In this document: positions 1-64,000 of the stretch, one piece after another
How positions within the stretch are numbered: the stretch's first letter is position 1
How the letters are laid out: every line of letters begins with the position of its first letter
From: Acutalibacteraceae bacterium
Lineage (GTDB): Bacteria > Bacillota > Clostridia > Oscillospirales > Acutalibacteraceae
Assembly (NCBI GenBank): GCA_045590395.1
Contig: JAZNQX010000063.1
Location: 5,135 to 69,134, forward strand
Direction: 5' to 3'
Length of the DNA: 64,000 nt
Program-made: the position numbers and the translations under genes
The notes under the pieces: generated by a model
What the model saw: only the letters and a program-made list of their open reading frames with translations
Told to the model about the DNA's origin: nothing
The model's database searches: none

Positions 1-375
1 CTGCTTGTAGGCAGACCCGAAATAAATATTATGGGTGCGCCTATCGGTACTGCAGTTTGCTATATATTTATATTCCTTTCCAACACCTACTGTCTTATAA
101 AACATACGGGCGTTAAGATAAACTTTATGTCTGTGCTTATAAAGCCTGCAATTTCAGCTATTGTTTGCGGTGTAGTTGCCTTTATGATGTCATTGCTTTG
201 CGCAAAGCTTAGCCTTTCGAATATTGTTACGGTGGCTGTTTGTGTAGCGGTGGCGGCTGTGGTTTATCTTGTGGTACTTTTTGCCATTAAAACTATGACA
301 AAAGAGGATGTTGAAAGCTTTCCTAAGGGCGAAAAGATAGCCGCAATACTTGAAAAACTGCATTTCATTCGTTAA
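1..375 (+). CDS. C-terminal fragment of a MOP/MurJ-superfamily flippase (SpoVB/YabM-like); the 5' end lies outside the window
   Basis: The frame is open from nt 1 (LLVGRPEINIMGAPIGT...). The product is purely hydrophobic TM helices. Its position upstream of mazG-hup-yabO-yabP-yabQ-divIC-yabR mirrors the Bacillus yabM neighbourhood. Confidence 0.6.
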   Translation: MLVGRPEINIMGAPIGTAVCYIFIFLSNTYCLIKHTGVKINFMSVLIKPAISAIVCGVVAFMMSLLCAKLSLSNIVTVAVCVAVAAVVYLVVLFAIKTMTKEDVESFPKGEKIAAILEKLHFIR

Positions 376-450
376 AATGCACAAAAATTGTTAAAACAGC
401 CTGTTTTTAACAGCAAAAGTGAAAAAATCTATTGATTTTTAGGTGAAAAT

Positions 451-1242
451 ATGTTAAATTTAGATGTAGAGAATTTTGACGGTAAATATTCTATGGAGCA
501 ATTCTTAAGTATTATGAGAATGCTTCGCGCACCCGACGGATGTCCGTGGGACAGAGAGCAAACCCATAGCAGTATCCGCAATAATTTTCTTGAGGAAACC
601 TATGAGGTTATTGATGCTATTGACCGTGACTCTACTGAGGATATGCGGGAAGAGCTTGGCGATGTTCTTATGCAGGTTGTTTTCCACGCTATAATTGCTG
701 AGGAAGAAAACCGCTTTGATTTTTCCGATGTAGTAAATGAGGTTTCTCAGAAGCTTGTTTACCGACACCCTCACGTATTCGGTGATGTTACTGCCGAAAC
801 AAGTGAAAAGGTGCTTGATAATTGGGAAAAGCTGAAAAGGGCAGAAAAATCCCAAAGCACCTATACCGATACCCTTAAAAGCGTACCCCTTGCGTTTCCT
901 GCTTTGATGAGAGCGCAGAAACTTCAAAAACGCGCTTCAAAGGCAGGGCTCTGCGGAGAAAATTCTTTAAATGATGTAACAAAGCAGACCGAAAAACTGG
1001 CTAAGGCTTTTAAAACTTGTGATAAGGAAAAAGCGACAGAGGTAATCGGTGATTTGCTTTTTAGTGTGGCGGCTGCCGCCCGACTTTTACAGGTTGACTG
1101 TGAGGAAGCACTTCAAAGGTCTTCTGATAAATTTGTCAGCACCTTTGCCAAGGCTGAGGATATGATAACGGCAGACGGCAAGGATATGAAAGAGCTTTCA
1201 AAAGATGAGCTGAGCTCTTATCTTTTAAAAGCACAAGGATGA
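451..1242 (+). CDS. mazG: MazG-family nucleoside triphosphate pyrophosphohydrolase
   Basis: 263 aa. Contains the typical MazG motifs CPWDREQTHSSIRNNFLEETYEVIDAI and EELGDVLMQVVFHA. Confidence 0.9.
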   Translation: MLNLDVENFDGKYSMEQFLSIMRMLRAPDGCPWDREQTHSSIRNNFLEETYEVIDAIDRDSTEDMREELGDVLMQVVFHAIIAEEENRFDFSDVVNEVSQKLVYRHPHVFGDVTAETSEKVLDNWEKLKRAEKSQSTYTDTLKSVPLAFPALMRAQKLQKRASKAGLCGENSLNDVTKQTEKLAKAFKTCDKEKATEVIGDLLFSVAAAARLLQVDCEEALQRSSDKFVSTFAKAEDMITADGKDMKELSKDELSSYLLKAQG

Positions 1243-1299
1243 TTTCATACAGTAGGCGTTTTAACATACTGTTGAAAATAAAAAACGGAGGTTTTTACA

Positions 1300-1569
1300 A
1301 TGAAAAAGTCAGAATTAATTTCAGCAATCGCTGAAAAAGCAGGTATCTCCAAGGTAGCTGCTGACAAGGCTCTTGCAGCTTTCATCGATACTGTTGAAGG
1401 CGAACTCAAGGCTGGTGGCGAAGTTTCTTTAGTTGGTTTTGGTACTTTCAAGGTTGCTAACCGTGCTGCTAGAACCGGTATCAATCCTAAGACCAAAGAA
1501 AAGATTAAGATTGCTGCTTCTAAGGCTCCTGTTTTCAAAGCAGGCAAAGCATTCAAAGACGCTCTTTAA
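1300..1569 (+). CDS. hup: DNA-binding protein HU
   Basis: 89 aa: [18 protein letters not shown]...[20 protein letters not shown]. Strong RBS (GGAGG). Confidence 0.95.
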
Positions 1570-1578
1570 TTTTTCTGA

Positions 1579-1616
1579 AAGCCGTCCGCTGAAATTCGGG
1601 CGGCTTGGCTTTTTGT
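1579..1616 (+). terminator. Intrinsic terminator after hup
   Basis: Hairpin AGCCGTCCG...CGGGCGGCT followed by a T-run. Confidence 0.6.
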
Positions 1617-1625
1617 ATTTTAGTT

Positions 1626-1868
1626 ATGAGACTTGATAAATTTTTAAAAACTGCACGAATTATTAAACGCCGTACCATTGCAAATGAAGCCTGTGATGCG
1701 GGCAGAGTTTCGGTTAACGGCAAGGTTGCCAGAGCATCTTATGACGTTAAGGTGGGCGATGTAATTGAAATTGCTTTCGGAACACGAAATGTTAAGGTTC
1801 AGGTTACCGCCGTTGTTGATGCCGTTAAAAAAGATGATGCCGCAAATCTTTATAAAATAGTTCAGTAG
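1626..1868 (+). CDS. yabO: S4-domain RNA-binding protein (YabO/Hsp15-like)
   Basis: MRLDKFLKTARIIKRRTIANEACDAGRVSVNGK is an S4 domain. I chose the ATG at 1626 rather than the ORF-track start at 1605, which lies inside the hup terminator. Confidence 0.85.
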   Translation: MRLDKFLKTARIIKRRTIANEACDAGRVSVNGKVARASYDVKVGDVIEIAFGTRNVKVQVTAVVDAVKKDDAANLYKIVQ

Positions 1869-1917
1869 CATAAGGAAGCACCCTTCGCAATATATTTATT
1901 GTGGAGGGTGATTTTTT

Positions 1918-2184
1918 ATGGATAATAGCGGAGAACATTCACTGTATATGTCAAACAGAAAGTCGATGTCGCTTTCAGGAGTTCGCGATGTTCTGAGTTT
2001 TGATGAAAACAGCGTTAGTATAATTTCGGTTATGGGAAACATAGTTATTAAGGGTGATAACATAAAAATCGGCAGTTTCAATACCGAAACTGGAGATATG
2101 CAGATAGAGGGAAGATTTTCGGCAGTTGTTTATCTTGACAATAAAGGGGAAAGGGAAGGCTTCTTTAAGAGGATATTCAGATAA
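1918..2184 (+). CDS. yabP: Sporulation protein YabP
   Basis: 88 aa with YabP-like sequence (LSLSGVRDVLSFDENSVSI...GDNIKI). Conserved synteny with yabQ and divIC. Confidence 0.85.
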   Translation: MDNSGEHSLYMSNRKSMSLSGVRDVLSFDENSVSIISVMGNIVIKGDNIKIGSFNTETGDMQIEGRFSAVVYLDNKGEREGFFKRIFR

Positions 2185-2185
2185 T

Positions 2186-2632
2186 ATGTGGGAAATAAGC
2201 TCAATTTCGCAAATCGTATCTGTGCTTTATGCCTTGCTGACAGGAGTAATACTGTCGGTGTTTTTTGATTTTTTCAGAGCCGCACGCAAACTAAAGGTCT
2301 ATAGCAAGACAATGGTGTTTTTTCAGGATATGATTTTTTGGATTATCGCAACCTTTGTTACCTTTCTTTTGCTAATAGCAAGAACTAACGGTGAAGTAAG
2401 GTTTTATATTCTTCTATCTTTACTTGCGGGATTTTTTGTCTACAGGGTTACTTTATCTTCTTTTGTGTTACGGTTTTTGCTTTTTCTTTTTAAAGTTTTC
2501 GGCAAGATTTTCGGTGCTTATAGGAAATTTATAGAACGGCTGTCAGACTTTTTGACCAAGGTTTTGAGAAAAATAAAGAATTTGATATTAAAAAATGTAA
2601 AAAAAGTTGGCTTTAAGAGAAAAAACTCTTGA
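2186..2632 (+). CDS. yabQ: Spore cortex biosynthesis membrane protein YabQ
   Basis: The ATG at 2186 (MWEISSISQ...) lies just after the yabP stop. Multi-TM protein with conserved synteny. Confidence 0.75.
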   Translation: MWEISSISQIVSVLYALLTGVILSVFFDFFRAARKLKVYSKTMVFFQDMIFWIIATFVTFLLLIARTNGEVRFYILLSLLAGFFVYRVTLSSFVLRFLLFLFKVFGKIFGAYRKFIERLSDFLTKVLRKIKNLILKNVKKVGFKRKNS

Positions 2633-2697
2633 AAGTACATACCTAAATGTTGTATACTCATAGTGATAGATTGTTTATGTGAAGGAAAGAGAAAAGT

Positions 2698-2970
2698 ATG
2701 GGAAAAAGCGTGATTTTGCGTGTCCTTGTGCTGTGTGTGGCAATATATTTTGTATATTCGCTGTCATCTCTCTGGACCGATTTAATTAAGGGCAGAGAAA
2801 ACCTCGAAACTATCAGAAAAGAAATATCCGATACCGAAAGAACCATCGGTGAATATAAAGAACTTTTGGCTGAGGGTAATGAGGCTAAAATTATCGAAAA
2901 AGCCGCCAGAGAAAGACTGGGATATGTTTTTGAGGACGAGCAGGTTTATATAGATATATCTGCCGATTAA
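2698..2970 (+). CDS. divIC: Septum formation initiator (DivIC/FtsB family)
   Basis: 90 aa: N-terminal TM, coiled coil and C-terminal AARERLGYVFEDE motif. Confidence 0.8.
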   Translation: MGKSVILRVLVLCVAIYFVYSLSSLWTDLIKGRENLETIRKEISDTERTIGEYKELLAEGNEAKIIEKAARERLGYVFEDEQVYIDISAD

Positions 2971-3027
2971 TGTCAGCACAGTCTGTAAGACTTTTTCATT
3001 ATTTTTTAAGGGGGAACTGCATAGTTT

Positions 3028-3480
3028 ATGCAAATCGAGATAGGACAAATTGTAGAGGGTAAAATAACCGGAATAACCAACTTCGGCGTTTTTGTTGATT
3101 TAGGAGATTCCAAAAGCGGCATGGTACATATTTCCGAGGTTGCAAGAAGTTATGTTACCGACATACATGAGCATGTTAAGGAAAACGATGTTGTGAAGAT
3201 GAAGGTTCTGAGCATTGATGATAACGGCAAAATCAGCCTTAGTATCAAACGCGCTCAGGAGGAGCAGGGCGGTAAAGAACGCCGTGCAAATAAAGAAAAC
3301 CGCGAAAGACAGGCGGCAAAAATTGATTCTTCATATACATGGGCTCCTAAAAAGCAGGAACCTGCTTCCTTTGAAGAAATGATGAATCGCTTTAAGCAGA
3401 CAAGCGATGAAAAATTCTCTGATTTAAAAAGAAAGAACCCCGATAGCCGTCGTTCAAAACGCGGTGCCGGTGTAAAATGA
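3028..3480 (+). CDS. yabR: S1 RNA-binding domain protein (YabR-like)
   Basis: S1 fold sequence GKITGITNFGVFVDLGDSKSGMVHISEV with a basic C-terminal tail. Confidence 0.85.
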   Translation: MQIEIGQIVEGKITGITNFGVFVDLGDSKSGMVHISEVARSYVTDIHEHVKENDVVKMKVLSIDDNGKISLSIKRAQEEQGGKERRANKENRERQAAKIDSSYTWAPKKQEPASFEEMMNRFKQTSDEKFSDLKRKNPDSRRSKRGAGVK

Positions 3481-3487
3481 TTTATAG

Positions 3488-3515
3488 CGGCAGACTTTTA
3501 GTCTGCCCTTTTTAC
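3488..3515 (+). terminator. Intrinsic terminator after yabR
   Basis: GGCAGACT-TTTA-GTCTGCC followed by CTTTTT. Confidence 0.65.
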
Positions 3516-3532
3516 TGAAAGGAAAAGTAAAA

Positions 3533-4375
3533 TTGAGAGATATAGATGTATCGGTTATACGGGACATAGTGGCAAAGCTTTGTATTGATGCCAATAAGAC
3601 CCTGCCAAATGACCTTGTATCTAAAATAGAATATTATAAAAACCGTGAAACGAATGCTACTGCCTGTTCGGTGCTTTGTGATTTACAGGCCAATGCCGAC
3701 ACAGCAAAGGAACTTAATATACCTGTTTGTCAGGATACGGGAATGGCTGTTGTTTTTCTTATAATCGGTCAAGAGGTTCATTTTACAGGCGGAAATCTTT
3801 ATGATGCAGTAAATGAAGGGGTACGCAAGGGTTATATAGAGGGTTTGCTTAGAAAAAGTGTAGTATCCGACCCACTGAAAAGAGTAAACACCGATGATAA
3901 TACCCCTGCGGTAATACATACCGAAATAGTAAGCGGCGATAAGGTGGAAATCACCGTTGCTCCTAAGGGCTTTGGCAGTGAGAATATGAGCGGAGTTCGT
4001 ATGCTTACCCCTGCTGATGGTAAAGAGGGAGTAATAAGAGCGGTACTTGACATAGTAAAGACCGCAGGTGCAAATCCCTGTCCGCCTATGGTTATTGGTG
4101 TTGGTATCGGCGGAGATTTTGAGCAGTGCGCTTATCTTTCCAAAAAAGCGCTTTGCAGAAGTTCAAAAATCAGAAACCCCGACAATTATTATGCCGAGCT
4201 TGAAGAGGAACTGCTTTTAAAAATTAATGAGCTGGGCATAGGCCCTCAGGGTTTTGGCGGCGATACTACCGCCCTTTATGTTAATGTTGAGGTTGCCCCT
4301 ACACATATAGCAGGGCTTCCCGTTGCTGTTAATATCGGCTGTCACGTTACACGCCACGCCACAGAGCAGGTGTAG
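3533..4375 (+). CDS. Fe-S type hydro-lyase, alpha/N-terminal-domain type (class I fumarate hydratase / L(+)-tartrate dehydratase alpha subunit)
   Basis: 280 aa with a TTG start. Family-typical motifs: CQDTGMAVVF, GFGSENMS and NIGCHVTRH. Confidence 0.85.
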   Translation: MRDIDVSVIRDIVAKLCIDANKTLPNDLVSKIEYYKNRETNATACSVLCDLQANADTAKELNIPVCQDTGMAVVFLIIGQEVHFTGGNLYDAVNEGVRKGYIEGLLRKSVVSDPLKRVNTDDNTPAVIHTEIVSGDKVEITVAPKGFGSENMSGVRMLTPADGKEGVIRAVLDIVKTAGANPCPPMVIGVGIGGDFEQCAYLSKKALCRSSKIRNPDNYYAELEEELLLKINELGIGPQGFGGDTTALYVNVEVAPTHIAGLPVAVNIGCHVTRHATEQV

Positions 4376-4387
4376 AAAGGTAAAATA

Positions 4388-5512
4388 ATGAGTAATATTA
4401 AAATGGTGGCGCCCTGCCTTTTCGGTATAGAGGGTATAGCGGCTGACGAATTTAAAAGAATGGGCTTTGAAAAGGTTAATGCCGAAAACGGCAGAGTGCT
4501 TCTTGAGGGAGATGAAAACCTGCTTGTCAGGGCTAATATAAATTCCCGTTTTGCAGAGCGTATTCTGATAAATATGGGCGAATTTGACGCGCTCACCTTT
4601 ACAGAACTGTTTGACAATGTAAAAAATCTGCCTTGGGAGGATTATATAGGCAGGGAAGATGCTTTTCCTGTTAACGGCTGGAGTATTAATTCTCAGCTCA
4701 GCAGTATTCCCGACTGTCAGTCCATTATTAAAAAGGCTGTGGTAGAACGCCTTAAAAGTAAATATAATATTTCGTGGTTTAATGAAACCGATACCGAATA
4801 CCGTATTCGTTTTTCCATTCATAAAAACCGCGTTACAATGATGATAGATACCTCAGGCGAGGGACTTCATAAAAGAGGTTACAGAAGAAATTCCAATGCG
4901 GCACCCCTTAAAGAAACACTTGCCGCCGCTATATGTGATATGGCGCGAATTTACCCCGACAGCAAGGTTTTAGACCCATTCTGTGGCTCGGGTACATTGC
5001 TTATTGAATCGGCTATGATGGCTAAAAAAATGGCACCCGGACTTCGCAGAAGCTTTGCGGCAGAGCACTTTGCCTTTATTGATGAAAAGGTATGGCGAGA
5101 GGAAAGAGCAAGGGCGCAAAGTCTTATTCTGACTAATATTGATTTTACAGCGCAGGGCTTTGACATTGATGAGGAAGCGGTAGCACTTACCGAGAGAAAT
5201 GCAAAATTTGCAGGTGTGGATAAATATGTCAAGGCAAAGGTGGCTGATGTAAGGGATTTTACACCGCCAAAAGACAGATGCCTTGTACTTGCAAATCCGC
5301 CTTATGGCGAAAGACTGCTTGATGTAAGAGGGGCAGAAGAACTTTATAAGGTTATGGGAGAGCGATTTACCTTTGGCGACGGTCAAAAATATTTTGTTAT
5401 AAGCCCTCATGATGAGTTCGAAAAGTTTTTCGGAGATACCGCCGATAAACGCCGTAAGCTTTATAACGGAATGATAAAATGTCAGCTTTATATGTATTTT
5501 AAAAAGAGGTAA
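4388..5512 (+). CDS. THUMP-domain class I SAM-dependent RNA (N6-adenine/guanine-type) methyltransferase
   Basis: 374 aa: THUMP-like N-terminus, SAM motif DPFCGSGT and catalytic NPPYG. Confidence 0.85.
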   Translation: MSNIKMVAPCLFGIEGIAADEFKRMGFEKVNAENGRVLLEGDENLLVRANINSRFAERILINMGEFDALTFTELFDNVKNLPWEDYIGREDAFPVNGWSINSQLSSIPDCQSIIKKAVVERLKSKYNISWFNETDTEYRIRFSIHKNRVTMMIDTSGEGLHKRGYRRNSNAAPLKETLAAAICDMARIYPDSKVLDPFCGSGTLLIESAMMAKKMAPGLRRSFAAEHFAFIDEKVWREERARAQSLILTNIDFTAQGFDIDEEAVALTERNAKFAGVDKYVKAKVADVRDFTPPKDRCLVLANPPYGERLLDVRGAEELYKVMGERFTFGDGQKYFVISPHDEFEKFFGDTADKRRKLYNGMIKCQLYMYFKKR

Positions 5513-5523
5513 GGTAAAAAGGG

Positions 5524-6447
5524 ATGAAGTATGTTTTTATCATAAATCCTGCAGCAGGAAAAGGTAAAACAGTAAATGAACTTTACGGTGAGATTGCAAA
5601 TTATTGCTCTGATAAAAAGCTTGAATATGCCGTGCAGATAACTGCGGCGGCAGGAGATGCAGGCAGATTTGCCCGCGAACACGCTGAAAAAGGCGAACCG
5701 GTCACCATATTTCTTGCAGGTGGCGAGGGCACGGTTTTTGAAGCACTTAACGGCGTTTTCGGTTACGATAACGTAACGCTGGGTGTTATTCCCATAGGCT
5801 CTGCAAATGATTTTCTTAAATTCTTCCCTAAAGACGATAAGCAGGCCTTTGCCGATATTGACGACCAGATAAACGGTAGCGCAATAAAGATGGATGTTAT
5901 TAAAGCAGGGGAGTACTACTGCCTTAACAGTTGTTCGGCAGGTATGGATGCAGTTGTGGCAGGATATATGTCACGCTTTAAAAGACTGCCTTTTGTTAAC
6001 GGCAGTATGGCGTATAATCTTGCTATTGTCAAATGCTATCTGGGTAAAATAGGTTGCCGACTGGCACTAAAAGCAGACGGAAATGACCTTGGTAATAAAA
6101 AATGTCTTTTTGCCGTTGTTGCAAACGGCCCTGCCTATGGCGGCGGTTACCTTGCCGCACCTGATGCCGTTCCCTTTGATGGTGAGCTTGACTACACCAT
6201 TGTTGATAACATAAATAAACTGAAAATTCTTAAATTCATAGGCAGATATAAAAAAGGTGAGGTTGACGGATTGTCATTTATACATAAAGGAAAGTGTAAA
6301 ACATTTTCAATTAGAAGCGATAAAAAGCTGCCCGTAAACCTTGACGGAGAAATTTTTGAAATGAAGGAAATTGACTTTTCTATAATAAAAAGCGGTGTAA
6401 AATTCCAGCTTCCCTCATCGGTTGTTAAAAATTTCTTAACTAAGTGA
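5524..6447 (+). CDS. Diacylglycerol/lipid kinase family protein (YegS/BmrU-like)
   Basis: 307 aa. Motifs: IINPAAGKG, GGEGT and GSANDF. Confidence 0.85.
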   Translation: MKYVFIINPAAGKGKTVNELYGEIANYCSDKKLEYAVQITAAAGDAGRFAREHAEKGEPVTIFLAGGEGTVFEALNGVFGYDNVTLGVIPIGSANDFLKFFPKDDKQAFADIDDQINGSAIKMDVIKAGEYYCLNSCSAGMDAVVAGYMSRFKRLPFVNGSMAYNLAIVKCYLGKIGCRLALKADGNDLGNKKCLFAVVANGPAYGGGYLAAPDAVPFDGELDYTIVDNINKLKILKFIGRYKKGEVDGLSFIHKGKCKTFSIRSDKKLPVNLDGEIFEMKEIDFSIIKSGVKFQLPSSVVKNFLTK

Positions 6448-6466
6448 AAAATATTAGTAAATAGAC

Positions 6467-6494
6467 TTGATTTTTAGAAAAATATGGATACAAT
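6467..6494 (+). promoter_or_regulatory. Putative sigma-A promoter of groESL
   Basis: TTGATT, 16 nt, TACAAT, immediately upstream of CIRCE. Confidence 0.55.
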
Positions 6495-6499
6495 ATATA

Positions 6500-6526
6500 T
6501 TAGCACTCGAAGTAGCAGAGTGCTAA
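6500..6526 (+). promoter_or_regulatory. CIRCE operator (HrcA binding site)
   Basis: Perfect TTAGCACTC-N9-GAGTGCTAA inverted repeat 33 nt upstream of groES. Confidence 0.92.
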
Positions 6527-6558
6527 TTAATAAGTAATTTAATATTGGAGGAAATATT

Positions 6559-8498
<1,940 letters not shown>

Positions 8499-8509
8499 TA
8501 TTAAACTCG

Positions 8510-8540
8510 AAAAGGCGATGATTAATCATCGCCTTTTTTG
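8510..8540 (+). terminator. Intrinsic terminator after groEL
   Basis: AAAGGCGATGA-TTAA-TCATCGCCTTTT followed by a T-run. Confidence 0.75.
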
Positions 8541-8650
8541 TGTAACAATTATAGAGGTTGGTAAAGAATAAAATTTTTTGTTTGCTGGTTATAAAACAAA
8601 AAATGCCGGTTTCGACATTTTAATTTTTCATTATTAATTAGTGAAGCGAT

Positions 8651-8706
8651 TTCAATATTCATTATTCATTACGGAAATCCGCTTTTAATGAATGATGAAT
8701 ATTGAA
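8651..8706. repeat. AT-rich 21-bp inverted repeat (20/21 match) separated by 14 nt
   Basis: TTCAATATTCATTATTCATTA (8651-8671) pairs with TAATGAATGATGAATATTGAA (8686-8706). It is built from iterated ATTCATT/AATGAAT units. Confidence 0.7.
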
Positions 8707-8732
8707 TAATGAAGAATGAATAGTACAAAATC

Positions 8733-8763
8733 AAAAATCCGTCCACTTTCGTGAACGGATTTC
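8733..8763 (-). terminator. Intrinsic terminator (minus strand) after the tRNA-Leu-linked module
   Basis: Minus-strand hairpin AAATCCGTTCAC-GAAA-GTGGACGGATTT followed by TTGATTTT. Confidence 0.6.
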
Positions 8764-8769
8764 CGATTT

Positions 8770-8859
8770 TGGTGCGGGTGACAGGACGCAACTCGCTATG
8801 CGATTTGCCCTGCTTGACGACCGTTGCCTTGCAACAGTACCCGTCTGCGCACCACACAC
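8770..8859 (-). other. 90-nt tRNA-Leu-like element / displaced tRNA-Leu 3' fragment ending in ...GTCCTGTCACCCGCACCA
   Basis: The 18-nt 3' end (8770-8787) matches the tRNA-Leu 3' end (8977-8994) at 17/18. The T-stem GCAGG/CCTGT is retained around a 23-nt inserted hairpin. The 5' heptamer GTGTGTG can pair 6/7 with CACCCGC. No D-arm is present. It is homologous to the element at 39696-39785. Confidence 0.5.
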
Positions 8860-8931
8860 CTAAAAAACAGTTCACAGAACTGTTTTCTTAACGGCGTGTG
8901 CCTTCATAAGCTTCAAGTCCTACCACCGCAA
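8770..8931 (-). repeat. tRNA-linked conserved module, Leu copy. Order: inverted T-arm fragment, hairpin+U-run, two-tier hairpin, direct T-loop-to-CCA copy
   Basis: Shares the blocks GTTAAGAAAACAGTTCnGTGAACTGTTTTT and GACGGGTACTGTT(C)GCAArGC(G)AACGGTCGTC with 39634-39785. The inverted fragment TTCAAGTCCTACCACCGC lies on the + strand at 8912-8929. Confidence 0.6.
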
Positions 8932-8940
8932 ATAAAACAA

Positions 8941-8975
8941 ATTCCGAGCTTAACCTAAAGGTCAAACTCGGAAAT
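8941..8975 (-). terminator. Hairpin + U-run directly after tRNA-Leu (minus strand)
   Basis: TTCCGAGTTTGACC-TTTA-GGTTAAGCTCGGAA followed by TTTGTTTTATTT. Confidence 0.55.
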
Positions 8976-8976
8976 T

Positions 8977-9059
8977 TGGTGCGGGAGACAGGACTTGAAC
9001 CTGCACGGTGAACCGCTAGCTCCTAAGGCTAGTGCGTCTGCCAATTCCGCCACACCCGC
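8977..9059 (-). tRNA. tRNA-Leu (anticodon UAG), type II with a long variable arm; CCA is encoded
   Basis: The reverse complement is GCGGGTGTGGCGGAATTGGCAGACGCACTAGCCTTAGGAGCTAGCGGTTCACCGTGCAGGTTCAAGTCCTGTCTCCCGCACCA. The anticodon loop is CTTAGGA. Acceptor pair 6:67 is a U-U mismatch. Confidence 0.93.
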
Positions 9060-9267
9060 AAATATTATTGAAATTTTGTTTTAAATCGGTTAATGAAGTT
9101 CTACTTGTATATCATCGGCAGCCGCACTACGTGCGTTACCCTCAGAAATATAGTCGTTCTGCTCGCTTGGAGCGCGTCGCATTACTCCTTATTTCTTCAC
9201 CTCAGCAAAGTACCTTCATCATCCACCGGATGCGGCACTTTGCTTCGCCCAATTCCGCCACACCCGC
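9060..9267 (-). other. Leader of about 208 nt upstream of tRNA-Leu that begins with a 19-nt duplicate of the tRNA 5' end, followed by structured RNA of unknown type
   Basis: 9249-9267 is identical to 9041-9059 (GCGGGTGTGGCGGAATTGG on the minus strand). Internal stems: AGCAAAGT/ACTTTGCT, CATCC/GGATG, AGAAATA/TATTTCT and GCAC/GTGC. Confidence 0.5.
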
Positions 9268-9291
9268 ATAGTATTTTTAAACTGCTAATAT

Positions 9292-9320
9292 ATTTTATAA
9301 TAGAAACTCACTTATGTCAA
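9292..9320 (-). promoter_or_regulatory. Putative sigma-A promoter driving the leader + tRNA-Leu unit (minus strand)
   Basis: The minus strand reads TTGACA, 17 nt, TAAAAT. Confidence 0.6.
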
Positions 9321-9420
9321 GAATTACTCGTTGATTTTATAGTAAAGATGTGATATAATAACAAAAAAGGGAAATATTATTCACAATTTTTATTTATTAT
9401 ATACAAAAAAGGAGACACTT

Positions 9421-10047
9421 ATGAGTAGCGACAACTTCATTATTACTATTGGCAGAGAGTTCGGTAGCGGTGGTCACGCTATAGCAAAAATGTTGGCAGA
9501 GGATTTAGGCGTAAAATTATACGACAAAGAGTTGCTTGACCTTGCCGCAAAAAACAGCGGACTAAGCGCCGATATACTAAAAGAATATGACGAAAAGCCT
9601 ACAAACAGTTTCCTTTATTCGCTGTCTTTAGGCTCTTACACCTACGACAGTATTTTAAGCGGTGTTCACAATTTGCCTCTTGTGGATAAGGTTTTTTCTG
9701 CTCAATCGAAGATAATAAGAGAAATTGCTGAAAAAGAGTCTTGTGTTATAGTAGGCCGTTGCGCTGACAGTATACTAAAGGGTAGTGAAAATTTACTGAC
9801 GGTATTTATTCACGCCGATATAGATTTCAGAGCCAAGCGCGTTATGGAATATGAAAATATATCCTATGAAAAAGCGGTTGATATGGTACGTAAGTCTGAT
9901 AAAAAACGAGCCAGCTATCATAATTATTTTGCTGATAACAAGTGGGGTGACGCCTCATCCTATGATTTGTGCATTAACAGTGAAATTGGCTTTGAAAATG
10001 TTGTTCACATAATAAAATACTGTGTTAAAGAGCATATCCACGGATAA
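9421..10047 (+). CDS. Cytidylate kinase-like family protein (P-loop)
   Basis: 208 aa. ITIGREFGSGGHAIAKMLAEDLGVKLYDKELL is typical of the cytidylate-kinase-like family. Confidence 0.8.
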   Translation: MSSDNFIITIGREFGSGGHAIAKMLAEDLGVKLYDKELLDLAAKNSGLSADILKEYDEKPTNSFLYSLSLGSYTYDSILSGVHNLPLVDKVFSAQSKIIREIAEKESCVIVGRCADSILKGSENLLTVFIHADIDFRAKRVMEYENISYEKAVDMVRKSDKKRASYHNYFADNKWGDASSYDLCINSEIGFENVVHIIKYCVKEHIHG

Positions 10048-10062
10048 CTCAAAATATAACAA

Positions 10063-10106
10063 AAACCTGCTTTTTCCATAATATATATGGAAGGGCAGGT
10101 TTTTTT
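10063..10106 (+). terminator. Intrinsic terminator
   Basis: Long hairpin CCTGCTTTTTCCATA...TATGGAAGGGCAGG followed by T7. Confidence 0.7.
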
Positions 10107-10781
10107 ATGCGAAAAAAGAGTAAATTTTTACGGCTTTTAATAATATTTATTTTAGTAATAGCGGTGTGTTTATCCGCATTTTTAGTAGTAGACCGCCGTA
10201 TGCGCAGAGTTATATGCGACTACAGCGCGTCGGTGGGGGAAACCGTTATGGTGCGCACCGTTGATGAAGTGATAAGCGAAATATTTTGTGAGGAGAACAT
10301 AGAATATTCGGATATTGTAACGGTCAGCAGGGACAGCGAGGGAAAGGTGACCTCTCTTGAGGTTTCTGCCACAAAGGTGAACTACATAAAATCTAAAATT
10401 TCGGTAAAGGTGGCAGAAAGCATAGCACTTAAAGAAAAATATGATTTAGAAATACCTGTGGGCACCATAATAGGTAATGAATACACAATAGGCAGAGGGC
10501 CCAGTATAAAATTCAAAATGCAGATAACCACCACGGTAATTGCAGATTTTGAAAGTAAATTCTACAGCGCTGGTATAAATCAGGTGCTTCATCAGATACA
10601 TATTAAAGTGAAGATGAACGGACACACAGTGGTGCCCTGGTACCGTTCAGCCTTTAATGCCGAAACCAGCGTTATTGCGGCGCAAACCGTAATAGTAGGA
10701 ATGACACCCGATGCCTACACAAATGTTATAGAGGCAGGAACCGATGCTACACAGGATATATTTGATTTTGGTACTCACTGA
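10107..10781 (+). CDS. yunB: Sporulation protein YunB
   Basis: 224 aa with an N-terminal TM and YunB-like sequence (SRDSEGKVTSLEV..., NQVLHQIHIKV). Confidence 0.8.
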   Translation: MRKKSKFLRLLIIFILVIAVCLSAFLVVDRRMRRVICDYSASVGETVMVRTVDEVISEIFCEENIEYSDIVTVSRDSEGKVTSLEVSATKVNYIKSKISVKVAESIALKEKYDLEIPVGTIIGNEYTIGRGPSIKFKMQITTTVIADFESKFYSAGINQVLHQIHIKVKMNGHTVVPWYRSAFNAETSVIAAQTVIVGMTPDAYTNVIEAGTDATQDIFDFGTH

Positions 10782-11230
10782 CTATTAAGTTTTGTATCTA
10801 AAATTTCTAAAATGTTGTTAGGTTTGGTTTTAAGTGAATCTACCTTGCTTAGCGGCACCCATTCAAAAACATCGTCACTGTTTTTAAGACTGCAAAAGGA
10901 GTCACACTTTAAAAGCTCTTTATCAAGAAGCGTTACTCTGTGGTAAAAGCATATTTCGTGACAGGGTGGATTTTTTGAGGAGAAATCTTCACTTACAAAT
11001 TCAAATTCGTCTATTAAGATAACGGCGCCTATTTCTTCTGAGAACTTTCTGATAATTGCCTCTTTTGAGGTTTCGCTGAAGGCAATATTTCCACCCGGTA
11101 AAGAGTAGGTGCCGTTTTTACTTCTTTTAAGAAGCAGACGGTTATTGCAAAAACAAAAGCCTGATGCCTTAAGGCTGAAAATATTGTCGTCAACCTTTAG
11201 TAATATTTCTTTTTCCATATTATCACACAA
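10775..11230 (-). CDS. NUDIX hydrolase
   Basis: Nudix box: GGNIAFSETSKEAIIRKFSEEIGAVI. Confidence 0.8.
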   Translation of the reverse strand: MCDNMEKEILLKVDDNIFSLKASGFCFCNNRLLLKRSKNGTYSLPGGNIAFSETSKEAIIRKFSEEIGAVILIDEFEFVSEDFSSKNPPCHEICFYHRVTLLDKELLKCDSFCSLKNSDDVFEWVPLSKVDSLKTKPNNILEILDTKLNSQ

Positions 11231-11657
11231 GTTTCACGGATAAAACGCCGTCAATTTTTTTAATACTGCTTAAAAGTTCGTCAATGGATATAGGGGTATT
11301 ATCGGTGTTGATTGTAAGCGATACCGCCGCAGTTTCATCAACAGGGTGGTTCTGGTTAATGGTCAGAATATTAACACCCTGTTGGTATAATTTTGCAGTA
11401 AGTGCAGAAAATACACCTGCACGGTCACAAAGAACGGCGCTGATACAGATATTATTGCTCTCATTCTGTCCACTGTATACAAACACCTGGTCCTTATATT
11501 TATAAAAGGCGCTTCGCGAAATTCCTGCTTTTGAAACTGCCGCGCTGACACTTGAACAAGTGCCGTTTTGCAACAGTTCTTTTGCAAAAATTACCTTTGA
11601 GAAAACCTCGGGAAGTGCCGAAGCCTTAACCACCAGCATATCATAATTTTTCAACAT
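11223..11657 (-). CDS. ACT-domain protein (UPF0735/PheB-like)
   Basis: I chose the start at MLKNYDML, which has the RBS GGTGGTGGA. The N-terminus is HTH-like and the C-terminus is an ACT domain. Confidence 0.7.
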   Translation of the reverse strand: MLKNYDMLVVKASALPEVFSKVIFAKELLQNGTCSSVSAAVSKAGISRSAFYKYKDQVFVYSGQNESNNICISAVLCDRAGVFSALTAKLYQQGVNILTINQNHPVDETAAVSLTINTDNTPISIDELLSSIKKIDGVLSVKLV

Positions 11658-12788
11658 GTGTCCACCACCCGTAAACATTTTTTTAATTATAATACATTTG
11701 CGCACAAAAATCAATACAGAAAAGGGATTGATAGTACGGATAACGATAAAAAGAAAAAATTTCTTATATATGTGGCGTTTGTAACGGTAATAGCGGCGCT
11801 AACCTATTTTGTTATCAAGTTTTGCCTTGCTTATCTTTTACCCTTTATAATCGGTACTGCTATCGCTTTTTTGGTGCAAAAGCCTGCGGCTACGTTGTCA
11901 GGCAAAATGAATATAAGGCAGGGAACAGCATCACTGTGTCTTGTTATCGGGGTGTATATACTTCTGCTTGTTGCGGTTTTTCTGATTATCAACAGAATTT
12001 ACGGCTTTGCTGTCAGCTTTACTCAAAAAGCCCCTGAACTGTTATCAAAGGTTACGCTTATCGTGACCAAAATTACAAGCAGTGTAGAAGGCTTTACAGG
12101 AAAAATGTCGGGCGGCTCGGGTGATTTTGTTTCAAAAACGCTTGGTGATATTCTGCAGAGCGCGGCGGTAAAGGTATCAGGGATTATTTCTTCCTTTTTA
12201 AGCGGCTTTGTAACCGCTCTTCCGGGAATGGTACTAAGCATATTTGCGGCGGTAATTACCGGCTGTTATATAGCCAAAGATATTGACGCTTTAAAGCAGA
12301 ACCTTTATTTTGCATTAAAGCCCGAATATATGAAAACACTTAAAAAAATATGGTGCATTACGGTTAATAATGTATTCGGTCTTTTTAAAGGCTATCTGCT
12401 TTTAACATTGATAACCTTCATTGAACTATCCGTAGGCTTTTTTATTCTCAGAGTAAACGGTGCTTTCCGCGCGGCTTTTCTTACTGCAGTTGTTGATTTA
12501 CTCCCCGTATTCGGTTGCGGAACAGTGCTGATACCGTGGGCAATTATATCAGCCTTTAAGGGAAGTACCTTACGAGCGGTGGGACTGGTGGTAATATATC
12601 TGATAATAACTGCGGTGCGCAATATTCTTGAACCTAAAATAATAGGAAAACAGGTGGGGCTTCATCCGCTTATTACCCTTATTTCAATGTTTTTAGGGCT
12701 TAAAATTTTCGGGCTTTCGGGGCTCGTCTTTTTGCCGCTGATAGTTACGGTAGCCTACAAAGTAACAGAACAAAAAACGGCAGCATAA
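11658..12788 (+). CDS. ytvI: Sporulation integral membrane protein YtvI (AI-2E transporter family); the true start is uncertain and probably lies downstream
   Basis: Multi-TM AI-2E family sequence (NILEPKIIGKQVGLHPL). The ORF-track start abuts the divergent gene's start and a TATAAT box at about 11688, so the N-terminus is unreliable. Confidence 0.7.
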   Translation: MSTTRKHFFNYNTFAHKNQYRKGIDSTDNDKKKKFLIYVAFVTVIAALTYFVIKFCLAYLLPFIIGTAIAFLVQKPAATLSGKMNIRQGTASLCLVIGVYILLLVAVFLIINRIYGFAVSFTQKAPELLSKVTLIVTKITSSVEGFTGKMSGGSGDFVSKTLGDILQSAAVKVSGIISSFLSGFVTALPGMVLSIFAAVITGCYIAKDIDALKQNLYFALKPEYMKTLKKIWCITVNNVFGLFKGYLLLTLITFIELSVGFFILRVNGAFRAAFLTAVVDLLPVFGCGTVLIPWAIISAFKGSTLRAVGLVVIYLIITAVRNILEPKIIGKQVGLHPLITLISMFLGLKIFGLSGLVFLPLIVTVAYKVTEQKTAA

Positions 12789-12848
12789 TATATAGTGTAT
12801 TGCGGCAAATATATAAGCAATACAAGCATTGCAGGGCGGTTTTTTAAA

Positions 12849-13061
12849 ATGAATGAATATATTATAGCGACCGGAACAGTAACAAGCGCTATAAAAGGCA
12901 GAGATATTCTTAAAAAGAAGGGCTTTTATGCCGAAATAGAGCGTCTTGGCGTTTCGGACAGAAAGTACGGCTGCGGTTACGCAATTAAGACACGCGGAAA
13001 TATAACACAAATAGAAGAGCTTTTAAGACAGGCAAATGTAAAAATAATTAAAGTTTTATAA
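12849..13061 (+). CDS. DUF3343-like small protein (putative S/Se carrier-like)
   Basis: The start is at MNEYII. It is a small protein immediately upstream of a class V aminotransferase, a recurrent pairing. Confidence 0.55.
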   Translation: MNEYIIATGTVTSAIKGRDILKKKGFYAEIERLGVSDRKYGCGYAIKTRGNITQIEELLRQANVKIIKVL

Positions 13062-13110
13062 AATATGAGCACAGGTATATGCCTGTGCTTTTTTGAAAGA
13101 AGGTGAAAAA

Positions 13111-14241
13111 ATGATTTACCTTGACAATGCGGCGACATCTTCACCAAAGCCTGAATGTGTTGTAAAGACGGTTGAAAAGGCCTTAAGACAGCAAAGCGCA
13201 AACCCCGGCAGAAGCGGACACACATTGTCGGTTAAAAATGCCGAAATGGTATATAGAGTAAGGGAAAAGGTTGCTGATTTTTTCGGTTGCTCTCACCCTG
13301 AAAATGTTGTTTTTCTTTCAAATTGCACGCAGGCTATAAACTGCGTTTTAAAGGGTGTTTTAGAGAGCGGCGACCATTTTATAATTTCAAATCTTGAACA
13401 CAATGCAGTGACACGACCAGCCTTTAAAATAGCAAAAAATAATATAAAATTCAGCGTTTTTGATGCCTTTGCCGATGATATAGAGGCGGAAATCGAGCGC
13501 TATATTACCCCTAAAACCAAAATGATATTCTGTACCCACGCATCAAATGTATGCGGTAAGGTTTTGCCAATCGATAAAATAGGTAAATTTTGCAAAAACA
13601 GGGGACTCCTTTTTGGAGTAGACGCGGCACAAAGCGCAGGTATTTTGCCTATAAATATGGAAAAAACAGGCATCAATTTTCTGTGTATAGCCTCTCATAA
13701 AGGGCTTTTTGCGCCTATGGGAACAGGCATATTAATTGCAAATTCCAAAATTAACAGCACTGTTATTGAAGGCGGTACAGGCGTTAATTCCATGAGCCTT
13801 GAGCAAGGAGAGGATATGCCCGAAATGCTGGAGAGCGGTACCGTGAATTTACCCGGAATTATGGGGATATCTGCAGGAATAGACTTTATAAAAAAGCAGG
13901 GGATAAATAGGCTTTACGAGCACGAAATGAGCCTTTGCAAAATGATATATGAGAGGCTAAAAGATAACAGAAAAATAAAAATTTACTGGTATGATAATGA
14001 GCCTTGTGCACCTGTTCTGTCCCTGACTATAGAGGGGTTAGACAGCAACGAGGTGGCGGCAAAGCTCAGCAACAGAAAAATTGCGGTAAGGGCAGGGTAT
14101 CACTGTTCGCCGTTTGCGCATAAAACTCTGGGAACCGAAAACTCAGGCACGGTGCGAATTTCACCGGGAATTACTGCTGACAAAAAGCAGATAGACTATC
14201 TTTGCAAAATATTAACGGCTATTGCTGAAAAATATATATAA
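13111..14241 (+). CDS. Aminotransferase class V / cysteine desulfurase family protein
   Basis: IYLDNAATS, a PLP lysine context (ASHKGL) and an RBS AAGGTG before the ATG at 13111. Confidence 0.85.
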   Translation: MIYLDNAATSSPKPECVVKTVEKALRQQSANPGRSGHTLSVKNAEMVYRVREKVADFFGCSHPENVVFLSNCTQAINCVLKGVLESGDHFIISNLEHNAVTRPAFKIAKNNIKFSVFDAFADDIEAEIERYITPKTKMIFCTHASNVCGKVLPIDKIGKFCKNRGLLFGVDAAQSAGILPINMEKTGINFLCIASHKGLFAPMGTGILIANSKINSTVIEGGTGVNSMSLEQGEDMPEMLESGTVNLPGIMGISAGIDFIKKQGINRLYEHEMSLCKMIYERLKDNRKIKIYWYDNEPCAPVLSLTIEGLDSNEVAAKLSNRKIAVRAGYHCSPFAHKTLGTENSGTVRISPGITADKKQIDYLCKILTAIAEKYI

Positions 14242-14335
14242 AATATATAAAAATATTCAAAAAAGTTATTGATTCAGTAGTCTTGTTATGTTAAAATAAT
14301 ATTGAATGAAGACAAACTGATAAAGGAATGATGAT

Positions 14336-15256
14336 GTGAGCAATTTCTTAAATGCGATTTATACGCTGTGGAACCAGATAATATATGCTGTCGCCAGTAT
14401 TTCTCTGTTTGATATTATCGATATTCTTATAATTGCTTTTATCATTGCCAAAGCAATTCAGTTTTTAATAGATAGCCGCGGCGGACAGCTTGTTAAGGGC
14501 CTTTTTATACTCTTTGTTGCCTATGTGTTTTCAATATGGTTTGACCTTGTGTCTGTAAACTGGTTGCTAACCCGTGTGGTAGACTGGGGTATTATAGCCT
14601 TGGCTATCATTTTCCAGCCTGAGCTCAGACGCGCTCTTGAGCGTATAGGCCGCAGTCAGTTTGGTAAATTCGCACACGCGAATCAAAACGACGACGAATA
14701 TATTAAAAATTCTATAGACAGCATTTGCCTTGCCGTTCAGAATATGCGGGACCAGAAAATCGGCGCACTTATTGTGTTTGAACGTATAACCTCTCTGGGC
14801 GATATAATCAATACAGGAACAACTGTTAATTCCGATGCTTCTTCGCAGATGGTTGGCAGTATTTTCTATCCGAAATCACCTTTGCACGATGGCGCACTTA
14901 TAGTTCGTGACGGCAGACTGGTTGCTGCAGGCTGTATATTGCCCCTTACAAGTAATCAGGGCTTTAGTTCAAGTCTGGGTACACGCCACCGCGCCGCAAT
15001 AGGTGTCAGTGAGGTGTCTGATGCTGTTGTAATAGTTGTTTCAGAGGAAACGGGTAAAATCTCCCTTGTTCAAAACGGCACTATTGAAAGAGGTTACGAC
15101 CAGATAAGACTGAGAGAAGAGTTATATGCTCTTATGTTAAATTCCGATGAAGAAAGCAACGACGGTATTGTTGATAAAATAAAAAATGTTATCAACCGGA
15201 TTAAGCCTATAAAGAAAAAGGAAAAAGGAGAAGCTAGTGATGAAGAAAATAAATAA
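14336..15256 (+). CDS. cdaA: Diadenylate cyclase CdaA
   Basis: Three N-terminal TMs plus a DAC domain (DGALIV, TRHRAAIG). GTG start. Confidence 0.9.
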   Translation: MSNFLNAIYTLWNQIIYAVASISLFDIIDILIIAFIIAKAIQFLIDSRGGQLVKGLFILFVAYVFSIWFDLVSVNWLLTRVVDWGIIALAIIFQPELRRALERIGRSQFGKFAHANQNDDEYIKNSIDSICLAVQNMRDQKIGALIVFERITSLGDIINTGTTVNSDASSQMVGSIFYPKSPLHDGALIVRDGRLVAAGCILPLTSNQGFSSSLGTRHRAAIGVSEVSDAVVIVVSEETGKISLVQNGTIERGYDQIRLREELYALMLNSDEESNDGIVDKIKNVINRIKPIKKKEKGEASDEENK

Positions 15257-16232
15257 ATTTTCACTGCGCGTTCTTTTTTCAAACAAGCGCTTTACTGCTG
15301 TTTTTTCGGTTGTAGTTGCTTTTATATTCTGGCTGGTAATTACCGTTAATCAAACCGAAACAAGAACCACTACCTTTGCGAATATAGCCATAAATATCGG
15401 AATTGAAGACAGCTTTGCAGGTCAGCAGGGGCTTGAAGTTGTGAACGACGATTATATTAAAACGGCAAATGTTACGGTTGATGGTCCAAATTATATTGTC
15501 AGTGGACTTAAAACAAGTGATATTCTCGTAAATGCCGATTTAAGTCAGGTTACAAAGCCGGGTGATTATGATATACAGCTTGTTGCAAAATCAGCAAGCG
15601 GTGCAAGGGGCTTTACCTTTGTTGAAGTAAGTCCCAAGTCGGTAAAGCTTACCTTTGACTATGTAGATACTAAGGATTTTGACGTTGTGGCTAAGGCTGA
15701 CGGTATTACCGCCGCTGAAGGTCTTATTAAAGATACACCAATGCTTAACTATATGGGTGACAGCAAGAAAATTACCCTTAAAGGTCCCAGAAGCAATATG
15801 AGTAATGTGGACAGAGTTGAGGTTATAGTAAAGGCTGAAGAAAAGATAAACTCAAGCCAGACCTATGATGCAGATTTGGTTATCTACGATAAATCGGGTA
15901 ATATTCTTGAAAATGGTCTTTTTGAGTTTCCTGTAGATGAGCTTAAAGTGACGGTTCCCATTTATAAAGAGAAAACCGTTTCGGTGGTGCCTGTGTTTAC
16001 AGGCGAACCCTATTCGGGCGCAGGTGTTGCAAGGGTAGAACGGCTTTCTGTAACAAAAATTAAGGTTCAGGGTGCTCCCGAGGTTATAGATGCTCTTGAA
16101 TTTGTGGAGCTGTCAGCTATTGATTATACTACCGTTTCTTCCGGTAAGGTTTATGAGGTAACCCTCAACCTGCCGGGTGGTGTAAAGGCTGTTAATGCGG
16201 TAGATAAGGTTAAGGTTACCATAAAGAAGTGA
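15237..16232 (+). CDS. cdaR: CdaA regulator CdaR (YbbR-domain protein)
   Basis: Overlaps the cdaA end. N-terminal TM followed by repeated YbbR-like beta domains. Confidence 0.8.
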   Translation: MMKKINKFSLRVLFSNKRFTAVFSVVVAFIFWLVITVNQTETRTTTFANIAINIGIEDSFAGQQGLEVVNDDYIKTANVTVDGPNYIVSGLKTSDILVNADLSQVTKPGDYDIQLVAKSASGARGFTFVEVSPKSVKLTFDYVDTKDFDVVAKADGITAAEGLIKDTPMLNYMGDSKKITLKGPRSNMSNVDRVEVIVKAEEKINSSQTYDADLVIYDKSGNILENGLFEFPVDELKVTVPIYKEKTVSVVPVFTGEPYSGAGVARVERLSVTKIKVQGAPEVIDALEFVELSAIDYTTVSSGKVYEVTLNLPGGVKAVNAVDKVKVTIKK

Positions 16233-16300
16233 TTTAAAAGGGCGTGGATATTCCATAGCCCTTTTGTCATTTTTACCCATACTGCATATATTGTAACGAG

Positions 16301-16642
16301 GTGGTAAAAATGGTAGAAATTATTGTTATGATGATTTTTCTTTTCTTCGCGGTGGTGGGCTCAAGCTGTATTACATATCGGTTATGGATGTTTCTCATAA
16401 AGCCTAAAAAGAAAAATAAAGATCTTATAATTGTAAAGCTTGAAAAGGGCTGTGAGAAGGACCAGTTTATGTACTATTTTGAAAAATACCGTTGGAACGG
16501 TGATGATTATGTGCAGACGCTGGTTATGGTATATGACGAAACGGCAGAAAATCTGTGCAACTCATTTTGTAAGGCGCATAAAAATATAATCTGCTGTAAA
16601 AATGACGAATTGCCGTTTGTTATAAACAAGGTACTGGGGTGA
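16301..16642 (+). CDS. Hypothetical small membrane-anchored Cys-rich protein
   Basis: 113-aa ORF with one N-terminal TM. I recognise no family. Confidence 0.4.
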   Translation: MVKMVEIIVMMIFLFFAVVGSSCITYRLWMFLIKPKKKNKDLIIVKLEKGCEKDQFMYYFEKYRWNGDDYVQTLVMVYDETAENLCNSFCKAHKNIICCKNDELPFVINKVLG

Positions 16643-16646
16643 TGGT

Positions 16647-18863
16647 GTGTCGGATGTTCAAAACAACGAAGTTATAAAGGGCACGGTTAAAAGAATTACA
16701 TATACCAATGCGCAAAACGGCTACACTGTTGCAAGTGTGCTTTGCGATACAGAGGAAATAACGGTTGTAGGCACTATGCCTTTTATTCGAAGCGGCGACG
16801 ATATTGAGGCTGTAGGAAACTTTATTGTTCATTCGGTGTACGGACCGCAGTTCAAGGCTGTTTCGGTGCAGAAAAGTATGCCCACAAACACGGCGGCATT
16901 ACTCAGATATCTGTCAGCAGGTAATATAAAGGGTATAGGCCCCTCTACAGCCAGAAAAATTGTGGAAACCTTTGGGAACGACACTATGATGATTCTGGAA
17001 TCCGCCCCCGAAGAGTTAACGAGAATAAAAGGTATTTCTCTTTCAAAAGCCAAGACTATAGGTGAAGAATATACAAAGCTTTTTGGAATAAGAGATTTAA
17101 TGCTGCTTCTCTCAAAATTTAAAATATCGGGAGAAGACGCCATAAAGATTTACTCGGTTCTTGGAACCTCGGCAATATCTAAAATTGAAAATAACCCATA
17201 TTTACTGTGTGGCGAAAAAATAGATTTACCCTTTGAAAAGGCAGAGGATATAGCAGGGTATTTTAAAATTCCCGCAAATGATAAGTTAAGGCTTGGCGCA
17301 GGTATTGAGTATGTGCTGAGGAAAAATACATATAATGGTCATACCTGTCTGCCGCGGGGTAAGCTTTGCTCGGTGGCTTCTCAGCTTCTTGATACACCTC
17401 ATGACATTATAGATGACGCGCTGGATATGCTGCTTGAGTCTTTAAGGGTACGAAGCGCACATATCGGGGACACCGATTATATTGCTCTGCCCGAATATTA
17501 TTGCGCTGAGGAATATATTGCCGCCCGTCTTTCTGTTATGAACAGGGAAAAGAGAGCCTGCTTTGTAGATAATAAGGAAATAGCTCTTATTGAACAGCAA
17601 ATGGGAATTACCCTTGACGAAAAACAGCGCTTTGCGGTTTTAAAGGCCTTTGAAAACGGTTTACTAATCCTTACAGGTGGCCCAGGCACAGGCAAAACCA
17701 CAACCCTTAAGGCTATGATAGAAATGTTTAAGTATAGGGATATGAAAATAGAACTTGCCGCACCTACGGGCCGTGCTGCCAAGCGTATGAGTGAACTGAC
17801 GGGGTATGAAGCAAAAACCGTTCACCGTCTTTTAGAGGTTGACTGGAGTGATAATGAAGAGCAGGTATTTTGCAGAAACCAGAATAACCCGCTGGACTGC
17901 GATGTAATTATAGTGGACGAGGTGTCTATGATAGATTCCCGTCTGTTTGAAAGTTTACTTAGAGCCTTAAGACTTTCCTGCAGAATAATACTTGTGGGCG
18001 ATTCTGACCAGCTTCCCAGCGTTTCGGCAGGAAATGTGCTCAGCGACCTGATAACAAGCGACGCCTTTACGGTAGTAAAGCTTGATAAAATTTTCCGTCA
18101 GGCAAGAAGTAGTGCTATTATAAGAAATGCCCATAAAATAGTTGAGGGACTTAAGGCTGACCTTACTATTAGAGATTCCGACTTTTTCTTTCTGCAAAAA
18201 AATACCACAGAATCTTGTCTTGAAACGGTTGTTTCTCTTTGCAGTGAAAGACTGCCGTCGGCTTACGGTCTTGACTCTGTAAAGGATATTCAGGTGCTTT
18301 GCCCCTCAAGAAAAATGCCTCTTGGTACCTTAAATCTTAACAATCTGCTTCAAAGCTGTCTTAATCCTAAAAAGAAAAAAGAGCCTGAAATATTTTTTAA
18401 GGGCTTTTATATGCGCGCAGGCGATAAGGTTATGCAGATAAAAAATAATTACGAGCTTGAATGGATAAAGGATGATGGCGAAGAGGGAAGCGGCGTATTT
18501 AATGGTGATGTGGGTTATATTTTAAAGGTTAATTTAAGAGAAGGCACCCTTTCGGTTAAATACGACGACAAAACTGTTGTGTACGCTACAGAACAGCTTG
18601 AACAGCTTGAACTTGCCTATGCCGTTACGGTACATAAAAGTCAGGGCAGTGAGTTTGACTGTGTTGTTCTTCCGCTTTTTGATGTACCAAATCAGCTTAA
18701 ATACCGTAATCTGCTTTACACCGCCGTTACCAGAGCAAAAAAACTTCTTGTAATTGTGGGTAAGGACAGCGTGTTTTTTGAAATGGCGGCAAATGACAGA
18801 AAAATGCTGAGATATACTCTGCTTCGTGATTTTATTGAGGATATATATGATAACGATCATTAA
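16647..18863 (+). CDS. recD2: RecD2-type SF1B ATP-dependent DNA helicase
   Basis: 738 aa: Walker A GGPGTGKTT, DEVSM, helicase motifs and an N-terminal HhH region. Confidence 0.9.
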   Translation: MSDVQNNEVIKGTVKRITYTNAQNGYTVASVLCDTEEITVVGTMPFIRSGDDIEAVGNFIVHSVYGPQFKAVSVQKSMPTNTAALLRYLSAGNIKGIGPSTARKIVETFGNDTMMILESAPEELTRIKGISLSKAKTIGEEYTKLFGIRDLMLLLSKFKISGEDAIKIYSVLGTSAISKIENNPYLLCGEKIDLPFEKAEDIAGYFKIPANDKLRLGAGIEYVLRKNTYNGHTCLPRGKLCSVASQLLDTPHDIIDDALDMLLESLRVRSAHIGDTDYIALPEYYCAEEYIAARLSVMNREKRACFVDNKEIALIEQQMGITLDEKQRFAVLKAFENGLLILTGGPGTGKTTTLKAMIEMFKYRDMKIELAAPTGRAAKRMSELTGYEAKTVHRLLEVDWSDNEEQVFCRNQNNPLDCDVIIVDEVSMIDSRLFESLLRALRLSCRIILVGDSDQLPSVSAGNVLSDLITSDAFTVVKLDKIFRQARSSAIIRNAHKIVEGLKADLTIRDSDFFFLQKNTTESCLETVVSLCSERLPSAYGLDSVKDIQVLCPSRKMPLGTLNLNNLLQSCLNPKKKKEPEIFFKGFYMRAGDKVMQIKNNYELEWIKDDGEEGSGVFNGDVGYILKVNLREGTLSVKYDDKTVVYATEQLEQLELAYAVTVHKSQGSEFDCVVLPLFDVPNQLKYRNLLYTAVTRAKKLLVIVGKDSVFFEMAANDRKMLRYTLLRDFIEDIYDNDH

Positions 18864-19554
18864 AAAGATATACTTATCCTTGCTTGATTTTTTCTTTCCG
18901 TCACACTGTATGTCCTGCGGCAGAGCCGTTGAGGGCGGCAAAAAGGTATGTAATGAATGCGAAAAGGATATTGAGAAAATTGAAGTTCGTATTTGTAAGA
19001 AGTGCGGTATGCCTGAAAAAAGGTGTGACTGCAACAGGTATGTATATCATTTTGCAGGAGTATGCGCACCCTTCTTTAATGAGGGAATTGCCAGAAAGGG
19101 ACTGTATAAAATTAAGTTTTCAGGAATAAAACAGCTTGTTCCTTATTATGCTGAAGCTATGATAGAAAGCCTTTATAAAAATTTCGGTGACACTAAGTTT
19201 GATGCAGTTGTGTTTGTGCCTACAAATTTTATAAAGGGTGCAAGGCGCGGTTATAATCAGGCAGAGTGGTTGGCAGAATATATATCGTCCCGTCTTGGAA
19301 TTCCGCTTTTTGATAAGACACTTAAAAGACGAGTTTTCAGTAAAACACAGCATAAAAGCAAAAGCGTGGCAAGGCGTTTTATAAATGCCTATAAAAACTA
19401 TGAGAAGAATAAGCTCTTAAACGGCGGGACCTATCTGCTTATTGATGATATTAAAACAACCGGAGCATCTCTTGACGCCTGTTCAAGACAACTGCTTTAT
19501 GCAGGTGCAGACGAAGTTTTTTGCCTTACGGCGCTAATCGGTAACAACAGATAA
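18847..19554 (+). CDS. comFC: ComF family protein (ComFC, phosphoribosyltransferase fold with an N-terminal Zn finger)
   Basis: CxxC...CxxC pairs and the PRTase motif LLIDDIKTTGASL. The start overlaps the recD2 end. Confidence 0.85.
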   Translation: MITIIKKIYLSLLDFFFPSHCMSCGRAVEGGKKVCNECEKDIEKIEVRICKKCGMPEKRCDCNRYVYHFAGVCAPFFNEGIARKGLYKIKFSGIKQLVPYYAEAMIESLYKNFGDTKFDAVVFVPTNFIKGARRGYNQAEWLAEYISSRLGIPLFDKTLKRRVFSKTQHKSKSVARRFINAYKNYEKNKLLNGGTYLLIDDIKTTGASLDACSRQLLYAGADEVFCLTALIGNNR

Positions 19555-19622
19555 TAAAATATAGTTGAAAAACTTTGTGTTTTTTTGTATAATAACATTC
19601 AGAATTTATCGGAGGTGAAAGG

Positions 19623-20645
19623 ATGGCTACTGAAATAGGTATAGATTTAGGTTCATCAAAAACGGTTATATTTTCCGACTCTAAAATAGTAATAGAGCAA
19701 CCCAGCCTTGTTACTGTTGATGCCGAAACCTATGCGCCTGTATATTTCGGCGAAAAAGCAAAGCAAACACTTGGCAGAACGCCTGATACTCTTGAGTGTA
19801 TCCATCCTATTCAGCGCGGTCTTATAGCCGACTACGATATTGCTGAGGCCATGATAAAAAACTACACCGAAAAAGCCTTTGGAAACAAAGCCATAAGGCC
19901 TAAGGTAATAGCAACTATTCCTACGGGACTTACCGAGCTTCAGCACCACTCTCTTGCAAATGTTGTTCAGGCGGGCGGCGGCAGAAGTGTTAATGTTATT
20001 GAAGCGCCTATTGCTATTGCCGCAGGGCTTGGAATTGATTTTGAAGCCCCCGGCGGAAATCTTATTGTAGATATCGGCGCAGGTGTAACCGATATTGCCG
20101 TTTTATCCCTTGGCGGTATTGTTTCCTGTGATTCCTTTAAAACTGCATCCTACGATTTTGATGACATTATAGTCAATTATGTAAGAAGAAATCGTAATGT
20201 TGCTATCGGAAAGTTAACGGCTGAAAATATTAAAATACAAATCGGCTCGGTATCAAGCCGTCCTGTTGAGGTTACGGCTATTGCAAAAGGCAGAAATCTG
20301 TTCAGTGGTTTACCCGAGGCATTTGAGATTACTTCGGGTGAAATTTATAAAAAGCTTAACCACACCGCCCTTATAATCTGTAACGCTATCAGAAAGGTTC
20401 TTGAAAGAACTGAGCCTGACTTGGTGGCCGATATCAAGCAGAAGGGACTTCACCTTGTGGGCGGTGGCTCTAAAATTTTTGGAATGGCAGAACTTATTGC
20501 TGAGTATATCGGGGTAGAGGTTATAACCTATGACGAGCCTGAATACAGTCTTGTAAAGGGTGCTGCTATGGCTCTTTCTAAGCCTGAAATACTTAAAAAC
20601 ATTAATTATCAGGAGCGCTCGATAAGAGAACTTGAAATAAGATAA
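19623..20645 (+). CDS. mreB: Rod shape-determining actin homologue (MreB/Mbl family)
   Basis: IGIDLGSSKT, GRTPD..IHPIQRGLIADYD and DIGAGVTDIAV. Confidence 0.9.
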   Translation: MATEIGIDLGSSKTVIFSDSKIVIEQPSLVTVDAETYAPVYFGEKAKQTLGRTPDTLECIHPIQRGLIADYDIAEAMIKNYTEKAFGNKAIRPKVIATIPTGLTELQHHSLANVVQAGGGRSVNVIEAPIAIAAGLGIDFEAPGGNLIVDIGAGVTDIAVLSLGGIVSCDSFKTASYDFDDIIVNYVRRNRNVAIGKLTAENIKIQIGSVSSRPVEVTAIAKGRNLFSGLPEAFEITSGEIYKKLNHTALIICNAIRKVLERTEPDLVADIKQKGLHLVGGGSKIFGMAELIAEYIGVEVITYDEPEYSLVKGAAMALSKPEILKNINYQERSIRELEIR

Positions 20646-20653
20646 AAAAACAC

Positions 20654-20681
20654 TTGACAAATTTGAATTTTGTGATAAAAT
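20654..20681 (+). promoter_or_regulatory. Putative promoter of the infC operon
   Basis: TTGACA, 16 nt, (TGa)TAAAAT. Confidence 0.5.
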
Positions 20682-20689
20682 GATTAGGT

Positions 20690-20820
20690 AAAAAAAGAAG
20701 AACATTCCGTTCTCACCCTAAGGTTAAAGGTCCAAAAGGGTCATAAAGATTACTGAAATTACTATATTTTCGGGTATTTTTGTGCGTGAACGGATTATCG
20801 TTCACGCTTTTGTTTTATTT
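20690..20820 (+). promoter_or_regulatory. Probable L20 leader / attenuator upstream of infC-rpmI-rplT
   Basis: Long untranslated leader ending in the hairpin GCGTGAACG-GATTAT-CGTTCACGC plus TTTTGTTTTATTTT. The position fits the Firmicute L20 autoregulatory leader, but I did not fold the full motif. Confidence 0.45.
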
Positions 20821-20832
20821 TGGAGGTGCGTA

Positions 20833-21354
20833 ATTATCAGCAACAAAGAAGTAGCCATAAATGAGGCAATACGGTTCAGTGAAGTTCGTGTAATTGACAC
20901 AGACGGCAGTCAGCTTGGTATTCTTCCTATTAAAGAAGCCATAGCCGCCGCTTATGAGAGAGAGCTTGACCTTGTTAATATCTCTCCCAATGCAAATCCG
21001 CCTGTATGTAAAATAATGGATTTCGGTAAATACCGTTTTGAACAGGCTAAACGTGAAAAAGAGGCAAAGAAGAACCAGAAAACCTTTGATATCAAAGAAG
21101 TTCGTCTGGGACTTACTATTGACACTCACGACTTTGAAACTAAAGGAAATCAAGCCATCCGTTTTCTTAAAAGCGGTGACAAAGTAAAGGTTTCTATTCG
21201 TTTCCGTGGCAGAGAACTGGGTCATCCCGAAATCGGTCTGGAAACTATGGCAAGGTTTGCTGATTACTGTGCAGAATATGCAAGCGTAGAAAAGCCGGCT
21301 AAAATGGAAGGCAGAAATATGCTTATGTTCCTTGCACCGAAAACCAATAAATAA
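20833..21354 (+). CDS. infC: Translation initiation factor IF-3, with a probable AUU start
   Basis: GGAGG lies 6 nt upstream of the in-frame ATT at 20833. The product begins [24 protein letters not shown] starts are the classical autoregulatory feature of infC. Confidence 0.88.
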
Positions 21355-21380
21355 AGCAGACATTAAGAGGAGGATTTATT

Positions 21381-21578
21381 ATGCCTAAGATTAAAACTCA
21401 CAGTGGCGCAAAAAAGCGTTTCAAGCTTACCAAAAACGGTCAGGTTAAACGTGCACATGCGTTCAAGTCTCACATTCTTAACAAAAAAACTTCTAAGCGT
21501 AAGAGAAATCTTCGCAAGACAGTTATTGCTGATGTTACAAACACAGCAACTGTTAAGAGACTGATTCCTTATAAATAA
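21381..21578 (+). CDS. rpmI: 50S ribosomal protein L35
   Basis: [20 protein letters not shown]. Confidence 0.96.
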
Positions 21579-21612
21579 GGAAAATTAACGAAATTAACGG
21601 AGGTTTCTACAA

Positions 21613-21972
21613 ATGGCTCGTGTTAAAGGTGCGTTAGCTACACGCAAAAGAAGAAAAAAGATTTTAAAACTCTCTAAGGGTTATTTTGGAGCAAAATCAA
21701 AGCTCTTTAAAACTGCTAAAGAAGCAGTTATGAAATCAGGCAACTACGCTTATGTTGGCCGTCGCCTTAAAAAGCGTGATTTCCGTCGTCTTTGGATTAC
21801 AAGAATTTCTGCCGCAGCAAAAATTTGCGGTATGAATTATTCCACCCTGATGAACGGACTTAAGGTTGCAGGTGTGCAGATTAACCGTAAAATGCTGGCT
21901 GAAATTGCAGTTAATGACCCTGAGGGTTTTGCCGCAATTGCAGAGCAGGCTAAAAAAGCTTTAGCGAAGTAA
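21613..21972 (+). CDS. rplT: 50S ribosomal protein L20
   Basis: [26 protein letters not shown]. Confidence 0.96.
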
Positions 21973-21977
21973 AAATA

Positions 21978-22010
21978 ATCGCCCAAGTTATATCTTGGGC
22001 GAGTTTTTTA
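21978..22010 (+). terminator. Intrinsic terminator after rplT
   Basis: TCGCCCAAG-TTATAT-CTTGGGCGA followed by GTTTTTT. Confidence 0.75.
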
Positions 22011-22033
22011 ATATTATGAGGTGAGAAAAAAGT

Positions 22034-22810
22034 ATGGCTTATACTGAAATAAGCGGTAAGGATAATGTCCGTATTAAGCGTATTGTAAAACTGCAGACTT
22101 CTTCAAGATTCAGACGTGAAGAGGGCTGTTTTGTGCTGGAAGGACTGAGAACTGTAGAGGATGCTTTTTTAAACGGCATAAAGCTTTTAGAGTTCTATTT
22201 TACTGCATCCGCTTTTGATAAACACAGCTCTGATATTGAAAAATTCGCCCAAAATGCTGCTTTTGTTGCGCAAATCAGCGATTCTGTTTCGAAAAATATT
22301 TCCGATACCTTTACCCCTCAGGGCATATTTGCTGTTGCAGGTATTCCCGAGAGGGTTGAGGAAATTACCGAAAAGGGTAAATATATTGCCCTTGAGAATA
22401 TGCAGGACCCTGCTAATCTTGGCGCTGTTGCCCGTTCGGCAGAGGCGCTGGGTATTGACGGAATTATTTTGTCAAACGATTGTTGCGACCCATTCAGCCC
22501 CAAGTCACTCAGAGCGTCTATGGGAACACTACTTCGAATGCCGCTTATTTTTACCGACGATATCGCTCAGCTTCTTAAAAAGACTACGGCGTCTTCCTAT
22601 GCCTGTGTAGTGGATAGTGATGCCGAAAAAATCGGCTCTCTGTCTTTTAATAATTTTTCAATAGCCGTTATAGGTAACGAGGCTAACGGTCTTACCGAAA
22701 AGACAAAAGATGCTTGCGATATGGAGGTCACCATTCCTATGAAGGGCAGAGCGGAATCACTTAACGCCGCGGCTGCGGCTTCCATAGTGATGTGGGAGAT
22801 GGTCAAGTGA
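22034..22810 (+). CDS. TrmH/SpoU-family RNA 2'-O-methyltransferase
   Basis: SPOUT motifs: DPANLGAVARSAEALG, VIGNEANGL and ESLNAAAAASI. Confidence 0.85.
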   Translation: MAYTEISGKDNVRIKRIVKLQTSSRFRREEGCFVLEGLRTVEDAFLNGIKLLEFYFTASAFDKHSSDIEKFAQNAAFVAQISDSVSKNISDTFTPQGIFAVAGIPERVEEITEKGKYIALENMQDPANLGAVARSAEALGIDGIILSNDCCDPFSPKSLRASMGTLLRMPLIFTDDIAQLLKKTTASSYACVVDSDAEKIGSLSFNNFSIAVIGNEANGLTEKTKDACDMEVTIPMKGRAESLNAAAAASIVMWEMVK

Positions 22811-24003
22811 TTTATTGGATTTGGCTTCAGAAGGCACTCTCTCAGGGAAGTGACCGTTTAAATTATATTTTGGATAAATTTCCCTCTGCAAAGGCAGTTT
22901 ATACTGCAGGTGACGAGGGCCGCGCCGCTTCGGGAATATTCAACGAGAGGGAGCTTCGTCTTATGCGAAGCACCACTCTTGAAAGTGCTAAAAAGATATA
23001 CGACACCTGTCTTAGAGAAAATATAACCGTTATTACTCCCGAGTCAGAGGTTTATCCGAGTATTTTAAGAAATATTCCCGACCCTCCCTTTGTTTTGTAC
23101 GCAAAGGGTAGATTTCCTGATTTTGACAGAGAACCTGCTATGTGTATAGTGGGGCCGAGAGAGGTTAGCAATTACGGTTATAAATGCGCTTACTCCCTGT
23201 CAGGCAGACTTTGTCGCGGTGGCTTTATAATAGTCAGTGGCGGAGCAAAAGGCTCGGATTTCGCGGCGCATACGGGCGCTTTGCTTAACGGCGGTATTAC
23301 CGTAGCAATACTTGCAAACGGTTTTGGTGACGATTATTTAAAGCAGAATGAGGCACTTCGTAAAGATATTCTTGAAAAAGGCTGTCTTATTACCGAGTAT
23401 CCGCCCTATACTCCCGTCACAAAGTCGTCATTCAGAGTCAGAAACCGACTTATGTCGGGACTTTCCCACGGTGTTATTATTGTTGAGGCGCGTGAGAAAA
23501 GCGGAACTATTATTACTGCAAACAGAGCAGTAGAACAAAATAAAGATTTGTTTGTTATCCCGGGGAATCCGGGTCTTCCTCAGTACGAAGGCTCAAACAA
23601 ATTAATTAAAGACGGCGCTAAGCCGCTTATTGACCTTTCGGATATATTTTCGGAATATGAAACCAAGCTTCACGGTAAAATAGATATAAACAAAGCAAAC
23701 GCTCAGCCACTTGCCAAAATGAGCGAATATACCTATAAAGTCGAAAACACCGAAAAGGCTCAAAAGGAAAGACCTGTTTTACAAAAAACTAAAGTAAAAA
23801 GAGAATTTTCTAAAAAAATTTTGCCTGAACATCTTTCCAAAAACGCAAAAATAATATATAATCAATTAGATAAGCAAATTTTCACCTGTGATGATTTGCT
23901 CAGTCCCGAACTTAATTCGAACGATATACTGTCGGCGCTGGGTGAACTGGAGCTTTACGGTTTTTTAAGCTCTATACCCGGAGGTCGTTATACTTTAAAA
24001 TAA
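22792..24003 (+). CDS. dprA: DNA-processing protein DprA (Smf)
   Basis: Rossmann-like DprA core (VSGGAKGSDFAAHTGAL, RNRLMSGLS). GTG start; an alternative GTG lies at 22807. Confidence 0.85.
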   Translation: MGDGQVIYWIWLQKALSQGSDRLNYILDKFPSAKAVYTAGDEGRAASGIFNERELRLMRSTTLESAKKIYDTCLRENITVITPESEVYPSILRNIPDPPFVLYAKGRFPDFDREPAMCIVGPREVSNYGYKCAYSLSGRLCRGGFIIVSGGAKGSDFAAHTGALLNGGITVAILANGFGDDYLKQNEALRKDILEKGCLITEYPPYTPVTKSSFRVRNRLMSGLSHGVIIVEAREKSGTIITANRAVEQNKDLFVIPGNPGLPQYEGSNKLIKDGAKPLIDLSDIFSEYETKLHGKIDINKANAQPLAKMSEYTYKVENTEKAQKERPVLQKTKVKREFSKKILPEHLSKNAKIIYNQLDKQIFTCDDLLSPELNSNDILSALGELELYGFLSSIPGGRYTLK

Positions 24004-24022
24004 GAAAATAAGGAGAAAATAA

Positions 24023-26113
24023 ATGTCTAAACTTGTTATTATCGAGTCCCCCGGTAAACTCAAAAGTATTCAGAAATACCTTGGAAGCGATTATACAGTA
24101 ATGGCTTCTAAAGGTCATGTAAGAGATTTACCTAAAAACAAAATGGGCATTGATATAGAAAAAGGCTATTTACCTCAGTATCTTGAGATGAGTGATAAAA
24201 AAGAGCTAATCAAGAAACTCCGCGAAGCTGCCGCAAACAGTGATGCTGTGTATCTTGCAACCGACCCTGACCGTGAGGGTGAGGCTATTTCCTGGCATCT
24301 TGCTCAACTTCTGGCTCTTGATATGGAATCTCCTATCCGCGTTTGTTTTAACGAAATAACCAAAACAGGCGTAGATGCAGGTATGAAACAGCCTAAAAAG
24401 ATAAATATAAACCTTGTTGACGCTCAGCAGGCAAGACGAGTTCTTGACAGAATTGTTGGCTATAAATTAAGCCCGTTCCTTTGGAAAAAGGTTAAACGCG
24501 GTTTGTCGGCAGGTCGTGTTCAGTCTGTTGCACTAAAGCTGGTTGTTGACAGAGAAAGAGAAATTGAAAAGTTTATACCCGAAGAATACTGGACTATTGA
24601 CGCCAAGCTTTCAAAGCAGAAGAACATTATTGCTAAGTTCTACGGCACTGCAAACGGCGAAAAGCTGAATGTAGGCAGTGAAGCGGAAGCGGTAGCAATA
24701 GTTGAAGCTTCAAAGCAAGCCCAGTTTACCGTTTCTTCTATTAAAAAGGGCGTTCGCAAAAAGCAACCCCTGCCTCCCTTTATTACCTCAACTCTTCAAC
24801 AGGAGGCGGCAAGAAAGCTTAACTTTACAGGTCTTAAGACCATGCGTATAGCACAACAGCTTTACGAAGGCGTTGAAATAGCAGGAGAGGGCAGTACAGG
24901 TCTTATCACCTATATGAGAACCGACTCTCTGCGAATTTCTGCTGAAGCAGGAGCGGCTGCTTTAAAATATATAAGCTCTGTTTACGGCGAAAAGTATGCG
25001 CCTAAGAAACCGAGAGTATATAAATCAAAAAGCGGTGCTCAGGACGCTCACGAGGCTATAAGACCCACTCTTATTGACCTTACACCCGAAAAGGCAAAGG
25101 CTTCCCTGACAACAGACCAGTATAAGCTCTATAAGCTTATTTGGGAGCGCTTTATGGCAAGTCAGATGGAAAACTGTCTGCAGGATACCGTTTCGGTTGA
25201 TATTATTGCAGGTGAATATCTATACAGAGCAAGTGGCTATACCGTTAAATTTGACGGCTTCACCGTGCTTTATGATGATATTAAGGATAGTGACGACGAG
25301 GGTGAGGTATCATTACCCGAACTAATTGAAGGCGAAGTACTTAAATGCAAGTCGGTTACACCTGCGCAGCATTTTACTCAGCCCCCTGCGCGCTATAATG
25401 AATCTACACTTACAAAGGCTCTTGAAGAAAACGGCATAGGCCGTCCTTCTACCTATGCTCCCATAATTTCAAATATAGTTCAGCGTGATTATATTGAGAA
25501 AGAAAAGAAGGCATTTAAGCCAACACAGCTTGGTATGATAGTGACCGACCTTATTGCAGAGCACTTTAAAAAGATAGTTGACGTTAAGTTTACTGCAGGT
25601 ATGGAGCAGAGCCTTGATAAAATTGATGAAGGAAAGTTAGGCTTTACCGAAACCGTTGACCGCTTCTATAAAGACTTTGCCGTTACACTTAAAAAAGCTG
25701 AGGATTCTATGAATGGTGTTAAGGTTAAGGTGCCTGACGAGGAAACCGATGTGGTTTGCGAAAACTGTGGCAGAAAAATGGTGGTTAAAAGCGGAAGATT
25801 CGGCAAGTTTCTTGCTTGTCCGGGTTATCCCGAATGTAAAACCACCAAGCCTATGCCGGAGGAAAAAATAACTCAGCCCTGTCCTAAGTGCGGTGGAGAG
25901 CTTGTCAAGCGTGTTTCTAAGAAAACAGGCAAAAAGTTCTACGGCTGTTCAAAATATCCCGAGTGTGATTTTGCCGCTCCCGGACTTCCCTCAGGTGAGG
26001 TTTGCAGTGAATGCGGTTCTTATATCCTGCTGGGACTCAGGGGCAGAAAATACTGTATGAATGCCGCTTGTTCTACAAGAGCAAAAGCAAAAAGTAAAAA
26101 AGATGAAAAATAG
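24023..26113 (+). CDS. topA: DNA topoisomerase I
   Basis: TOPRIM ([20 protein letters not shown]), active-site region YMRTDS and C-terminal Zn fingers. Confidence 0.96.
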
Positions 26114-27395
26114 TATTACGGTTATCGGCGCAGGTCTTGCAGGCTGTGAAGCCGCCTGGCAGATAGCAAACAAGGGTATAAAGGTAACACTTTATGAAAT
26201 GAAGCCCCTTTATAAAAGCCCTGCCCATAAAAGCGATATGTTTGCCGAGCTTGTGTGCTCTAATTCTCTTAAAGCATCTCGTATTGACTCTGCGGCAGGT
26301 CTTTTAAAGGAAGAAATGCGAAGAATGGGCTCTTTGTGTCTTGAGGCGGCTGAGAGTTCTTCGGTTGCCGCAGGTGGCGCTTTAGCTGTTGACAGAGAGC
26401 ATTTTTCAGAGTTTATTACCGAAAAAATTAAGAATCATCCTAATATTGAGGTAATAAATGAGAAGATTGACGAAATAAAGAATGACGGCATTTGTATTAT
26501 AGCCACAGGCCCACTGACCGATGAAAAATTGGCTGAAGATATAGGCAGATACTGTGACACGGAAAACTTAAGTTTTTACGATGCCGCCGCGCCTATTGTA
26601 ACTAAAGAAAGCATTGATATGTCCAAAGCCTTTTTTGCCGCAAGGTATGGCAAAGGCGGCGACGACTATATAAACTGCCCCTTTAATAAGGCGGAATATG
26701 AGCTTTTTTATAACGAGCTTATAAACGCTGAGGGCGCACCTCTTAAAGAGTTTGATAAGCCATTTACGGTTTATGAGGGCTGTATGCCTATTGAGGTACT
26801 GGCAAAACGCGGTAACGATTCAATTCGCTTTGGCCCTATGAAGCCTGTAGGACTTACCGACCCCAGAACAAATCATCGTCCCTGGGCGGCTGTTCAGCTT
26901 AGAAAAGAAAATAATGACGGCACTCTTTATAATATCGTGGGTTTTCAGACCAACCTTAAATTTGGTGAGCAAAAAAGGGTATTTTCGCTTATTCCCGGCC
27001 TTGAAAATGCTGAATTCGTACGCTTTGGTGTTATGCACAGGAATACCTTTATAAATTCCCCAAAGCTTTTAAATAAGGATTTATCTTTAAGACAAAATTC
27101 CGATATATTTTTTGCAGGTCAGATAACCGGTGTTGAAGGTTATATGGAATCAGCCGCTTGCGGTATTGTGGCAGGTAAAAATGCTGTTGCCCGTCTTGAA
27201 AATAGCCAAGCGTTAATACTTCCAAGCTATACAATGACAGGTGCTCTACTCGGTTACATAACCGACCCCACAGTAGTTAATTTACAGCCTATGGGCGCTA
27301 ATTTCGGTATACTTCCCGCACTTGAAAATCATATAAGAGATAAACGGGAAAGATATGCCGCGCTGGCTGAGAGAAGTCTTTCTTGGTTTAAATAA
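26103..27395 (+). CDS. trmFO: Methylenetetrahydrofolate--tRNA-(uracil54-C5)-methyltransferase TrmFO
   Basis: The start is at [19 protein letters not shown], overlapping the topA end. Conserved dprA-topA-trmFO synteny. Confidence 0.93.
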
Positions 27396-27409
27396 GAGGA
27401 GGAAGAAAA

Positions 27410-28405
27410 ATGAGAGTTGTTATAGATGCTTTTGGCGGAGATTTTGCTCCTGCCGCGCCTATTGAGGGCGCCGCCCTTGCTCAGAAAGAGCTTGGCGTTG
27501 GTATTGTACTTACGGGTAATGAGGAAATAATCCGTAATTATATTAAAGAGCATAATGTTCAGTTTACCGACCTTGAAATAGTAAATACCACCGACGTTAT
27601 TTCTATGCACGATGAACCTACTTCACTTTTAAAGGCGCATAAAGAGTCCTCTATGGCTGTTGCCTTTAAAAAACTTGCCGATGATGAGGCAGATGCCTTT
27701 GTATCTGCAGGAAGTACAGGCGCTGTGGTTGTAGGCGGTACTCTTATTGTTAAAAGAATTAAGGGTGTAAAGCGTCCTGCTCTTGCCTCTATGATTCCAT
27801 CTCCTTCATCCTCTTATATGCTTATGGATATGGGGGCTAATGCAGAATGTCGCCCCGAAATGCTTCAGCAGTTCGGTATTATGGCAAGTGCCTATCTTAA
27901 AAGGGTAGAGGGCAGAAGCAATCCTAAAATTGCTCTGCTTAATATAGGAACTGAGGATTCTAAGGGCGGTGAGCTTCAGCAGGAAGCCTATAAGCTTTTA
28001 GAAAAAGCACCCATAAACTTTGTGGGTAATATTGAATCACGCGAAATGCCTAAGGGTAATGTTGACGCTGTTATTGCCGACGGCTTTACAGGTAATATTG
28101 CGCTGAAACTTATAGAGGGTACAGCCATTACCTTCTTCAAAATGGTAAAGGGCGTACTTTACAAAAACCTTATAAATAAACTTGCGGCGCTGGTTCTTAA
28201 AAAGGATTTATACTCTCTCAAAAGTATGATGGACAGCTCTGAGGTAGGCGGTGCTCTGCTTCTGGGTGTTAAAAAGCCTGTAATTAAAGCGCACGGAAAC
28301 TCTGATGCAAAGGCAATTAAAAATGCTATAAGACAGGCTAAATACTTTTATGATGGCAAGGTTATTGAAAGTATAAGTCAGGGCCTTGAGGCTGTTGAGG
28401 AATAA
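27410..28405 (+). CDS. plsX: Phosphate acyltransferase PlsX
   Basis: MRVVIDAFGGDFAP..., GFTGNIALK. Confidence 0.93.
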   Translation: MRVVIDAFGGDFAPAAPIEGAALAQKELGVGIVLTGNEEIIRNYIKEHNVQFTDLEIVNTTDVISMHDEPTSLLKAHKESSMAVAFKKLADDEADAFVSAGSTGAVVVGGTLIVKRIKGVKRPALASMIPSPSSSYMLMDMGANAECRPEMLQQFGIMASAYLKRVEGRSNPKIALLNIGTEDSKGGELQQEAYKLLEKAPINFVGNIESREMPKGNVDAVIADGFTGNIALKLIEGTAITFFKMVKGVLYKNLINKLAALVLKKDLYSLKSMMDSSEVGGALLLGVKKPVIKAHGNSDAKAIKNAIRQAKYFYDGKVIESISQGLEAVEE

Positions 28406-28406
28406 A

Positions 28407-29087
28407 ATGAAAAGATTAGAAGAAAACATAAAATATTCTTTTAAAAATATAGCACTTCTTGAAAATGCGCTCAGCCATTCTTCTTATGCAAATGAAAAGC
28501 ACTTAAAATACGGCTCTAATGAGCGTCTTGAGTTTTTGGGTGATGCAGTGCTGTCGGTAATAGTTGCCGATTATCTCTTTAAAAACTTTTCGGATAAGCC
28601 AGAGGGAGAACTGACAAAGCTTCGCGCATCCCTTGTTTGCGAGAAATCACTTTGTGGCTTTGCCCGTAGCTTAGAGCTTGGAAAATTCCTGCTTCTTGGT
28701 CGCGGTGAAGAGCAAAACGGCGGCAGAGAAAGAGATTCTATACTTGCCGATGCCTTTGAAGCGGTACTTGCCGCAGTGTATCTTGACGGCGGAATGGAAG
28801 CGGCAAGGGAATATGTACTCCATTTTATTATTGAGGAACTTTCTCACACAGAGGACGAAGCCTTCCATGACTACAAAACTATTCTTCAGGAAGTAATACA
28901 AAGAAATCCTGAAGAGCGACTTTCTTATGTTTTGTGCTCTGAGAGCGGTCCTGACCATAATAAATCCTTTACTGTGGAAGTGTACCTTAACTCAAATGTT
29001 ATAGGTAGCGGTACAGGTAAAACCAAAAAGAGAGCAGAGCAGATGGCCGCAAAGGATGCTCTTAAACTGATGGGAATAGAACCGTAA
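28407..29087 (+). CDS. rnc: Ribonuclease III
   Basis: Signature NERLEFLGDAVL plus a C-terminal dsRBD. The ATG at 28407 follows the plsX stop. Confidence 0.93.
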   Translation: MKRLEENIKYSFKNIALLENALSHSSYANEKHLKYGSNERLEFLGDAVLSVIVADYLFKNFSDKPEGELTKLRASLVCEKSLCGFARSLELGKFLLLGRGEEQNGGRERDSILADAFEAVLAAVYLDGGMEAAREYVLHFIIEELSHTEDEAFHDYKTILQEVIQRNPEERLSYVLCSESGPDHNKSFTVEVYLNSNVIGSGTGKTKKRAEQMAAKDALKLMGIEP

Positions 29088-30085
29088 TGGCAAAACACGC
29101 TAATATTTCCTTTTTCGTGCCGCATCTGGGCTGCAGTAACCGTTGTAGCTTTTGTAACCAGAACTCTATAACGGGTAAGGTAAGTCTGCCCGATAAGGCA
29201 GAAATAGATACTGCCGTAGAAATAGCCAAAAAAAGCCCAAAATATTCAGCTCAGGATACCGAAATTGCCTTTTTCGGCGGCAGTTTTACGGCAATTGACA
29301 GAGAGTATATGATGTATTTACTGTCCTGCGCTAATGTTTATGTTAAGGACGGTACGGTTAAAGGTATCAGGGTTTCAACCCGACCTGACGCTATAAACTG
29401 CCGGGTGCTTGATATTTTAAAGCAGTACGGTGTTACGGCTATTGAGCTTGGGGCACAGAGTACCGACGAAAATGTGCTTTTATTAAATAAAAGAGGGCAC
29501 AGCGCTGAGGATATTTTTAAGGTATCAGCCCTTATAAAGAGTTACGGCTTTTCTCTCGGTCTTCAGATGATGACGGGACTTTACGGCGCAACGGCTGAAA
29601 AGGACGCAAAAACGGTAGAGGATTTTATAAAAATTGCCCCGGATACCGTTAGAATTTACCCCACAATAGTGCTTAAAAAGACTGCTCTTGCTTTGCTTGT
29701 GGAAAAAGGCGAGTATCAGCCACCGTCCCTTGAAGAGTCGATTGAAAACTGCTGTGAATACTATAAACGCTTTAATGATAACGGGATTAGCGTTATACGG
29801 CTGGGGCTTCATCATATTGATGAAGAAGACTTTGTTGCAGGGCCGTGGCATCCTGCGTTCAGTCAGCTTTGTATGTCAAAAATCTGCTTTGAAAAGGTAA
29901 AAGAAAAACTAAGTAACAATACGGGAGATTATACCGTTTATGTTAACCCTGCAGAGATTTCAACCTTTGTAGGACAAAAAAGAAGTAATTTAACAAAATT
30001 TAAAGATATGGGATTTAATGTACGGATATCGGGTGATGAAAATATAAGCAATAACGATTTCCGTATAGAAAGGGAAGTGAAATAG
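29087..30085 (+). CDS. Radical SAM protein (ELP3-like radical SAM core without an acetyltransferase domain)
   Basis: The CSNRCSFCN motif (CxxxCxxC) lies near the N-terminus. Confidence 0.8.
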   Translation: MAKHANISFFVPHLGCSNRCSFCNQNSITGKVSLPDKAEIDTAVEIAKKSPKYSAQDTEIAFFGGSFTAIDREYMMYLLSCANVYVKDGTVKGIRVSTRPDAINCRVLDILKQYGVTAIELGAQSTDENVLLLNKRGHSAEDIFKVSALIKSYGFSLGLQMMTGLYGATAEKDAKTVEDFIKIAPDTVRIYPTIVLKKTALALLVEKGEYQPPSLEESIENCCEYYKRFNDNGISVIRLGLHHIDEEDFVAGPWHPAFSQLCMSKICFEKVKEKLSNNTGDYTVYVNPAEISTFVGQKRSNLTKFKDMGFNVRISGDENISNNDFRIEREVK

Positions 30086-30087
30086 GT

Positions 30088-33000
30088 ATGCTGCTTCGTT
30101 CAATAGTGGTGCAGGGCTTTAAGTCCTTTGCAGACAAGACCGTACTGAAATTCGGTACGGGTATTACGGCTGTTGTAGGCCCTAACGGTAGCGGAAAAAG
30201 TAATATTTCCGATGCTGTTCGTTGGGTGCTTGGTGAACAGTCTACTAAAAGTCTGCGTGGACAGTCTATGGAGGATGTTATATTCTCCGGTACCGCTTCG
30301 CGCCGTCCTCACGGCTTCTGCGAAGTAACACTTAACATAGATAACTCTGACAGAACACTGAATTTTGATAATGACAGTGTTTCTATTACCCGTCGTTATT
30401 ACCGCTCTCACGAGAGTGAGTATCTTATCAACAATGTTTCTGTTCGTCTTAAGGATGTTAATGAACTGTTTATGGATACAGGTCTTGGCAGAGACGGCTA
30501 TTCTATGATAGGACAGGGTAAAATTGATACAATTATAAGCTCAAAATCGGGGGAACGTCGCGATATCTTTGAAGAGGCTTCGGGTATTTCAAAATACCGT
30601 TACAGAAAAATTGAAGCCGAAAGAAAGCTGTCTGCTGCAGAAGAAAATCTGCTTCGTCTTAAAGACATTATGAATGAGCTTGAAAGCAGAGTGGGTCCTC
30701 TTGAACAGCAGAGTAAAAAGGCTGAAAGGTTTTTAGAACTGGCTGATAGGAAGAAGAATCTTGAAATCGGCTTGTGGCTTTATACATTGAGTAATTCAAA
30801 ACAGGCACTACGAGAGCAGGAAAATAAAATTTCTATTGCTACTATGCAGTATAAGGAAATTGACGAAAAACTGCAGAGCTTTGACCAGGAAAATGAGAAA
30901 AATAACCGAGAATTTGCGCTTTTAACCACAGCCCTTGAGGAATGCAGAAATAATATTGCCGCAAAAAATGAAGATATTGCAACCTTGAACGGTGAAATAT
31001 CGGTAGTTTGCCGCGATATTGAGCATAATGACGAAACTATTGAGCGTCTTATTTCTGAACGTGAAGAGCTTAAAAAGACCGATGAATCGGCAACAGGCGA
31101 AATTGAAAGCAAGAAGCTTGCGGTAGAGGAAGCCAAAGAGGAAATAAAGGGCTTTGAAGAAAAGCTTGTCGCCCTTGAAAAAGAGCTTAGCGATATGCTC
31201 AAGGAGAGCGAGAGCATTTCAAGAAATATTGAAGAACTTGTTAAACAGTTAAACACCGTTTCGGTTAAGAGCGGTGATTTAAGGGTTGCTATGATGACTG
31301 CCGAAAGCAGTATAACCGAAATTGAGGGCAGAACTGCAAGTGTCGATGAAACCCTAAAGGAAAAAGAAGTACAGCTTGACGCTCTAAATAATGAGTTTGA
31401 CGAAAATAAGGACTTCTTAAATAAAACAGAGGAAACCGTAACCGAGTGCACCAATGCTCTCGGCGGTTATGAGCTTAAATATAACTCACGCAAGGAAAAA
31501 GCCGAAATCTGTAAAGAGGAGTGCGAAAAGCTTCGTCTTGACAGAGAGGCAAAACTGCGCCGTATTCAGATTTTAAGTGAGCTTGAAAAGAATCTTGAGG
31601 GCTTCCACAATTCTGTTAAAGAGGTTATGAATGCCTCTAAGACAGGAACACTAAGAGGAATTCACGGCCCTGTTTCTTCCATTATAAATGTTGATAAAGA
31701 GTTTTCCGTTGCTATTGAAACAGCCTTGGGTGCGACCATTCAGCAGATTGTTTGTGACGGTGAAAATGATGCAAAGCGCGCCATTGAAATGCTGAAATCC
31801 TCAGGCGGCGGCCGTGCTACATTTTTGCCCATTTCCTCAATTAAATCAAGAGAATTTAAGGAATCGGGCTATGAGGAAATGTACGGCTATGTGGGTCTTG
31901 CACCCGAACTTATAAACTGTGACGAAAAGTACAGAGAGATTATTAAATATCTGCTTGGTAATACCGTTGTTTGTGAAGACCTTGACAGCGCGGTTGCTAT
32001 TTCTAAAAAGTTTGGTTACCGCTTTAAAACAGTTTCGCTTGACGGTCAGGTAGTAAACGCAGGCGGTTCTCTTACCGGTGGCTCTCTTATAAAGAATGCA
32101 GGTATTTTGAGCAGAGCAAGTGATATAAGACGCCTTCAGGATGAAAACGAAAAACTTGCCGCTAAACTCAAAATCAAGGAAGACGAGTTATCTGCTCTTT
32201 TAAGCGAACTTGCAAAAGCTGAGGACGATATTACTGCCGCAAAGGCTACTCTTGCAACTGCAAATGAAGATAAAATTAGAGTTCTTGGTGAGCTAAAGCG
32301 TATTGAGGACATCAGAAATTCTGTTAAACAGACTCTTGATGAGCTTAAAAGCGAGAAAACCTCGTCTGCTGAAAAGATAGCCACTCTTAAAGAAACAGCC
32401 GCTTCTTCTGCTAAAGAAATTGCTGTGCTTGACGGCGAAAAGCAGGAAATTCAGGCAAAAATTGATATGCACAGCGGTGGCAGAGATTCTCTTGCAGATA
32501 AGCGCGAGGAAATCGGCAATGCTATGACAGAGGTTAAGATGGACATCCTGAATAAAAAGAAGGATGTGGAAAATTTACTGCTCAGTGCTGATGCTATTGC
32601 CGCTACAATAGGCGACAGAAGTAAGCGTATGGAGGCTATAACAGGCGAACTAAGCAGTATCGACCTTTTAAAAGCCGACCTTAATAAAAAGCTTCTTGAA
32701 ATAAAGCAGGTAATTGAAGAACACAAAAACAGCATTACTTTAAATGAATCAGAAATAGAGCGCCTTACAAAAGAACGCGAAAATATTGAAAAACTTGGCC
32801 TTGAGATTCGCTCAAGCGAAAAAGAGCGTACCCTTGAGCGTGAAAAAATCGGTGGCGAGCTTGCCCGTCTTACCGAGCGTAAAGAGGTTATGCTAAAAGA
32901 ATATGACGCTGTTATCCGTCAGCTTTATGATGAATATCAGCTTACCCGTACCGAAGCAGAAAATACAGGTATTACGGTTGAAAACCCTGCTGAGGCAAAG

Positions 33001-33669
33001 AAAGAACTTCACGAGGTTAAATCGGGTATACGCGCTCTCGGTAATGTTAATGTTTCGGCTATTGAGGAATACAAGGAAGTATATGAAAGATACACCTTTA
33101 TGTCTGCGCAGATTGATGACGTGGAGAAATCCCGTACCGAGCTTAATAAGCTTATAAATCAGCTTACTGCACAGATGAAAGAGCTATTTACCGTAGGCTT
33201 TGAAAAGATAAGCCAAAACTTTGCCGTTACCTTTACAGAGCTTTTCGGCGGCGGAAGCGCTTCTCTTGCTCTTAGTGACCCCGAAAATGTGCTGGAAAGC
33301 GGTATAGATATACTTGTAAAGCTGCCGGGTAAAAATGTACCCAGCCTTGACGGTCTGTCAGGCGGTGAAAAGGCGCTTATTGCTCTTGCAATTTACTTTG
33401 CAATAATGAGAGTAAATGCTCCGCCTTTCTGCTTCCTTGATGAAGTTGATACAGCCCTTGACGAAATAAACGTTGAAAGGGTTGCAGAGTATATGCGCCG
33501 TCCTGACTTTACAACACAGTTTATCTGTGTTACCCACAGACGCGGTACAATGGAAGCGGCTGATATGCTTTACGGTGTTACTATGCAGGAAAAGGGCGTT
33601 ACAAAACTGCTTGAACTTAATGTTAACGAGCTTGAAAAAAGATTAATGCTTGAAAACGGTGATAAATAA
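30088..33669 (+). CDS. smc: Chromosome partition protein Smc
   Basis: 1193 aa: Walker A GPNGSGKSN, long coiled coils, a hinge, the signature LSGGEKAL and Walker B FCFLDEVD. Confidence 0.96.
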   Translation: MLLRSIVVQGFKSFADKTVLKFGTGITAVVGPNGSGKSNISDAVRWVLGEQSTKSLRGQSMEDVIFSGTASRRPHGFCEVTLNIDNSDRTLNFDNDSVSITRRYYRSHESEYLINNVSVRLKDVNELFMDTGLGRDGYSMIGQGKIDTIISSKSGERRDIFEEASGISKYRYRKIEAERKLSAAEENLLRLKDIMNELESRVGPLEQQSKKAERFLELADRKKNLEIGLWLYTLSNSKQALREQENKISIATMQYKEIDEKLQSFDQENEKNNREFALLTTALEECRNNIAAKNEDIATLNGEISVVCRDIEHNDETIERLISEREELKKTDESATGEIESKKLAVEEAKEEIKGFEEKLVALEKELSDMLKESESISRNIEELVKQLNTVSVKSGDLRVAMMTAESSITEIEGRTASVDETLKEKEVQLDALNNEFDENKDFLNKTEETVTECTNALGGYELKYNSRKEKAEICKEECEKLRLDREAKLRRIQILSELEKNLEGFHNSVKEVMNASKTGTLRGIHGPVSSIINVDKEFSVAIETALGATIQQIVCDGENDAKRAIEMLKSSGGGRATFLPISSIKSREFKESGYEEMYGYVGLAPELINCDEKYREIIKYLLGNTVVCEDLDSAVAISKKFGYRFKTVSLDGQVVNAGGSLTGGSLIKNAGILSRASDIRRLQDENEKLAAKLKIKEDELSALLSELAKAEDDITAAKATLATANEDKIRVLGELKRIEDIRNSVKQTLDELKSEKTSSAEKIATLKETAASSAKEIAVLDGEKQEIQAKIDMHSGGRDSLADKREEIGNAMTEVKMDILNKKKDVENLLLSADAIAATIGDRSKRMEAITGELSSIDLLKADLNKKLLEIKQVIEEHKNSITLNESEIERLTKERENIEKLGLEIRSSEKERTLEREKIGGELARLTERKEVMLKEYDAVIRQLYDEYQLTRTEAENTGITVENPAEAKKELHEVKSGIRALGNVNVSAIEEYKEVYERYTFMSAQIDDVEKSRTELNKLINQLTAQMKELFTVGFEKISQNFAVTFTELFGGGSASLALSDPENVLESGIDILVKLPGKNVPSLDGLSGGEKALIALAIYFAIMRVNAPPFCFLDEVDTALDEINVERVAEYMRRPDFTTQFICVTHRRGTMEAADMLYGVTMQEKGVTKLLELNVNELEKRLMLENGDK

Positions 33670-34583
33670 TGGGTTTTTTCGGTAAAATTAAAGCCGGCCT
33701 TGCTAAAACAAGGTCACAGCTTGCAGAAAATATAAATTCTGTTATAAACAGCTTTACAAAAATTGATGAAGAACTTTTTGAAGAGCTTGAAGAAATACTT
33801 GTGCTTTCTGACATAGGCTGTGTTACTGCGGCCCAGATTTGTGACGAGCTTAGAAGCGAAATAAAGAAAACAGGCGAAAAAGACCCTGCAAACATCCGCG
33901 TTATGCTTAAAGAAATTATCAAGGAAAAAATGCAGGGTGATTGCTCTTTAAAGCTTAGCACCAAGCCGTCACTTATTCTCGTTATCGGTGTAAACGGTGT
34001 TGGTAAAACAACATCAATAGGAAAACTTGCGGCAAAGTTTAAGGCAGAGGGTAAAAATGTGGTGCTTGGCGCCGCCGATACCTTCCGCGCCGCCGCTATT
34101 GACCAGTTATCTGTATGGGCAGAGCGTGCAGGTGTTTCCATTGTAAAAGGCAAAGAGGGAACCGACCCTGCGTCAGTTGTTTATGATACTATAGCTCACG
34201 CAAAAGCAAAGGGAGCAGATGTTATTATTTGTGATACTGCTGGAAGACTTCATAACAAGAAAAACCTTATGGATGAGCTTAGCAAAATTTACAGAATTAT
34301 AAACCGCGAACTTCCCGATGCCGATAAAGAATCCTTACTGGTGCTTGATGCTACAACGGGACAGAATGCTGTAAATCAGGCAAAGGAATTTAAAAATGCC
34401 GCAGATATAACGGGCATTATTCTTACAAAGCTTGACGGTACTGCCCGTGGCGGTGTTGTTCTTGCAATAAAGAACGAACTGGGTATACCTGTTAAATTTG
34501 TGGGTGTGGGCGAGGGTGTAGACGACCTTATGAGCTTTAACCCTGAGGAGTTTGCCGCAGGAATTATTGATGCTGAGGAATAA
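33669..34583 (+). CDS. ftsY: Signal recognition particle receptor FtsY
   Basis: GVNGVGKTTSIGKLA, DTAGR and TKLDGTARGG. Confidence 0.95.
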   Translation: MGFFGKIKAGLAKTRSQLAENINSVINSFTKIDEELFEELEEILVLSDIGCVTAAQICDELRSEIKKTGEKDPANIRVMLKEIIKEKMQGDCSLKLSTKPSLILVIGVNGVGKTTSIGKLAAKFKAEGKNVVLGAADTFRAAAIDQLSVWAERAGVSIVKGKEGTDPASVVYDTIAHAKAKGADVIICDTAGRLHNKKNLMDELSKIYRIINRELPDADKESLLVLDATTGQNAVNQAKEFKNAADITGIILTKLDGTARGGVVLAIKNELGIPVKFVGVGEGVDDLMSFNPEEFAAGIIDAEE

Positions 34584-34585
34584 TT

Positions 34586-35179
34586 ATGAAGTTTTTTATA
34601 GCCACTAAAAATAAGGGTAAGAAAAAAGAGCTTGAGAGAATTCTTATGCCTCTGGGTATTACCGTTATAAGTGAAGATGAGCTAAGCAGTCCTATTGAAG
34701 ACGTTGAAGAAACAGGTACTACCTTTGAGGAAAATGCTCTTATAAAAGCAAGGGCAGGGTGCATTGCTTCAAAGCTTCCTACCGTTGCTGATGATTCGGG
34801 GCTTTGTGTAGATGCGCTTGGCGGAGAGCCGGGTATTTATACCGCTCGATATGCAGGTGAGCCTACCGATAACGCAAAGAACAATGCAAAACTGCTTGAA
34901 AATTTAAAGGGTGTACCAAGCTTTAAGCGTACCGCTCGCTTTGTCAGCGCAGTTGCCTGTGTTTTCCCCGATGGCAGAGAATTTACCGTAAGGGGCGAGG
35001 TTGAAGGCATAATAGGTGAAAGCCTTTGCGGAACCAACGGTTTTGGCTATGACCCTCTATTTATAAGTGAGCTTGGCTGTTTCGGTGAGATAAGCGACGA
35101 AGAGAAGGACAGTATTAGTCACAGAGGAAGAGCTCTTAAAGAACTTTACATAAAACTGAAAGAGGAATATTTATGTTAA
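34586..35179 (+). CDS. rdgB: XTP/dITP diphosphatase (RdgB/HAM1 family)
   Basis: ATKNKGKKKEL, DDSGLCVDAL and FGYDPLF. Confidence 0.9.
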   Translation: MKFFIATKNKGKKKELERILMPLGITVISEDELSSPIEDVEETGTTFEENALIKARAGCIASKLPTVADDSGLCVDALGGEPGIYTARYAGEPTDNAKNNAKLLENLKGVPSFKRTARFVSAVACVFPDGREFTVRGEVEGIIGESLCGTNGFGYDPLFISELGCFGEISDEEKDSISHRGRALKELYIKLKEEYLC

Positions 35180-35472
35180 ACAGCAGACAGCGCGCCTTTC
35201 TACGAGGAATGGCAAACGACTATGAAACTATAATACAAATCGGCAAGGGCGGAATTTCACCTGCTCTTATAAAAACCGTCAGCGAAGCCCTTTATGTTAG
35301 AGAGCTTATTAAAATAAAGGTACATTCTACCGCACCCGATGATATTAAAAATATTGCGGCAGAAGTAGCAGAGCAGACAGACGCTGAGGTTGTTCATATT
35401 ATAGGTTCTAAAATAATTTTATATAAGCACAGCGACAACAAGGATATAACTCCTATTAAGTTGGTAAAATAG
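35173..35472 (+). CDS. yhbY: Ribosome assembly RNA-binding protein YhbY (CRM domain)
   Basis: LNSRQRAFLRGMANDYETIIQIGKGGIS. Confidence 0.85.
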   Translation: MLNSRQRAFLRGMANDYETIIQIGKGGISPALIKTVSEALYVRELIKIKVHSTAPDDIKNIAAEVAEQTDAEVVHIIGSKIILYKHSDNKDITPIKLVK

Positions 35473-35473
35473 T

Positions 35474-36064
35474 ATGGGAAATGTTGCTGTTTTCGGCGGA
35501 ACCTTTAACCCTATTCATAATGAGCATATACGAATGATAAGGTGCATAAGCGACCTTAACTTTATTGACAAAATCCTTGTTATACCCACCCATATTCCGC
35601 CGCATAAAACGGCAGAATACTTGGCAGACGATAACCACAGATACAATATGTGCAAAATTGCCGTAGATGGTATTAAAAAGACAGAGGTTAGTGATTTTGA
35701 AATAAAGCGTCAGGGCAAAAGCTATACCTTTTATACCATAAAGGCGCTGAGAGAAGAATATGCAAATGACAATTTTTTTGTGGTTTGCGGAGCAGATATG
35801 GCAATAACCCTTGATACCTGGCACAGATATGACGAGCTTAAAAAACTGTGCACCTTTCTGGTTGTTGACCGCCCAGGTACAGATAAAAATGAGCTTCGTG
35901 CCTATATTGAGCAGTTAAAACTGGACGGCGCTGAAATTCTCTTTGTTGACTTAAATACAGAGGATGTTTCCTCTACCAATTTAAGAAAAGGTATGGACAG
36001 CGCGCTTGTTCCAAAAGGTGTTGCCGATTATATAAAAGAAAAAGGTTTATATAATAATGAATGA
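35474..36064 (+). CDS. nadD: Nicotinate-nucleotide adenylyltransferase
   Basis: GGTFNPIHNEH and the ISSTxxR-like motif VSSTNLR. Confidence 0.9.
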   Translation: MGNVAVFGGTFNPIHNEHIRMIRCISDLNFIDKILVIPTHIPPHKTAEYLADDNHRYNMCKIAVDGIKKTEVSDFEIKRQGKSYTFYTIKALREEYANDNFFVVCGADMAITLDTWHRYDELKKLCTFLVVDRPGTDKNELRAYIEQLKLDGAEILFVDLNTEDVSSTNLRKGMDSALVPKGVADYIKEKGLYNNE

Positions 36065-36635
36065 AAATTATGAAAAATATGTAGAAATTATAAGAGAAAA
36101 GCTTGATGACTTTCGTTTTACACATAGCCTTGCTGTAGCCGATAGGGCAGTAGAACTGGCGGAAAAATACGGAGCAGATAAGGAAAAGGCTTATCTTGCT
36201 GGTCTTTTGCACGATATAACCAAAAATTTATCGAAGGACGAGCAGTTGCAATTTTTCGGTAGTTCTGCTATAATGCTTTCGAATGTTGAAAAGGCTTCCC
36301 CTAAGGTTTGGCACGCCATAAGCGGTGCTTGCTATATTAAAAATGTTTTAAAAATCGCTGACAGCGAAATTATAAATGCTGTTCGTTATCATACTACGGG
36401 AAGGGAGAATATGAGCCTTCTGGAAAAGGTGGTATACATAGCCGATTTTACGTCAATAGACAGAAACTATACGGATGTTGATATACTAAGAGCAAAGGTT
36501 AATGAAAATCTAAATGACGGCATTATATATGCTCTAAGATACACTATCAATTCGCTAAGTGAAAAAAATCAGGTTATTCATCCCGACACCTTGTCGGCCT
36601 ATAATCAATTATTATGTGAAGGTATGCTAAAATGA
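36057..36635 (+). CDS. yqeK: HD-domain bis(5'-nucleosyl)-tetraphosphatase YqeK
   Basis: HSLAVADRAVELA...GLLHDITK. Conserved nadD-yqeK-rsfS synteny. Confidence 0.85.
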   Translation: MNENYEKYVEIIREKLDDFRFTHSLAVADRAVELAEKYGADKEKAYLAGLLHDITKNLSKDEQLQFFGSSAIMLSNVEKASPKVWHAISGACYIKNVLKIADSEIINAVRYHTTGRENMSLLEKVVYIADFTSIDRNYTDVDILRAKVNENLNDGIIYALRYTINSLSEKNQVIHPDTLSAYNQLLCEGMLK

Positions 36636-36982
36636 AATCAACTGAAATATTAGAAATTGCTGTAAAGGCTCTTGACTCTAAAAAGGGTCAGGATATAAAT
36701 GCAATAAAGGTTGACGACCTTACCGTTATTGCCGATTACTTTGTAATGGCAACCGCTTCTTCAAGCACGCAGGTACGCGCTCTTGCCGAGGAGGTTGAAT
36801 ACCAGTTAGACCTTAAGAATAATCCTGTTCATCATATAGAGGGCAGGGGCTCAAATTGGATATTGCTTGACTACGGCAGTGTTATAGTTCACGTTTTCCA
36901 TAGAGAAGCCCGTGAATTTTACGGACTGGACAGAACTTGGGCTGACGGCCAGCAGATAGATATAACTAAATTCCTGACATAA
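36632..36982 (+). CDS. rsfS: Ribosome silencing factor RsfS
   Basis: 116 aa: DYFVMATASSSTQVRAL, WILLDYGSVIVHVF. Confidence 0.9.
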   Translation: MKSTEILEIAVKALDSKKGQDINAIKVDDLTVIADYFVMATASSSTQVRALAEEVEYQLDLKNNPVHHIEGRGSNWILLDYGSVIVHVFHREAREFYGLDRTWADGQQIDITKFLT

Positions 36983-37000
36983 GAAAGAGGTAGAAGATTT

Positions 37001-39409
37001 ATGAAACAGGAAAGATATAATTTTACTGAAATTGAAAAGAAATGGCAGGATATATGGGATAAGGAACAGCCCTTTGCCGCAAAGAATGACTATACTTTGC
37101 CCAAGTTTTACGGCCTTGTTGAGTTCCCGTATCCGTCAGGTCAGGGTCTTCATGTAGGACATCCCCGTTCATATACCGCCATTGATATAGTTGCGCGTAA
37201 AAAGCGTCTTCAGGGCTATAATGTGCTTTATCCTATGGGTTGGGATGCTTTCGGTCTTCCTACCGAAAACTTTGCAATTAAGAATCATATACACCCTGAA
37301 ATTGTTACTAAAAACAATGTAGAAAACTTTAAGCGTCAGTTAAAATCACTTGGTTTTTCTTTTGACTGGAACAGAGAAATAAATACCACCGACCCTGCTT
37401 ATTATAAGTGGACACAGTGGATATTCTTAAAGCTTTTTGAAAACGGCCTTGCTTATAAAAAGAAGATGGCTGTTAATTGGTGTACCTCTTGTAAGTGCGT
37501 TCTTGCCAATGAAGAGGTTGTAAACGGTGTGTGCGAACGCTGCGGAAGTCAGGTCATACATAAAGAAAAAAGCCAGTGGATGCTTAAAATCACCGAGTAT
37601 GCAGGAAAGCTTATTGATGACCTTGCTACTGTTGATTTTATTGACAGAGTTAAAACTCAGCAGGAAAATTGGATAGGCCGTTCCTTCGGTACTCAGGTTA
37701 AATTCACCGCTACAACAGGTGATGTATTCGAAATATACACCACCCGTGCCGATACACTTTTCGGTGCTACCTATATGGTACTCTCTCCTGAGCATCCTCT
37801 TATTGATAAATGGTCTGATAAAATTGAGAATATGGATGAAGTTCTGTCTTACAAGGCTGAGGCTGCAAAGAAATCAGACTTTGAAAGAACCGAACTCGCT
37901 AAGGACAAGACAGGTGTATGCCTTAAGGGTGTTAAGGCTATAAACCCTGTAAACAATACCGAAATTCCCATTTTTATTTCAGATTATGTTCTTATTTCTT
38001 ATGGTACAGGCGCTATTATGGCAGTTCCCGCCCATGATACACGTGACTGGGAATTCGCCAAGAAATTCGACCTTCCTATTATTGAGGTTGTAAAGGGCGG
38101 CAATGTAGAGGAAGAAGCCTTTACCGACTGCGCTACCGGTACTATGGTAAATTCGGGCTTCCTTGACGGTATGAGTGTTGAGGATGCCAAGGTTGCTATT
38201 CAGAACTGGCTTAGTGATAAGGGAATAGGCGAGAGAAAAACAAACTATAAGCTTCGTGACTGGGTATTCTCCCGTCAGCGTTATTGGGGTGAGCCTATTC
38301 CTATGGTTCACTGTGACTGTTGCGGATATGTTCCTCTGCCCGAGAACGAGCTTCCTCTGCTTTTGCCTGAGGTAGAGTCTTACGAGCCTACCGATAACGG
38401 TGAATCTCCTCTTGCTAATATTACCGAGTGGATAAACACCACCTGTCCCAAATGCGGCGGCAAGGCTGTTCGTGAAACCGACACTATGCCTCAGTGGGCC
38501 GGATCTTCCTGGTACTTCCTTCGTTACTGTGACCCCAACAATGATAAAGAACTGGCTTCTAAAGAGGCTCTTGAATACTGGGGCCCCGTTGACTGGTATA
38601 ACGGCGGTATGGAGCATACAACTCTCCATCTGCTTTATAGCCGTTTCTGGCATAAATTCCTTTATGATATCGGTGTTGTACCCAATCCTGAGCCCTACGC
38701 TAAGCGTACAAGTCACGGTATGATACTGGGTGAGAACGGCGAAAAGATGTCTAAGTCCCGAGGCAACGTAATTAACCCCGACGATATTATAAATGAGTAC
38801 GGCGCCGACACAATGCGTCTTTACGAAATGTTTATAGGTGACTTTGAAAAGGCGGCTCCCTGGAGTACCTCGTCTATCAAGGGCTGTAAGCGTTTCCTTG
38901 ACAGAGTATGGGCGCTTAAGGAAAATGTTATCGACGGTGATTCATACAGAGCAGAACTCGAAAGCGAAATTCATAAAATGATTCGCAAGGTGAGTGAAGA
39001 TATTGAAAGCCTTAAAATGAATACCGCTATTGCTTCTATGATGTCTTTCATTAATACTGTAGGCAATACTATCAACAAGGCAGAATATAAGACTCTTCTT
39101 ATCCTCCTTAACCCCTTTGCTCCTCATATAACCGAGGAAATCTGGGAGGAACTGGGCTTTGAAGGCAGACTTAATCAGGCAAGCTGGCCTCAGTATGACG
39201 AGGCTAAGTGCATTGAGTCTACCGTTGAAATTGTTATACAGATTAACGGTAAACTTCGCGGCAGAATAAATATTCCTGCCGAAATAGGCGCAGATGATGC
39301 AATTGCCCTTGCAAAAGAAGCAGAAGGTATATCTGCACTGTTCGAGGGCAAAACTATTGTCAAAGAACTTTATGTACCTAAGAAGCTTGTTAATATCGTA
39401 GTAAAATAA
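37001..39409 (+). CDS. leuS: Leucine--tRNA ligase
   Basis: 802 aa: HVGH (HIGH) motif, KMSKS and a CP1 editing domain. There is no room for a T-box leader (18 nt after rsfS). Confidence 0.97.
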
Positions 39410-39417
39410 AGTGTTTT

Positions 39418-39447
39418 CGTGGGGCATTTTTGCCCCACGATATTTTT
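39418..39447 (+). terminator. Intrinsic terminator after leuS
   Basis: CGTGGGGCA-TTTT-TGCCCCACG followed by ATATTTTT. Confidence 0.75.
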
Positions 39448-39458
39448 AAAGAAAGTGC

Positions 39459-39487
39459 TTGACAAAAGCAAGCCTCTTTGTTATAAT
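39459..39487 (+). promoter_or_regulatory. Putative sigma-A promoter of tRNA-Lys
   Basis: TTGACA, 17 nt, TATAAT. Confidence 0.65.
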
Positions 39488-39510
39488 AATTATCGTTGCA
39501 AAAAAGATAT

Positions 39511-39586
39511 GATCCATTAGCTCAGCCGGTAGAGCACATGACTTTTAATCATGGTGTCCGGAGTTCGATTCTCCGATGGGTCACCA
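39511..39586 (+). tRNA. tRNA-Lys (anticodon UUU); CCA is encoded
   Basis: GATCCATTAGCTCAGCCGGTAGAGCACATGACTTTTAATCATGGTGTCCGGAGTTCGATTCTCCGATGGGTCACCA forms a clean cloverleaf with anticodon loop CTTTTAA. Confidence 0.95.
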
Positions 39587-39619
39587 AAACCCGAAGCAAA
39601 AGCTTCGGGTTTCTTTTTT
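39587..39619 (+). terminator. Intrinsic terminator after tRNA-Lys
   Basis: AAACCCGAAGC-AAAA-GCTTCGGGTTT followed by CTTTTTT. Confidence 0.75.
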
Positions 39620-39633
39620 GTTCGATAATAAAA

Positions 39634-39785
39634 CGGAGAATCGAACTCTGAGAGAGTGAGCGGCGTTAAGAAAACAGTTCGGTGAACTGTTTTTAGACGC
39701 GAAGTGTGAGACGGGTACTGTTCGCAAAGCGAACGGTCGTCGAGGACGGAATGTGCGAAGCTCATTCTTCTCCGATGGGTCACCA
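39634..39785 (+). repeat. tRNA-linked conserved module, Lys copy. Order: antisense T-arm fragment, hairpin+U-run, two-tier hairpin, exact 18-nt T-loop-to-CCA copy
   Basis: CGGAGAATCGAACTC (39634-39648) is the reverse complement of the tRNA-Lys T-arm. 39768-39785 is identical to 39569-39586. The internal blocks are shared with 8770-8931 on the minus strand. Confidence 0.6.
39696..39785 (+). other. 90-nt tRNA-Lys-like element / displaced tRNA-Lys 3' fragment ending in ...TTCTCCGATGGGTCACCA
   Basis: Same length and architecture as 8770-8859: a 5' heptamer (GACGCGA, 5/7 complementary to ATGGGTC), a 7-nt linker, the conserved hairpin at 39710-39741, a T-stem-like CGGAA/CTCCG around an 18-nt insert, an acceptor 3' strand and ACCA. 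Confidence 0.45.
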
Positions 39786-39786
39786 G

Positions 39787-39818
39787 AAAAAACGACTTGT
39801 TAAAACAAGTCGTTTTTT
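39787..39818 (+). terminator. Intrinsic terminator closing the tRNA-Lys-linked module
   Basis: AAAAAACGACTTGT-TAAA-ACAAGTCGTTTTTT. Confidence 0.7.
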
Positions 39819-39820
39819 AG

Positions 39821-39989
39821 TTATATTTGCCTACGGCAAGTTATATTGCTGTGCAGTTATATTCGGCTTACGCCGAGTGATATTGTGCTCCGCACAGTTT
39901 TATGGCAAATATAATATCACTAAAACCAAAGGTTTTAATATCACTTTTGACTTGTCAAAAATATCACTCCATCGAAGATGGAATATCAC
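39821..39989. repeat. Array of 7-mers (4x T[T/G]ATATT, then 4x the complement-orientation ATATCAC) that alternate exactly with unrelated short palindromes
   Basis: Right half: ATATCAC units at 39914, 39938, 39961 and 39983, separated with no spare bases by the palindromes TAAAACCAAAGGTTTTA, TTTTGACTTGTCAAAA and TCCATCGAAGATGGA. Left half: TTATATT at 39821, 39841 and 39857, and TGATATT at 39878, separated by shorter palindromes. Confidence 0.75.
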
Positions 39990-40088
39990 TGAGAGAGAAC
40001 AGCATCATTATGCAAATCATTGAAAAATATTGATTTGAGTTATCATTGATATAAAAAAACTGGTTTTAAAAATTTTTTCAAAAAACCC

Positions 40089-40117
40089 TTGACAACTTAA
40101 AAATATGGTGCTATACT
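40089..40117 (+). promoter_or_regulatory. Putative sigma-A promoter of T-box leader 1
   Basis: TTGACA, 17 nt, TATACT. Confidence 0.65.
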
Positions 40118-40136
40118 CTTTTCATACTTAATAAAA

Positions 40137-40400
40137 GCTGTGACGAAGACGGTCAAGAGTTTGTATTTTCAGAGAGCCGGTGGTTGCTGAAAACCGGTAA
40201 TAGAAATTCTTAAAAGACCCATCCCTTCCGAGCCGGAAGTCCGAAAGGTTATCCTAGTAGACGCTTCCCGTGATTGCTGCGTAAAGGCATAGGAATTGTT
40301 TGATTCCAAGAGTGGCGGAAAATTTCCGCAATTTGAGTGGTACCGCGAGTGTATTTTCACACCCGTCTCAAAGTTTCTTTGAGATGGGTGTTATTTTTTT
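40137..40400 (+). promoter_or_regulatory. T-box riboswitch leader 1; tentative specifier AUC (Ile) at 40221-40223
   Basis: K-turn base GCTGTGACGAAG...CTTCCGAGC, an AGAGAG bulge, the distal loop CCGGTGGTTGCTGAAAACCGG, the T-box AATTTGAGTGGTACCGCG (40330-40347), and a terminator at 40360-40390 plus a U-run. Confidence 0.9.
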
Positions 40401-40423
40401 AAAAACAGAAAGGGAGTAATTTT

Positions 40424-42691
40424 ATGAAAACCAATACTGCAAAAGAGCAACTATTAGAGATAGCTCTGCGAATTAGAGAAATGCGCGAGATTATGGGCTG
40501 GTCTATTGCAGAAATGGCTTCTAAAACGGAAGTCAGCGAGGAAAAATATATTTCTTACGAAAGTGCTGAAGCTGACATACCTTTTTCATTTATTCATAAG
40601 TGTGCATTGTGCTTTGATGTAGAGCTTACCGAGCTTTTAGAGGGACACTCTGCTCGTCTTTCAACCTATACTGTAACACGAAAGGGAAAGGGTCAGGCAA
40701 CCGCTAAAGAAGACGGCATCGATATTAAAAACCTTGCCCCTAAGTTCAGAGATAAAATTGCAGAGCCTTACTGGGTAAAATATGAATATTCTGCCGCTCA
40801 GCAAAATAAACCTATACAGCTTTCTACCCACTCGGGACAGGAATTTGACCTTATAATGAGCGGTTCTCTTAAGGTTCAGGTCGGAAATCATATTGAAATT
40901 TTAAACGAGGGCGACAGCATTTATTATAACAGCTCTACTCCTCACGGTATGATAGCTGTAGGCGGAAGTGACTGTGTTTTCTGTGCTGTTGTTCTTCCCG
41001 GCGAAGAAGTAAAGGAAGAAACGGTGCGTCGCAGTATTGTTTCTGCTAAAAATTCAGAAGCACTTGTTTGCGAAAAGTTCCTACAAACTACCGAAAACGA
41101 AAACGGCGAGCTTTTAGATATCAAATTTAAAAATACCGATGAATTCAACTTTGGCTTTGACATTGTTGACGGTATTGCAGATAAATATCCTGAAAAACTT
41201 GCTATGCTTCATATAGACAGAGAAAAGAAGGAAAGACGCTTTACCTTTAAGGATATAAAGCGTGCTTCTAATCAGTGCGCTAACTACTTTACTTCTCTCG
41301 GTATCAAGAGGGGAGATAAAGTAATGCTGGTGCTCAAACGTCATTATCAGTTCTGGTTCTGTATGGTGGCTCTTCACAAAATCGGCGCTGTGGCTATTCC
41401 TGCTACTAATCAGCTTAAAGAGCATGATTTTGAATACCGTTTCAATGCGGCAGGTGTTAACACCCTTGTTTGTACTGCCGACGGTGATACTGCAGAAATT
41501 GCCGAGCGCGCCGCCGCTAATTGTAAGAGCGTTAAAAACCTTGTGCTTGTTAACGGAAAACGCGAGGGTTGGCACGATTTTGACAGCGAATATAAACTGT
41601 TTTCGGGCAAATTTGAAAGAGAAGAAAACGCTTCAGCAGGTGAAGATACCGCCCTTATGTTCTTTACTTCGGGAACTACGGGTAATCCTAAAATGGCGGC
41701 TCATAAGCATACCTACGCTTTAGGCCATTTTGTTACCGCAAAATATTGGCATTGTTGCGAAAGAGACGGTTTACACCTTACTATTTCTGATACAGGTTGG
41801 GGTAAATCACTCTGGGGTAAGCTTTACGGTCAGTGGCTTTGCGAGGGCGCCGTATTTGTATACGACTTTGACCGCTTTGATGCAGATGAGATTCTGCCTA
41901 TGTTTGCAGAGTACAACATCACAACCTTCTGCGCACCTCCTACAATGCTTCGTATGCTTGTAAAGAGTGACCTTTCAAAATATGACCTTTCCTCAATCAA
42001 TCATATGACCACTGCAGGTGAGGCGCTGAATCCTGAAGTATTCCGTCAGTTTGAAGAAGCAACGGGACTTCAGATAATGGAGGGCTTCGGTCAGACCGAA
42101 ACTACCCTTACCATTGCAAACCTTTGCGGAACTACCCCCAAGGTTGGCGCTATGGGTAAGGCTTCTCCTCAGTATGATGTTGATATTGTTGACCTTGACG
42201 GTAATCCTGTTGCCGACGGTGAAGTAGGCGAAATAGTTGTTCATACTAAGGACGGCGTTCCCTGCGGACTGTTTAAAGAGTATTATCTTGACGAAGAAAA
42301 AACAAATGATGCTTGGCACGACGGTATGTACCATACAGGTGATACCGCTTGGCGAGATGAGGACGGATATTTCTGGTATGTAAGCCGTATTGATGATGTA
42401 ATTAAGTCTTCGGGTTACCGTATCGGACCCTTTGAAATTGAAAGCGTTATTATGGAACTTCCTTATGTTCTTGAATGCGGTGTATCTGCTGCACCCGACG
42501 AAGTAAGAGGTCAGGTTGTAAAGGCAAGTATCGTACTTGTTCCCGGAACCGCTCCTACAGAAGAGCTTAAGAAAGAAATCCAAAACTATGTAAAAGAGCA
42601 TACCGCACCTTACAAATATCCGAGAATAGTTGTGTTTAAGGACGAACTTCCCAAAACTATTAGCGGAAAAATTCAGCGAAATAAACTGTAA
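40424..42691 (+). CDS. Fusion protein: N-terminal XRE-type HTH + cupin domain (about aa 1-200) joined to an AMP-forming medium/short-chain acyl-CoA synthetase (ACSM/MACS-like)
   Basis: 755 aa. HTH: LRIREMREIMGWSIAEMASKTEVSEEKYISYE. Cupin: GQEFDLIMSGSLKVQVG...GDSIYYNSSTPHGM. ANL motifs: FFTSGTTGNPKMAAH, SDTGWGK, GFGQTE, YHTGDTAWRDEDGYFWYVSRIDDVIKSSGYRIGPFEIE and SGKIQR. Confidence 0.85.
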   Translation: MKTNTAKEQLLEIALRIREMREIMGWSIAEMASKTEVSEEKYISYESAEADIPFSFIHKCALCFDVELTELLEGHSARLSTYTVTRKGKGQATAKEDGIDIKNLAPKFRDKIAEPYWVKYEYSAAQQNKPIQLSTHSGQEFDLIMSGSLKVQVGNHIEILNEGDSIYYNSSTPHGMIAVGGSDCVFCAVVLPGEEVKEETVRRSIVSAKNSEALVCEKFLQTTENENGELLDIKFKNTDEFNFGFDIVDGIADKYPEKLAMLHIDREKKERRFTFKDIKRASNQCANYFTSLGIKRGDKVMLVLKRHYQFWFCMVALHKIGAVAIPATNQLKEHDFEYRFNAAGVNTLVCTADGDTAEIAERAAANCKSVKNLVLVNGKREGWHDFDSEYKLFSGKFEREENASAGEDTALMFFTSGTTGNPKMAAHKHTYALGHFVTAKYWHCCERDGLHLTISDTGWGKSLWGKLYGQWLCEGAVFVYDFDRFDADEILPMFAEYNITTFCAPPTMLRMLVKSDLSKYDLSSINHMTTAGEALNPEVFRQFEEATGLQIMEGFGQTETTLTIANLCGTTPKVGAMGKASPQYDVDIVDLDGNPVADGEVGEIVVHTKDGVPCGLFKEYYLDEEKTNDAWHDGMYHTGDTAWRDEDGYFWYVSRIDDVIKSSGYRIGPFEIESVIMELPYVLECGVSAAPDEVRGQVVKASIVLVPGTAPTEELKKEIQNYVKEHTAPYKYPRIVVFKDELPKTISGKIQRNKL

Positions 42692-42712
42692 TGTTAATTT
42701 TATCTTTAAATA

Positions 42713-42741
42713 TTGACAATATTCCAAAGTTGTGATACAAT
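42713..42741 (+). promoter_or_regulatory. Putative sigma-A promoter of T-box leader 2 (extended -10)
   Basis: TTGACA, 17 nt, (TGa)TACAAT. The -35 lies inside the near-palindrome AATATTGACAATATT. Confidence 0.6.
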
Positions 42742-42756
42742 AAGACGGATATTAAA

Positions 42757-43019
42757 GGCTTTGACGAAGAGTGCGCTTAATTCTTCCTTGCAGAGAAACG
42801 GTGGTTGGTGAAAACCGTTAGGTTGGAATTTTGTGTTTGTAGCTTCTGAGCCGGGGAGAAGAAAGTATTTAATATCAGTAGAACTCCTCCGTGATTGCTG
42901 CGTTAATGCATAGGAATTGTTAGATTCCAAGAGTGGCGGATTTCCGCAATTTGAGTGGTACCGCGGGTGTGAATATCGGCACTCGTCTCAAAGGCATTAC
43001 TTTGGGACGGGTGTTTTTT
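42757..43019 (+). promoter_or_regulatory. T-box riboswitch leader 2; putative specifier GUA (Val) at 42839-42841
   Basis: GGCTTTGACGAAG...CTTCTGAGCC K-turn helix, AGAGAA bulge, distal loop ACGGTGGTTGGTGAAAACCGT, T-box AATTTGAGTGGTACCGCG (42948-42965), and a terminator at 42980-43013 plus a U-run. Confidence 0.9.
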
Positions 43020-43047
43020 ACGTCCTAACGGAAATGGAGATAAACTT

Positions 43048-45336
43048 ATGGAACAGATTACAGGGCTTGATTTTAAAATCAAGGAAATGGCGGGGCGTAT
43101 CAGAGAGCTTCGCGAAATCGAAGGCTTAACAACGGAACAAATGGCAGAAAAAACCGCTGTTTCGGTGGCTGAGTATATAGAATGTGAAAATGGCAACAGT
43201 GACTTAAACTTTGCCTTTATTTACCGTTGCGCACTTGCTCTTAACGTAAATGTTACCGATATTATTGAGGGTTACAGCCCTACACTTAAATCATATACCG
43301 TTACCCGTGCAGGCTCAGGCCAGAAAATTGCACAGGCTCACGGTATGACCTATTATAACCTTGCTTATGCGTTTAAAAACCGTATTGCCGAGCCTCTTTA
43401 TGTTCGCAGTATATACAGTGAAGAAGCGCAGTCAAGGGATATTGAGCTAACTACCCACGCCGGTCAGGAGCTTGATATAATTATTGAAGGTCAGCTTATG
43501 GTTCAGGTAGGCGAGCATAAGGAAATACTGGGCCCCGGGGACAGCATTTACTATGACAGTGACGTTGCCCACGGTATGATAGCAATAGGCGGTAAGGACT
43601 GTCTTTTCTACGCTATTGTTTTAAACCCCACAGGTGAGCCTATTCCCGAGCTTTTACCCGCTAAAACTATTCTTGAGCCTAAAGCGGTTAAAAAGGATAA
43701 TAAAGAAAGAGTATACCATAAATATATAGATGTTACCGAGAACGATAACGGTACACCTGTTTCTGTAAAGTTTAAAAATACCGATAAATTCAATTTCGGT
43801 TTCGATGTTGTTGATGAAATTGCTCACAAAAGCCCTGAAAAACGTGCAATGCTTCATATATCAAGGGACGGTACAGAGCGTAGCTTTACCTTTAAGGATA
43901 TTGAAAAAGCTTCTAACCAGTGCGCCAACTACTTTAAATCTCTTGGTATTAAAAAGGGCGACCGCGTTATGTTGGTGCTTAAACGCCATTATCAGTTTTG
44001 GTTCTCAATTATTGCACTTAATAAGCTGGGTGCCATAGCTATACCTGCTACAAATCAACTTGTTGAACACGATTTTGATTACCGCTTTAAATCTGCAGGT
44101 GTTAGTACAATTATCTGTACTGCAGATGGTGATACAGCATATCAGGCTGAGAAAGCTGCTGAGAATAATCCTCAGCTTGTAAACAAGCTTATAGTTAATG
44201 GAGCGCGTGAAGGTTGGAGAAGCTTTGACGAGGAATATATCCTTTACAGCACCCACTATAAGCGTACCGAGGATACCGCCTGCGGTGACGATTTAATGCT
44301 TATGTACTTTACTTCGGGTACATCGGGCTATCCCAAAATTGCCGCACACAGCTATAAGTATCCTCTCGGACACTTCCATACTGCAAAATATTGGCACTGT
44401 GTTGACCCTGACGGACTTCACTTTACAATATCTGATACAGGCTGGGCAAAGGCTACCTGGGGCAAAATTTACGGTCAGTGGCTTTGCGAGGCAGGTATAT
44501 TCGTTTATGATTTTGACCGCTTTGATGCTGCAGAAATACTGCCCATGTTTGCAAAGCACAATATAACCACCTTCTGTGCTCCTCCTACAATGCTCCGTAT
44601 GCTTATAAAGCAGGATATAGCACAATATGATTTTTCCTCTGTTAAGCATATGACAACGGCAGGTGAGGCGCTTAATCCCGAGGTTTACCGTCAGTTTGAA
44701 AAAATTACAGGGCTTCAGATTCTCGAGGGCTTCGGCCAGACCGAAAGCACTATGATTATCGGTAATATGACGGGCGCACCCCATAAAATAGGTTCTATGG
44801 GTAAACCTGCACCTATATACGATGTTCATATTGTAGATAGCGATGGCAAAGATGTTCCTGCAGGTGAAACAGGTGAAATCGTTATAAATATTGAAAACGG
44901 TCTTCCTTGCGGACTGGCTACCTGTTACTACGGTGATGAAGAAAAAACAAAAGAAACCTGGCGCGACGGTTATTACCATACAGGAGATACCGCTTGGCGT
45001 GATGAAGACGGCTTCTACTGGTATGTAGGTCGCGTTGACGATGTTATTAAGTCTTCGGGCTACAGAATTGGGCCTTTCGAAATAGAAAGTGTTATTATGG
45101 AGCTTCCCTTCGTTCTTGAGTGCGGTGTATCTGCTGCACCGGATGAAGTAAGAGGTCAGGTTGTAAAGGCAAGTATTGTACTTGTTCCCGGAACCGAGCC
45201 TTCAGAAGAACTAAAGAAACAAATCCAGAAATATGTTAAGGATAAGACTGCACCTTATAAATATCCTCGTATAGTAGTATTTAAAGATAGTCTTCCTAAA
45301 ACTACCAGCGGAAAAATTCAAAGAAATAAGTTATAA
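43048..45336 (+). CDS. Paralogous fusion protein: XRE-type HTH + cupin joined to an AMP-forming acyl-CoA synthetase (ACSM/MACS-like)
   Basis: 762 aa with the same architecture as 40424-42691. The C-terminal roughly 120 aa are nearly identical to the paralogue, while the N-terminal sensor part and the middle of the synthetase are clearly diverged. Confidence 0.85.
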   Translation: MEQITGLDFKIKEMAGRIRELREIEGLTTEQMAEKTAVSVAEYIECENGNSDLNFAFIYRCALALNVNVTDIIEGYSPTLKSYTVTRAGSGQKIAQAHGMTYYNLAYAFKNRIAEPLYVRSIYSEEAQSRDIELTTHAGQELDIIIEGQLMVQVGEHKEILGPGDSIYYDSDVAHGMIAIGGKDCLFYAIVLNPTGEPIPELLPAKTILEPKAVKKDNKERVYHKYIDVTENDNGTPVSVKFKNTDKFNFGFDVVDEIAHKSPEKRAMLHISRDGTERSFTFKDIEKASNQCANYFKSLGIKKGDRVMLVLKRHYQFWFSIIALNKLGAIAIPATNQLVEHDFDYRFKSAGVSTIICTADGDTAYQAEKAAENNPQLVNKLIVNGAREGWRSFDEEYILYSTHYKRTEDTACGDDLMLMYFTSGTSGYPKIAAHSYKYPLGHFHTAKYWHCVDPDGLHFTISDTGWAKATWGKIYGQWLCEAGIFVYDFDRFDAAEILPMFAKHNITTFCAPPTMLRMLIKQDIAQYDFSSVKHMTTAGEALNPEVYRQFEKITGLQILEGFGQTESTMIIGNMTGAPHKIGSMGKPAPIYDVHIVDSDGKDVPAGETGEIVINIENGLPCGLATCYYGDEEKTKETWRDGYYHTGDTAWRDEDGFYWYVGRVDDVIKSSGYRIGPFEIESVIMELPFVLECGVSAAPDEVRGQVVKASIVLVPGTEPSEELKKQIQKYVKDKTAPYKYPRIVVFKDSLPKTTSGKIQRNKL

Positions 45337-45360
45337 TTAAAGGAAAGGCAGGCGAGTATT

Positions 45361-46026
45361 ATGATAGGTAAAAAAAGACTTACGCTTTTTTGCGGACATT
45401 ACGGAAGCGGTAAAACAAATATAGCCGTTAATGTTGCAATTAAGCTTAAAGAGAGCTATAATAATATCGCCCTTGCTGACCTTGACATAGTAAATCCTTA
45501 TTTCAGAACAAAGGACAGCAGTGAAGAGCTTAAAAGCAAGGGTATAAGGCTTATCTGTTCTGAGTATGCAAACTCTAATGTAGATATTCCGGCTCTCCCA
45601 CAGGATGTGTACGCCATTACCGATGATAAAACACTTAAATGTGTACTTGATATCGGCGGTGATGACAGAGGAGCACTGGTTCTGGGCAGAATTTCGGATA
45701 AAATTTCAGAGGAAAATGACTTCGAAATGCTTATGGTTATAAATTCGTTTCGTCCCTTAACCAGAGATACCGAGTCTTTAATAGAGGTTTTTTCTGAAAT
45801 AGAGGCTGCGGCAAAAATTAAATTTACAGGCCTTGTTAACAATTCAAACCTTGGTGAAGAAACCACGGCAGAGGATGTTTTAAGCTCTGTCAACTATGCT
45901 AATGATATATCAAAAGCCACAGGCCTTCCTGTAGTTATGACCTGTGTAAAAGAAGACCTGTATGAGTCTTTAAAGGACAAGATACCTAATCTTTTGGGAC
46001 TTAAACTGCAGAAGAAAATTTTGTAG
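45361..46026 (+). CDS. P-loop NTPase of unknown function (SIMIBI-like; Walker A GHYGSGKT)
   Basis: 221 aa: FCGHYGSGKTNIAVNVA, DLDIVNPYFR and GGDDRG. It sits between the acyl-CoA synthetase and the oxidoreductase genes. Confidence 0.6.
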   Translation: MIGKKRLTLFCGHYGSGKTNIAVNVAIKLKESYNNIALADLDIVNPYFRTKDSSEELKSKGIRLICSEYANSNVDIPALPQDVYAITDDKTLKCVLDIGGDDRGALVLGRISDKISEENDFEMLMVINSFRPLTRDTESLIEVFSEIEAAAKIKFTGLVNNSNLGEETTAEDVLSSVNYANDISKATGLPVVMTCVKEDLYESLKDKIPNLLGLKLQKKIL

Positions 46027-46082
46027 ATTCCACAAATTAAATTTGTGCCTTCGAATATATAATTTGCTAAGGAGTGTTTATT

Positions 46083-46289
46083 TTGGCAAAATTAACATTT
46101 AAAACCGACAACTGTAAGGGTTGCGGCCTTTGCGTAGATGCCTGTCCCAAGCAGGTACTTATTCTCGCAAATGACAAAATCAACAAAAAGGGACATCACC
46201 CTGTAGAAGCGGCAAATATTGACGCTTGTATTGGCTGTGCTTTCTGTGCAACAATGTGTCCTGACTGTATCATTAAGGTAGAAAGGTAG
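46083..46289 (+). CDS. 2-oxoacid:ferredoxin oxidoreductase delta subunit (2x[4Fe-4S] ferredoxin)
   Basis: Two CxxCxxCxxxCP motifs (CKGCGLCVDACP, CIGCAFCATMCP). The TTG at 46083 lies 8 nt after AAGGAG and is preferred over the ORF-track GTG, which overlaps the RBS. Confidence 0.8.
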   Translation: MAKLTFKTDNCKGCGLCVDACPKQVLILANDKINKKGHHPVEAANIDACIGCAFCATMCPDCIIKVER

Positions 46290-47362
46290 TGAGTAAAGTG
46301 GCAGATAAAGTTTTGATGAAGGGTAACGAAGCTATTGCCGAAGCCGCTATTGTTGCAGGCTGTCGTCATTACTTCGGTTATCCTATAACTCCCCAGACAG
46401 AAATTGCCGCTTATATGGCAAAACGTATGCCCAAAATCGGCGGAACCTTCCTTCAGGCTGAAAGTGAAATCGCCGCTATCAATATGGTATACGGCGTTGC
46501 TTCTACCGGTAAGCGTGTTATGACCTCTTCTTCAAGCCCCGGAGTTTCCCTTAAGGGTGAAGGCCTTTCTTATATTGCAGGTGCTGACCTTCCGTCCCTT
46601 ATAGTAAACGTTCAGCGCGGTGGCCCCGGCCTTGGCGGTATTCAGCCCTCTCAGTCTGACTATTTTCAGGCTACAAAGGCAGGCGGACACGGCGACTTTA
46701 AAATGATAGTTCTTGCCCCCGCCTCTGTTCAGGAAATGGCTGACCTTACTGTTAAGGGCTTTGAACTCGCTGACAAATACCGTATGACATCTATGATTCT
46801 TGCCGACGGTACTATGGGACAGATGATGGAGCCTGTTTCTCTCGATTTTGAGGTATCAGAGAAAATAGATAAGCCCTGGGCTACCACAGGAACCAAAATG
46901 GAGCGCGAGCATAATATTGTTAACTCTCTTTTCCTTGTTCCCGAAGAACTTGAAAAATCAAACTTTGAGCGTTTTGAACGCTATAAGTACATAGAGGAAA
47001 ACGAAACCATGTGGGAAGAGTATCTTATGGACGATGCAGAAATTTGTATTGCCGCATTCGGTATTGCCGCCCGTGTTTCTAAAAACGCTATAAATGAGGC
47101 AAGAAAGCAGGGTATTAAGGTTGGTCTTATCCGTCCTATTACTCTCTGGCCTTTCCCCACAAAAGCATTTAAAGAGGCTGCCGAAAAGGTAAGCAGTATT
47201 ATATCTGTTGAGCTTTCTATGGGACAGATGATAGAGGACGTTCGTCTTGCAAGTGAGAGCAAGGTTCCCGTAACCCTTTGCAACCGTGCAGGCGGTATGA
47301 TTCCTTCTCCCGAACAAGTACTCGACGCAATTAAAGAAGCAGCAAAAGGAGGCGCAAAATAA
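46289..47362 (+). CDS. 2-oxoacid:ferredoxin oxidoreductase alpha subunit (VorB/KorA type)
   Basis: 357 aa: LMKGNEAIAEAAIVAGCRHYFGYPITPQTEI is typical of the OFOR alpha N-terminus. Confidence 0.88.
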   Translation: MSKVADKVLMKGNEAIAEAAIVAGCRHYFGYPITPQTEIAAYMAKRMPKIGGTFLQAESEIAAINMVYGVASTGKRVMTSSSSPGVSLKGEGLSYIAGADLPSLIVNVQRGGPGLGGIQPSQSDYFQATKAGGHGDFKMIVLAPASVQEMADLTVKGFELADKYRMTSMILADGTMGQMMEPVSLDFEVSEKIDKPWATTGTKMEREHNIVNSLFLVPEELEKSNFERFERYKYIEENETMWEEYLMDDAEICIAAFGIAARVSKNAINEARKQGIKVGLIRPITLWPFPTKAFKEAAEKVSSIISVELSMGQMIEDVRLASESKVPVTLCNRAGGMIPSPEQVLDAIKEAAKGGAK

Positions 47363-48117
47363 TGGTAGTTTTTGATAAACCGCATGCACTTACCGATGTG
47401 CCTATGCATTATTGCCCCGGCTGTACTCACGGTATTGTTCACCGTCTTGTTGCTGAGGTTATTGACGAACTCGGTATTGAGGGCAAAACCATTGGTATAG
47501 CCCCTGTTGGCTGTTCCGTTATGGCGTATAATTATTTCGGTTGTGATATGATAGAGGCCGCTCATGGACGCGCACCTGCCGTTGCTACAGGTGTTAAGCG
47601 CGCTGACCCTGAAAATCATATAGTATTTACCTATCAGGGTGACGGTGACCTTGCTTCTATCGGTATGGCAGAAACCGTACACAGTGCCGCAAGAAATGAA
47701 AACATAACCGTTATATTCATTAACAATGCTATATACGGTATGACAGGCGGACAGATGGCTCCGACCTCTCTTCCCGGTCAGGTAACACAGACCTCACCCT
47801 ACGGCAGAGATGTAAACCATTGCGGCTATCCCGTTAAGGTTTGTGAAATGCTCTCAAAGCTTGACGGCCCTGAGTATCTCGAAAGAGTCACAGTTAACAA
47901 TGTTAAAAATGTAAAGAACGCTAAGAAGGCAATTAAAAAGGCTTTCCAGAATCAGATAGACGGTAAGGGATTTTCTCTTGTTGAGGTTGTGTCAAGTTGT
48001 CCTACCAACTGGGGTATGACACCAAAACAGGCACTTGAGTGGATTGACGAGAAAATGATTCCTTATTATCCGCTTGGCGTTTATAAAGACAGAAGCGCAG
48101 AAAAGGGGGAAGAATAA
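47362..48117 (+). CDS. 2-oxoacid:ferredoxin oxidoreductase beta subunit (TPP-binding)
   Basis: YCPGCTHG and the TPP motif GDGD...NNAIYGMTGGQ. Confidence 0.88.
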   Translation: MVVFDKPHALTDVPMHYCPGCTHGIVHRLVAEVIDELGIEGKTIGIAPVGCSVMAYNYFGCDMIEAAHGRAPAVATGVKRADPENHIVFTYQGDGDLASIGMAETVHSAARNENITVIFINNAIYGMTGGQMAPTSLPGQVTQTSPYGRDVNHCGYPVKVCEMLSKLDGPEYLERVTVNNVKNVKNAKKAIKKAFQNQIDGKGFSLVEVVSSCPTNWGMTPKQALEWIDEKMIPYYPLGVYKDRSAEKGEE

Positions 48118-48650
48118 TGGCTACTAAACAGTTTTTGTTTTCGGGATTTGGCGGTCAGGGTATTCTTTTCGCCGGTAAGTTTATGGCTTATAAAGGCCTT
48201 ATTGATGATAAGCAGGTAAGCTGGCTTCCGTCATACGGCCCCGAAATGCGCGGCGGTACAGCAAGCTGTAGCGTAATTGTCAGTGACGAGCCCGTGGGTT
48301 CTCCCATAGTATCAAAACCTGATGTGCTTATCGCTATGAATCTTCCTTCTCTTGATAAATATGAGTCTACCGTAAAGAAAGGCGGTATGATTTTCCTTGA
48401 CTCAACCCTTATTGAGCGCAAGGTAGAAAGAGATGACGTTAAGGTTTTCTATATTCCTGCCACAAAGCTGGCAAGTGATAATAATATGCCTACCCTTGCT
48501 AATATGATTATAGTAGGTAAGGTATTAAGTGAACTTAACGATTTCCAAAAAGAAAGCGTTGACGCTGCTCTTTCAAAGGTTATTTCTGCAAAACGTGCAG
48601 ATATGGCTGATATAAACCGCAAGGCTATGCAGATAGGCGCTGAAAACTAA
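48117..48650 (+). CDS. 2-oxoacid:ferredoxin oxidoreductase gamma subunit
   Basis: [14 protein letters not shown]...[10 protein letters not shown]. Confidence 0.85.
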
Positions 48651-48671
48651 TCTTAAGGAGAATTAAGGAAT

Positions 48672-49736
48672 ATGAATATTTCTATTACTAAAACTGCCTG
48701 TCCTAAAGAAAAACCCGACAGCAGTGTACTGGGCTTTGGAAAATATTTTACCGACCATATGTTTATGATGGATTATTCAAGAGATAAGGGTTGGTATAAT
48801 GCAAGAATTGTTCCCTTTGAGAATATTTCTTTGCATCCTGCCTCTACTGTTCTTCATTACGGCAGTGAGATTTTTGAGGGCCTTAAGGCTTATAGACGCA
48901 AAGACGGTAAGGTACAGCTTTTCCGTCCTATAGAGAATATCCGTCGTATGAACAGCTCTGCAGAAAGACTTTGTCTGCCTCAGATTCCTGAAGAGGACGC
49001 TATGCAGGCTCTTAAAACCTTTGTCGCTTTAGAGCAGGACTGGACTCCCTCTGCGGCAGGTACTTCACTTTATCTTCGTCCCTTTATGTTCGGTAATGAC
49101 GAAACCTTAGGTGTTCACGCTGTACATAACGCAACCTTTGTTATTATTGCTTCACCTGTAGGCAGCTACTATAAAGAGGGCATTAACCCGGTTAAAATTA
49201 TGATAGAAGACCAGGATGTTCGTGCTGTGCGCGGAGGTACCGGTTATGCTAAATGTGGCGGTAACTATGCAGCAAGTAACAGAGCAGGTGAGCGCGCTGA
49301 ACAGCAGGGCTATTCACAGGTACTCTGGCTTGATGGTGTTGAGAGAAAGTATATTGAAGAGGTTGGCGCTATGAACGTAATGTTCAAAATCAACGGCGAA
49401 ATCGTTACTCCTATGCTTTCGGGCTCAATTCTCCCCGGTATTACAAGAAAATCCTGCCTTGAGGTGCTAAGAAGCGAGGGCTATAAGGTAAGTGAAAGAC
49501 TGCTTAGCATTGATGAGCTTGAAGAGGCTATGAACAACGGTACTCTTGAAGAGGCTTGGGGTTGCGGAACTGCTGCTGTAGTTTCTCCTATTGGTGAACT
49601 TTGCTACAAGGGTGTAAAGCACCAGGTTAGCGGCGGCAAAATCGGTGAAGTTACTCAGCACCTTTACGATACCCTTACATCTATTCAGTGGGGTAATGCT
49701 GAGGATAAGTTCAACTGGACCGAGCAAATCGACTAA
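48672..49736 (+). CDS. ilvE: Branched-chain amino acid aminotransferase (fold type IV)
   Basis: 354 aa: HYGSEIFEGLKAYR, LYLRPFMFG, GGTGYAKCGGNYA and GITR. Confidence 0.92.
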   Translation: MNISITKTACPKEKPDSSVLGFGKYFTDHMFMMDYSRDKGWYNARIVPFENISLHPASTVLHYGSEIFEGLKAYRRKDGKVQLFRPIENIRRMNSSAERLCLPQIPEEDAMQALKTFVALEQDWTPSAAGTSLYLRPFMFGNDETLGVHAVHNATFVIIASPVGSYYKEGINPVKIMIEDQDVRAVRGGTGYAKCGGNYAASNRAGERAEQQGYSQVLWLDGVERKYIEEVGAMNVMFKINGEIVTPMLSGSILPGITRKSCLEVLRSEGYKVSERLLSIDELEEAMNNGTLEEAWGCGTAAVVSPIGELCYKGVKHQVSGGKIGEVTQHLYDTLTSIQWGNAEDKFNWTEQID

Positions 49737-49750
49737 TTTTAAAAAAGTGG

Positions 49751-49779
49751 TTGACAAACTAAAATTGCGGTGATATAAT
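49751..49779 (+). promoter_or_regulatory. Putative sigma-A promoter of T-box leader 3 (extended -10)
   Basis: TTGACA, 17 nt, (TGa)TATAAT. Confidence 0.65.
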
Positions 49780-49796
49780 TATCTCAAATTTTTAAA

Positions 49797-50049
49797 TGCG
49801 ATGAAGGAATTATTCTTTATATGCGCTTGTTTTCAGAGAGTCGGCGGTTGGTGAGAGCCGATACGGTAGTATAAAGTAAGTCTCGTTCCGGAGCAGAACT
49901 GCTGAAACACAGTAAGCGGTTACGGCGTGCCCCGTTATCATGGCAAAAGGCTTGTTGGAGCCTTACTGAGTGACCGTTTATACGGTAATTAGGGTGGTAC
50001 CGCGAATATTATTCGTCCCTGAAACTATTATGGTTTCAGGGGCTTTTTA
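49797..50049 (+). promoter_or_regulatory. T-box riboswitch leader 3; putative specifier CUC (Leu) at 49882-49884
   Basis: TGCGATGAAGGAA...TTCCGGAGCA K-turn helix, AGAGAG bulge, distal loop TCGGCGGTTGGTGAGAGCCGA, T-box AATTAGGGTGGTACCGCG (49987-50004), and the terminator CCCTGAAAC...GTTTCAGGG plus a U-run. Confidence 0.9.
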
Positions 50050-50079
50050 TTTGTTTTAGTTTAGAAAGGAAGAATTATT

Positions 50080-51459
50080 ATGAGAAAAGTAAGAATTGCA
50101 GATACAACTCTTTGCAGTGGTGAAGTAAGCTACAGTTTCAAGGAAAAAATTGAAATTGCAAGACAGCTTGAAAATCTAAAAATTGATATAATAGAGCTTG
50201 GCGCTATTGAAAACGCAAGAACTGATATTTTACTTGTAAAAACTATTTCTTCTTTTGTTAAATCAGGTATCCTCTCTGTTGCAGGCGGTATGACAAAAGA
50301 AAGCATAGACAATGCTGCCTCCGCGCTTTCAAATGCGGTTAATAAAAGGATAAGAATTGAACTTCCCGTGTCCCCCGTGGGTATGGAATATGTTTGTCAT
50401 AAAAAGCCTGATAAAATGCTTCCCTTTATTGAATCTCTTGTTGGTGCCGCAAAAGAAAGGGTAGAGGATGTCGAGTTCTGTGCCATTGATGCTACCCGTG
50501 CTGAAGAAGACTTTCTTAAATCTGCCATCAAAACTGCTGTAAATGCCGGTGCTACATCGGTTTCGGTTTATGACAGCGCCGCAGAAACAATGCTGCCCGA
50601 TGAGTTTGCTGATTTTGCCCGTAAGGTTTGCAAAAAGGCAGATGTAGAGGTTGGCGCATTTTGCGATAACAAAAACGGTATGGCAGTAGCCGATGCCGTA
50701 CTTGCTGTAAGAAATGGTGTTTCTGTTGTTAAGACAGCAGTAGGTACAGGTGCCGTTCCTCTTGAAACCTTTGCAGAAATGATAAATAACTGCGGTAATT
50801 CCTTTGGTATATATGCAGATATAAATTATACAAATTTACACCGTATTATAAAACAGATAAACTGGGTTAAAGAAAACTCAAAGGATGGCAAAAACAGTGT
50901 AAGCAGTGAAAGTATAGATAATACCGTCGCTCTTGACAAAGATTCTGATCGCACCGCTGTTGCTACTGCAGTGCTGAAACTCGGCTATGATTTAAGTGAT
51001 GAGGACAGCGGTAAGGTTTATGATGAATTTGTGCGTGTGGCAGAAAAGAAAAATGTTGGCTATAAAGAGCTTGATGCTATAGTTGCAAGCGTAGCCTTGC
51101 AGGTTCCTGCCACATATAAGCTTATCAATTATGTTGTAAACACAGGTAATATTATTTCTTCAAGCTCTCAGGTTGCCCTTGAAAAAGAAGGCAAAACCTA
51201 TCAGGGTGTTTCTATCGGTAGCGGTCCTATTGATGCGGCTTTCCTTGCTATTGAGCAGATAATAGGAACCCATTTTGAACTGGATGATTTCCAGATTCAG
51301 TCGGTAACAGAAGGTAAAGAGGCTATGGGTAGCGCTCTTGTAAAACTGAGAGCAAACGGAAAGCTTTATTCGGGTAACGGTATTTCCACCGACATTATAG
51401 GCGCAAGTATTCGCGCATATCTTAGTGCTGTAAACAAGATAGTTTACGAGGAGGCATAA
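50080..51459 (+). CDS. 2-isopropylmalate synthase (LeuA/HMGL) homologue with substituted catalytic residues but a retained C-terminal LeuA regulatory domain
   Basis: 459 aa. DTTLCSGE replaces DTTLRDGEQ, AFCDNKNG replaces VHCHNDLG, DSAA replaces DTVG, and GTGAVPLE replaces GIGERAGN. The C-terminal GSGPIDAAFLAIEQI...GKEAMGSALVKL is the LeuA_dimer/R domain. Confidence 0.75.
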   Translation: MRKVRIADTTLCSGEVSYSFKEKIEIARQLENLKIDIIELGAIENARTDILLVKTISSFVKSGILSVAGGMTKESIDNAASALSNAVNKRIRIELPVSPVGMEYVCHKKPDKMLPFIESLVGAAKERVEDVEFCAIDATRAEEDFLKSAIKTAVNAGATSVSVYDSAAETMLPDEFADFARKVCKKADVEVGAFCDNKNGMAVADAVLAVRNGVSVVKTAVGTGAVPLETFAEMINNCGNSFGIYADINYTNLHRIIKQINWVKENSKDGKNSVSSESIDNTVALDKDSDRTAVATAVLKLGYDLSDEDSGKVYDEFVRVAEKKNVGYKELDAIVASVALQVPATYKLINYVVNTGNIISSSSQVALEKEGKTYQGVSIGSGPIDAAFLAIEQIIGTHFELDDFQIQSVTEGKEAMGSALVKLRANGKLYSGNGISTDIIGASIRAYLSAVNKIVYEEA

Positions 51460-51461
51460 AA

Positions 51462-53966
51462 ATGAAATTCTCTTTTTCTACAAAAGGATGGCATAATATA
51501 TCCTTTGAAGAATTTTGTGAAATAGCAAAAGACCTTAAGTTTGAGGGAATTGAACTTCATAATATAAATAATCCTCTTTTTACTGATAAGGACGGCGCTT
51601 TTCACGAGCATACAGCGGCAGGAACAATAAGAAAGCTTTACGAAAAGAAGCTTTCTTTACCCTGCATTGATACTATTTGCAATATAGCAGATAATGATGA
51701 ATTTGATAAAAGCGTGGATGAAATTCTTGCCTGTATTGATATTGCAAAGCGCCTTAAAATACCCTTTATAAGACTTCACGCCGGTATGGCAGAGGATATC
51801 GAAAAGGCTACAGCCTGCGTGGTTTCTATTATTGAAAAAACCATATCCGATGCCGAGGAAAACGGGGTTACATTGCTTCTTGAAACCTCGGGTATCTTCT
51901 CTAATACCGAGATTCTCAGAGATACTCTTGAACTCTTTGCAAGTGATAGTCTTGCGGCTTCGCTTGATATGTATTCTGCATATTTCATAGGTAAAGAAGA
52001 TGCTGAACAGATTATTAAAAATCTGGGTGCTTATGTAAAACACGTTCATGTAAGGGACGCGCAAAAAGTTAACGGTAAATTGGAAAATTGTCTTATCGGT
52101 GAGGGCGAAATGCCTATTAACGATATGATGCTGGCTCTTCGCAGTGTAAATTATGACGGATATTTCTCACTGATATGGGACCCCTCATGGTGTGAGGAGC
52201 TTGACGATATGGAGATTATATTCTCTCATTTTGTCAACTTTATGAAGCAGTATGGTGATATTTCTAAAAACGAAACTACACTTTACTACAACAAAACTCA
52301 TACGGGAAAATTTGTGTGGAAAAAGGATTTACTTATTGACCTTACCTTCCCACAGGTGCTTGACAGAATGGCAGAGGAATTTCCTGACCAGTATGCATTT
52401 AAGTACACCACCCTTGATTATACCCGTACCTACAGCCAGTTCAGAGATGACGTTGATACCTTTGCCAGAGCCCTTGTTTCTATGGGCGTAAAGGCAGGTA
52501 CCAAGGTAGCTGTATGGGCTTCGAATGTGCCTCAGTGGTATATTTCCTTCTGGGCGGCTACAAAAATAGGTGCCGTACTTGTTACGGTTAACACCGCTTA
52601 TAAAATTCACGAGGCTGAGTATCTGCTTAAGCAGTCGGATACCCATACCCTTATTATGACTCAGGGAAGCAAGGATACAAACTACGGCGAAATTATAGCC
52701 CGTCTTTGTCCTGAGCTTGAAACTATGAAGTCAGGAAGCGCTCTTCACAGCAAAAAACTTCCTTTCCTTCGTAATGTAATTACCGTAGGCTTTAAACAGA
52801 AGGGCTGTATGACCTGGAATGACGCCTTGGCACGTTCTATTGATACCCCTGTGGAAGAGGTTTACAGAATGGCGGCGGCTGTTGATAAGGACGACGTTTG
52901 TAATATGCAGTATACTTCGGGTACTACAGGATTTCCTAAGGGTGTTATGCTTACTCACTATAATGTTGTAAATAACGGAAAGTATATCGGCGACCATATG
53001 GATCTTTCTACCGCAGACAGAATGATGATACAGGTGCCTATGTTCCATTGCTTTGGTATGGTACTTTCTATGACCGCGTCTATGACTCATGGTACAACTA
53101 TGTATCCTATGCCGTATTTTTCACCAAAGCCTTCTCTCGCTTGTGTTCATAATGACCATTTTCCCGCCTTTATCGGCGTACCTACCATGTTTATTGCTAT
53201 GATGCAGCACCCTGATTTTGAAAAAACCGACTTTTCTTATATGCGTGTGGGCATTATGGCGGGCTCTAACTGTCCTGCCGACCTTATGAAACAGGCAACA
53301 GAGGTTATGAATATGAAGGAAATTGTATCTGTTTACGGTCAGACCGAAGCGTCACCCGGTTGCACTATGAGTAGCTGGTATGATTCTCTTGAGGTTAGAA
53401 CCGAAACCGTAGGCAGCGCATTTGCTAATGTTGAGTGTAAGATAATCGACCCCGAAACAGGGGAGGACTGCCCTGACGGAGTTAACGGTGAGTTTGTTGC
53501 CCGTGGCTATAATATAATGAAGGGCTATTATAAAATGCCTAAGGCTACAGCGGCGGCTATTGATAAGGACGGTTGGCTTCACACAGGCGACCTAGCTTGC
53601 AGACGCCCTGACGGAAACTATCTTATAACAGGTCGTCTTAAGGATATGATTATCAGAGGCGGAGAAAACATTTATCCTAAGGAAATTGAGGAATTTATAT
53701 TCACTAATCCTAAGGTAAGTGATGTTCAGGTTATAGGTGTTCCCGATAAGCAGTACGGCGAAGAAATTATGGCCTGTATTATTCTTAAAGAGGGCGAAAC
53801 TATGACCGAAGAAGAAATAAAGGGTTATATTTCCGCCAATATGGCGCGTCATAAGGTTCCTCGCTATATTGATTTTGTAGATAAGTTCCCAATGAATGCG
53901 GCAGGTAAAATACTTAAGTACAAAATGAGAGAGGAAGCCGCCAAAAAACTGGGACTTGATGAGTAA
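51462..53966 (+). CDS. Fusion protein: xylose-isomerase-like TIM barrel (sugar phosphate isomerase/epimerase family, about aa 1-270) joined to an AMP-dependent acyl-CoA synthetase/ligase
   Basis: 834 aa. The N-terminus has FEGIELHN...LLLET...HVHVRD TIM-barrel features. The C-terminus has YTSGTTGFPKGVMLTH, VYGQTEASP, TGDLACRRPDGNYLITGRLKDMIIRGGENIYPKEIE and AGKILK. Confidence 0.8.
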   Translation: MKFSFSTKGWHNISFEEFCEIAKDLKFEGIELHNINNPLFTDKDGAFHEHTAAGTIRKLYEKKLSLPCIDTICNIADNDEFDKSVDEILACIDIAKRLKIPFIRLHAGMAEDIEKATACVVSIIEKTISDAEENGVTLLLETSGIFSNTEILRDTLELFASDSLAASLDMYSAYFIGKEDAEQIIKNLGAYVKHVHVRDAQKVNGKLENCLIGEGEMPINDMMLALRSVNYDGYFSLIWDPSWCEELDDMEIIFSHFVNFMKQYGDISKNETTLYYNKTHTGKFVWKKDLLIDLTFPQVLDRMAEEFPDQYAFKYTTLDYTRTYSQFRDDVDTFARALVSMGVKAGTKVAVWASNVPQWYISFWAATKIGAVLVTVNTAYKIHEAEYLLKQSDTHTLIMTQGSKDTNYGEIIARLCPELETMKSGSALHSKKLPFLRNVITVGFKQKGCMTWNDALARSIDTPVEEVYRMAAAVDKDDVCNMQYTSGTTGFPKGVMLTHYNVVNNGKYIGDHMDLSTADRMMIQVPMFHCFGMVLSMTASMTHGTTMYPMPYFSPKPSLACVHNDHFPAFIGVPTMFIAMMQHPDFEKTDFSYMRVGIMAGSNCPADLMKQATEVMNMKEIVSVYGQTEASPGCTMSSWYDSLEVRTETVGSAFANVECKIIDPETGEDCPDGVNGEFVARGYNIMKGYYKMPKATAAAIDKDGWLHTGDLACRRPDGNYLITGRLKDMIIRGGENIYPKEIEEFIFTNPKVSDVQVIGVPDKQYGEEIMACIILKEGETMTEEEIKGYISANMARHKVPRYIDFVDKFPMNAAGKILKYKMREEAAKKLGLDE

Positions 53967-53969
53967 TCG

Positions 53970-54785
53970 GTGATAAAAATGGTTCAAAACAAATTTTATA
54001 CAGTAGATTCTCACTGTCATATCTATCCCGAAAAAATTGCTCAAAAGGCTGTAGAGGGTACTGATAATTTTTATAGTACAACTGCGGCAGGTCTGGGTAC
54101 GGTTTCTGACCTTTTGCATATGGGAAGCGAGGCAGGGGTTGACCACTTTATTGTTCAGTCTGTGGCAACAACGCCAAAGCAGGTAAAAAGCATTAACGAG
54201 TTTATTTCCAAAACCGTTTCAGAGCATAATGGTAAATTAACCGGTCTTGGCACACTTCATCCCGAAAGTGAAGACATAAAGGGTGATGTTGAGCATCTTT
54301 TAGAGTTGGGCCTTAAAGGCGTTAAGCTTCACCCCGACATACAGCGCTTCGAAAGCGACTGTGAAAGGTGTATGCAAATCTACGAGCTGTGTGAAAAGAA
54401 TAATCTTGTATTACTAATGCACACAGGTGATTACAGGTACGACTATTCAAACCCTAACAGAATAATTCCAATACTGGAAACCTTTAAAAAGCTGACCTTT
54501 ATCGGCGCACACCTTGCAGGTTGGTCGGTGTGGCAAGAAGCCTATGAAAAGCTGTCATATTATGATAATCTTTATGTAGACTGTTCATCTTGCTTTGGCT
54601 TTACCGAAAGGGAGGAAGTATACGCCCTTATGAAGAAATACGGGGCTGACAGAATACTTTTCGGTACCGATTATCCTATGTGGTCACCGAAAAGCGAAAT
54701 GGAAACATTTTTATCCCTTGATTTCACCGATGAAGAAAAAGCAAAAATCTTAGGTCTTAATGCTAAAAAAATATTTAATTTATAG
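53970..54785 (+). CDS. Amidohydrolase-2 (metal-dependent TIM-barrel hydrolase/decarboxylase) family protein
   Basis: DSHCHIYPE near the N-terminus, then ...KLHPD..., ...MHTGD... and FGTDYPMW. The start may instead be the ATG at 53979 (RBS GGTGA). Confidence 0.75.
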   Translation: MIKMVQNKFYTVDSHCHIYPEKIAQKAVEGTDNFYSTTAAGLGTVSDLLHMGSEAGVDHFIVQSVATTPKQVKSINEFISKTVSEHNGKLTGLGTLHPESEDIKGDVEHLLELGLKGVKLHPDIQRFESDCERCMQIYELCEKNNLVLLMHTGDYRYDYSNPNRIIPILETFKKLTFIGAHLAGWSVWQEAYEKLSYYDNLYVDCSSCFGFTEREEVYALMKKYGADRILFGTDYPMWSPKSEMETFLSLDFTDEEKAKILGLNAKKIFNL

Positions 54786-54790
54786 GGCAG

Positions 54791-54834
54791 AAAAGCCGCG
54801 AAGTAAAAAAACTTCGCGGCTTTTTTATTTTTTT
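54791..54834 (+). terminator. Strong intrinsic terminator closing the Leu-T-box operon
   Basis: AAAAGCCGCGAAGT-AAAAAA-ACTTCGCGGCTTTT followed by TTATTTTTTT. Confidence 0.85.
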
Positions 54835-54855
54835 GCATATTTTTTAAAAAAACTA

Positions 54856-54884
54856 TTGCAATTTGAATAAAAATGCTCTATAAT
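54856..54884 (+). promoter_or_regulatory. Putative dcw (mraZ) promoter
   Basis: TTGCAA, 17 nt, TATAAT. Confidence 0.6.
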
Positions 54885-54890
54885 AACAGT

Positions 54891-54940
54891 AAAAGTGGTT
54901 TAAAGTGGATAAAAAACACATAAAAGTGTTTAAAAGTGGT
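54891..54940 (+). promoter_or_regulatory. Probable MraZ operator: direct repeats with 10-nt periodicity
   Basis: AAAGTGGTTT AAAGTGGATA AAAAACACAT AAAAGTGTTT AAAAGTGGTA lies between the promoter and mraZ. MraZ is known to bind spaced direct repeats upstream of its own gene. Confidence 0.55.
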
Positions 54941-54961
54941 AAGAAAGAGGGGTGAAAACCT

Positions 54962-55387
54962 ATGTTATACGGTGGATATCAACATAATATTGACAAAAAG
55001 GGCAGGGTTTTCATTCCGTCCAAGCTTCGTGAAGAACTCGGCGCGGAGTTTATTATCTGCCGCGGTATATCTGGTAAATGCTGTCTTTGTGTTTATTCTA
55101 TGAGTGAGTGGAATAAGCTTGTTGAAAATATTGGCACCTTGCCCAGTACTAAATCAAGCGTTGTTAAGCGTTTTCTTTACGACGGCGCTTTCAATATAGA
55201 GTGTGATGCACAGGGCAGAATTCTTATTCCACCAACACTTCGAGAATATGCCAAGCTTGATGGTGAAGCCCATATTATCGGTATGGATACTAATCTTGAA
55301 ATATGGAACACTGCTCTCTGGCAGGAAGAAAACGAAAAATATACTCCCGAATCTGTTGCTTCTATTATGGAAGAACTAAACTTCTAA
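54962..55387 (+). CDS. mraZ: Transcriptional regulator MraZ
   Basis: 141 aa: IDKKGRVFIPSKLREEL and a second DAQGRILIPPTLREYA (two SpoVT/AbrB-like repeats). Confidence 0.93.
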   Translation: MLYGGYQHNIDKKGRVFIPSKLREELGAEFIICRGISGKCCLCVYSMSEWNKLVENIGTLPSTKSSVVKRFLYDGAFNIECDAQGRILIPPTLREYAKLDGEAHIIGMDTNLEIWNTALWQEENEKYTPESVASIMEELNF

Positions 55388-55397
55388 GGAGTATAAA

Positions 55398-56318
55398 ATG
55401 GAGTTTAATCACTATTCTGTACTTTTAAATGAAACAATTGATGCTTTAAATATAAAGCCCGACGGAATATATGTAGACGGCACTGCGGGTGGCGCTGGAC
55501 ACTCAAGAGAAATTGCTAAAAGGCTTAAAGGCGGTTTTCTTTATGCGCTTGACCAAGACCCCGATGCCGTTAAGGTGGCAACTGAGAGATTAGAGGGACT
55601 GCCGGCAAAGGTAATCAGAAGCAACTTTGTAAATATGAAGGATGTGCTTTTAAAGGAAGGCGTTACCGCCGTTGACGGTATACTTCTTGACCTTGGCGTA
55701 TCCTCTTATCAGCTTGATGAAGGCTCACGCGGTTTTTCCTATCATAAAGATGCCCCACTTGATATGCGAATGAGCAAAGAGGGAATAAGCGCCGCCGATA
55801 TAGTTGCACAGTATTCTTTAGAAAAACTAAGCGAAATTTTTTCTCTTTACGGCGAGGAAAAATTTTCATTTCGTATAGCAAAAGCAATAATAAAGGCAAG
55901 GGAAGTAGAGCCTATAACCACAACACTAAAACTTGCCGAAATAATAGCAAACAGTGTTCCTGCTCACGCAAGACGTGACGGACATCCTGCAAGGCGGGTA
56001 TTTCAGGCACTTAGAATTGCCGTAAATGGTGAGCTTGATGTTTTAAAAGCGGTACTTGACGACGCTTTTGATTTACTGAAAAAAGACGGTGTGCTTGCAA
56101 TTATAACCTTTCATTCTCTTGAAGACGGTATTGTTAAGAGAAAGTTTAAGGAATTTGCACAGGGCTGTACCTGTCCACCAGATATACCTGTTTGTGTCTG
56201 CGGTAAAACACCGAGAGGCAAAATTATAAACCGAAAGGGAATAGAGCCCTCAAGTGAGGAACTAAGTAAAAATAAGAGAAGCAGAAGTGCAAAACTAAGA
56301 ACCATAAAAAAACTGTAA
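55398..56318 (+). CDS. rsmH: 16S rRNA (cytosine1402-N4)-methyltransferase RsmH
   Basis: HYSVLLNETIDAL, DGTAGGAGHS and LGVSSYQLD. Confidence 0.94.
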   Translation: MEFNHYSVLLNETIDALNIKPDGIYVDGTAGGAGHSREIAKRLKGGFLYALDQDPDAVKVATERLEGLPAKVIRSNFVNMKDVLLKEGVTAVDGILLDLGVSSYQLDEGSRGFSYHKDAPLDMRMSKEGISAADIVAQYSLEKLSEIFSLYGEEKFSFRIAKAIIKAREVEPITTTLKLAEIIANSVPAHARRDGHPARRVFQALRIAVNGELDVLKAVLDDAFDLLKKDGVLAIITFHSLEDGIVKRKFKEFAQGCTCPPDIPVCVCGKTPRGKIINRKGIEPSSEELSKNKRSRSAKLRTIKKL

Positions 56319-56330
56319 AGGACGAGGCAA

Positions 56331-56798
56331 ATGAATAATCTCAAGTATTATAACGATTCTCTGGCATACGATTTTCAGATGTTTATGCCTAAAGAGAAGC
56401 CGCAGAGTGTGCCTGATGACAATATAATAAAAATGCCTCGCCGTAAAAGCAAGACGAGGCAAAAGGCTGTTGCAGCGCGTTTTTCAGCCAGTGCGTTTTC
56501 TATTGTTGCAACAGTTGTTATTGTGGGTGCTTTATGCACAAACATATTCTTAAGAATTCAGGTTAACGAGCTTAACAGCACCATAAACAAGGCAAAATCA
56601 GAACTTGCTACAAAGCAGAGCGAGAGCGTTGCTTTGCAGATGGAATATGAAAACCGTATTTCCTATGTAAACCTTGAAGCCGAGGCAACCGCCCTTGGTA
56701 TGCGCAAACTGGACAAGAGCCAGGTGGTTTATGTACGTGTAAATGATAAGAGTATGGCAAAAACTGGTGACGGAAAAATTCTTTTGGCAAATGAGTAA
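56331..56798 (+). CDS. ftsL: Cell division protein FtsL-like (single TM + coiled coil)
   Basis: The position between rsmH and the PBP gene, a single TM (FSIVATVVIVGALCTNIFL) and a coiled coil. Confidence 0.65.
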   Translation: MNNLKYYNDSLAYDFQMFMPKEKPQSVPDDNIIKMPRRKSKTRQKAVAARFSASAFSIVATVVIVGALCTNIFLRIQVNELNSTINKAKSELATKQSESVALQMEYENRISYVNLEAEATALGMRKLDKSQVVYVRVNDKSMAKTGDGKILLANE

Positions 56799-56909
56799 TT
56801 TGGCAAGGAATAGTAGAAGAATACAAATAATATAAATAAGGATACGGGAGTTGAAGTTTTCGGCTCTCGTTTTCAAGCATTTTAAAAGTGAGAAAGTGAG
56901 GATAATAAG

Positions 56910-59171
56910 ATGGTAAGTAAACCGGGTAAAATTATGCTTAAAAGAATATTTATTGTCCTGCTTTGCACTGTAATTATTACTGTGGGTGTGTCGGGTGTCA
57001 GACTTGTTCACCTTATGCTTATAAACGGCGAAAAGTATCAGGGTATGGCATCTGAACAACAGCTTTACGACAGCCTTATAACTGCGCCCAGAGGTAATAT
57101 ATACGACAAAAATATGAATGTTCTGGCTACAAGTACTACAGCCTGGACAGTATACATAACACCTAACGGTATATTCAGCATTAAGGATGCCGAGAAACAG
57201 GAAAAGGTAAGGAATATTATCGCTGACGGTCTGTCAGAAATTTTAGGCGTTGACAGAGAAGAGGTATATGAGGATACCGGTAAACGCTCTTACTATGTTA
57301 TTGTCAAGAAAAAGATTGATAAAGAAACCTCTGATAAGGTAAGACAGTTCATTGCCGATAACAGTCAGTATCAGCTTTCAAAATATATCGGTCTTGACGA
57401 GTCTACCAAGCGTTATTACCCCAATAATAATCTGGCTTCGGTTGTGCTTGGCTTTGTAGGTGATGATGACCAGGGTCTTGCAGGTATCGAAAGCTATTAT
57501 GATACAGCTCTGACGGGTGAGCCGGGCAGAGTAGTAGCGGCTAAAACTGCTCAGGGAATTGATATGCCATTTACCTATGAAATGGTAGAAGAGGCAACTC
57601 AGGGTAATTCTCTTGTTTTAACCATTGATAACTACATTCAGTATGTATGTGAAAAACAGCTGAAGCAGGCTGTTGAAGATAACAAATGTAATGAACGCGG
57701 TGTTGCTATTGTTATGAATGTTAACACCGGTGAAATTTTGGCTATGGCGGTTTCGGGTGACTTTAACCCGAATGACCCCTTTGCACTTTCCGCCTCAGAC
57801 CAGGCAATAGTGGATGCCCTTGAGGGCGACGAAAGAGCCGCAATGCTTAGCGAACTTAGAAACAGACAGTGGAGAAATAAGGCGGTATCCGATGCTTATG
57901 AGCCCGGCTCTGTATTTAAGATTTTCACCGCCGCCGCCGCGCTTGAGGAAAATGCAGTTGCGCTTGATTCTTCCTTTTCCTGCGTAGGTCATACTCAGGT
58001 AGCAGGTCAGCCCTATCATTGTCATAAAAGAACGGGTCACGGTGTGCAGACGCTTATGACTGCTATGAGTAATTCCTGCAACCCTGCCTTTATAACAATA
58101 GGTCAGATGCTTGGCGTAAATACATTTTCTAAGTATTTTGAGGCATTTGGTTTTACCGCCAAAACTGGTATAGACGTACCCGGTGAAACCTCTTCAATTT
58201 ACTATTCAGGCTCTAATATGGGTCCTGTAGAGCTAGCATCTGCATCCTTCGGTCAGACCTTTAAAATCACACCTGTTCAGCTTATAACTGCGGCTGCCGC
58301 ATCGGTTAACGGCGGTTATCTTGTTCAGCCCCATGTGGTTTCAAAGGTGGTTGACGCCAGCGGCAATGTTGTGGAAAATAAATCTACGGGATATCGCCGT
58401 CAGGTAATATCCGAAACTACCTCAGAGAAGCTTAGAACAGCGCTTGAGGGTGTTGTAAACGGCGGTGCCAAAAACGCTTATGTAGCGGGTTACCGTACAG
58501 GCGGTAAAACAGGTACCAGTCAGAAAATGGATAAAATAAATGCCACTAAAAAAAGCGGCTTTTATGTAGCTTCTTATGTTGGCATGGCGCCTATTGAAAA
58601 CCCTGAAATTGCTGTGCTTGTGCTTCTTGATGAGCCTATGGGCAACAGTATTTACGGCGGTACAATTTCCGCGCCTGTAGCTTCGGCTATTCTTGGTGAG
58701 ATTCTTCCTTATATGGGCTTTGAGCCTCAGTACAGTGAGGAGGAACTTGCTAAACGCGCTATTTCCGTTCCGTCGGTAATAGGAAAAACCGTTGACGAGG
58801 CTAAATCAAGAATTACAAGGTCTAACCTTATTTACAAGGTGGTAGGCGAGGGGGATACTGTAGTATCACAGCTTCCTTCCTCTAATGATACTCTTTATGC
58901 AGGTGGTCTTGTAATAATTTACACAGATGAAGAATCTGCACAAAATGAAACAACTACAGTTCCTAATTTTAGTGGAATGACGGTGTCACAGGTTAACGAT
59001 GCCGCCACCGCAGTGGGTATAAATGTTAAATTTTCGGGTAATACGTTATCCTCTGCAAATACACTTGCGTATAGTCAGAGTATAAAATCAGGAGAAACTG
59101 TAAGTACAGGTACGTCAGTTACGGTTTATTTCCGTGACAGTACGGTTACCGACTTTGTACCGGAAGAATAA
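56910..59171 (+). CDS. Class B penicillin-binding protein (FtsI/SpoVD type) with two C-terminal PASTA domains
   Basis: 753 aa: SVFK (SxxK), SNS (SxN), KTGT, and PASTA-like repeats at the C-terminus. Confidence 0.9.
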   Translation: MVSKPGKIMLKRIFIVLLCTVIITVGVSGVRLVHLMLINGEKYQGMASEQQLYDSLITAPRGNIYDKNMNVLATSTTAWTVYITPNGIFSIKDAEKQEKVRNIIADGLSEILGVDREEVYEDTGKRSYYVIVKKKIDKETSDKVRQFIADNSQYQLSKYIGLDESTKRYYPNNNLASVVLGFVGDDDQGLAGIESYYDTALTGEPGRVVAAKTAQGIDMPFTYEMVEEATQGNSLVLTIDNYIQYVCEKQLKQAVEDNKCNERGVAIVMNVNTGEILAMAVSGDFNPNDPFALSASDQAIVDALEGDERAAMLSELRNRQWRNKAVSDAYEPGSVFKIFTAAAALEENAVALDSSFSCVGHTQVAGQPYHCHKRTGHGVQTLMTAMSNSCNPAFITIGQMLGVNTFSKYFEAFGFTAKTGIDVPGETSSIYYSGSNMGPVELASASFGQTFKITPVQLITAAAASVNGGYLVQPHVVSKVVDASGNVVENKSTGYRRQVISETTSEKLRTALEGVVNGGAKNAYVAGYRTGGKTGTSQKMDKINATKKSGFYVASYVGMAPIENPEIAVLVLLDEPMGNSIYGGTISAPVASAILGEILPYMGFEPQYSEEELAKRAISVPSVIGKTVDEAKSRITRSNLIYKVVGEGDTVVSQLPSSNDTLYAGGLVIIYTDEESAQNETTTVPNFSGMTVSQVNDAATAVGINVKFSGNTLSSANTLAYSQSIKSGETVSTGTSVTVYFRDSTVTDFVPEE

Positions 59172-59188
59172 AAACCGGAGGTCAATTT

Positions 59189-60622
59189 ATGCTACTTTAT
59201 GAGCTTATCGGTGATGTTAAAACCAGTTTTGGTCAATGTGAGATTAAAGGCATAACCTGTGATTCACGTAAGGTTAGTGAAGGCTTTGCCTATATCTGTA
59301 TAAAAGGCGCTGTTAATGACGGTCATAATTTTGCGCAGTCCGCTATTGATAAGGGCGCCGCAGTAGTTATTTCTGAGAGAAAAACAGGCTGTGACAGAGA
59401 GGTAATAGTTGAGGATACACACGCTGCTTTTGCCTCTATGTCGGCTAAGTGGTTTGGTAATCCTGCCTATAAACTGAAGCTCGTTGGTGTGACGGGCACA
59501 AATGGTAAGACCTCTGTAACCTATATGGTTAAAAAGATTCTTGAAGCAGCAGGGGAAAAGGTTGGCCTTATCGGCACCATTCAGAATATGATAGGTGACG
59601 AGATAATTGAAACCGAAAGAACAACCCCCGACTGCTATCAGCTAAACGAACTTTTCAGCCAAATGGTAAATAAGGGCTGTACCTATGCCGTAATGGAGGT
59701 TTCCTCCCATGCTCTTGACCAGAAAAGAGTATACGGTGTTACCTTTGAAGCGGCTATATTTACTAATTTAACTCAGGACCATCTTGATTATCATATCACT
59801 ATGGATAATTATCTTGAGGCTAAAAAGAAACTGTTTTTAATGTGTAAAACCGCTATTGTAAACAGTGATGACCAGTATTCAGAGAGAATTTTAAGCGGAC
59901 TTTGCTGTAATAAAATTACACTGTCTGCAAATGATAAATCTGCTACATATTATGCAGATTCTATAAATTATAGGGCAGACGGAGTGGATTTCAAGCTTTG
60001 CGGAAAAGAAAGCATGGCTCTTTCTATGAGTACGGGCGGTAAATTCACTGTATATAACGCTATGTCTGCCGCAGTTTGCGCTATAGAACTCGGTATTGAT
60101 GCAAATATTGTTTTAAAGGCTCTCTGCTCACAAGAGGGTGTTAAGGGTAGGGCAGAGGTTGTTAAAAATCCCTTTGATTTTACGGTAATAATAGATTATG
60201 CTCACACCCCTGATGGTCTTAGCAATATACTTAATACCTTTTCGGAGTGTAAAAAGGGCAGACTGATAACATTGTTTGGTTGCGGTGGTGACCGCGATAA
60301 GACAAAGCGCCCCATAATGGGTAAAATCGCCGCAGAGCTTTCTGATTTTGTTATTGTTACAAGCGATAACCCCAGAAGCGAAAACCCTGCGGATATAATC
60401 AGCGATATTCTTGAGGGAATGAAGGACAGTAAAACCCCTTATGTTGCTATAAAAAACCGTATAGAAGCAATAAATTATGCAGTGGAAAATGCTTTATCAG
60501 ACGATATTATAGTTCTTGCAGGCAAGGGACACGAAACCTATCAGATACTTGCCGATAAAACAATACATCTTGATGAGCGTGAAATTGTAGCAGAGGCGCT
60601 GAAAAACAGAAAGGAAGTATAA
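59189..60622 (+). CDS. murE: UDP-N-acetylmuramoyl-L-alanyl-D-glutamate--2,6-diaminopimelate ligase
   Basis: GVTGTNGKTS, and the DNPR motif (TSDNPRSE) indicating meso-DAP specificity. Confidence 0.93.
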   Translation: MLLYELIGDVKTSFGQCEIKGITCDSRKVSEGFAYICIKGAVNDGHNFAQSAIDKGAAVVISERKTGCDREVIVEDTHAAFASMSAKWFGNPAYKLKLVGVTGTNGKTSVTYMVKKILEAAGEKVGLIGTIQNMIGDEIIETERTTPDCYQLNELFSQMVNKGCTYAVMEVSSHALDQKRVYGVTFEAAIFTNLTQDHLDYHITMDNYLEAKKKLFLMCKTAIVNSDDQYSERILSGLCCNKITLSANDKSATYYADSINYRADGVDFKLCGKESMALSMSTGGKFTVYNAMSAAVCAIELGIDANIVLKALCSQEGVKGRAEVVKNPFDFTVIIDYAHTPDGLSNILNTFSECKKGRLITLFGCGGDRDKTKRPIMGKIAAELSDFVIVTSDNPRSENPADIISDILEGMKDSKTPYVAIKNRIEAINYAVENALSDDIIVLAGKGHETYQILADKTIHLDEREIVAEALKNRKEV

Positions 60623-60623
60623 T

Positions 60624-61643
60624 ATGAGGGATATTACATCTATAATTGTTGCGGTCTTATCGTTTTTAATAACCGCCTTGCTTGGCTTTAAGGTAATACC
60701 CTATCTTCATAAACTGAAATTTGGACAGACCATACTTGATATCGGCCCGTCCTGGCATAAAAATAAGCAGGGCACACCTACTATGGGCGGTGTTATGCTT
60801 ATGGCGTCGGTGCTGCTTTCTCTGCTTATAGGAATTATTTATTCGGTTATAATAAAAGGAGAACTTATAAAGGAATTCGCCGACTCAAAACGCCTTTCTA
60901 TGTTTATAGCAGGTGTGGTTTTAGCCTTTGCTATGGGCTTTATCGGTTTTCTTGATGACTACATTAAGGTGGTTAAAAAGAGAAACTTAGGGCTTACTGC
61001 AAAGCAGAAAACCGTACTTCAGGGCTTTGTTTCGGCTATGTATCTGGTAGCACTTGCCTTTGCAGGTATGAATACAACCTGGATACCCTTTGTAGGTAAT
61101 ATATCCATTGTAAGCGGCGCGGGGCTTCTTTTCTGGCCTATTGCATTTTTCTTTGTTTACGGCTTTGTAAATGCGGTAAACCTTACAGACGGACTTGACG
61201 GTCTTGCTTCATCGGTTACACTGGTTGCGGCATGTGCCTTTATGATAATATCTGCTCTTGGTGGCTCACTTATGGGTATGAATGCCTACGGTGCCGCAGT
61301 AGCAGGAGCCTGCGGAGGCTTTTTGGTATGGAATATGCATCCTGCAAAGGTGTTTATGGGTGATACCGGCTCTATGTTTTTAGGAGGTGCTGTTGTAGCC
61401 CTTTCCTTTGGAACAGAACGCCCAATACTTCTTCTGCTTATAGGCATTGTTTATCTTATAGAAGCACTTTCAGTTGTGCTTCAGGTAACATTTTATAAGC
61501 TTACTAAAAAAAGAATATTCAAAATGAGCCCTATTCACCATCATTTTGAGATGTGTAATTGGAGCGAAGAAAAAATCGTATTTTCATTTTCTGCTGTCGG
61601 CTTTGTTTTTGCCGTACTCGCAGTACTTTTAGTAATACTTTAA
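60624..61643 (+). CDS. mraY: Phospho-N-acetylmuramoyl-pentapeptide-transferase
   Basis: TPTMGG, DDYIKV, NLTDGLDGLA and HHHFE. Confidence 0.95.
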   Translation: MRDITSIIVAVLSFLITALLGFKVIPYLHKLKFGQTILDIGPSWHKNKQGTPTMGGVMLMASVLLSLLIGIIYSVIIKGELIKEFADSKRLSMFIAGVVLAFAMGFIGFLDDYIKVVKKRNLGLTAKQKTVLQGFVSAMYLVALAFAGMNTTWIPFVGNISIVSGAGLLFWPIAFFFVYGFVNAVNLTDGLDGLASSVTLVAACAFMIISALGGSLMGMNAYGAAVAGACGGFLVWNMHPAKVFMGDTGSMFLGGAVVALSFGTERPILLLLIGIVYLIEALSVVLQVTFYKLTKKRIFKMSPIHHHFEMCNWSEEKIVFSFSAVGFVFAVLAVLLVIL

Positions 61644-61664
61644 ACCTCGGAGGTTAGTGGTCAG

Positions 61665-62816
61665 ATGAAAGATAACCTATTTGCAAGAGTACTTAAAAAA
61701 ATGGGTATATATCAGGAAGGAAAGCTGGATATCGGCTTCTTTTCCCTTGTTATTATACTTTTGTCAATAGGTCTTGTAATGCTTTTTTCTGCCAGCTATG
61801 CCTACTGTTACGCTCAGTTCGGTGACAGCTATAAGTTTATCGTCCGTCAGGCAATCTTTGCCGTTATCGGTGTGGCGCTTATGCTTTTTCTGTCCAGAAT
61901 TGACTGTAAAGTATACCGCAAATTTTCGCTGTTTATCTATATTCTGGCAGTTGCCATGTTGGTGCTGGTACTGGCTCTTCCGCCTATGCAGGAGGGTATG
62001 GAGCATAAACGTTGGCTTGTTATCGGTTCCTTTTCCTTCCAGCCGTCAGAAATAGGAAAATTTGCAATTATTCTTTTGTTTTCACACCTTATAGCGAAAT
62101 ACAACAAAAGAATGGATAATTTTAAATTTGTTTTATGCCTTGTGTTACTGCTTGGTCTTGTTTGCGGTCTTGTGGTTGTGGAAACACATCTTTCTGCAAC
62201 AGTGCTTATGTTGCTTATTGGTATTATACTGATGATAGTGGGCGGCCTTGCGGTAAAGTATATAATCGGCGGCGCTATTGCGGCGGCAGGTGCTGTGATG
62301 CTTATTGTAATTACAGGTCTTGTTAAGTATGCCGCAAGTCGTTTCCAGTATTGGCTTGACCCTTGGGCAGACGCTACAGGCGCCGGTTATCAGACCATTC
62401 AGTCCCTTTTGGCTATTGGCTCAGGCGGACTTTTTGGTAGGGGAATAGGCCAGTCAAGACAAAAATACTCATGGCTTCCTGAACCACATAACGATTTTAT
62501 TTTCTCAATAGTTTGCGAAGAACTGGGCCTTATCGGCGCTATGATAATAATTATTCTGTTTTGTCTTCTTGTATGGCGCGGCTTTTCTATAGCTATGCAT
62601 TCGCCGTCAAAATACAGTTCTTTAATGGCTGTAGGTCTTACCTTTCAGGTGGCATTACAGGCGGCGCTTAATATAATGGTTGTTACTAATACAATACCCA
62701 ATACGGGTATAAGTCTGCCGTTTTTCAGCTACGGCGGTACAGCCCTTGTAATTCTTCTTGCGGAAATGGGGATAGTACTATCTATCTCGCGAAGCGCAAA
62801 TTTAGAAAAGGTGTAG
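61665..62816 (+). CDS. ftsW: SEDS-family peptidoglycan glycosyltransferase (FtsW/SpoVE)
   Basis: 10-TM SEDS: QPSEIGKFA, GSGGLFGRGIGQS, PEPHNDFIFS and LPFFSYGGT. Confidence 0.92.
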   Translation: MKDNLFARVLKKMGIYQEGKLDIGFFSLVIILLSIGLVMLFSASYAYCYAQFGDSYKFIVRQAIFAVIGVALMLFLSRIDCKVYRKFSLFIYILAVAMLVLVLALPPMQEGMEHKRWLVIGSFSFQPSEIGKFAIILLFSHLIAKYNKRMDNFKFVLCLVLLLGLVCGLVVVETHLSATVLMLLIGIILMIVGGLAVKYIIGGAIAAAGAVMLIVITGLVKYAASRFQYWLDPWADATGAGYQTIQSLLAIGSGGLFGRGIGQSRQKYSWLPEPHNDFIFSIVCEELGLIGAMIIIILFCLLVWRGFSIAMHSPSKYSSLMAVGLTFQVALQAALNIMVVTNTIPNTGISLPFFSYGGTALVILLAEMGIVLSISRSANLEKV

Positions 62817-62826
62817 GTGAAATTTT

Positions 62827-63933
62827 ATGCATATACTTTTTGCCGGCGGAGGAACAGCAGGTCATATAAATCCCGCCCTTGCCGTTGCAGGATATATAAA
62901 AGAAAAACATCCTGATGCTAAAATCAGTTATATCGGTACTGCAAAAAAGCTTGAAGCAAAGCTTGTTCCCGAGAAAGGCTATGATTTTTACAGCATTGAG
63001 GTTCAGGGCTTTAAAAGAAAACTTTCACCGTCAGGTATAGTTCATAATGTTAAAACAGTATACCTTGCTATGAAGGCTTCGGTTGATGCAGAAAAGCTTT
63101 TAAAGAAGCTTCACCCAGATGTAGTTGTCGGCACCGGCGGATATGTAAGCGGCCCTGTGCTTAAAGCGGCGGCGAAACTTGGTATTAAAACCACCATACA
63201 CGAGCAGAACGCTTATCCGGGCGTCACCAATAAAATGCTTTCTAAAACAGTAGACAGAGTTATGCTTGCTATGCCTGAGGCAGAAAACCGACTGAGTCTT
63301 AATAAAAAGCCGTACATTACGGGAAATCCCGTGAGAAGTGAACTTAAAAATATGAGCAAAGAGCAGGCAAAAAAGAAGCTTGGCTTTGATGATAAGCCTG
63401 TTATACTGTCCTTTGGCGGAAGCCTTGGCGCCAGACCTATAAATGAGGCGGTGTCAGAGCTTATACGCCACTTTAACGGCAAAAACAGTCATTATCATAT
63501 TCACGGTACCGGTAAAGCAGGGTACAAAACAATGTGTGACTCTCTTGCTGATATAAAACTTGATGATAATGTATTTATACGCGAATATATTGATGATATG
63601 GACGTCTGTATGGCGGCGGCAGACCTTGTTATTTGCCGCGCAGGTGCCATAACACTCAGCGAACTTACTGTTTGCAGAAAACCGTCTATTCTTATTCCGT
63701 CTCCTTATGTTGCAGAAAACCATCAGTTCCATAATGCTATGACACTTAAAAACGCTGGTGCGGCTGAGGTTATAGAGGAAAAGGATTTAAACGGTGAAAA
63801 ACTTATCAAAACAGTAGAAACCATAATTAGTGATAAGTCACTGTTGAGTAGCATGAGCGTAAACGCTCAAAAAGTTGCTATAGACGATGCAAATAAGCGT
63901 ATTTACGATATAATAATGGAATTAATAGGCTAG
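62827..63933 (+). CDS. murG: UDP-N-acetylglucosamine--N-acetylmuramyl-(pentapeptide) pyrophosphoryl-undecaprenol GlcNAc transferase
   Basis: FAGGGTAGHINPALAV, GGYVSGP and GGSLGA. Confidence 0.95.
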   Translation: MHILFAGGGTAGHINPALAVAGYIKEKHPDAKISYIGTAKKLEAKLVPEKGYDFYSIEVQGFKRKLSPSGIVHNVKTVYLAMKASVDAEKLLKKLHPDVVVGTGGYVSGPVLKAAAKLGIKTTIHEQNAYPGVTNKMLSKTVDRVMLAMPEAENRLSLNKKPYITGNPVRSELKNMSKEQAKKKLGFDDKPVILSFGGSLGARPINEAVSELIRHFNGKNSHYHIHGTGKAGYKTMCDSLADIKLDDNVFIREYIDDMDVCMAAADLVICRAGAITLSELTVCRKPSILIPSPYVAENHQFHNAMTLKNAGAAEVIEEKDLNGEKLIKTVETIISDKSLLSSMSVNAQKVAIDDANKRIYDIIMELIG

Positions 63934-64000
63934 TTTTTGTCAAAAAACAACATCCGGCATATTATACAGTATAAGATAATTTGCGGGGTGCTTATATGAG

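Follow-up and report, generated by a model that had tools for sequence, protein, structure and literature searches.

A predicted catalytically inactive LeuA paralogue paired with a leucine-regulated acyl-CoA ligase

The open reading frame 50080..51459 (+) encodes a paralogue of 2-isopropylmalate synthase (LeuA), the first leucine-biosynthesis enzyme, that is catalytically dead by LeuA criteria, keeps the regulatory domain that binds leucine in LeuA, and is almost always paired with an acyl-CoA ligase under a Leu T-box in gut and rumen bacteria. The window analysed is a 64,000 nucleotide stretch of an Acutalibacteraceae bacterium (contig JAZNQX010000063.1, positions 5,135 to 69,134). The protein may best be seen as a non-catalytic, leucine-sensing accessory subunit of the adjacent ligase, a putative isovalerate-CoA ligase, with a probability of about 0.5, although the support for leucine binding and for a complex comes from sequence and genomic context rather than biochemistry. 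No description of this family, of the gene pair, or of the set of three T-boxes found here was identified in the literature searched. The features of the region are presented in Table 1.

Table 1. Features of the LeuA-like operon and the neighbouring branched-chain ligase modules, in window coordinates
Position	Strand	Feature	Details
49751..49779	+	Sigma-70-type promoter of the Leu operon	TTGACA-17-TATAAT, 12 of 12 matches, TG extension
49792..50023	+	T-box leader	Rfam RF00230, 133.3 bits against a gathering score of 93; specifier CUC (Leu) at 49882-49884, with a purine after it; register confirmed by alignment of 49 orthologous leaders
50015..50048	+	T-box terminator hairpin plus T-run	13 pairs; hairpin at 50015-50043; overlaps the 3' side of the T-box antiterminator region
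50080..50847	+	LeuA-like protein aa 1-256	Degenerate DRE-TIM barrel
50848..51099	+	LeuA-like protein aa 257-340	Variable linker that replaces the deleted accessory subdomain I, followed by the retained subdomain II helices
51100..51459	+	LeuA-like protein aa 341-459 plus stop codon	LeuA allosteric/dimerisation domain, nearly invariant in the family; keeps the GxGPIDA and GxGISTDI helix-start motifs; the GGAGG ribosome-binding site for the next gene lies in its last codons
51462..52316	+	Partner protein aa 1-285	Xylose-isomerase-type TIM barrel (AP_endonuc_2); putative metal quartet reads E-D-H-I in this copy, the last Glu being lost
52317..53966	+	Partner protein aa 286-834 plus stop codon	AMP-forming acyl-CoA ligase, very highly conserved (mean column identity 0.83); proposed isovalerate-CoA ligase
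53970..54785	+	Amidohydro_2 family protein, third gene of the operon	Facultative member, present after the ligase in about half of the related loci
54789..54826	+	Strong intrinsic terminator that ends the operon	16 pairs plus T-run
40131..42691	+	Ile T-box followed by an HTH-cupin-acyl-CoA synthetase	Specifier AUC; MbcS-like
42752..49736	+	Val T-box followed by an HTH-cupin-acyl-CoA synthetase, a CbiA-like P-loop protein, ferredoxin, 2-oxoacid:ferredoxin oxidoreductase alpha/beta/gamma, and the branched-chain aminotransferase IlvE	Specifier GUA

The 459 aa protein aligns from end to end with LeuA. Pfam identifies an HMGL-like domain (PF00682) at aa 4-256 (E 2e-33) and a LeuA_dimer domain (PF08502) at aa 329-454 (E 4.9e-31). 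The substitutions listed in an earlier note, which had proposed a candidate pseudoenzyme or sensor, are all confirmed, with DTTLCSGEV at aa 8-16, YDSAA at 164-168, FCDNK at 194-198 and GTGAVPLE at 222-229. These were placed opposite the LeuA motifs by three independent alignments: phmmer against the LeuA structures 3ewb and 3rmj, MAFFT with canonical LeuA sequences, and a profile-profile alignment with hhalign (Prob 100, E 1.6e-92, 466 columns), in which the regulatory domain aligns without gaps. The barrel of the AlphaFold model (pLDDT 89.7) superposes on LeuA catalytic domains at 1.7 A, with Foldseek hits to 3rmj and 3ewb at this rmsd and further hits to 1sr9 and 3fig. No catalytic residues at shifted positions were seen in any of these comparisons.

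There are further losses that the earlier note did not list. Four residues are deleted after 'GE', the catalytic Glu of EFSAED is Ile ('EFCAID'), the 'GIGER' loop is deleted, and a deletion of about 31 columns removes accessory subdomain I ('HESGIHQDGVLK..YEI'), which in LeuA includes the catalytic His (HxSGIHQDG). The LeuA positions that probably correspond to R80, D81, E218, H285 and H287 of the M. tuberculosis enzyme (MtIPMS) are Cys12, Ser13, Ile136, Phe194 and Asp196 in this protein. Of 106 diverse representatives of the family, none retains His at either of the two HxH positions, the metal-binding Asp is kept in 8, the substrate-binding Arg in 34 and the catalytic Glu in 25. GIGER is deleted in >=100 of 106 and HQDG-YE in 106 of 106. 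Substitutions of R80 and E218 abolish the activity of MtIPMS (PMC10464499), and subdomain I is required for catalysis (PMC9860122). The protein is about 45-55 residues shorter than LeuA and scores 277.6 bits against a cut-off of 532 for the best LeuA equivalog model, NF002086, and 250.7 against 598.7 for TIGR00973. All of the CimA, NifV and homocitrate synthase models are also far below their cut-offs. Despite the full-length homology, and one database source in which a fragment is named '2-isopropylmalate synthase', it is very unlikely that this is a still active 2-isopropylmalate or citramalate synthase with unconventional residues.

A decaying pseudogene is also very unlikely. The protein belongs to a large unnamed family, with relatives in at least 591 species-level genomes and >100 clusters at 50% identity, and the open reading frame is intact in hundreds of genomes. 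Over 27 pairs the dN/dS is 0.07 for the barrel and 0.03 for the C-terminal half, indicating purifying selection on the whole protein.

Conservation in the family is inverted relative to LeuA, in that the barrel drifts while the regulatory domain is nearly invariant. The median identity to the query is 63% for the regulatory domain and 36% for the barrel. Of the columns that are invariant in canonical LeuA, 15 of 21 are kept in the regulatory domain, against 18 of 78 in the barrel. The claim in the earlier note that the regulatory domain has been kept is supported and strengthened. Both helix N-terminus motifs are retained almost invariantly, and in LeuA these hold the effector carboxylate (PMC11057210). 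At the first of these the family reads G-x-G-P-I-D-A like LeuA, not G-D-G-G-Y-D-A as in the Leptospira citramalate synthase CimA, an active enzyme that senses isoleucine. An isolated PF08502 domain has been shown to work as an amino-acid recognition element (PMC13381585). The suggestion that the protein binds leucine rests only on this retention of motifs. The regulatory domain alone gives only a weak sequence hit to 3f6g (E 0.55).

The barrel, however, is retained at full length under strong purifying selection and keeps polar residues on the old active-site face (D8, E39, E103, Y104, K109, D137, R140 and D165), which is more than a pure sensor strictly needs. It is possible, although unlikely, that this is a repurposed enzyme, as the earlier note also suggested. 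The remodelled barrel would have acquired a new, metal-independent activity or substrate site, acting on the substrate or product of the ligase, for example an acyl-CoA or 2-oxoacid, in a still unknown step of a leucine-related pathway. Family-specific invariant residues F20, Y104 and K109, together with the retained D8, E103, D137, R140 and D165, lie near the top of the barrel. On the other hand, all of the strand-end residues that make up the DRE-TIM active site are lost, many of these positions are variable within the family, and the acetyl-CoA and catalytic accessory subdomain is deleted. Only four family-specific invariant residues lie in the barrel (F20, P96, Y104 and K109), none of which is at the former metal site or at the ends of strands 7 or 8, and the strongest constraint is on the regulatory domain. 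A new activity is not excluded.

In all 77 genome loci that have downstream DNA, the gene is followed on the same strand, typically after 2-5 nt, by a xylose-isomerase-type TIM barrel fused to an acyl-CoA ligase. This includes the most distant member, at 32% identity. Of 74 informative metagenome loci, 54 have the LeuA-like gene directly upstream of the TIM-ligase, mostly with gaps of 2-5 nt. In the window the gap is 2 nt. A regulatory subunit of the downstream ligase, as proposed in the earlier note, is supported by genomic evidence only, in which no fusion proteins were seen. It is improbable that the protein is instead a free-standing sensor of leucine or a related effector acting on another target, such as the ferredoxin oxidoreductase, IlvE, a transporter or gene expression. 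Although the regulatory domain is intact and the oxidoreductase and IlvE are often nearby, these are in variable order, on the other strand or absent.

It is also doubtful, but possible, that the protein is a structural or assembly partner without leucine sensing, which scaffolds or stabilises the ligase or channels acyl-CoA to the ferredoxin oxidoreductase. PF08502 is also the dimerisation domain of LeuA, the gene pairing is tight, and the extreme conservation of both the ligase and the C-terminal domain would be expected for interacting surfaces. Against this are the retention of the effector-site motifs (GxGPIDA and GxGxSxD), which match canonical LeuA, the leucine specificity of the system at the RNA level, and the ligases that do without the protein. 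All 49 of the T-boxes that could be read upstream of the gene have CUC or CUG specifiers, although 32 of 81 genome loci have no exact T-box core within 450 nt upstream.

A sister clade of the ligase lacks the LeuA-like gene. There are 20 such TIM-ligase loci, and the 9 of these with a readable T-box have Leu specifiers, suggesting that the LeuA-like protein is accessory rather than catalytic, although these organisms might encode a LeuA-like gene elsewhere in the genome. The TIM metal quartet is intact in 19 of 19 of these solo ligases, but in only 53 of 131 partnered ligases, with >=17 patterns of erosion (naive Fisher p = 2e-7). This links the LeuA-like protein to the TIM domain, although docking there is only inferred. 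The erosion could equally mean that the LeuA-like protein took over a catalytic job. In the unlikely event that a site built around residues such as F20, E103, Y104 and K109, with the retained Asp and Arg residues, has replaced the function of the TIM domain, the operon would encode an undescribed enzymatic route to a leucine precursor, not merely isovalerate activation plus a sensor. The TIM domain has only remote similarity to ketose 3-epimerases and hydroxypyruvate isomerase, far below the cut-offs, and a metal-less barrel is an unlikely substitute for a metal-dependent epimerase- or isomerase-type site.

The module sits with ligases resembling MbcS, the branched short-chain acyl-CoA synthetase of Staphylococcus aureus, under Ile and Val T-boxes, and with a 2-oxoacid:ferredoxin oxidoreductase and IlvE. 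This fits branched-chain amino acid synthesis from branched short-chain acids. The two MbcS-like ligases score 428 bits, below the cut-off of 850. MbcS activates 2-methylbutyrate and isobutyrate but hardly isovalerate (PMC10026030), and leucine synthesis by carboxylation of isovalerate is known in rumen microbes (PMC7356843). The ligase paired with the LeuA-like protein belongs to another ANL subfamily (PRK12583-like) and, unlike MbcS, carries an N-terminal TIM barrel. Its substrate is unassigned, the best NCBIfam model being below its cut-off (644 against 832) and the nearest structures being unspecific ANL ligases.

In the proposed pathway, the ligase would perform the ATP-consuming committed step, converting isovalerate to isovaleryl-CoA, which the oxidoreductase would carboxylate reductively to 2-oxoisocaproate, and IlvE would transaminate this to leucine. 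There would be two tiers of control. The Leu T-box turns the operon on when tRNA-Leu is uncharged, and the LeuA-like protein, as a homodimer binding leucine at the interface of its regulatory domains, may then throttle the ligase when leucine is plentiful. This would transplant LeuA-type feedback inhibition onto a different first enzyme.

If this is correct, the allosteric sensor of an enzyme has outlived the enzyme, a logic perhaps best known from HisZ, a histidyl-tRNA synthetase paralogue that lost catalysis and probably serves as the histidine-sensing subunit of short-form ATP phosphoribosyltransferase, HisG. HisZ appears to be required for HisG activity, while here the complex is only inferred, the partner is of an unrelated enzyme class, and the partner exists without it in a sister clade. 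Methylthioalkylmalate synthase (MAM), the top Foldseek hit (6e1j), is also a LeuA-derived paralogue recruited to a new role, yet it is the mirror image, having kept catalysis and lost the regulatory domain. The module, with three amino-acid-specific T-boxes driving three acyl-CoA ligases, would also give a gene-level handle on a pathway described physiologically for rumen and gut anaerobes, making the branched-acid requirement of fibre-degrading Clostridia directly testable, and the protein would offer a natural leucine-binding scaffold for biosensor design. Members of the family are annotated as 'hypothetical', as 'regulatory domain-containing' or, in one source, as 2-isopropylmalate synthase. 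Taking them for LeuA would falsely credit these organisms with the first step of the canonical leucine pathway in metabolic reconstructions.

In one locus the pair heads a leuC-leuD-leuA-leuB operon that contains a true LeuA (691 bits against the cut-off of 532). At least here, the LeuA-like protein is not a replacement for LeuA. No other locus has canonical leu genes within 10 kb. Partly degenerate LeuA relatives of ~500 aa were also found, but these keep GIGER and have other neighbours, either an AHAS small subunit or leuC, and are not part of this family.

The ORF at 50080-51459 on the forward strand is real and encodes a protein of 459 aa. Pfam identified an HMGL-like DRE-TIM barrel at aa 4-256 (E 2e-33) and the LeuA allosteric/dimerisation domain at aa 329-454 (E 4.9e-31). 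The best curated LeuA model reaches only 278 bits against a cut-off of 532, and all of the citramalate and homocitrate synthase models are much lower. HMMER alignments to solved LeuA catalytic domains (3ewb and 3rmj) place the altered motifs of this protein opposite the canonical ones. A family profile of 46 sequences was built and compared with a canonical LeuA profile, the alignment that the earlier note had named as the refutation test. This gave one end-to-end alignment (Prob 100, E 1.6e-92, 466 columns), in which the regulatory domain aligns without gaps.

Correspondence of motifs between canonical LeuA and the LeuA-like protein in the profile-profile alignment
Canonical LeuA	LeuA-like protein
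DTTLRDGEQTPG	DTTLCSGEV, then four gap positions
EFSAEDAYR	EFCAIDATR
PDTVG	YDSAA
SVHCHDDLG	GAFCDNKNG
NGIGERAGNAALEE	one gap position, G, four gap positions, TGAVPLET
HESGIHQDGVLK..YEI (about 31 columns)	deleted

An AlphaFold2 model (pLDDT 89.7) has a barrel that superposes on 3rmj and 3ewb at 1.7 A, and it matches full-length M. tuberculosis LeuA. The loss of metal-binding and catalytic signature residues from a LeuA paralogue that keeps its regulatory domain, as claimed in the earlier note, is therefore confirmed, and the loss is larger than was reported there. The catalytic Glu is also gone, as is the whole of accessory subdomain I, which is needed for catalysis and allosteric coupling (PMC9860122; PMC10464499).

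A word-indexed search returned at least 120 clusters at 64-97% identity. All of these are 457-462 aa, come from Oscillospiraceae, Ruminococcaceae and Acutalibacteraceae MAGs, and are named 'hypothetical' or 'alpha-isopropylmalate synthase regulatory domain-containing protein'. An exhaustive search of representatives at 50% identity identified more than 100 further full-length clusters of 450-490 aa, down to 32% identity, with canonical LeuAs of about 500 aa appearing only below these. Of 106 representatives, none retains His at either HxH position, 8 retain the metal Asp, 34 retain the Arg (with Lys in 26 and Cys in 18), and 25 retain the catalytic Glu. GIGER is deleted in at least 100 and the HQDG-YE element is deleted in all 106. 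At least 591 species-level genomes encode a relative. Most are gut or rumen Clostridia, with Synergistaceae and Eggerthellaceae MAGs as well.

Close orthologue pairs give a dN/dS of 0.07 for the barrel, 0.16 for the linker, and 0.03 for the C-terminal half. Conservation is inverted relative to an enzyme. Median identity to the query is 36% in the barrel, about as distant as canonical LeuA barrels (29-34%), but 63% in the regulatory domain. Of the columns that are invariant in canonical LeuA, 18 of 78 in the barrel are kept by at least 80% of the family, against 15 of 21 in the regulatory domain. Family-specific invariant residues are few, these being F20, P96, Y104, and K109 in the barrel and D309, Q341, R424, and I454 in the C-terminal half, and none sits at the former metal site. 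It is almost certain that this is a functional protein and that it is not a LeuA-type synthase; an active synthase or a pseudogene is effectively excluded. A new activity of the remodelled barrel is unlikely but not excluded, as the barrel is strongly selected and keeps a polar cluster.

The LeuA-like gene lies in an operon under its own promoter and T-box leader. A GGAGG ribosome-binding site is present inside the last codons of the gene, with a 2-nt gap to the next gene, which encodes an 834-aa fusion of a xylose-isomerase-type TIM barrel and an AMP-forming acyl-CoA ligase. Directly upstream of the operon are an Ile T-box with an HTH-cupin-acyl-CoA synthetase, then a Val T-box (GUA) with a second such synthetase, a CbiA-like P-loop protein, a ferredoxin, the three subunits of a 2-oxoacid:ferredoxin oxidoreductase, and IlvE.

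Coordinates of the LeuA-like operon and neighbouring features in the window
Feature	Position	Strand	Remarks
Leucyl-tRNA synthetase (leuS)	37001-39409		Immediately upstream of the branched-chain module
tRNA-Lys(UUU)	39511-39586		Follows leuS
Ile T-box	40131-40373		Specifier AUC
Acyl-CoA synthetase under Ile T-box	40424-42691		MbcS-like, N-terminal HTH_19 plus Cupin_2
Acyl-CoA synthetase under Val T-box	43048-45336		MbcS-like, N-terminal HTH_19 plus Cupin_2
CbiA/ParA-like P-loop protein	45361-46026		221 aa
Sigma-70 promoter	49751-49779		Perfect
Leu T-box leader	49792-50023		Specifier CUC at 49882-49884
T-box terminator hairpin	50015-50043		
LeuA-like gene	50080-51459	+	459 aa
TIM barrel of the ligase fusion	51462-52316		Putative metal quartet at aa 141, 168, 196 and 238
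Amidohydro_2 / TatD-like protein	53970-54785		Third gene of the operon
Terminator	54789-54826		Strong
Division and cell-wall cluster	54962-59171		mraZ, rsmH, ftsL-like, PBP

No T-box was detected in front of leuS at the gathering threshold. In the Ile T-box the base after the specifier is C in the window, whereas the Leu and Val leaders here have the usual purine; orthologous Ile leaders have A, C, or G at that position. The division and cell-wall cluster starts right after the operon, although at locus L001 a Y1 transposase is inserted at this junction. The downstream boundary of the module therefore differs between genomes.

In all 77 of the genome loci that have downstream DNA, the LeuA-like gene is followed on the same strand by the TIM-ligase, including in the most distant member at 32% identity. 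The ligase domain is 70-93% identical even where the LeuA-like protein is 45-50% identical. The amidohydrolase, a metal hydrolase with no specific family assignment, is facultative, following the ligase in about half of the loci and occasionally preceding the pair (locus L048). The oxidoreductase, IlvE, and MbcS-like ligase genes are usually nearby, but in different orders and on different strands, and in several lineages the Leu T-box heads the whole cluster. The P-loop protein always precedes the ferredoxin and the oxidoreductase genes in related loci and may be a maturation or assembly factor for the oxidoreductase.

Of 81 genome loci, 49 have an exact T-box core upstream. All 49 have a leucine specifier, CUC in 41 and CUG in 8. 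The two MbcS-like ligase types (428 bits for the copies in the window, below the 850 cut-off) carry AUC and GUA specifiers across genomes. One exception to this otherwise clean match is at locus L040, where an MbcS-like ligase that is 66% identical to the Ile type has a CUC (Leu) specifier instead of AUC. The HTH_19 plus Cupin_2 module of these ligases normally forms a small-molecule-responsive transcription factor and the fusion is conserved in many genomes, thus each branched-acid ligase seems to have its own appended ligand-binding module. In an Eggerthellaceae MAG (locus L078, 10001-18546), the LeuA-like gene and the TIM-ligase head a leuC-leuD-leuA-leuB operon whose LeuA passes the curated cut-off (691 against 532), with no ferredoxin oxidoreductase within 10 kb. 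The pseudo-LeuA therefore coexists with a real LeuA and is tied to leucine without any T-box.

Metagenome contigs were scanned with the ligase fusion as the query. Of 74 informative loci, 54 have the LeuA-like gene directly upstream, with gaps mostly of 2-5 nt. The other 20 have a TIM-ligase (ligase domain 69-76% identical) with unrelated genes upstream and no LeuA-like gene within 4 kb. Many of this sister clade come from bioreactor, digester, and gut metagenomes. Nine of the 20 have a recognisable T-box and all nine carry Leu specifiers. This suggests that the ligase is the core leucine-starvation function and that the LeuA-like protein is an accessory.

The putative metal quartet of the TIM domain (E-D-H-E) is intact in 19 of 19 solo ligases, but in only 53 of 131 partnered ligases. 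The remainder show at least 17 different substitution patterns, with the copy in the window reading E-D-H-I. A naive Fisher test, uncorrected for phylogeny, gives p = 2e-7. The presence of the LeuA-like partner thus goes with relaxed constraint on the TIM site, which ties the two together functionally, although not by any mechanism that can be explained here. It is likely that the LeuA-like protein is a functional partner of the TIM-ligase. The decay of the TIM site could, however, reflect functional replacement, which is compatible with a new activity of the barrel.

The module fits the synthesis of branched-chain amino acids from branched short-chain acids. The acid would be activated to the acyl-CoA, carboxylated reductively by the ferredoxin oxidoreductase, and transaminated by IlvE. 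Leucine synthesis by carboxylation of isovalerate followed by amination is cited for rumen microbes (PMC7356843). It is inferred from T-box induction and the AMP-forming ligases that the direction is anabolic. MbcS-type ligases take 2-methylbutyrate and isobutyrate but hardly isovalerate (PMC10026030), which explains why leucine would need a separate ligase. That isovalerate is the substrate of the TIM-ligase is about as likely as not.

It is proposed that the LeuA-like protein is the leucine sensor of that ligase. Leucine would bind at the dimer interface of the regulatory domains, as in LeuA, where the effector carboxylate sits between two helix N-termini (PMC11057210). Both of those motifs are retained here, and an isolated PF08502 domain can act as a sensor (PMC13381585). 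Binding, which is somewhat more likely than not, would transmit inhibition to the committed, ATP-consuming step. The probability of this model as a whole is about 0.5. It is doubtful that the protein is instead a scaffold that does not sense leucine, and a sensor for another target is less likely still.

LeuA-derived paralogues are already known, as are pseudoenzymes used as regulators. The closest analogy in logic to the proposed sensor may be HisZ with HisG. However, no curated model covers this family, and no description of the family, of the gene pair, or of the T-box trio was found in full-text searches. If the main model is confirmed, it would also define the genes and control logic of a pathway that, as far as these searches show, has been described only physiologically.

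Other LeuA paralogues of about 500 aa are only partly degenerate. The proteins P0265 (locus L083) and P0268 have Cys in place of the LRDGEQ Arg and an altered HxH, while P0259 (locus L084) lacks HQDG. These are found in other contexts, P0259 next to an AHAS small subunit and P0265 next to leuC. It is possible that there is a wider spectrum of LeuA-derived proteins in Clostridia.
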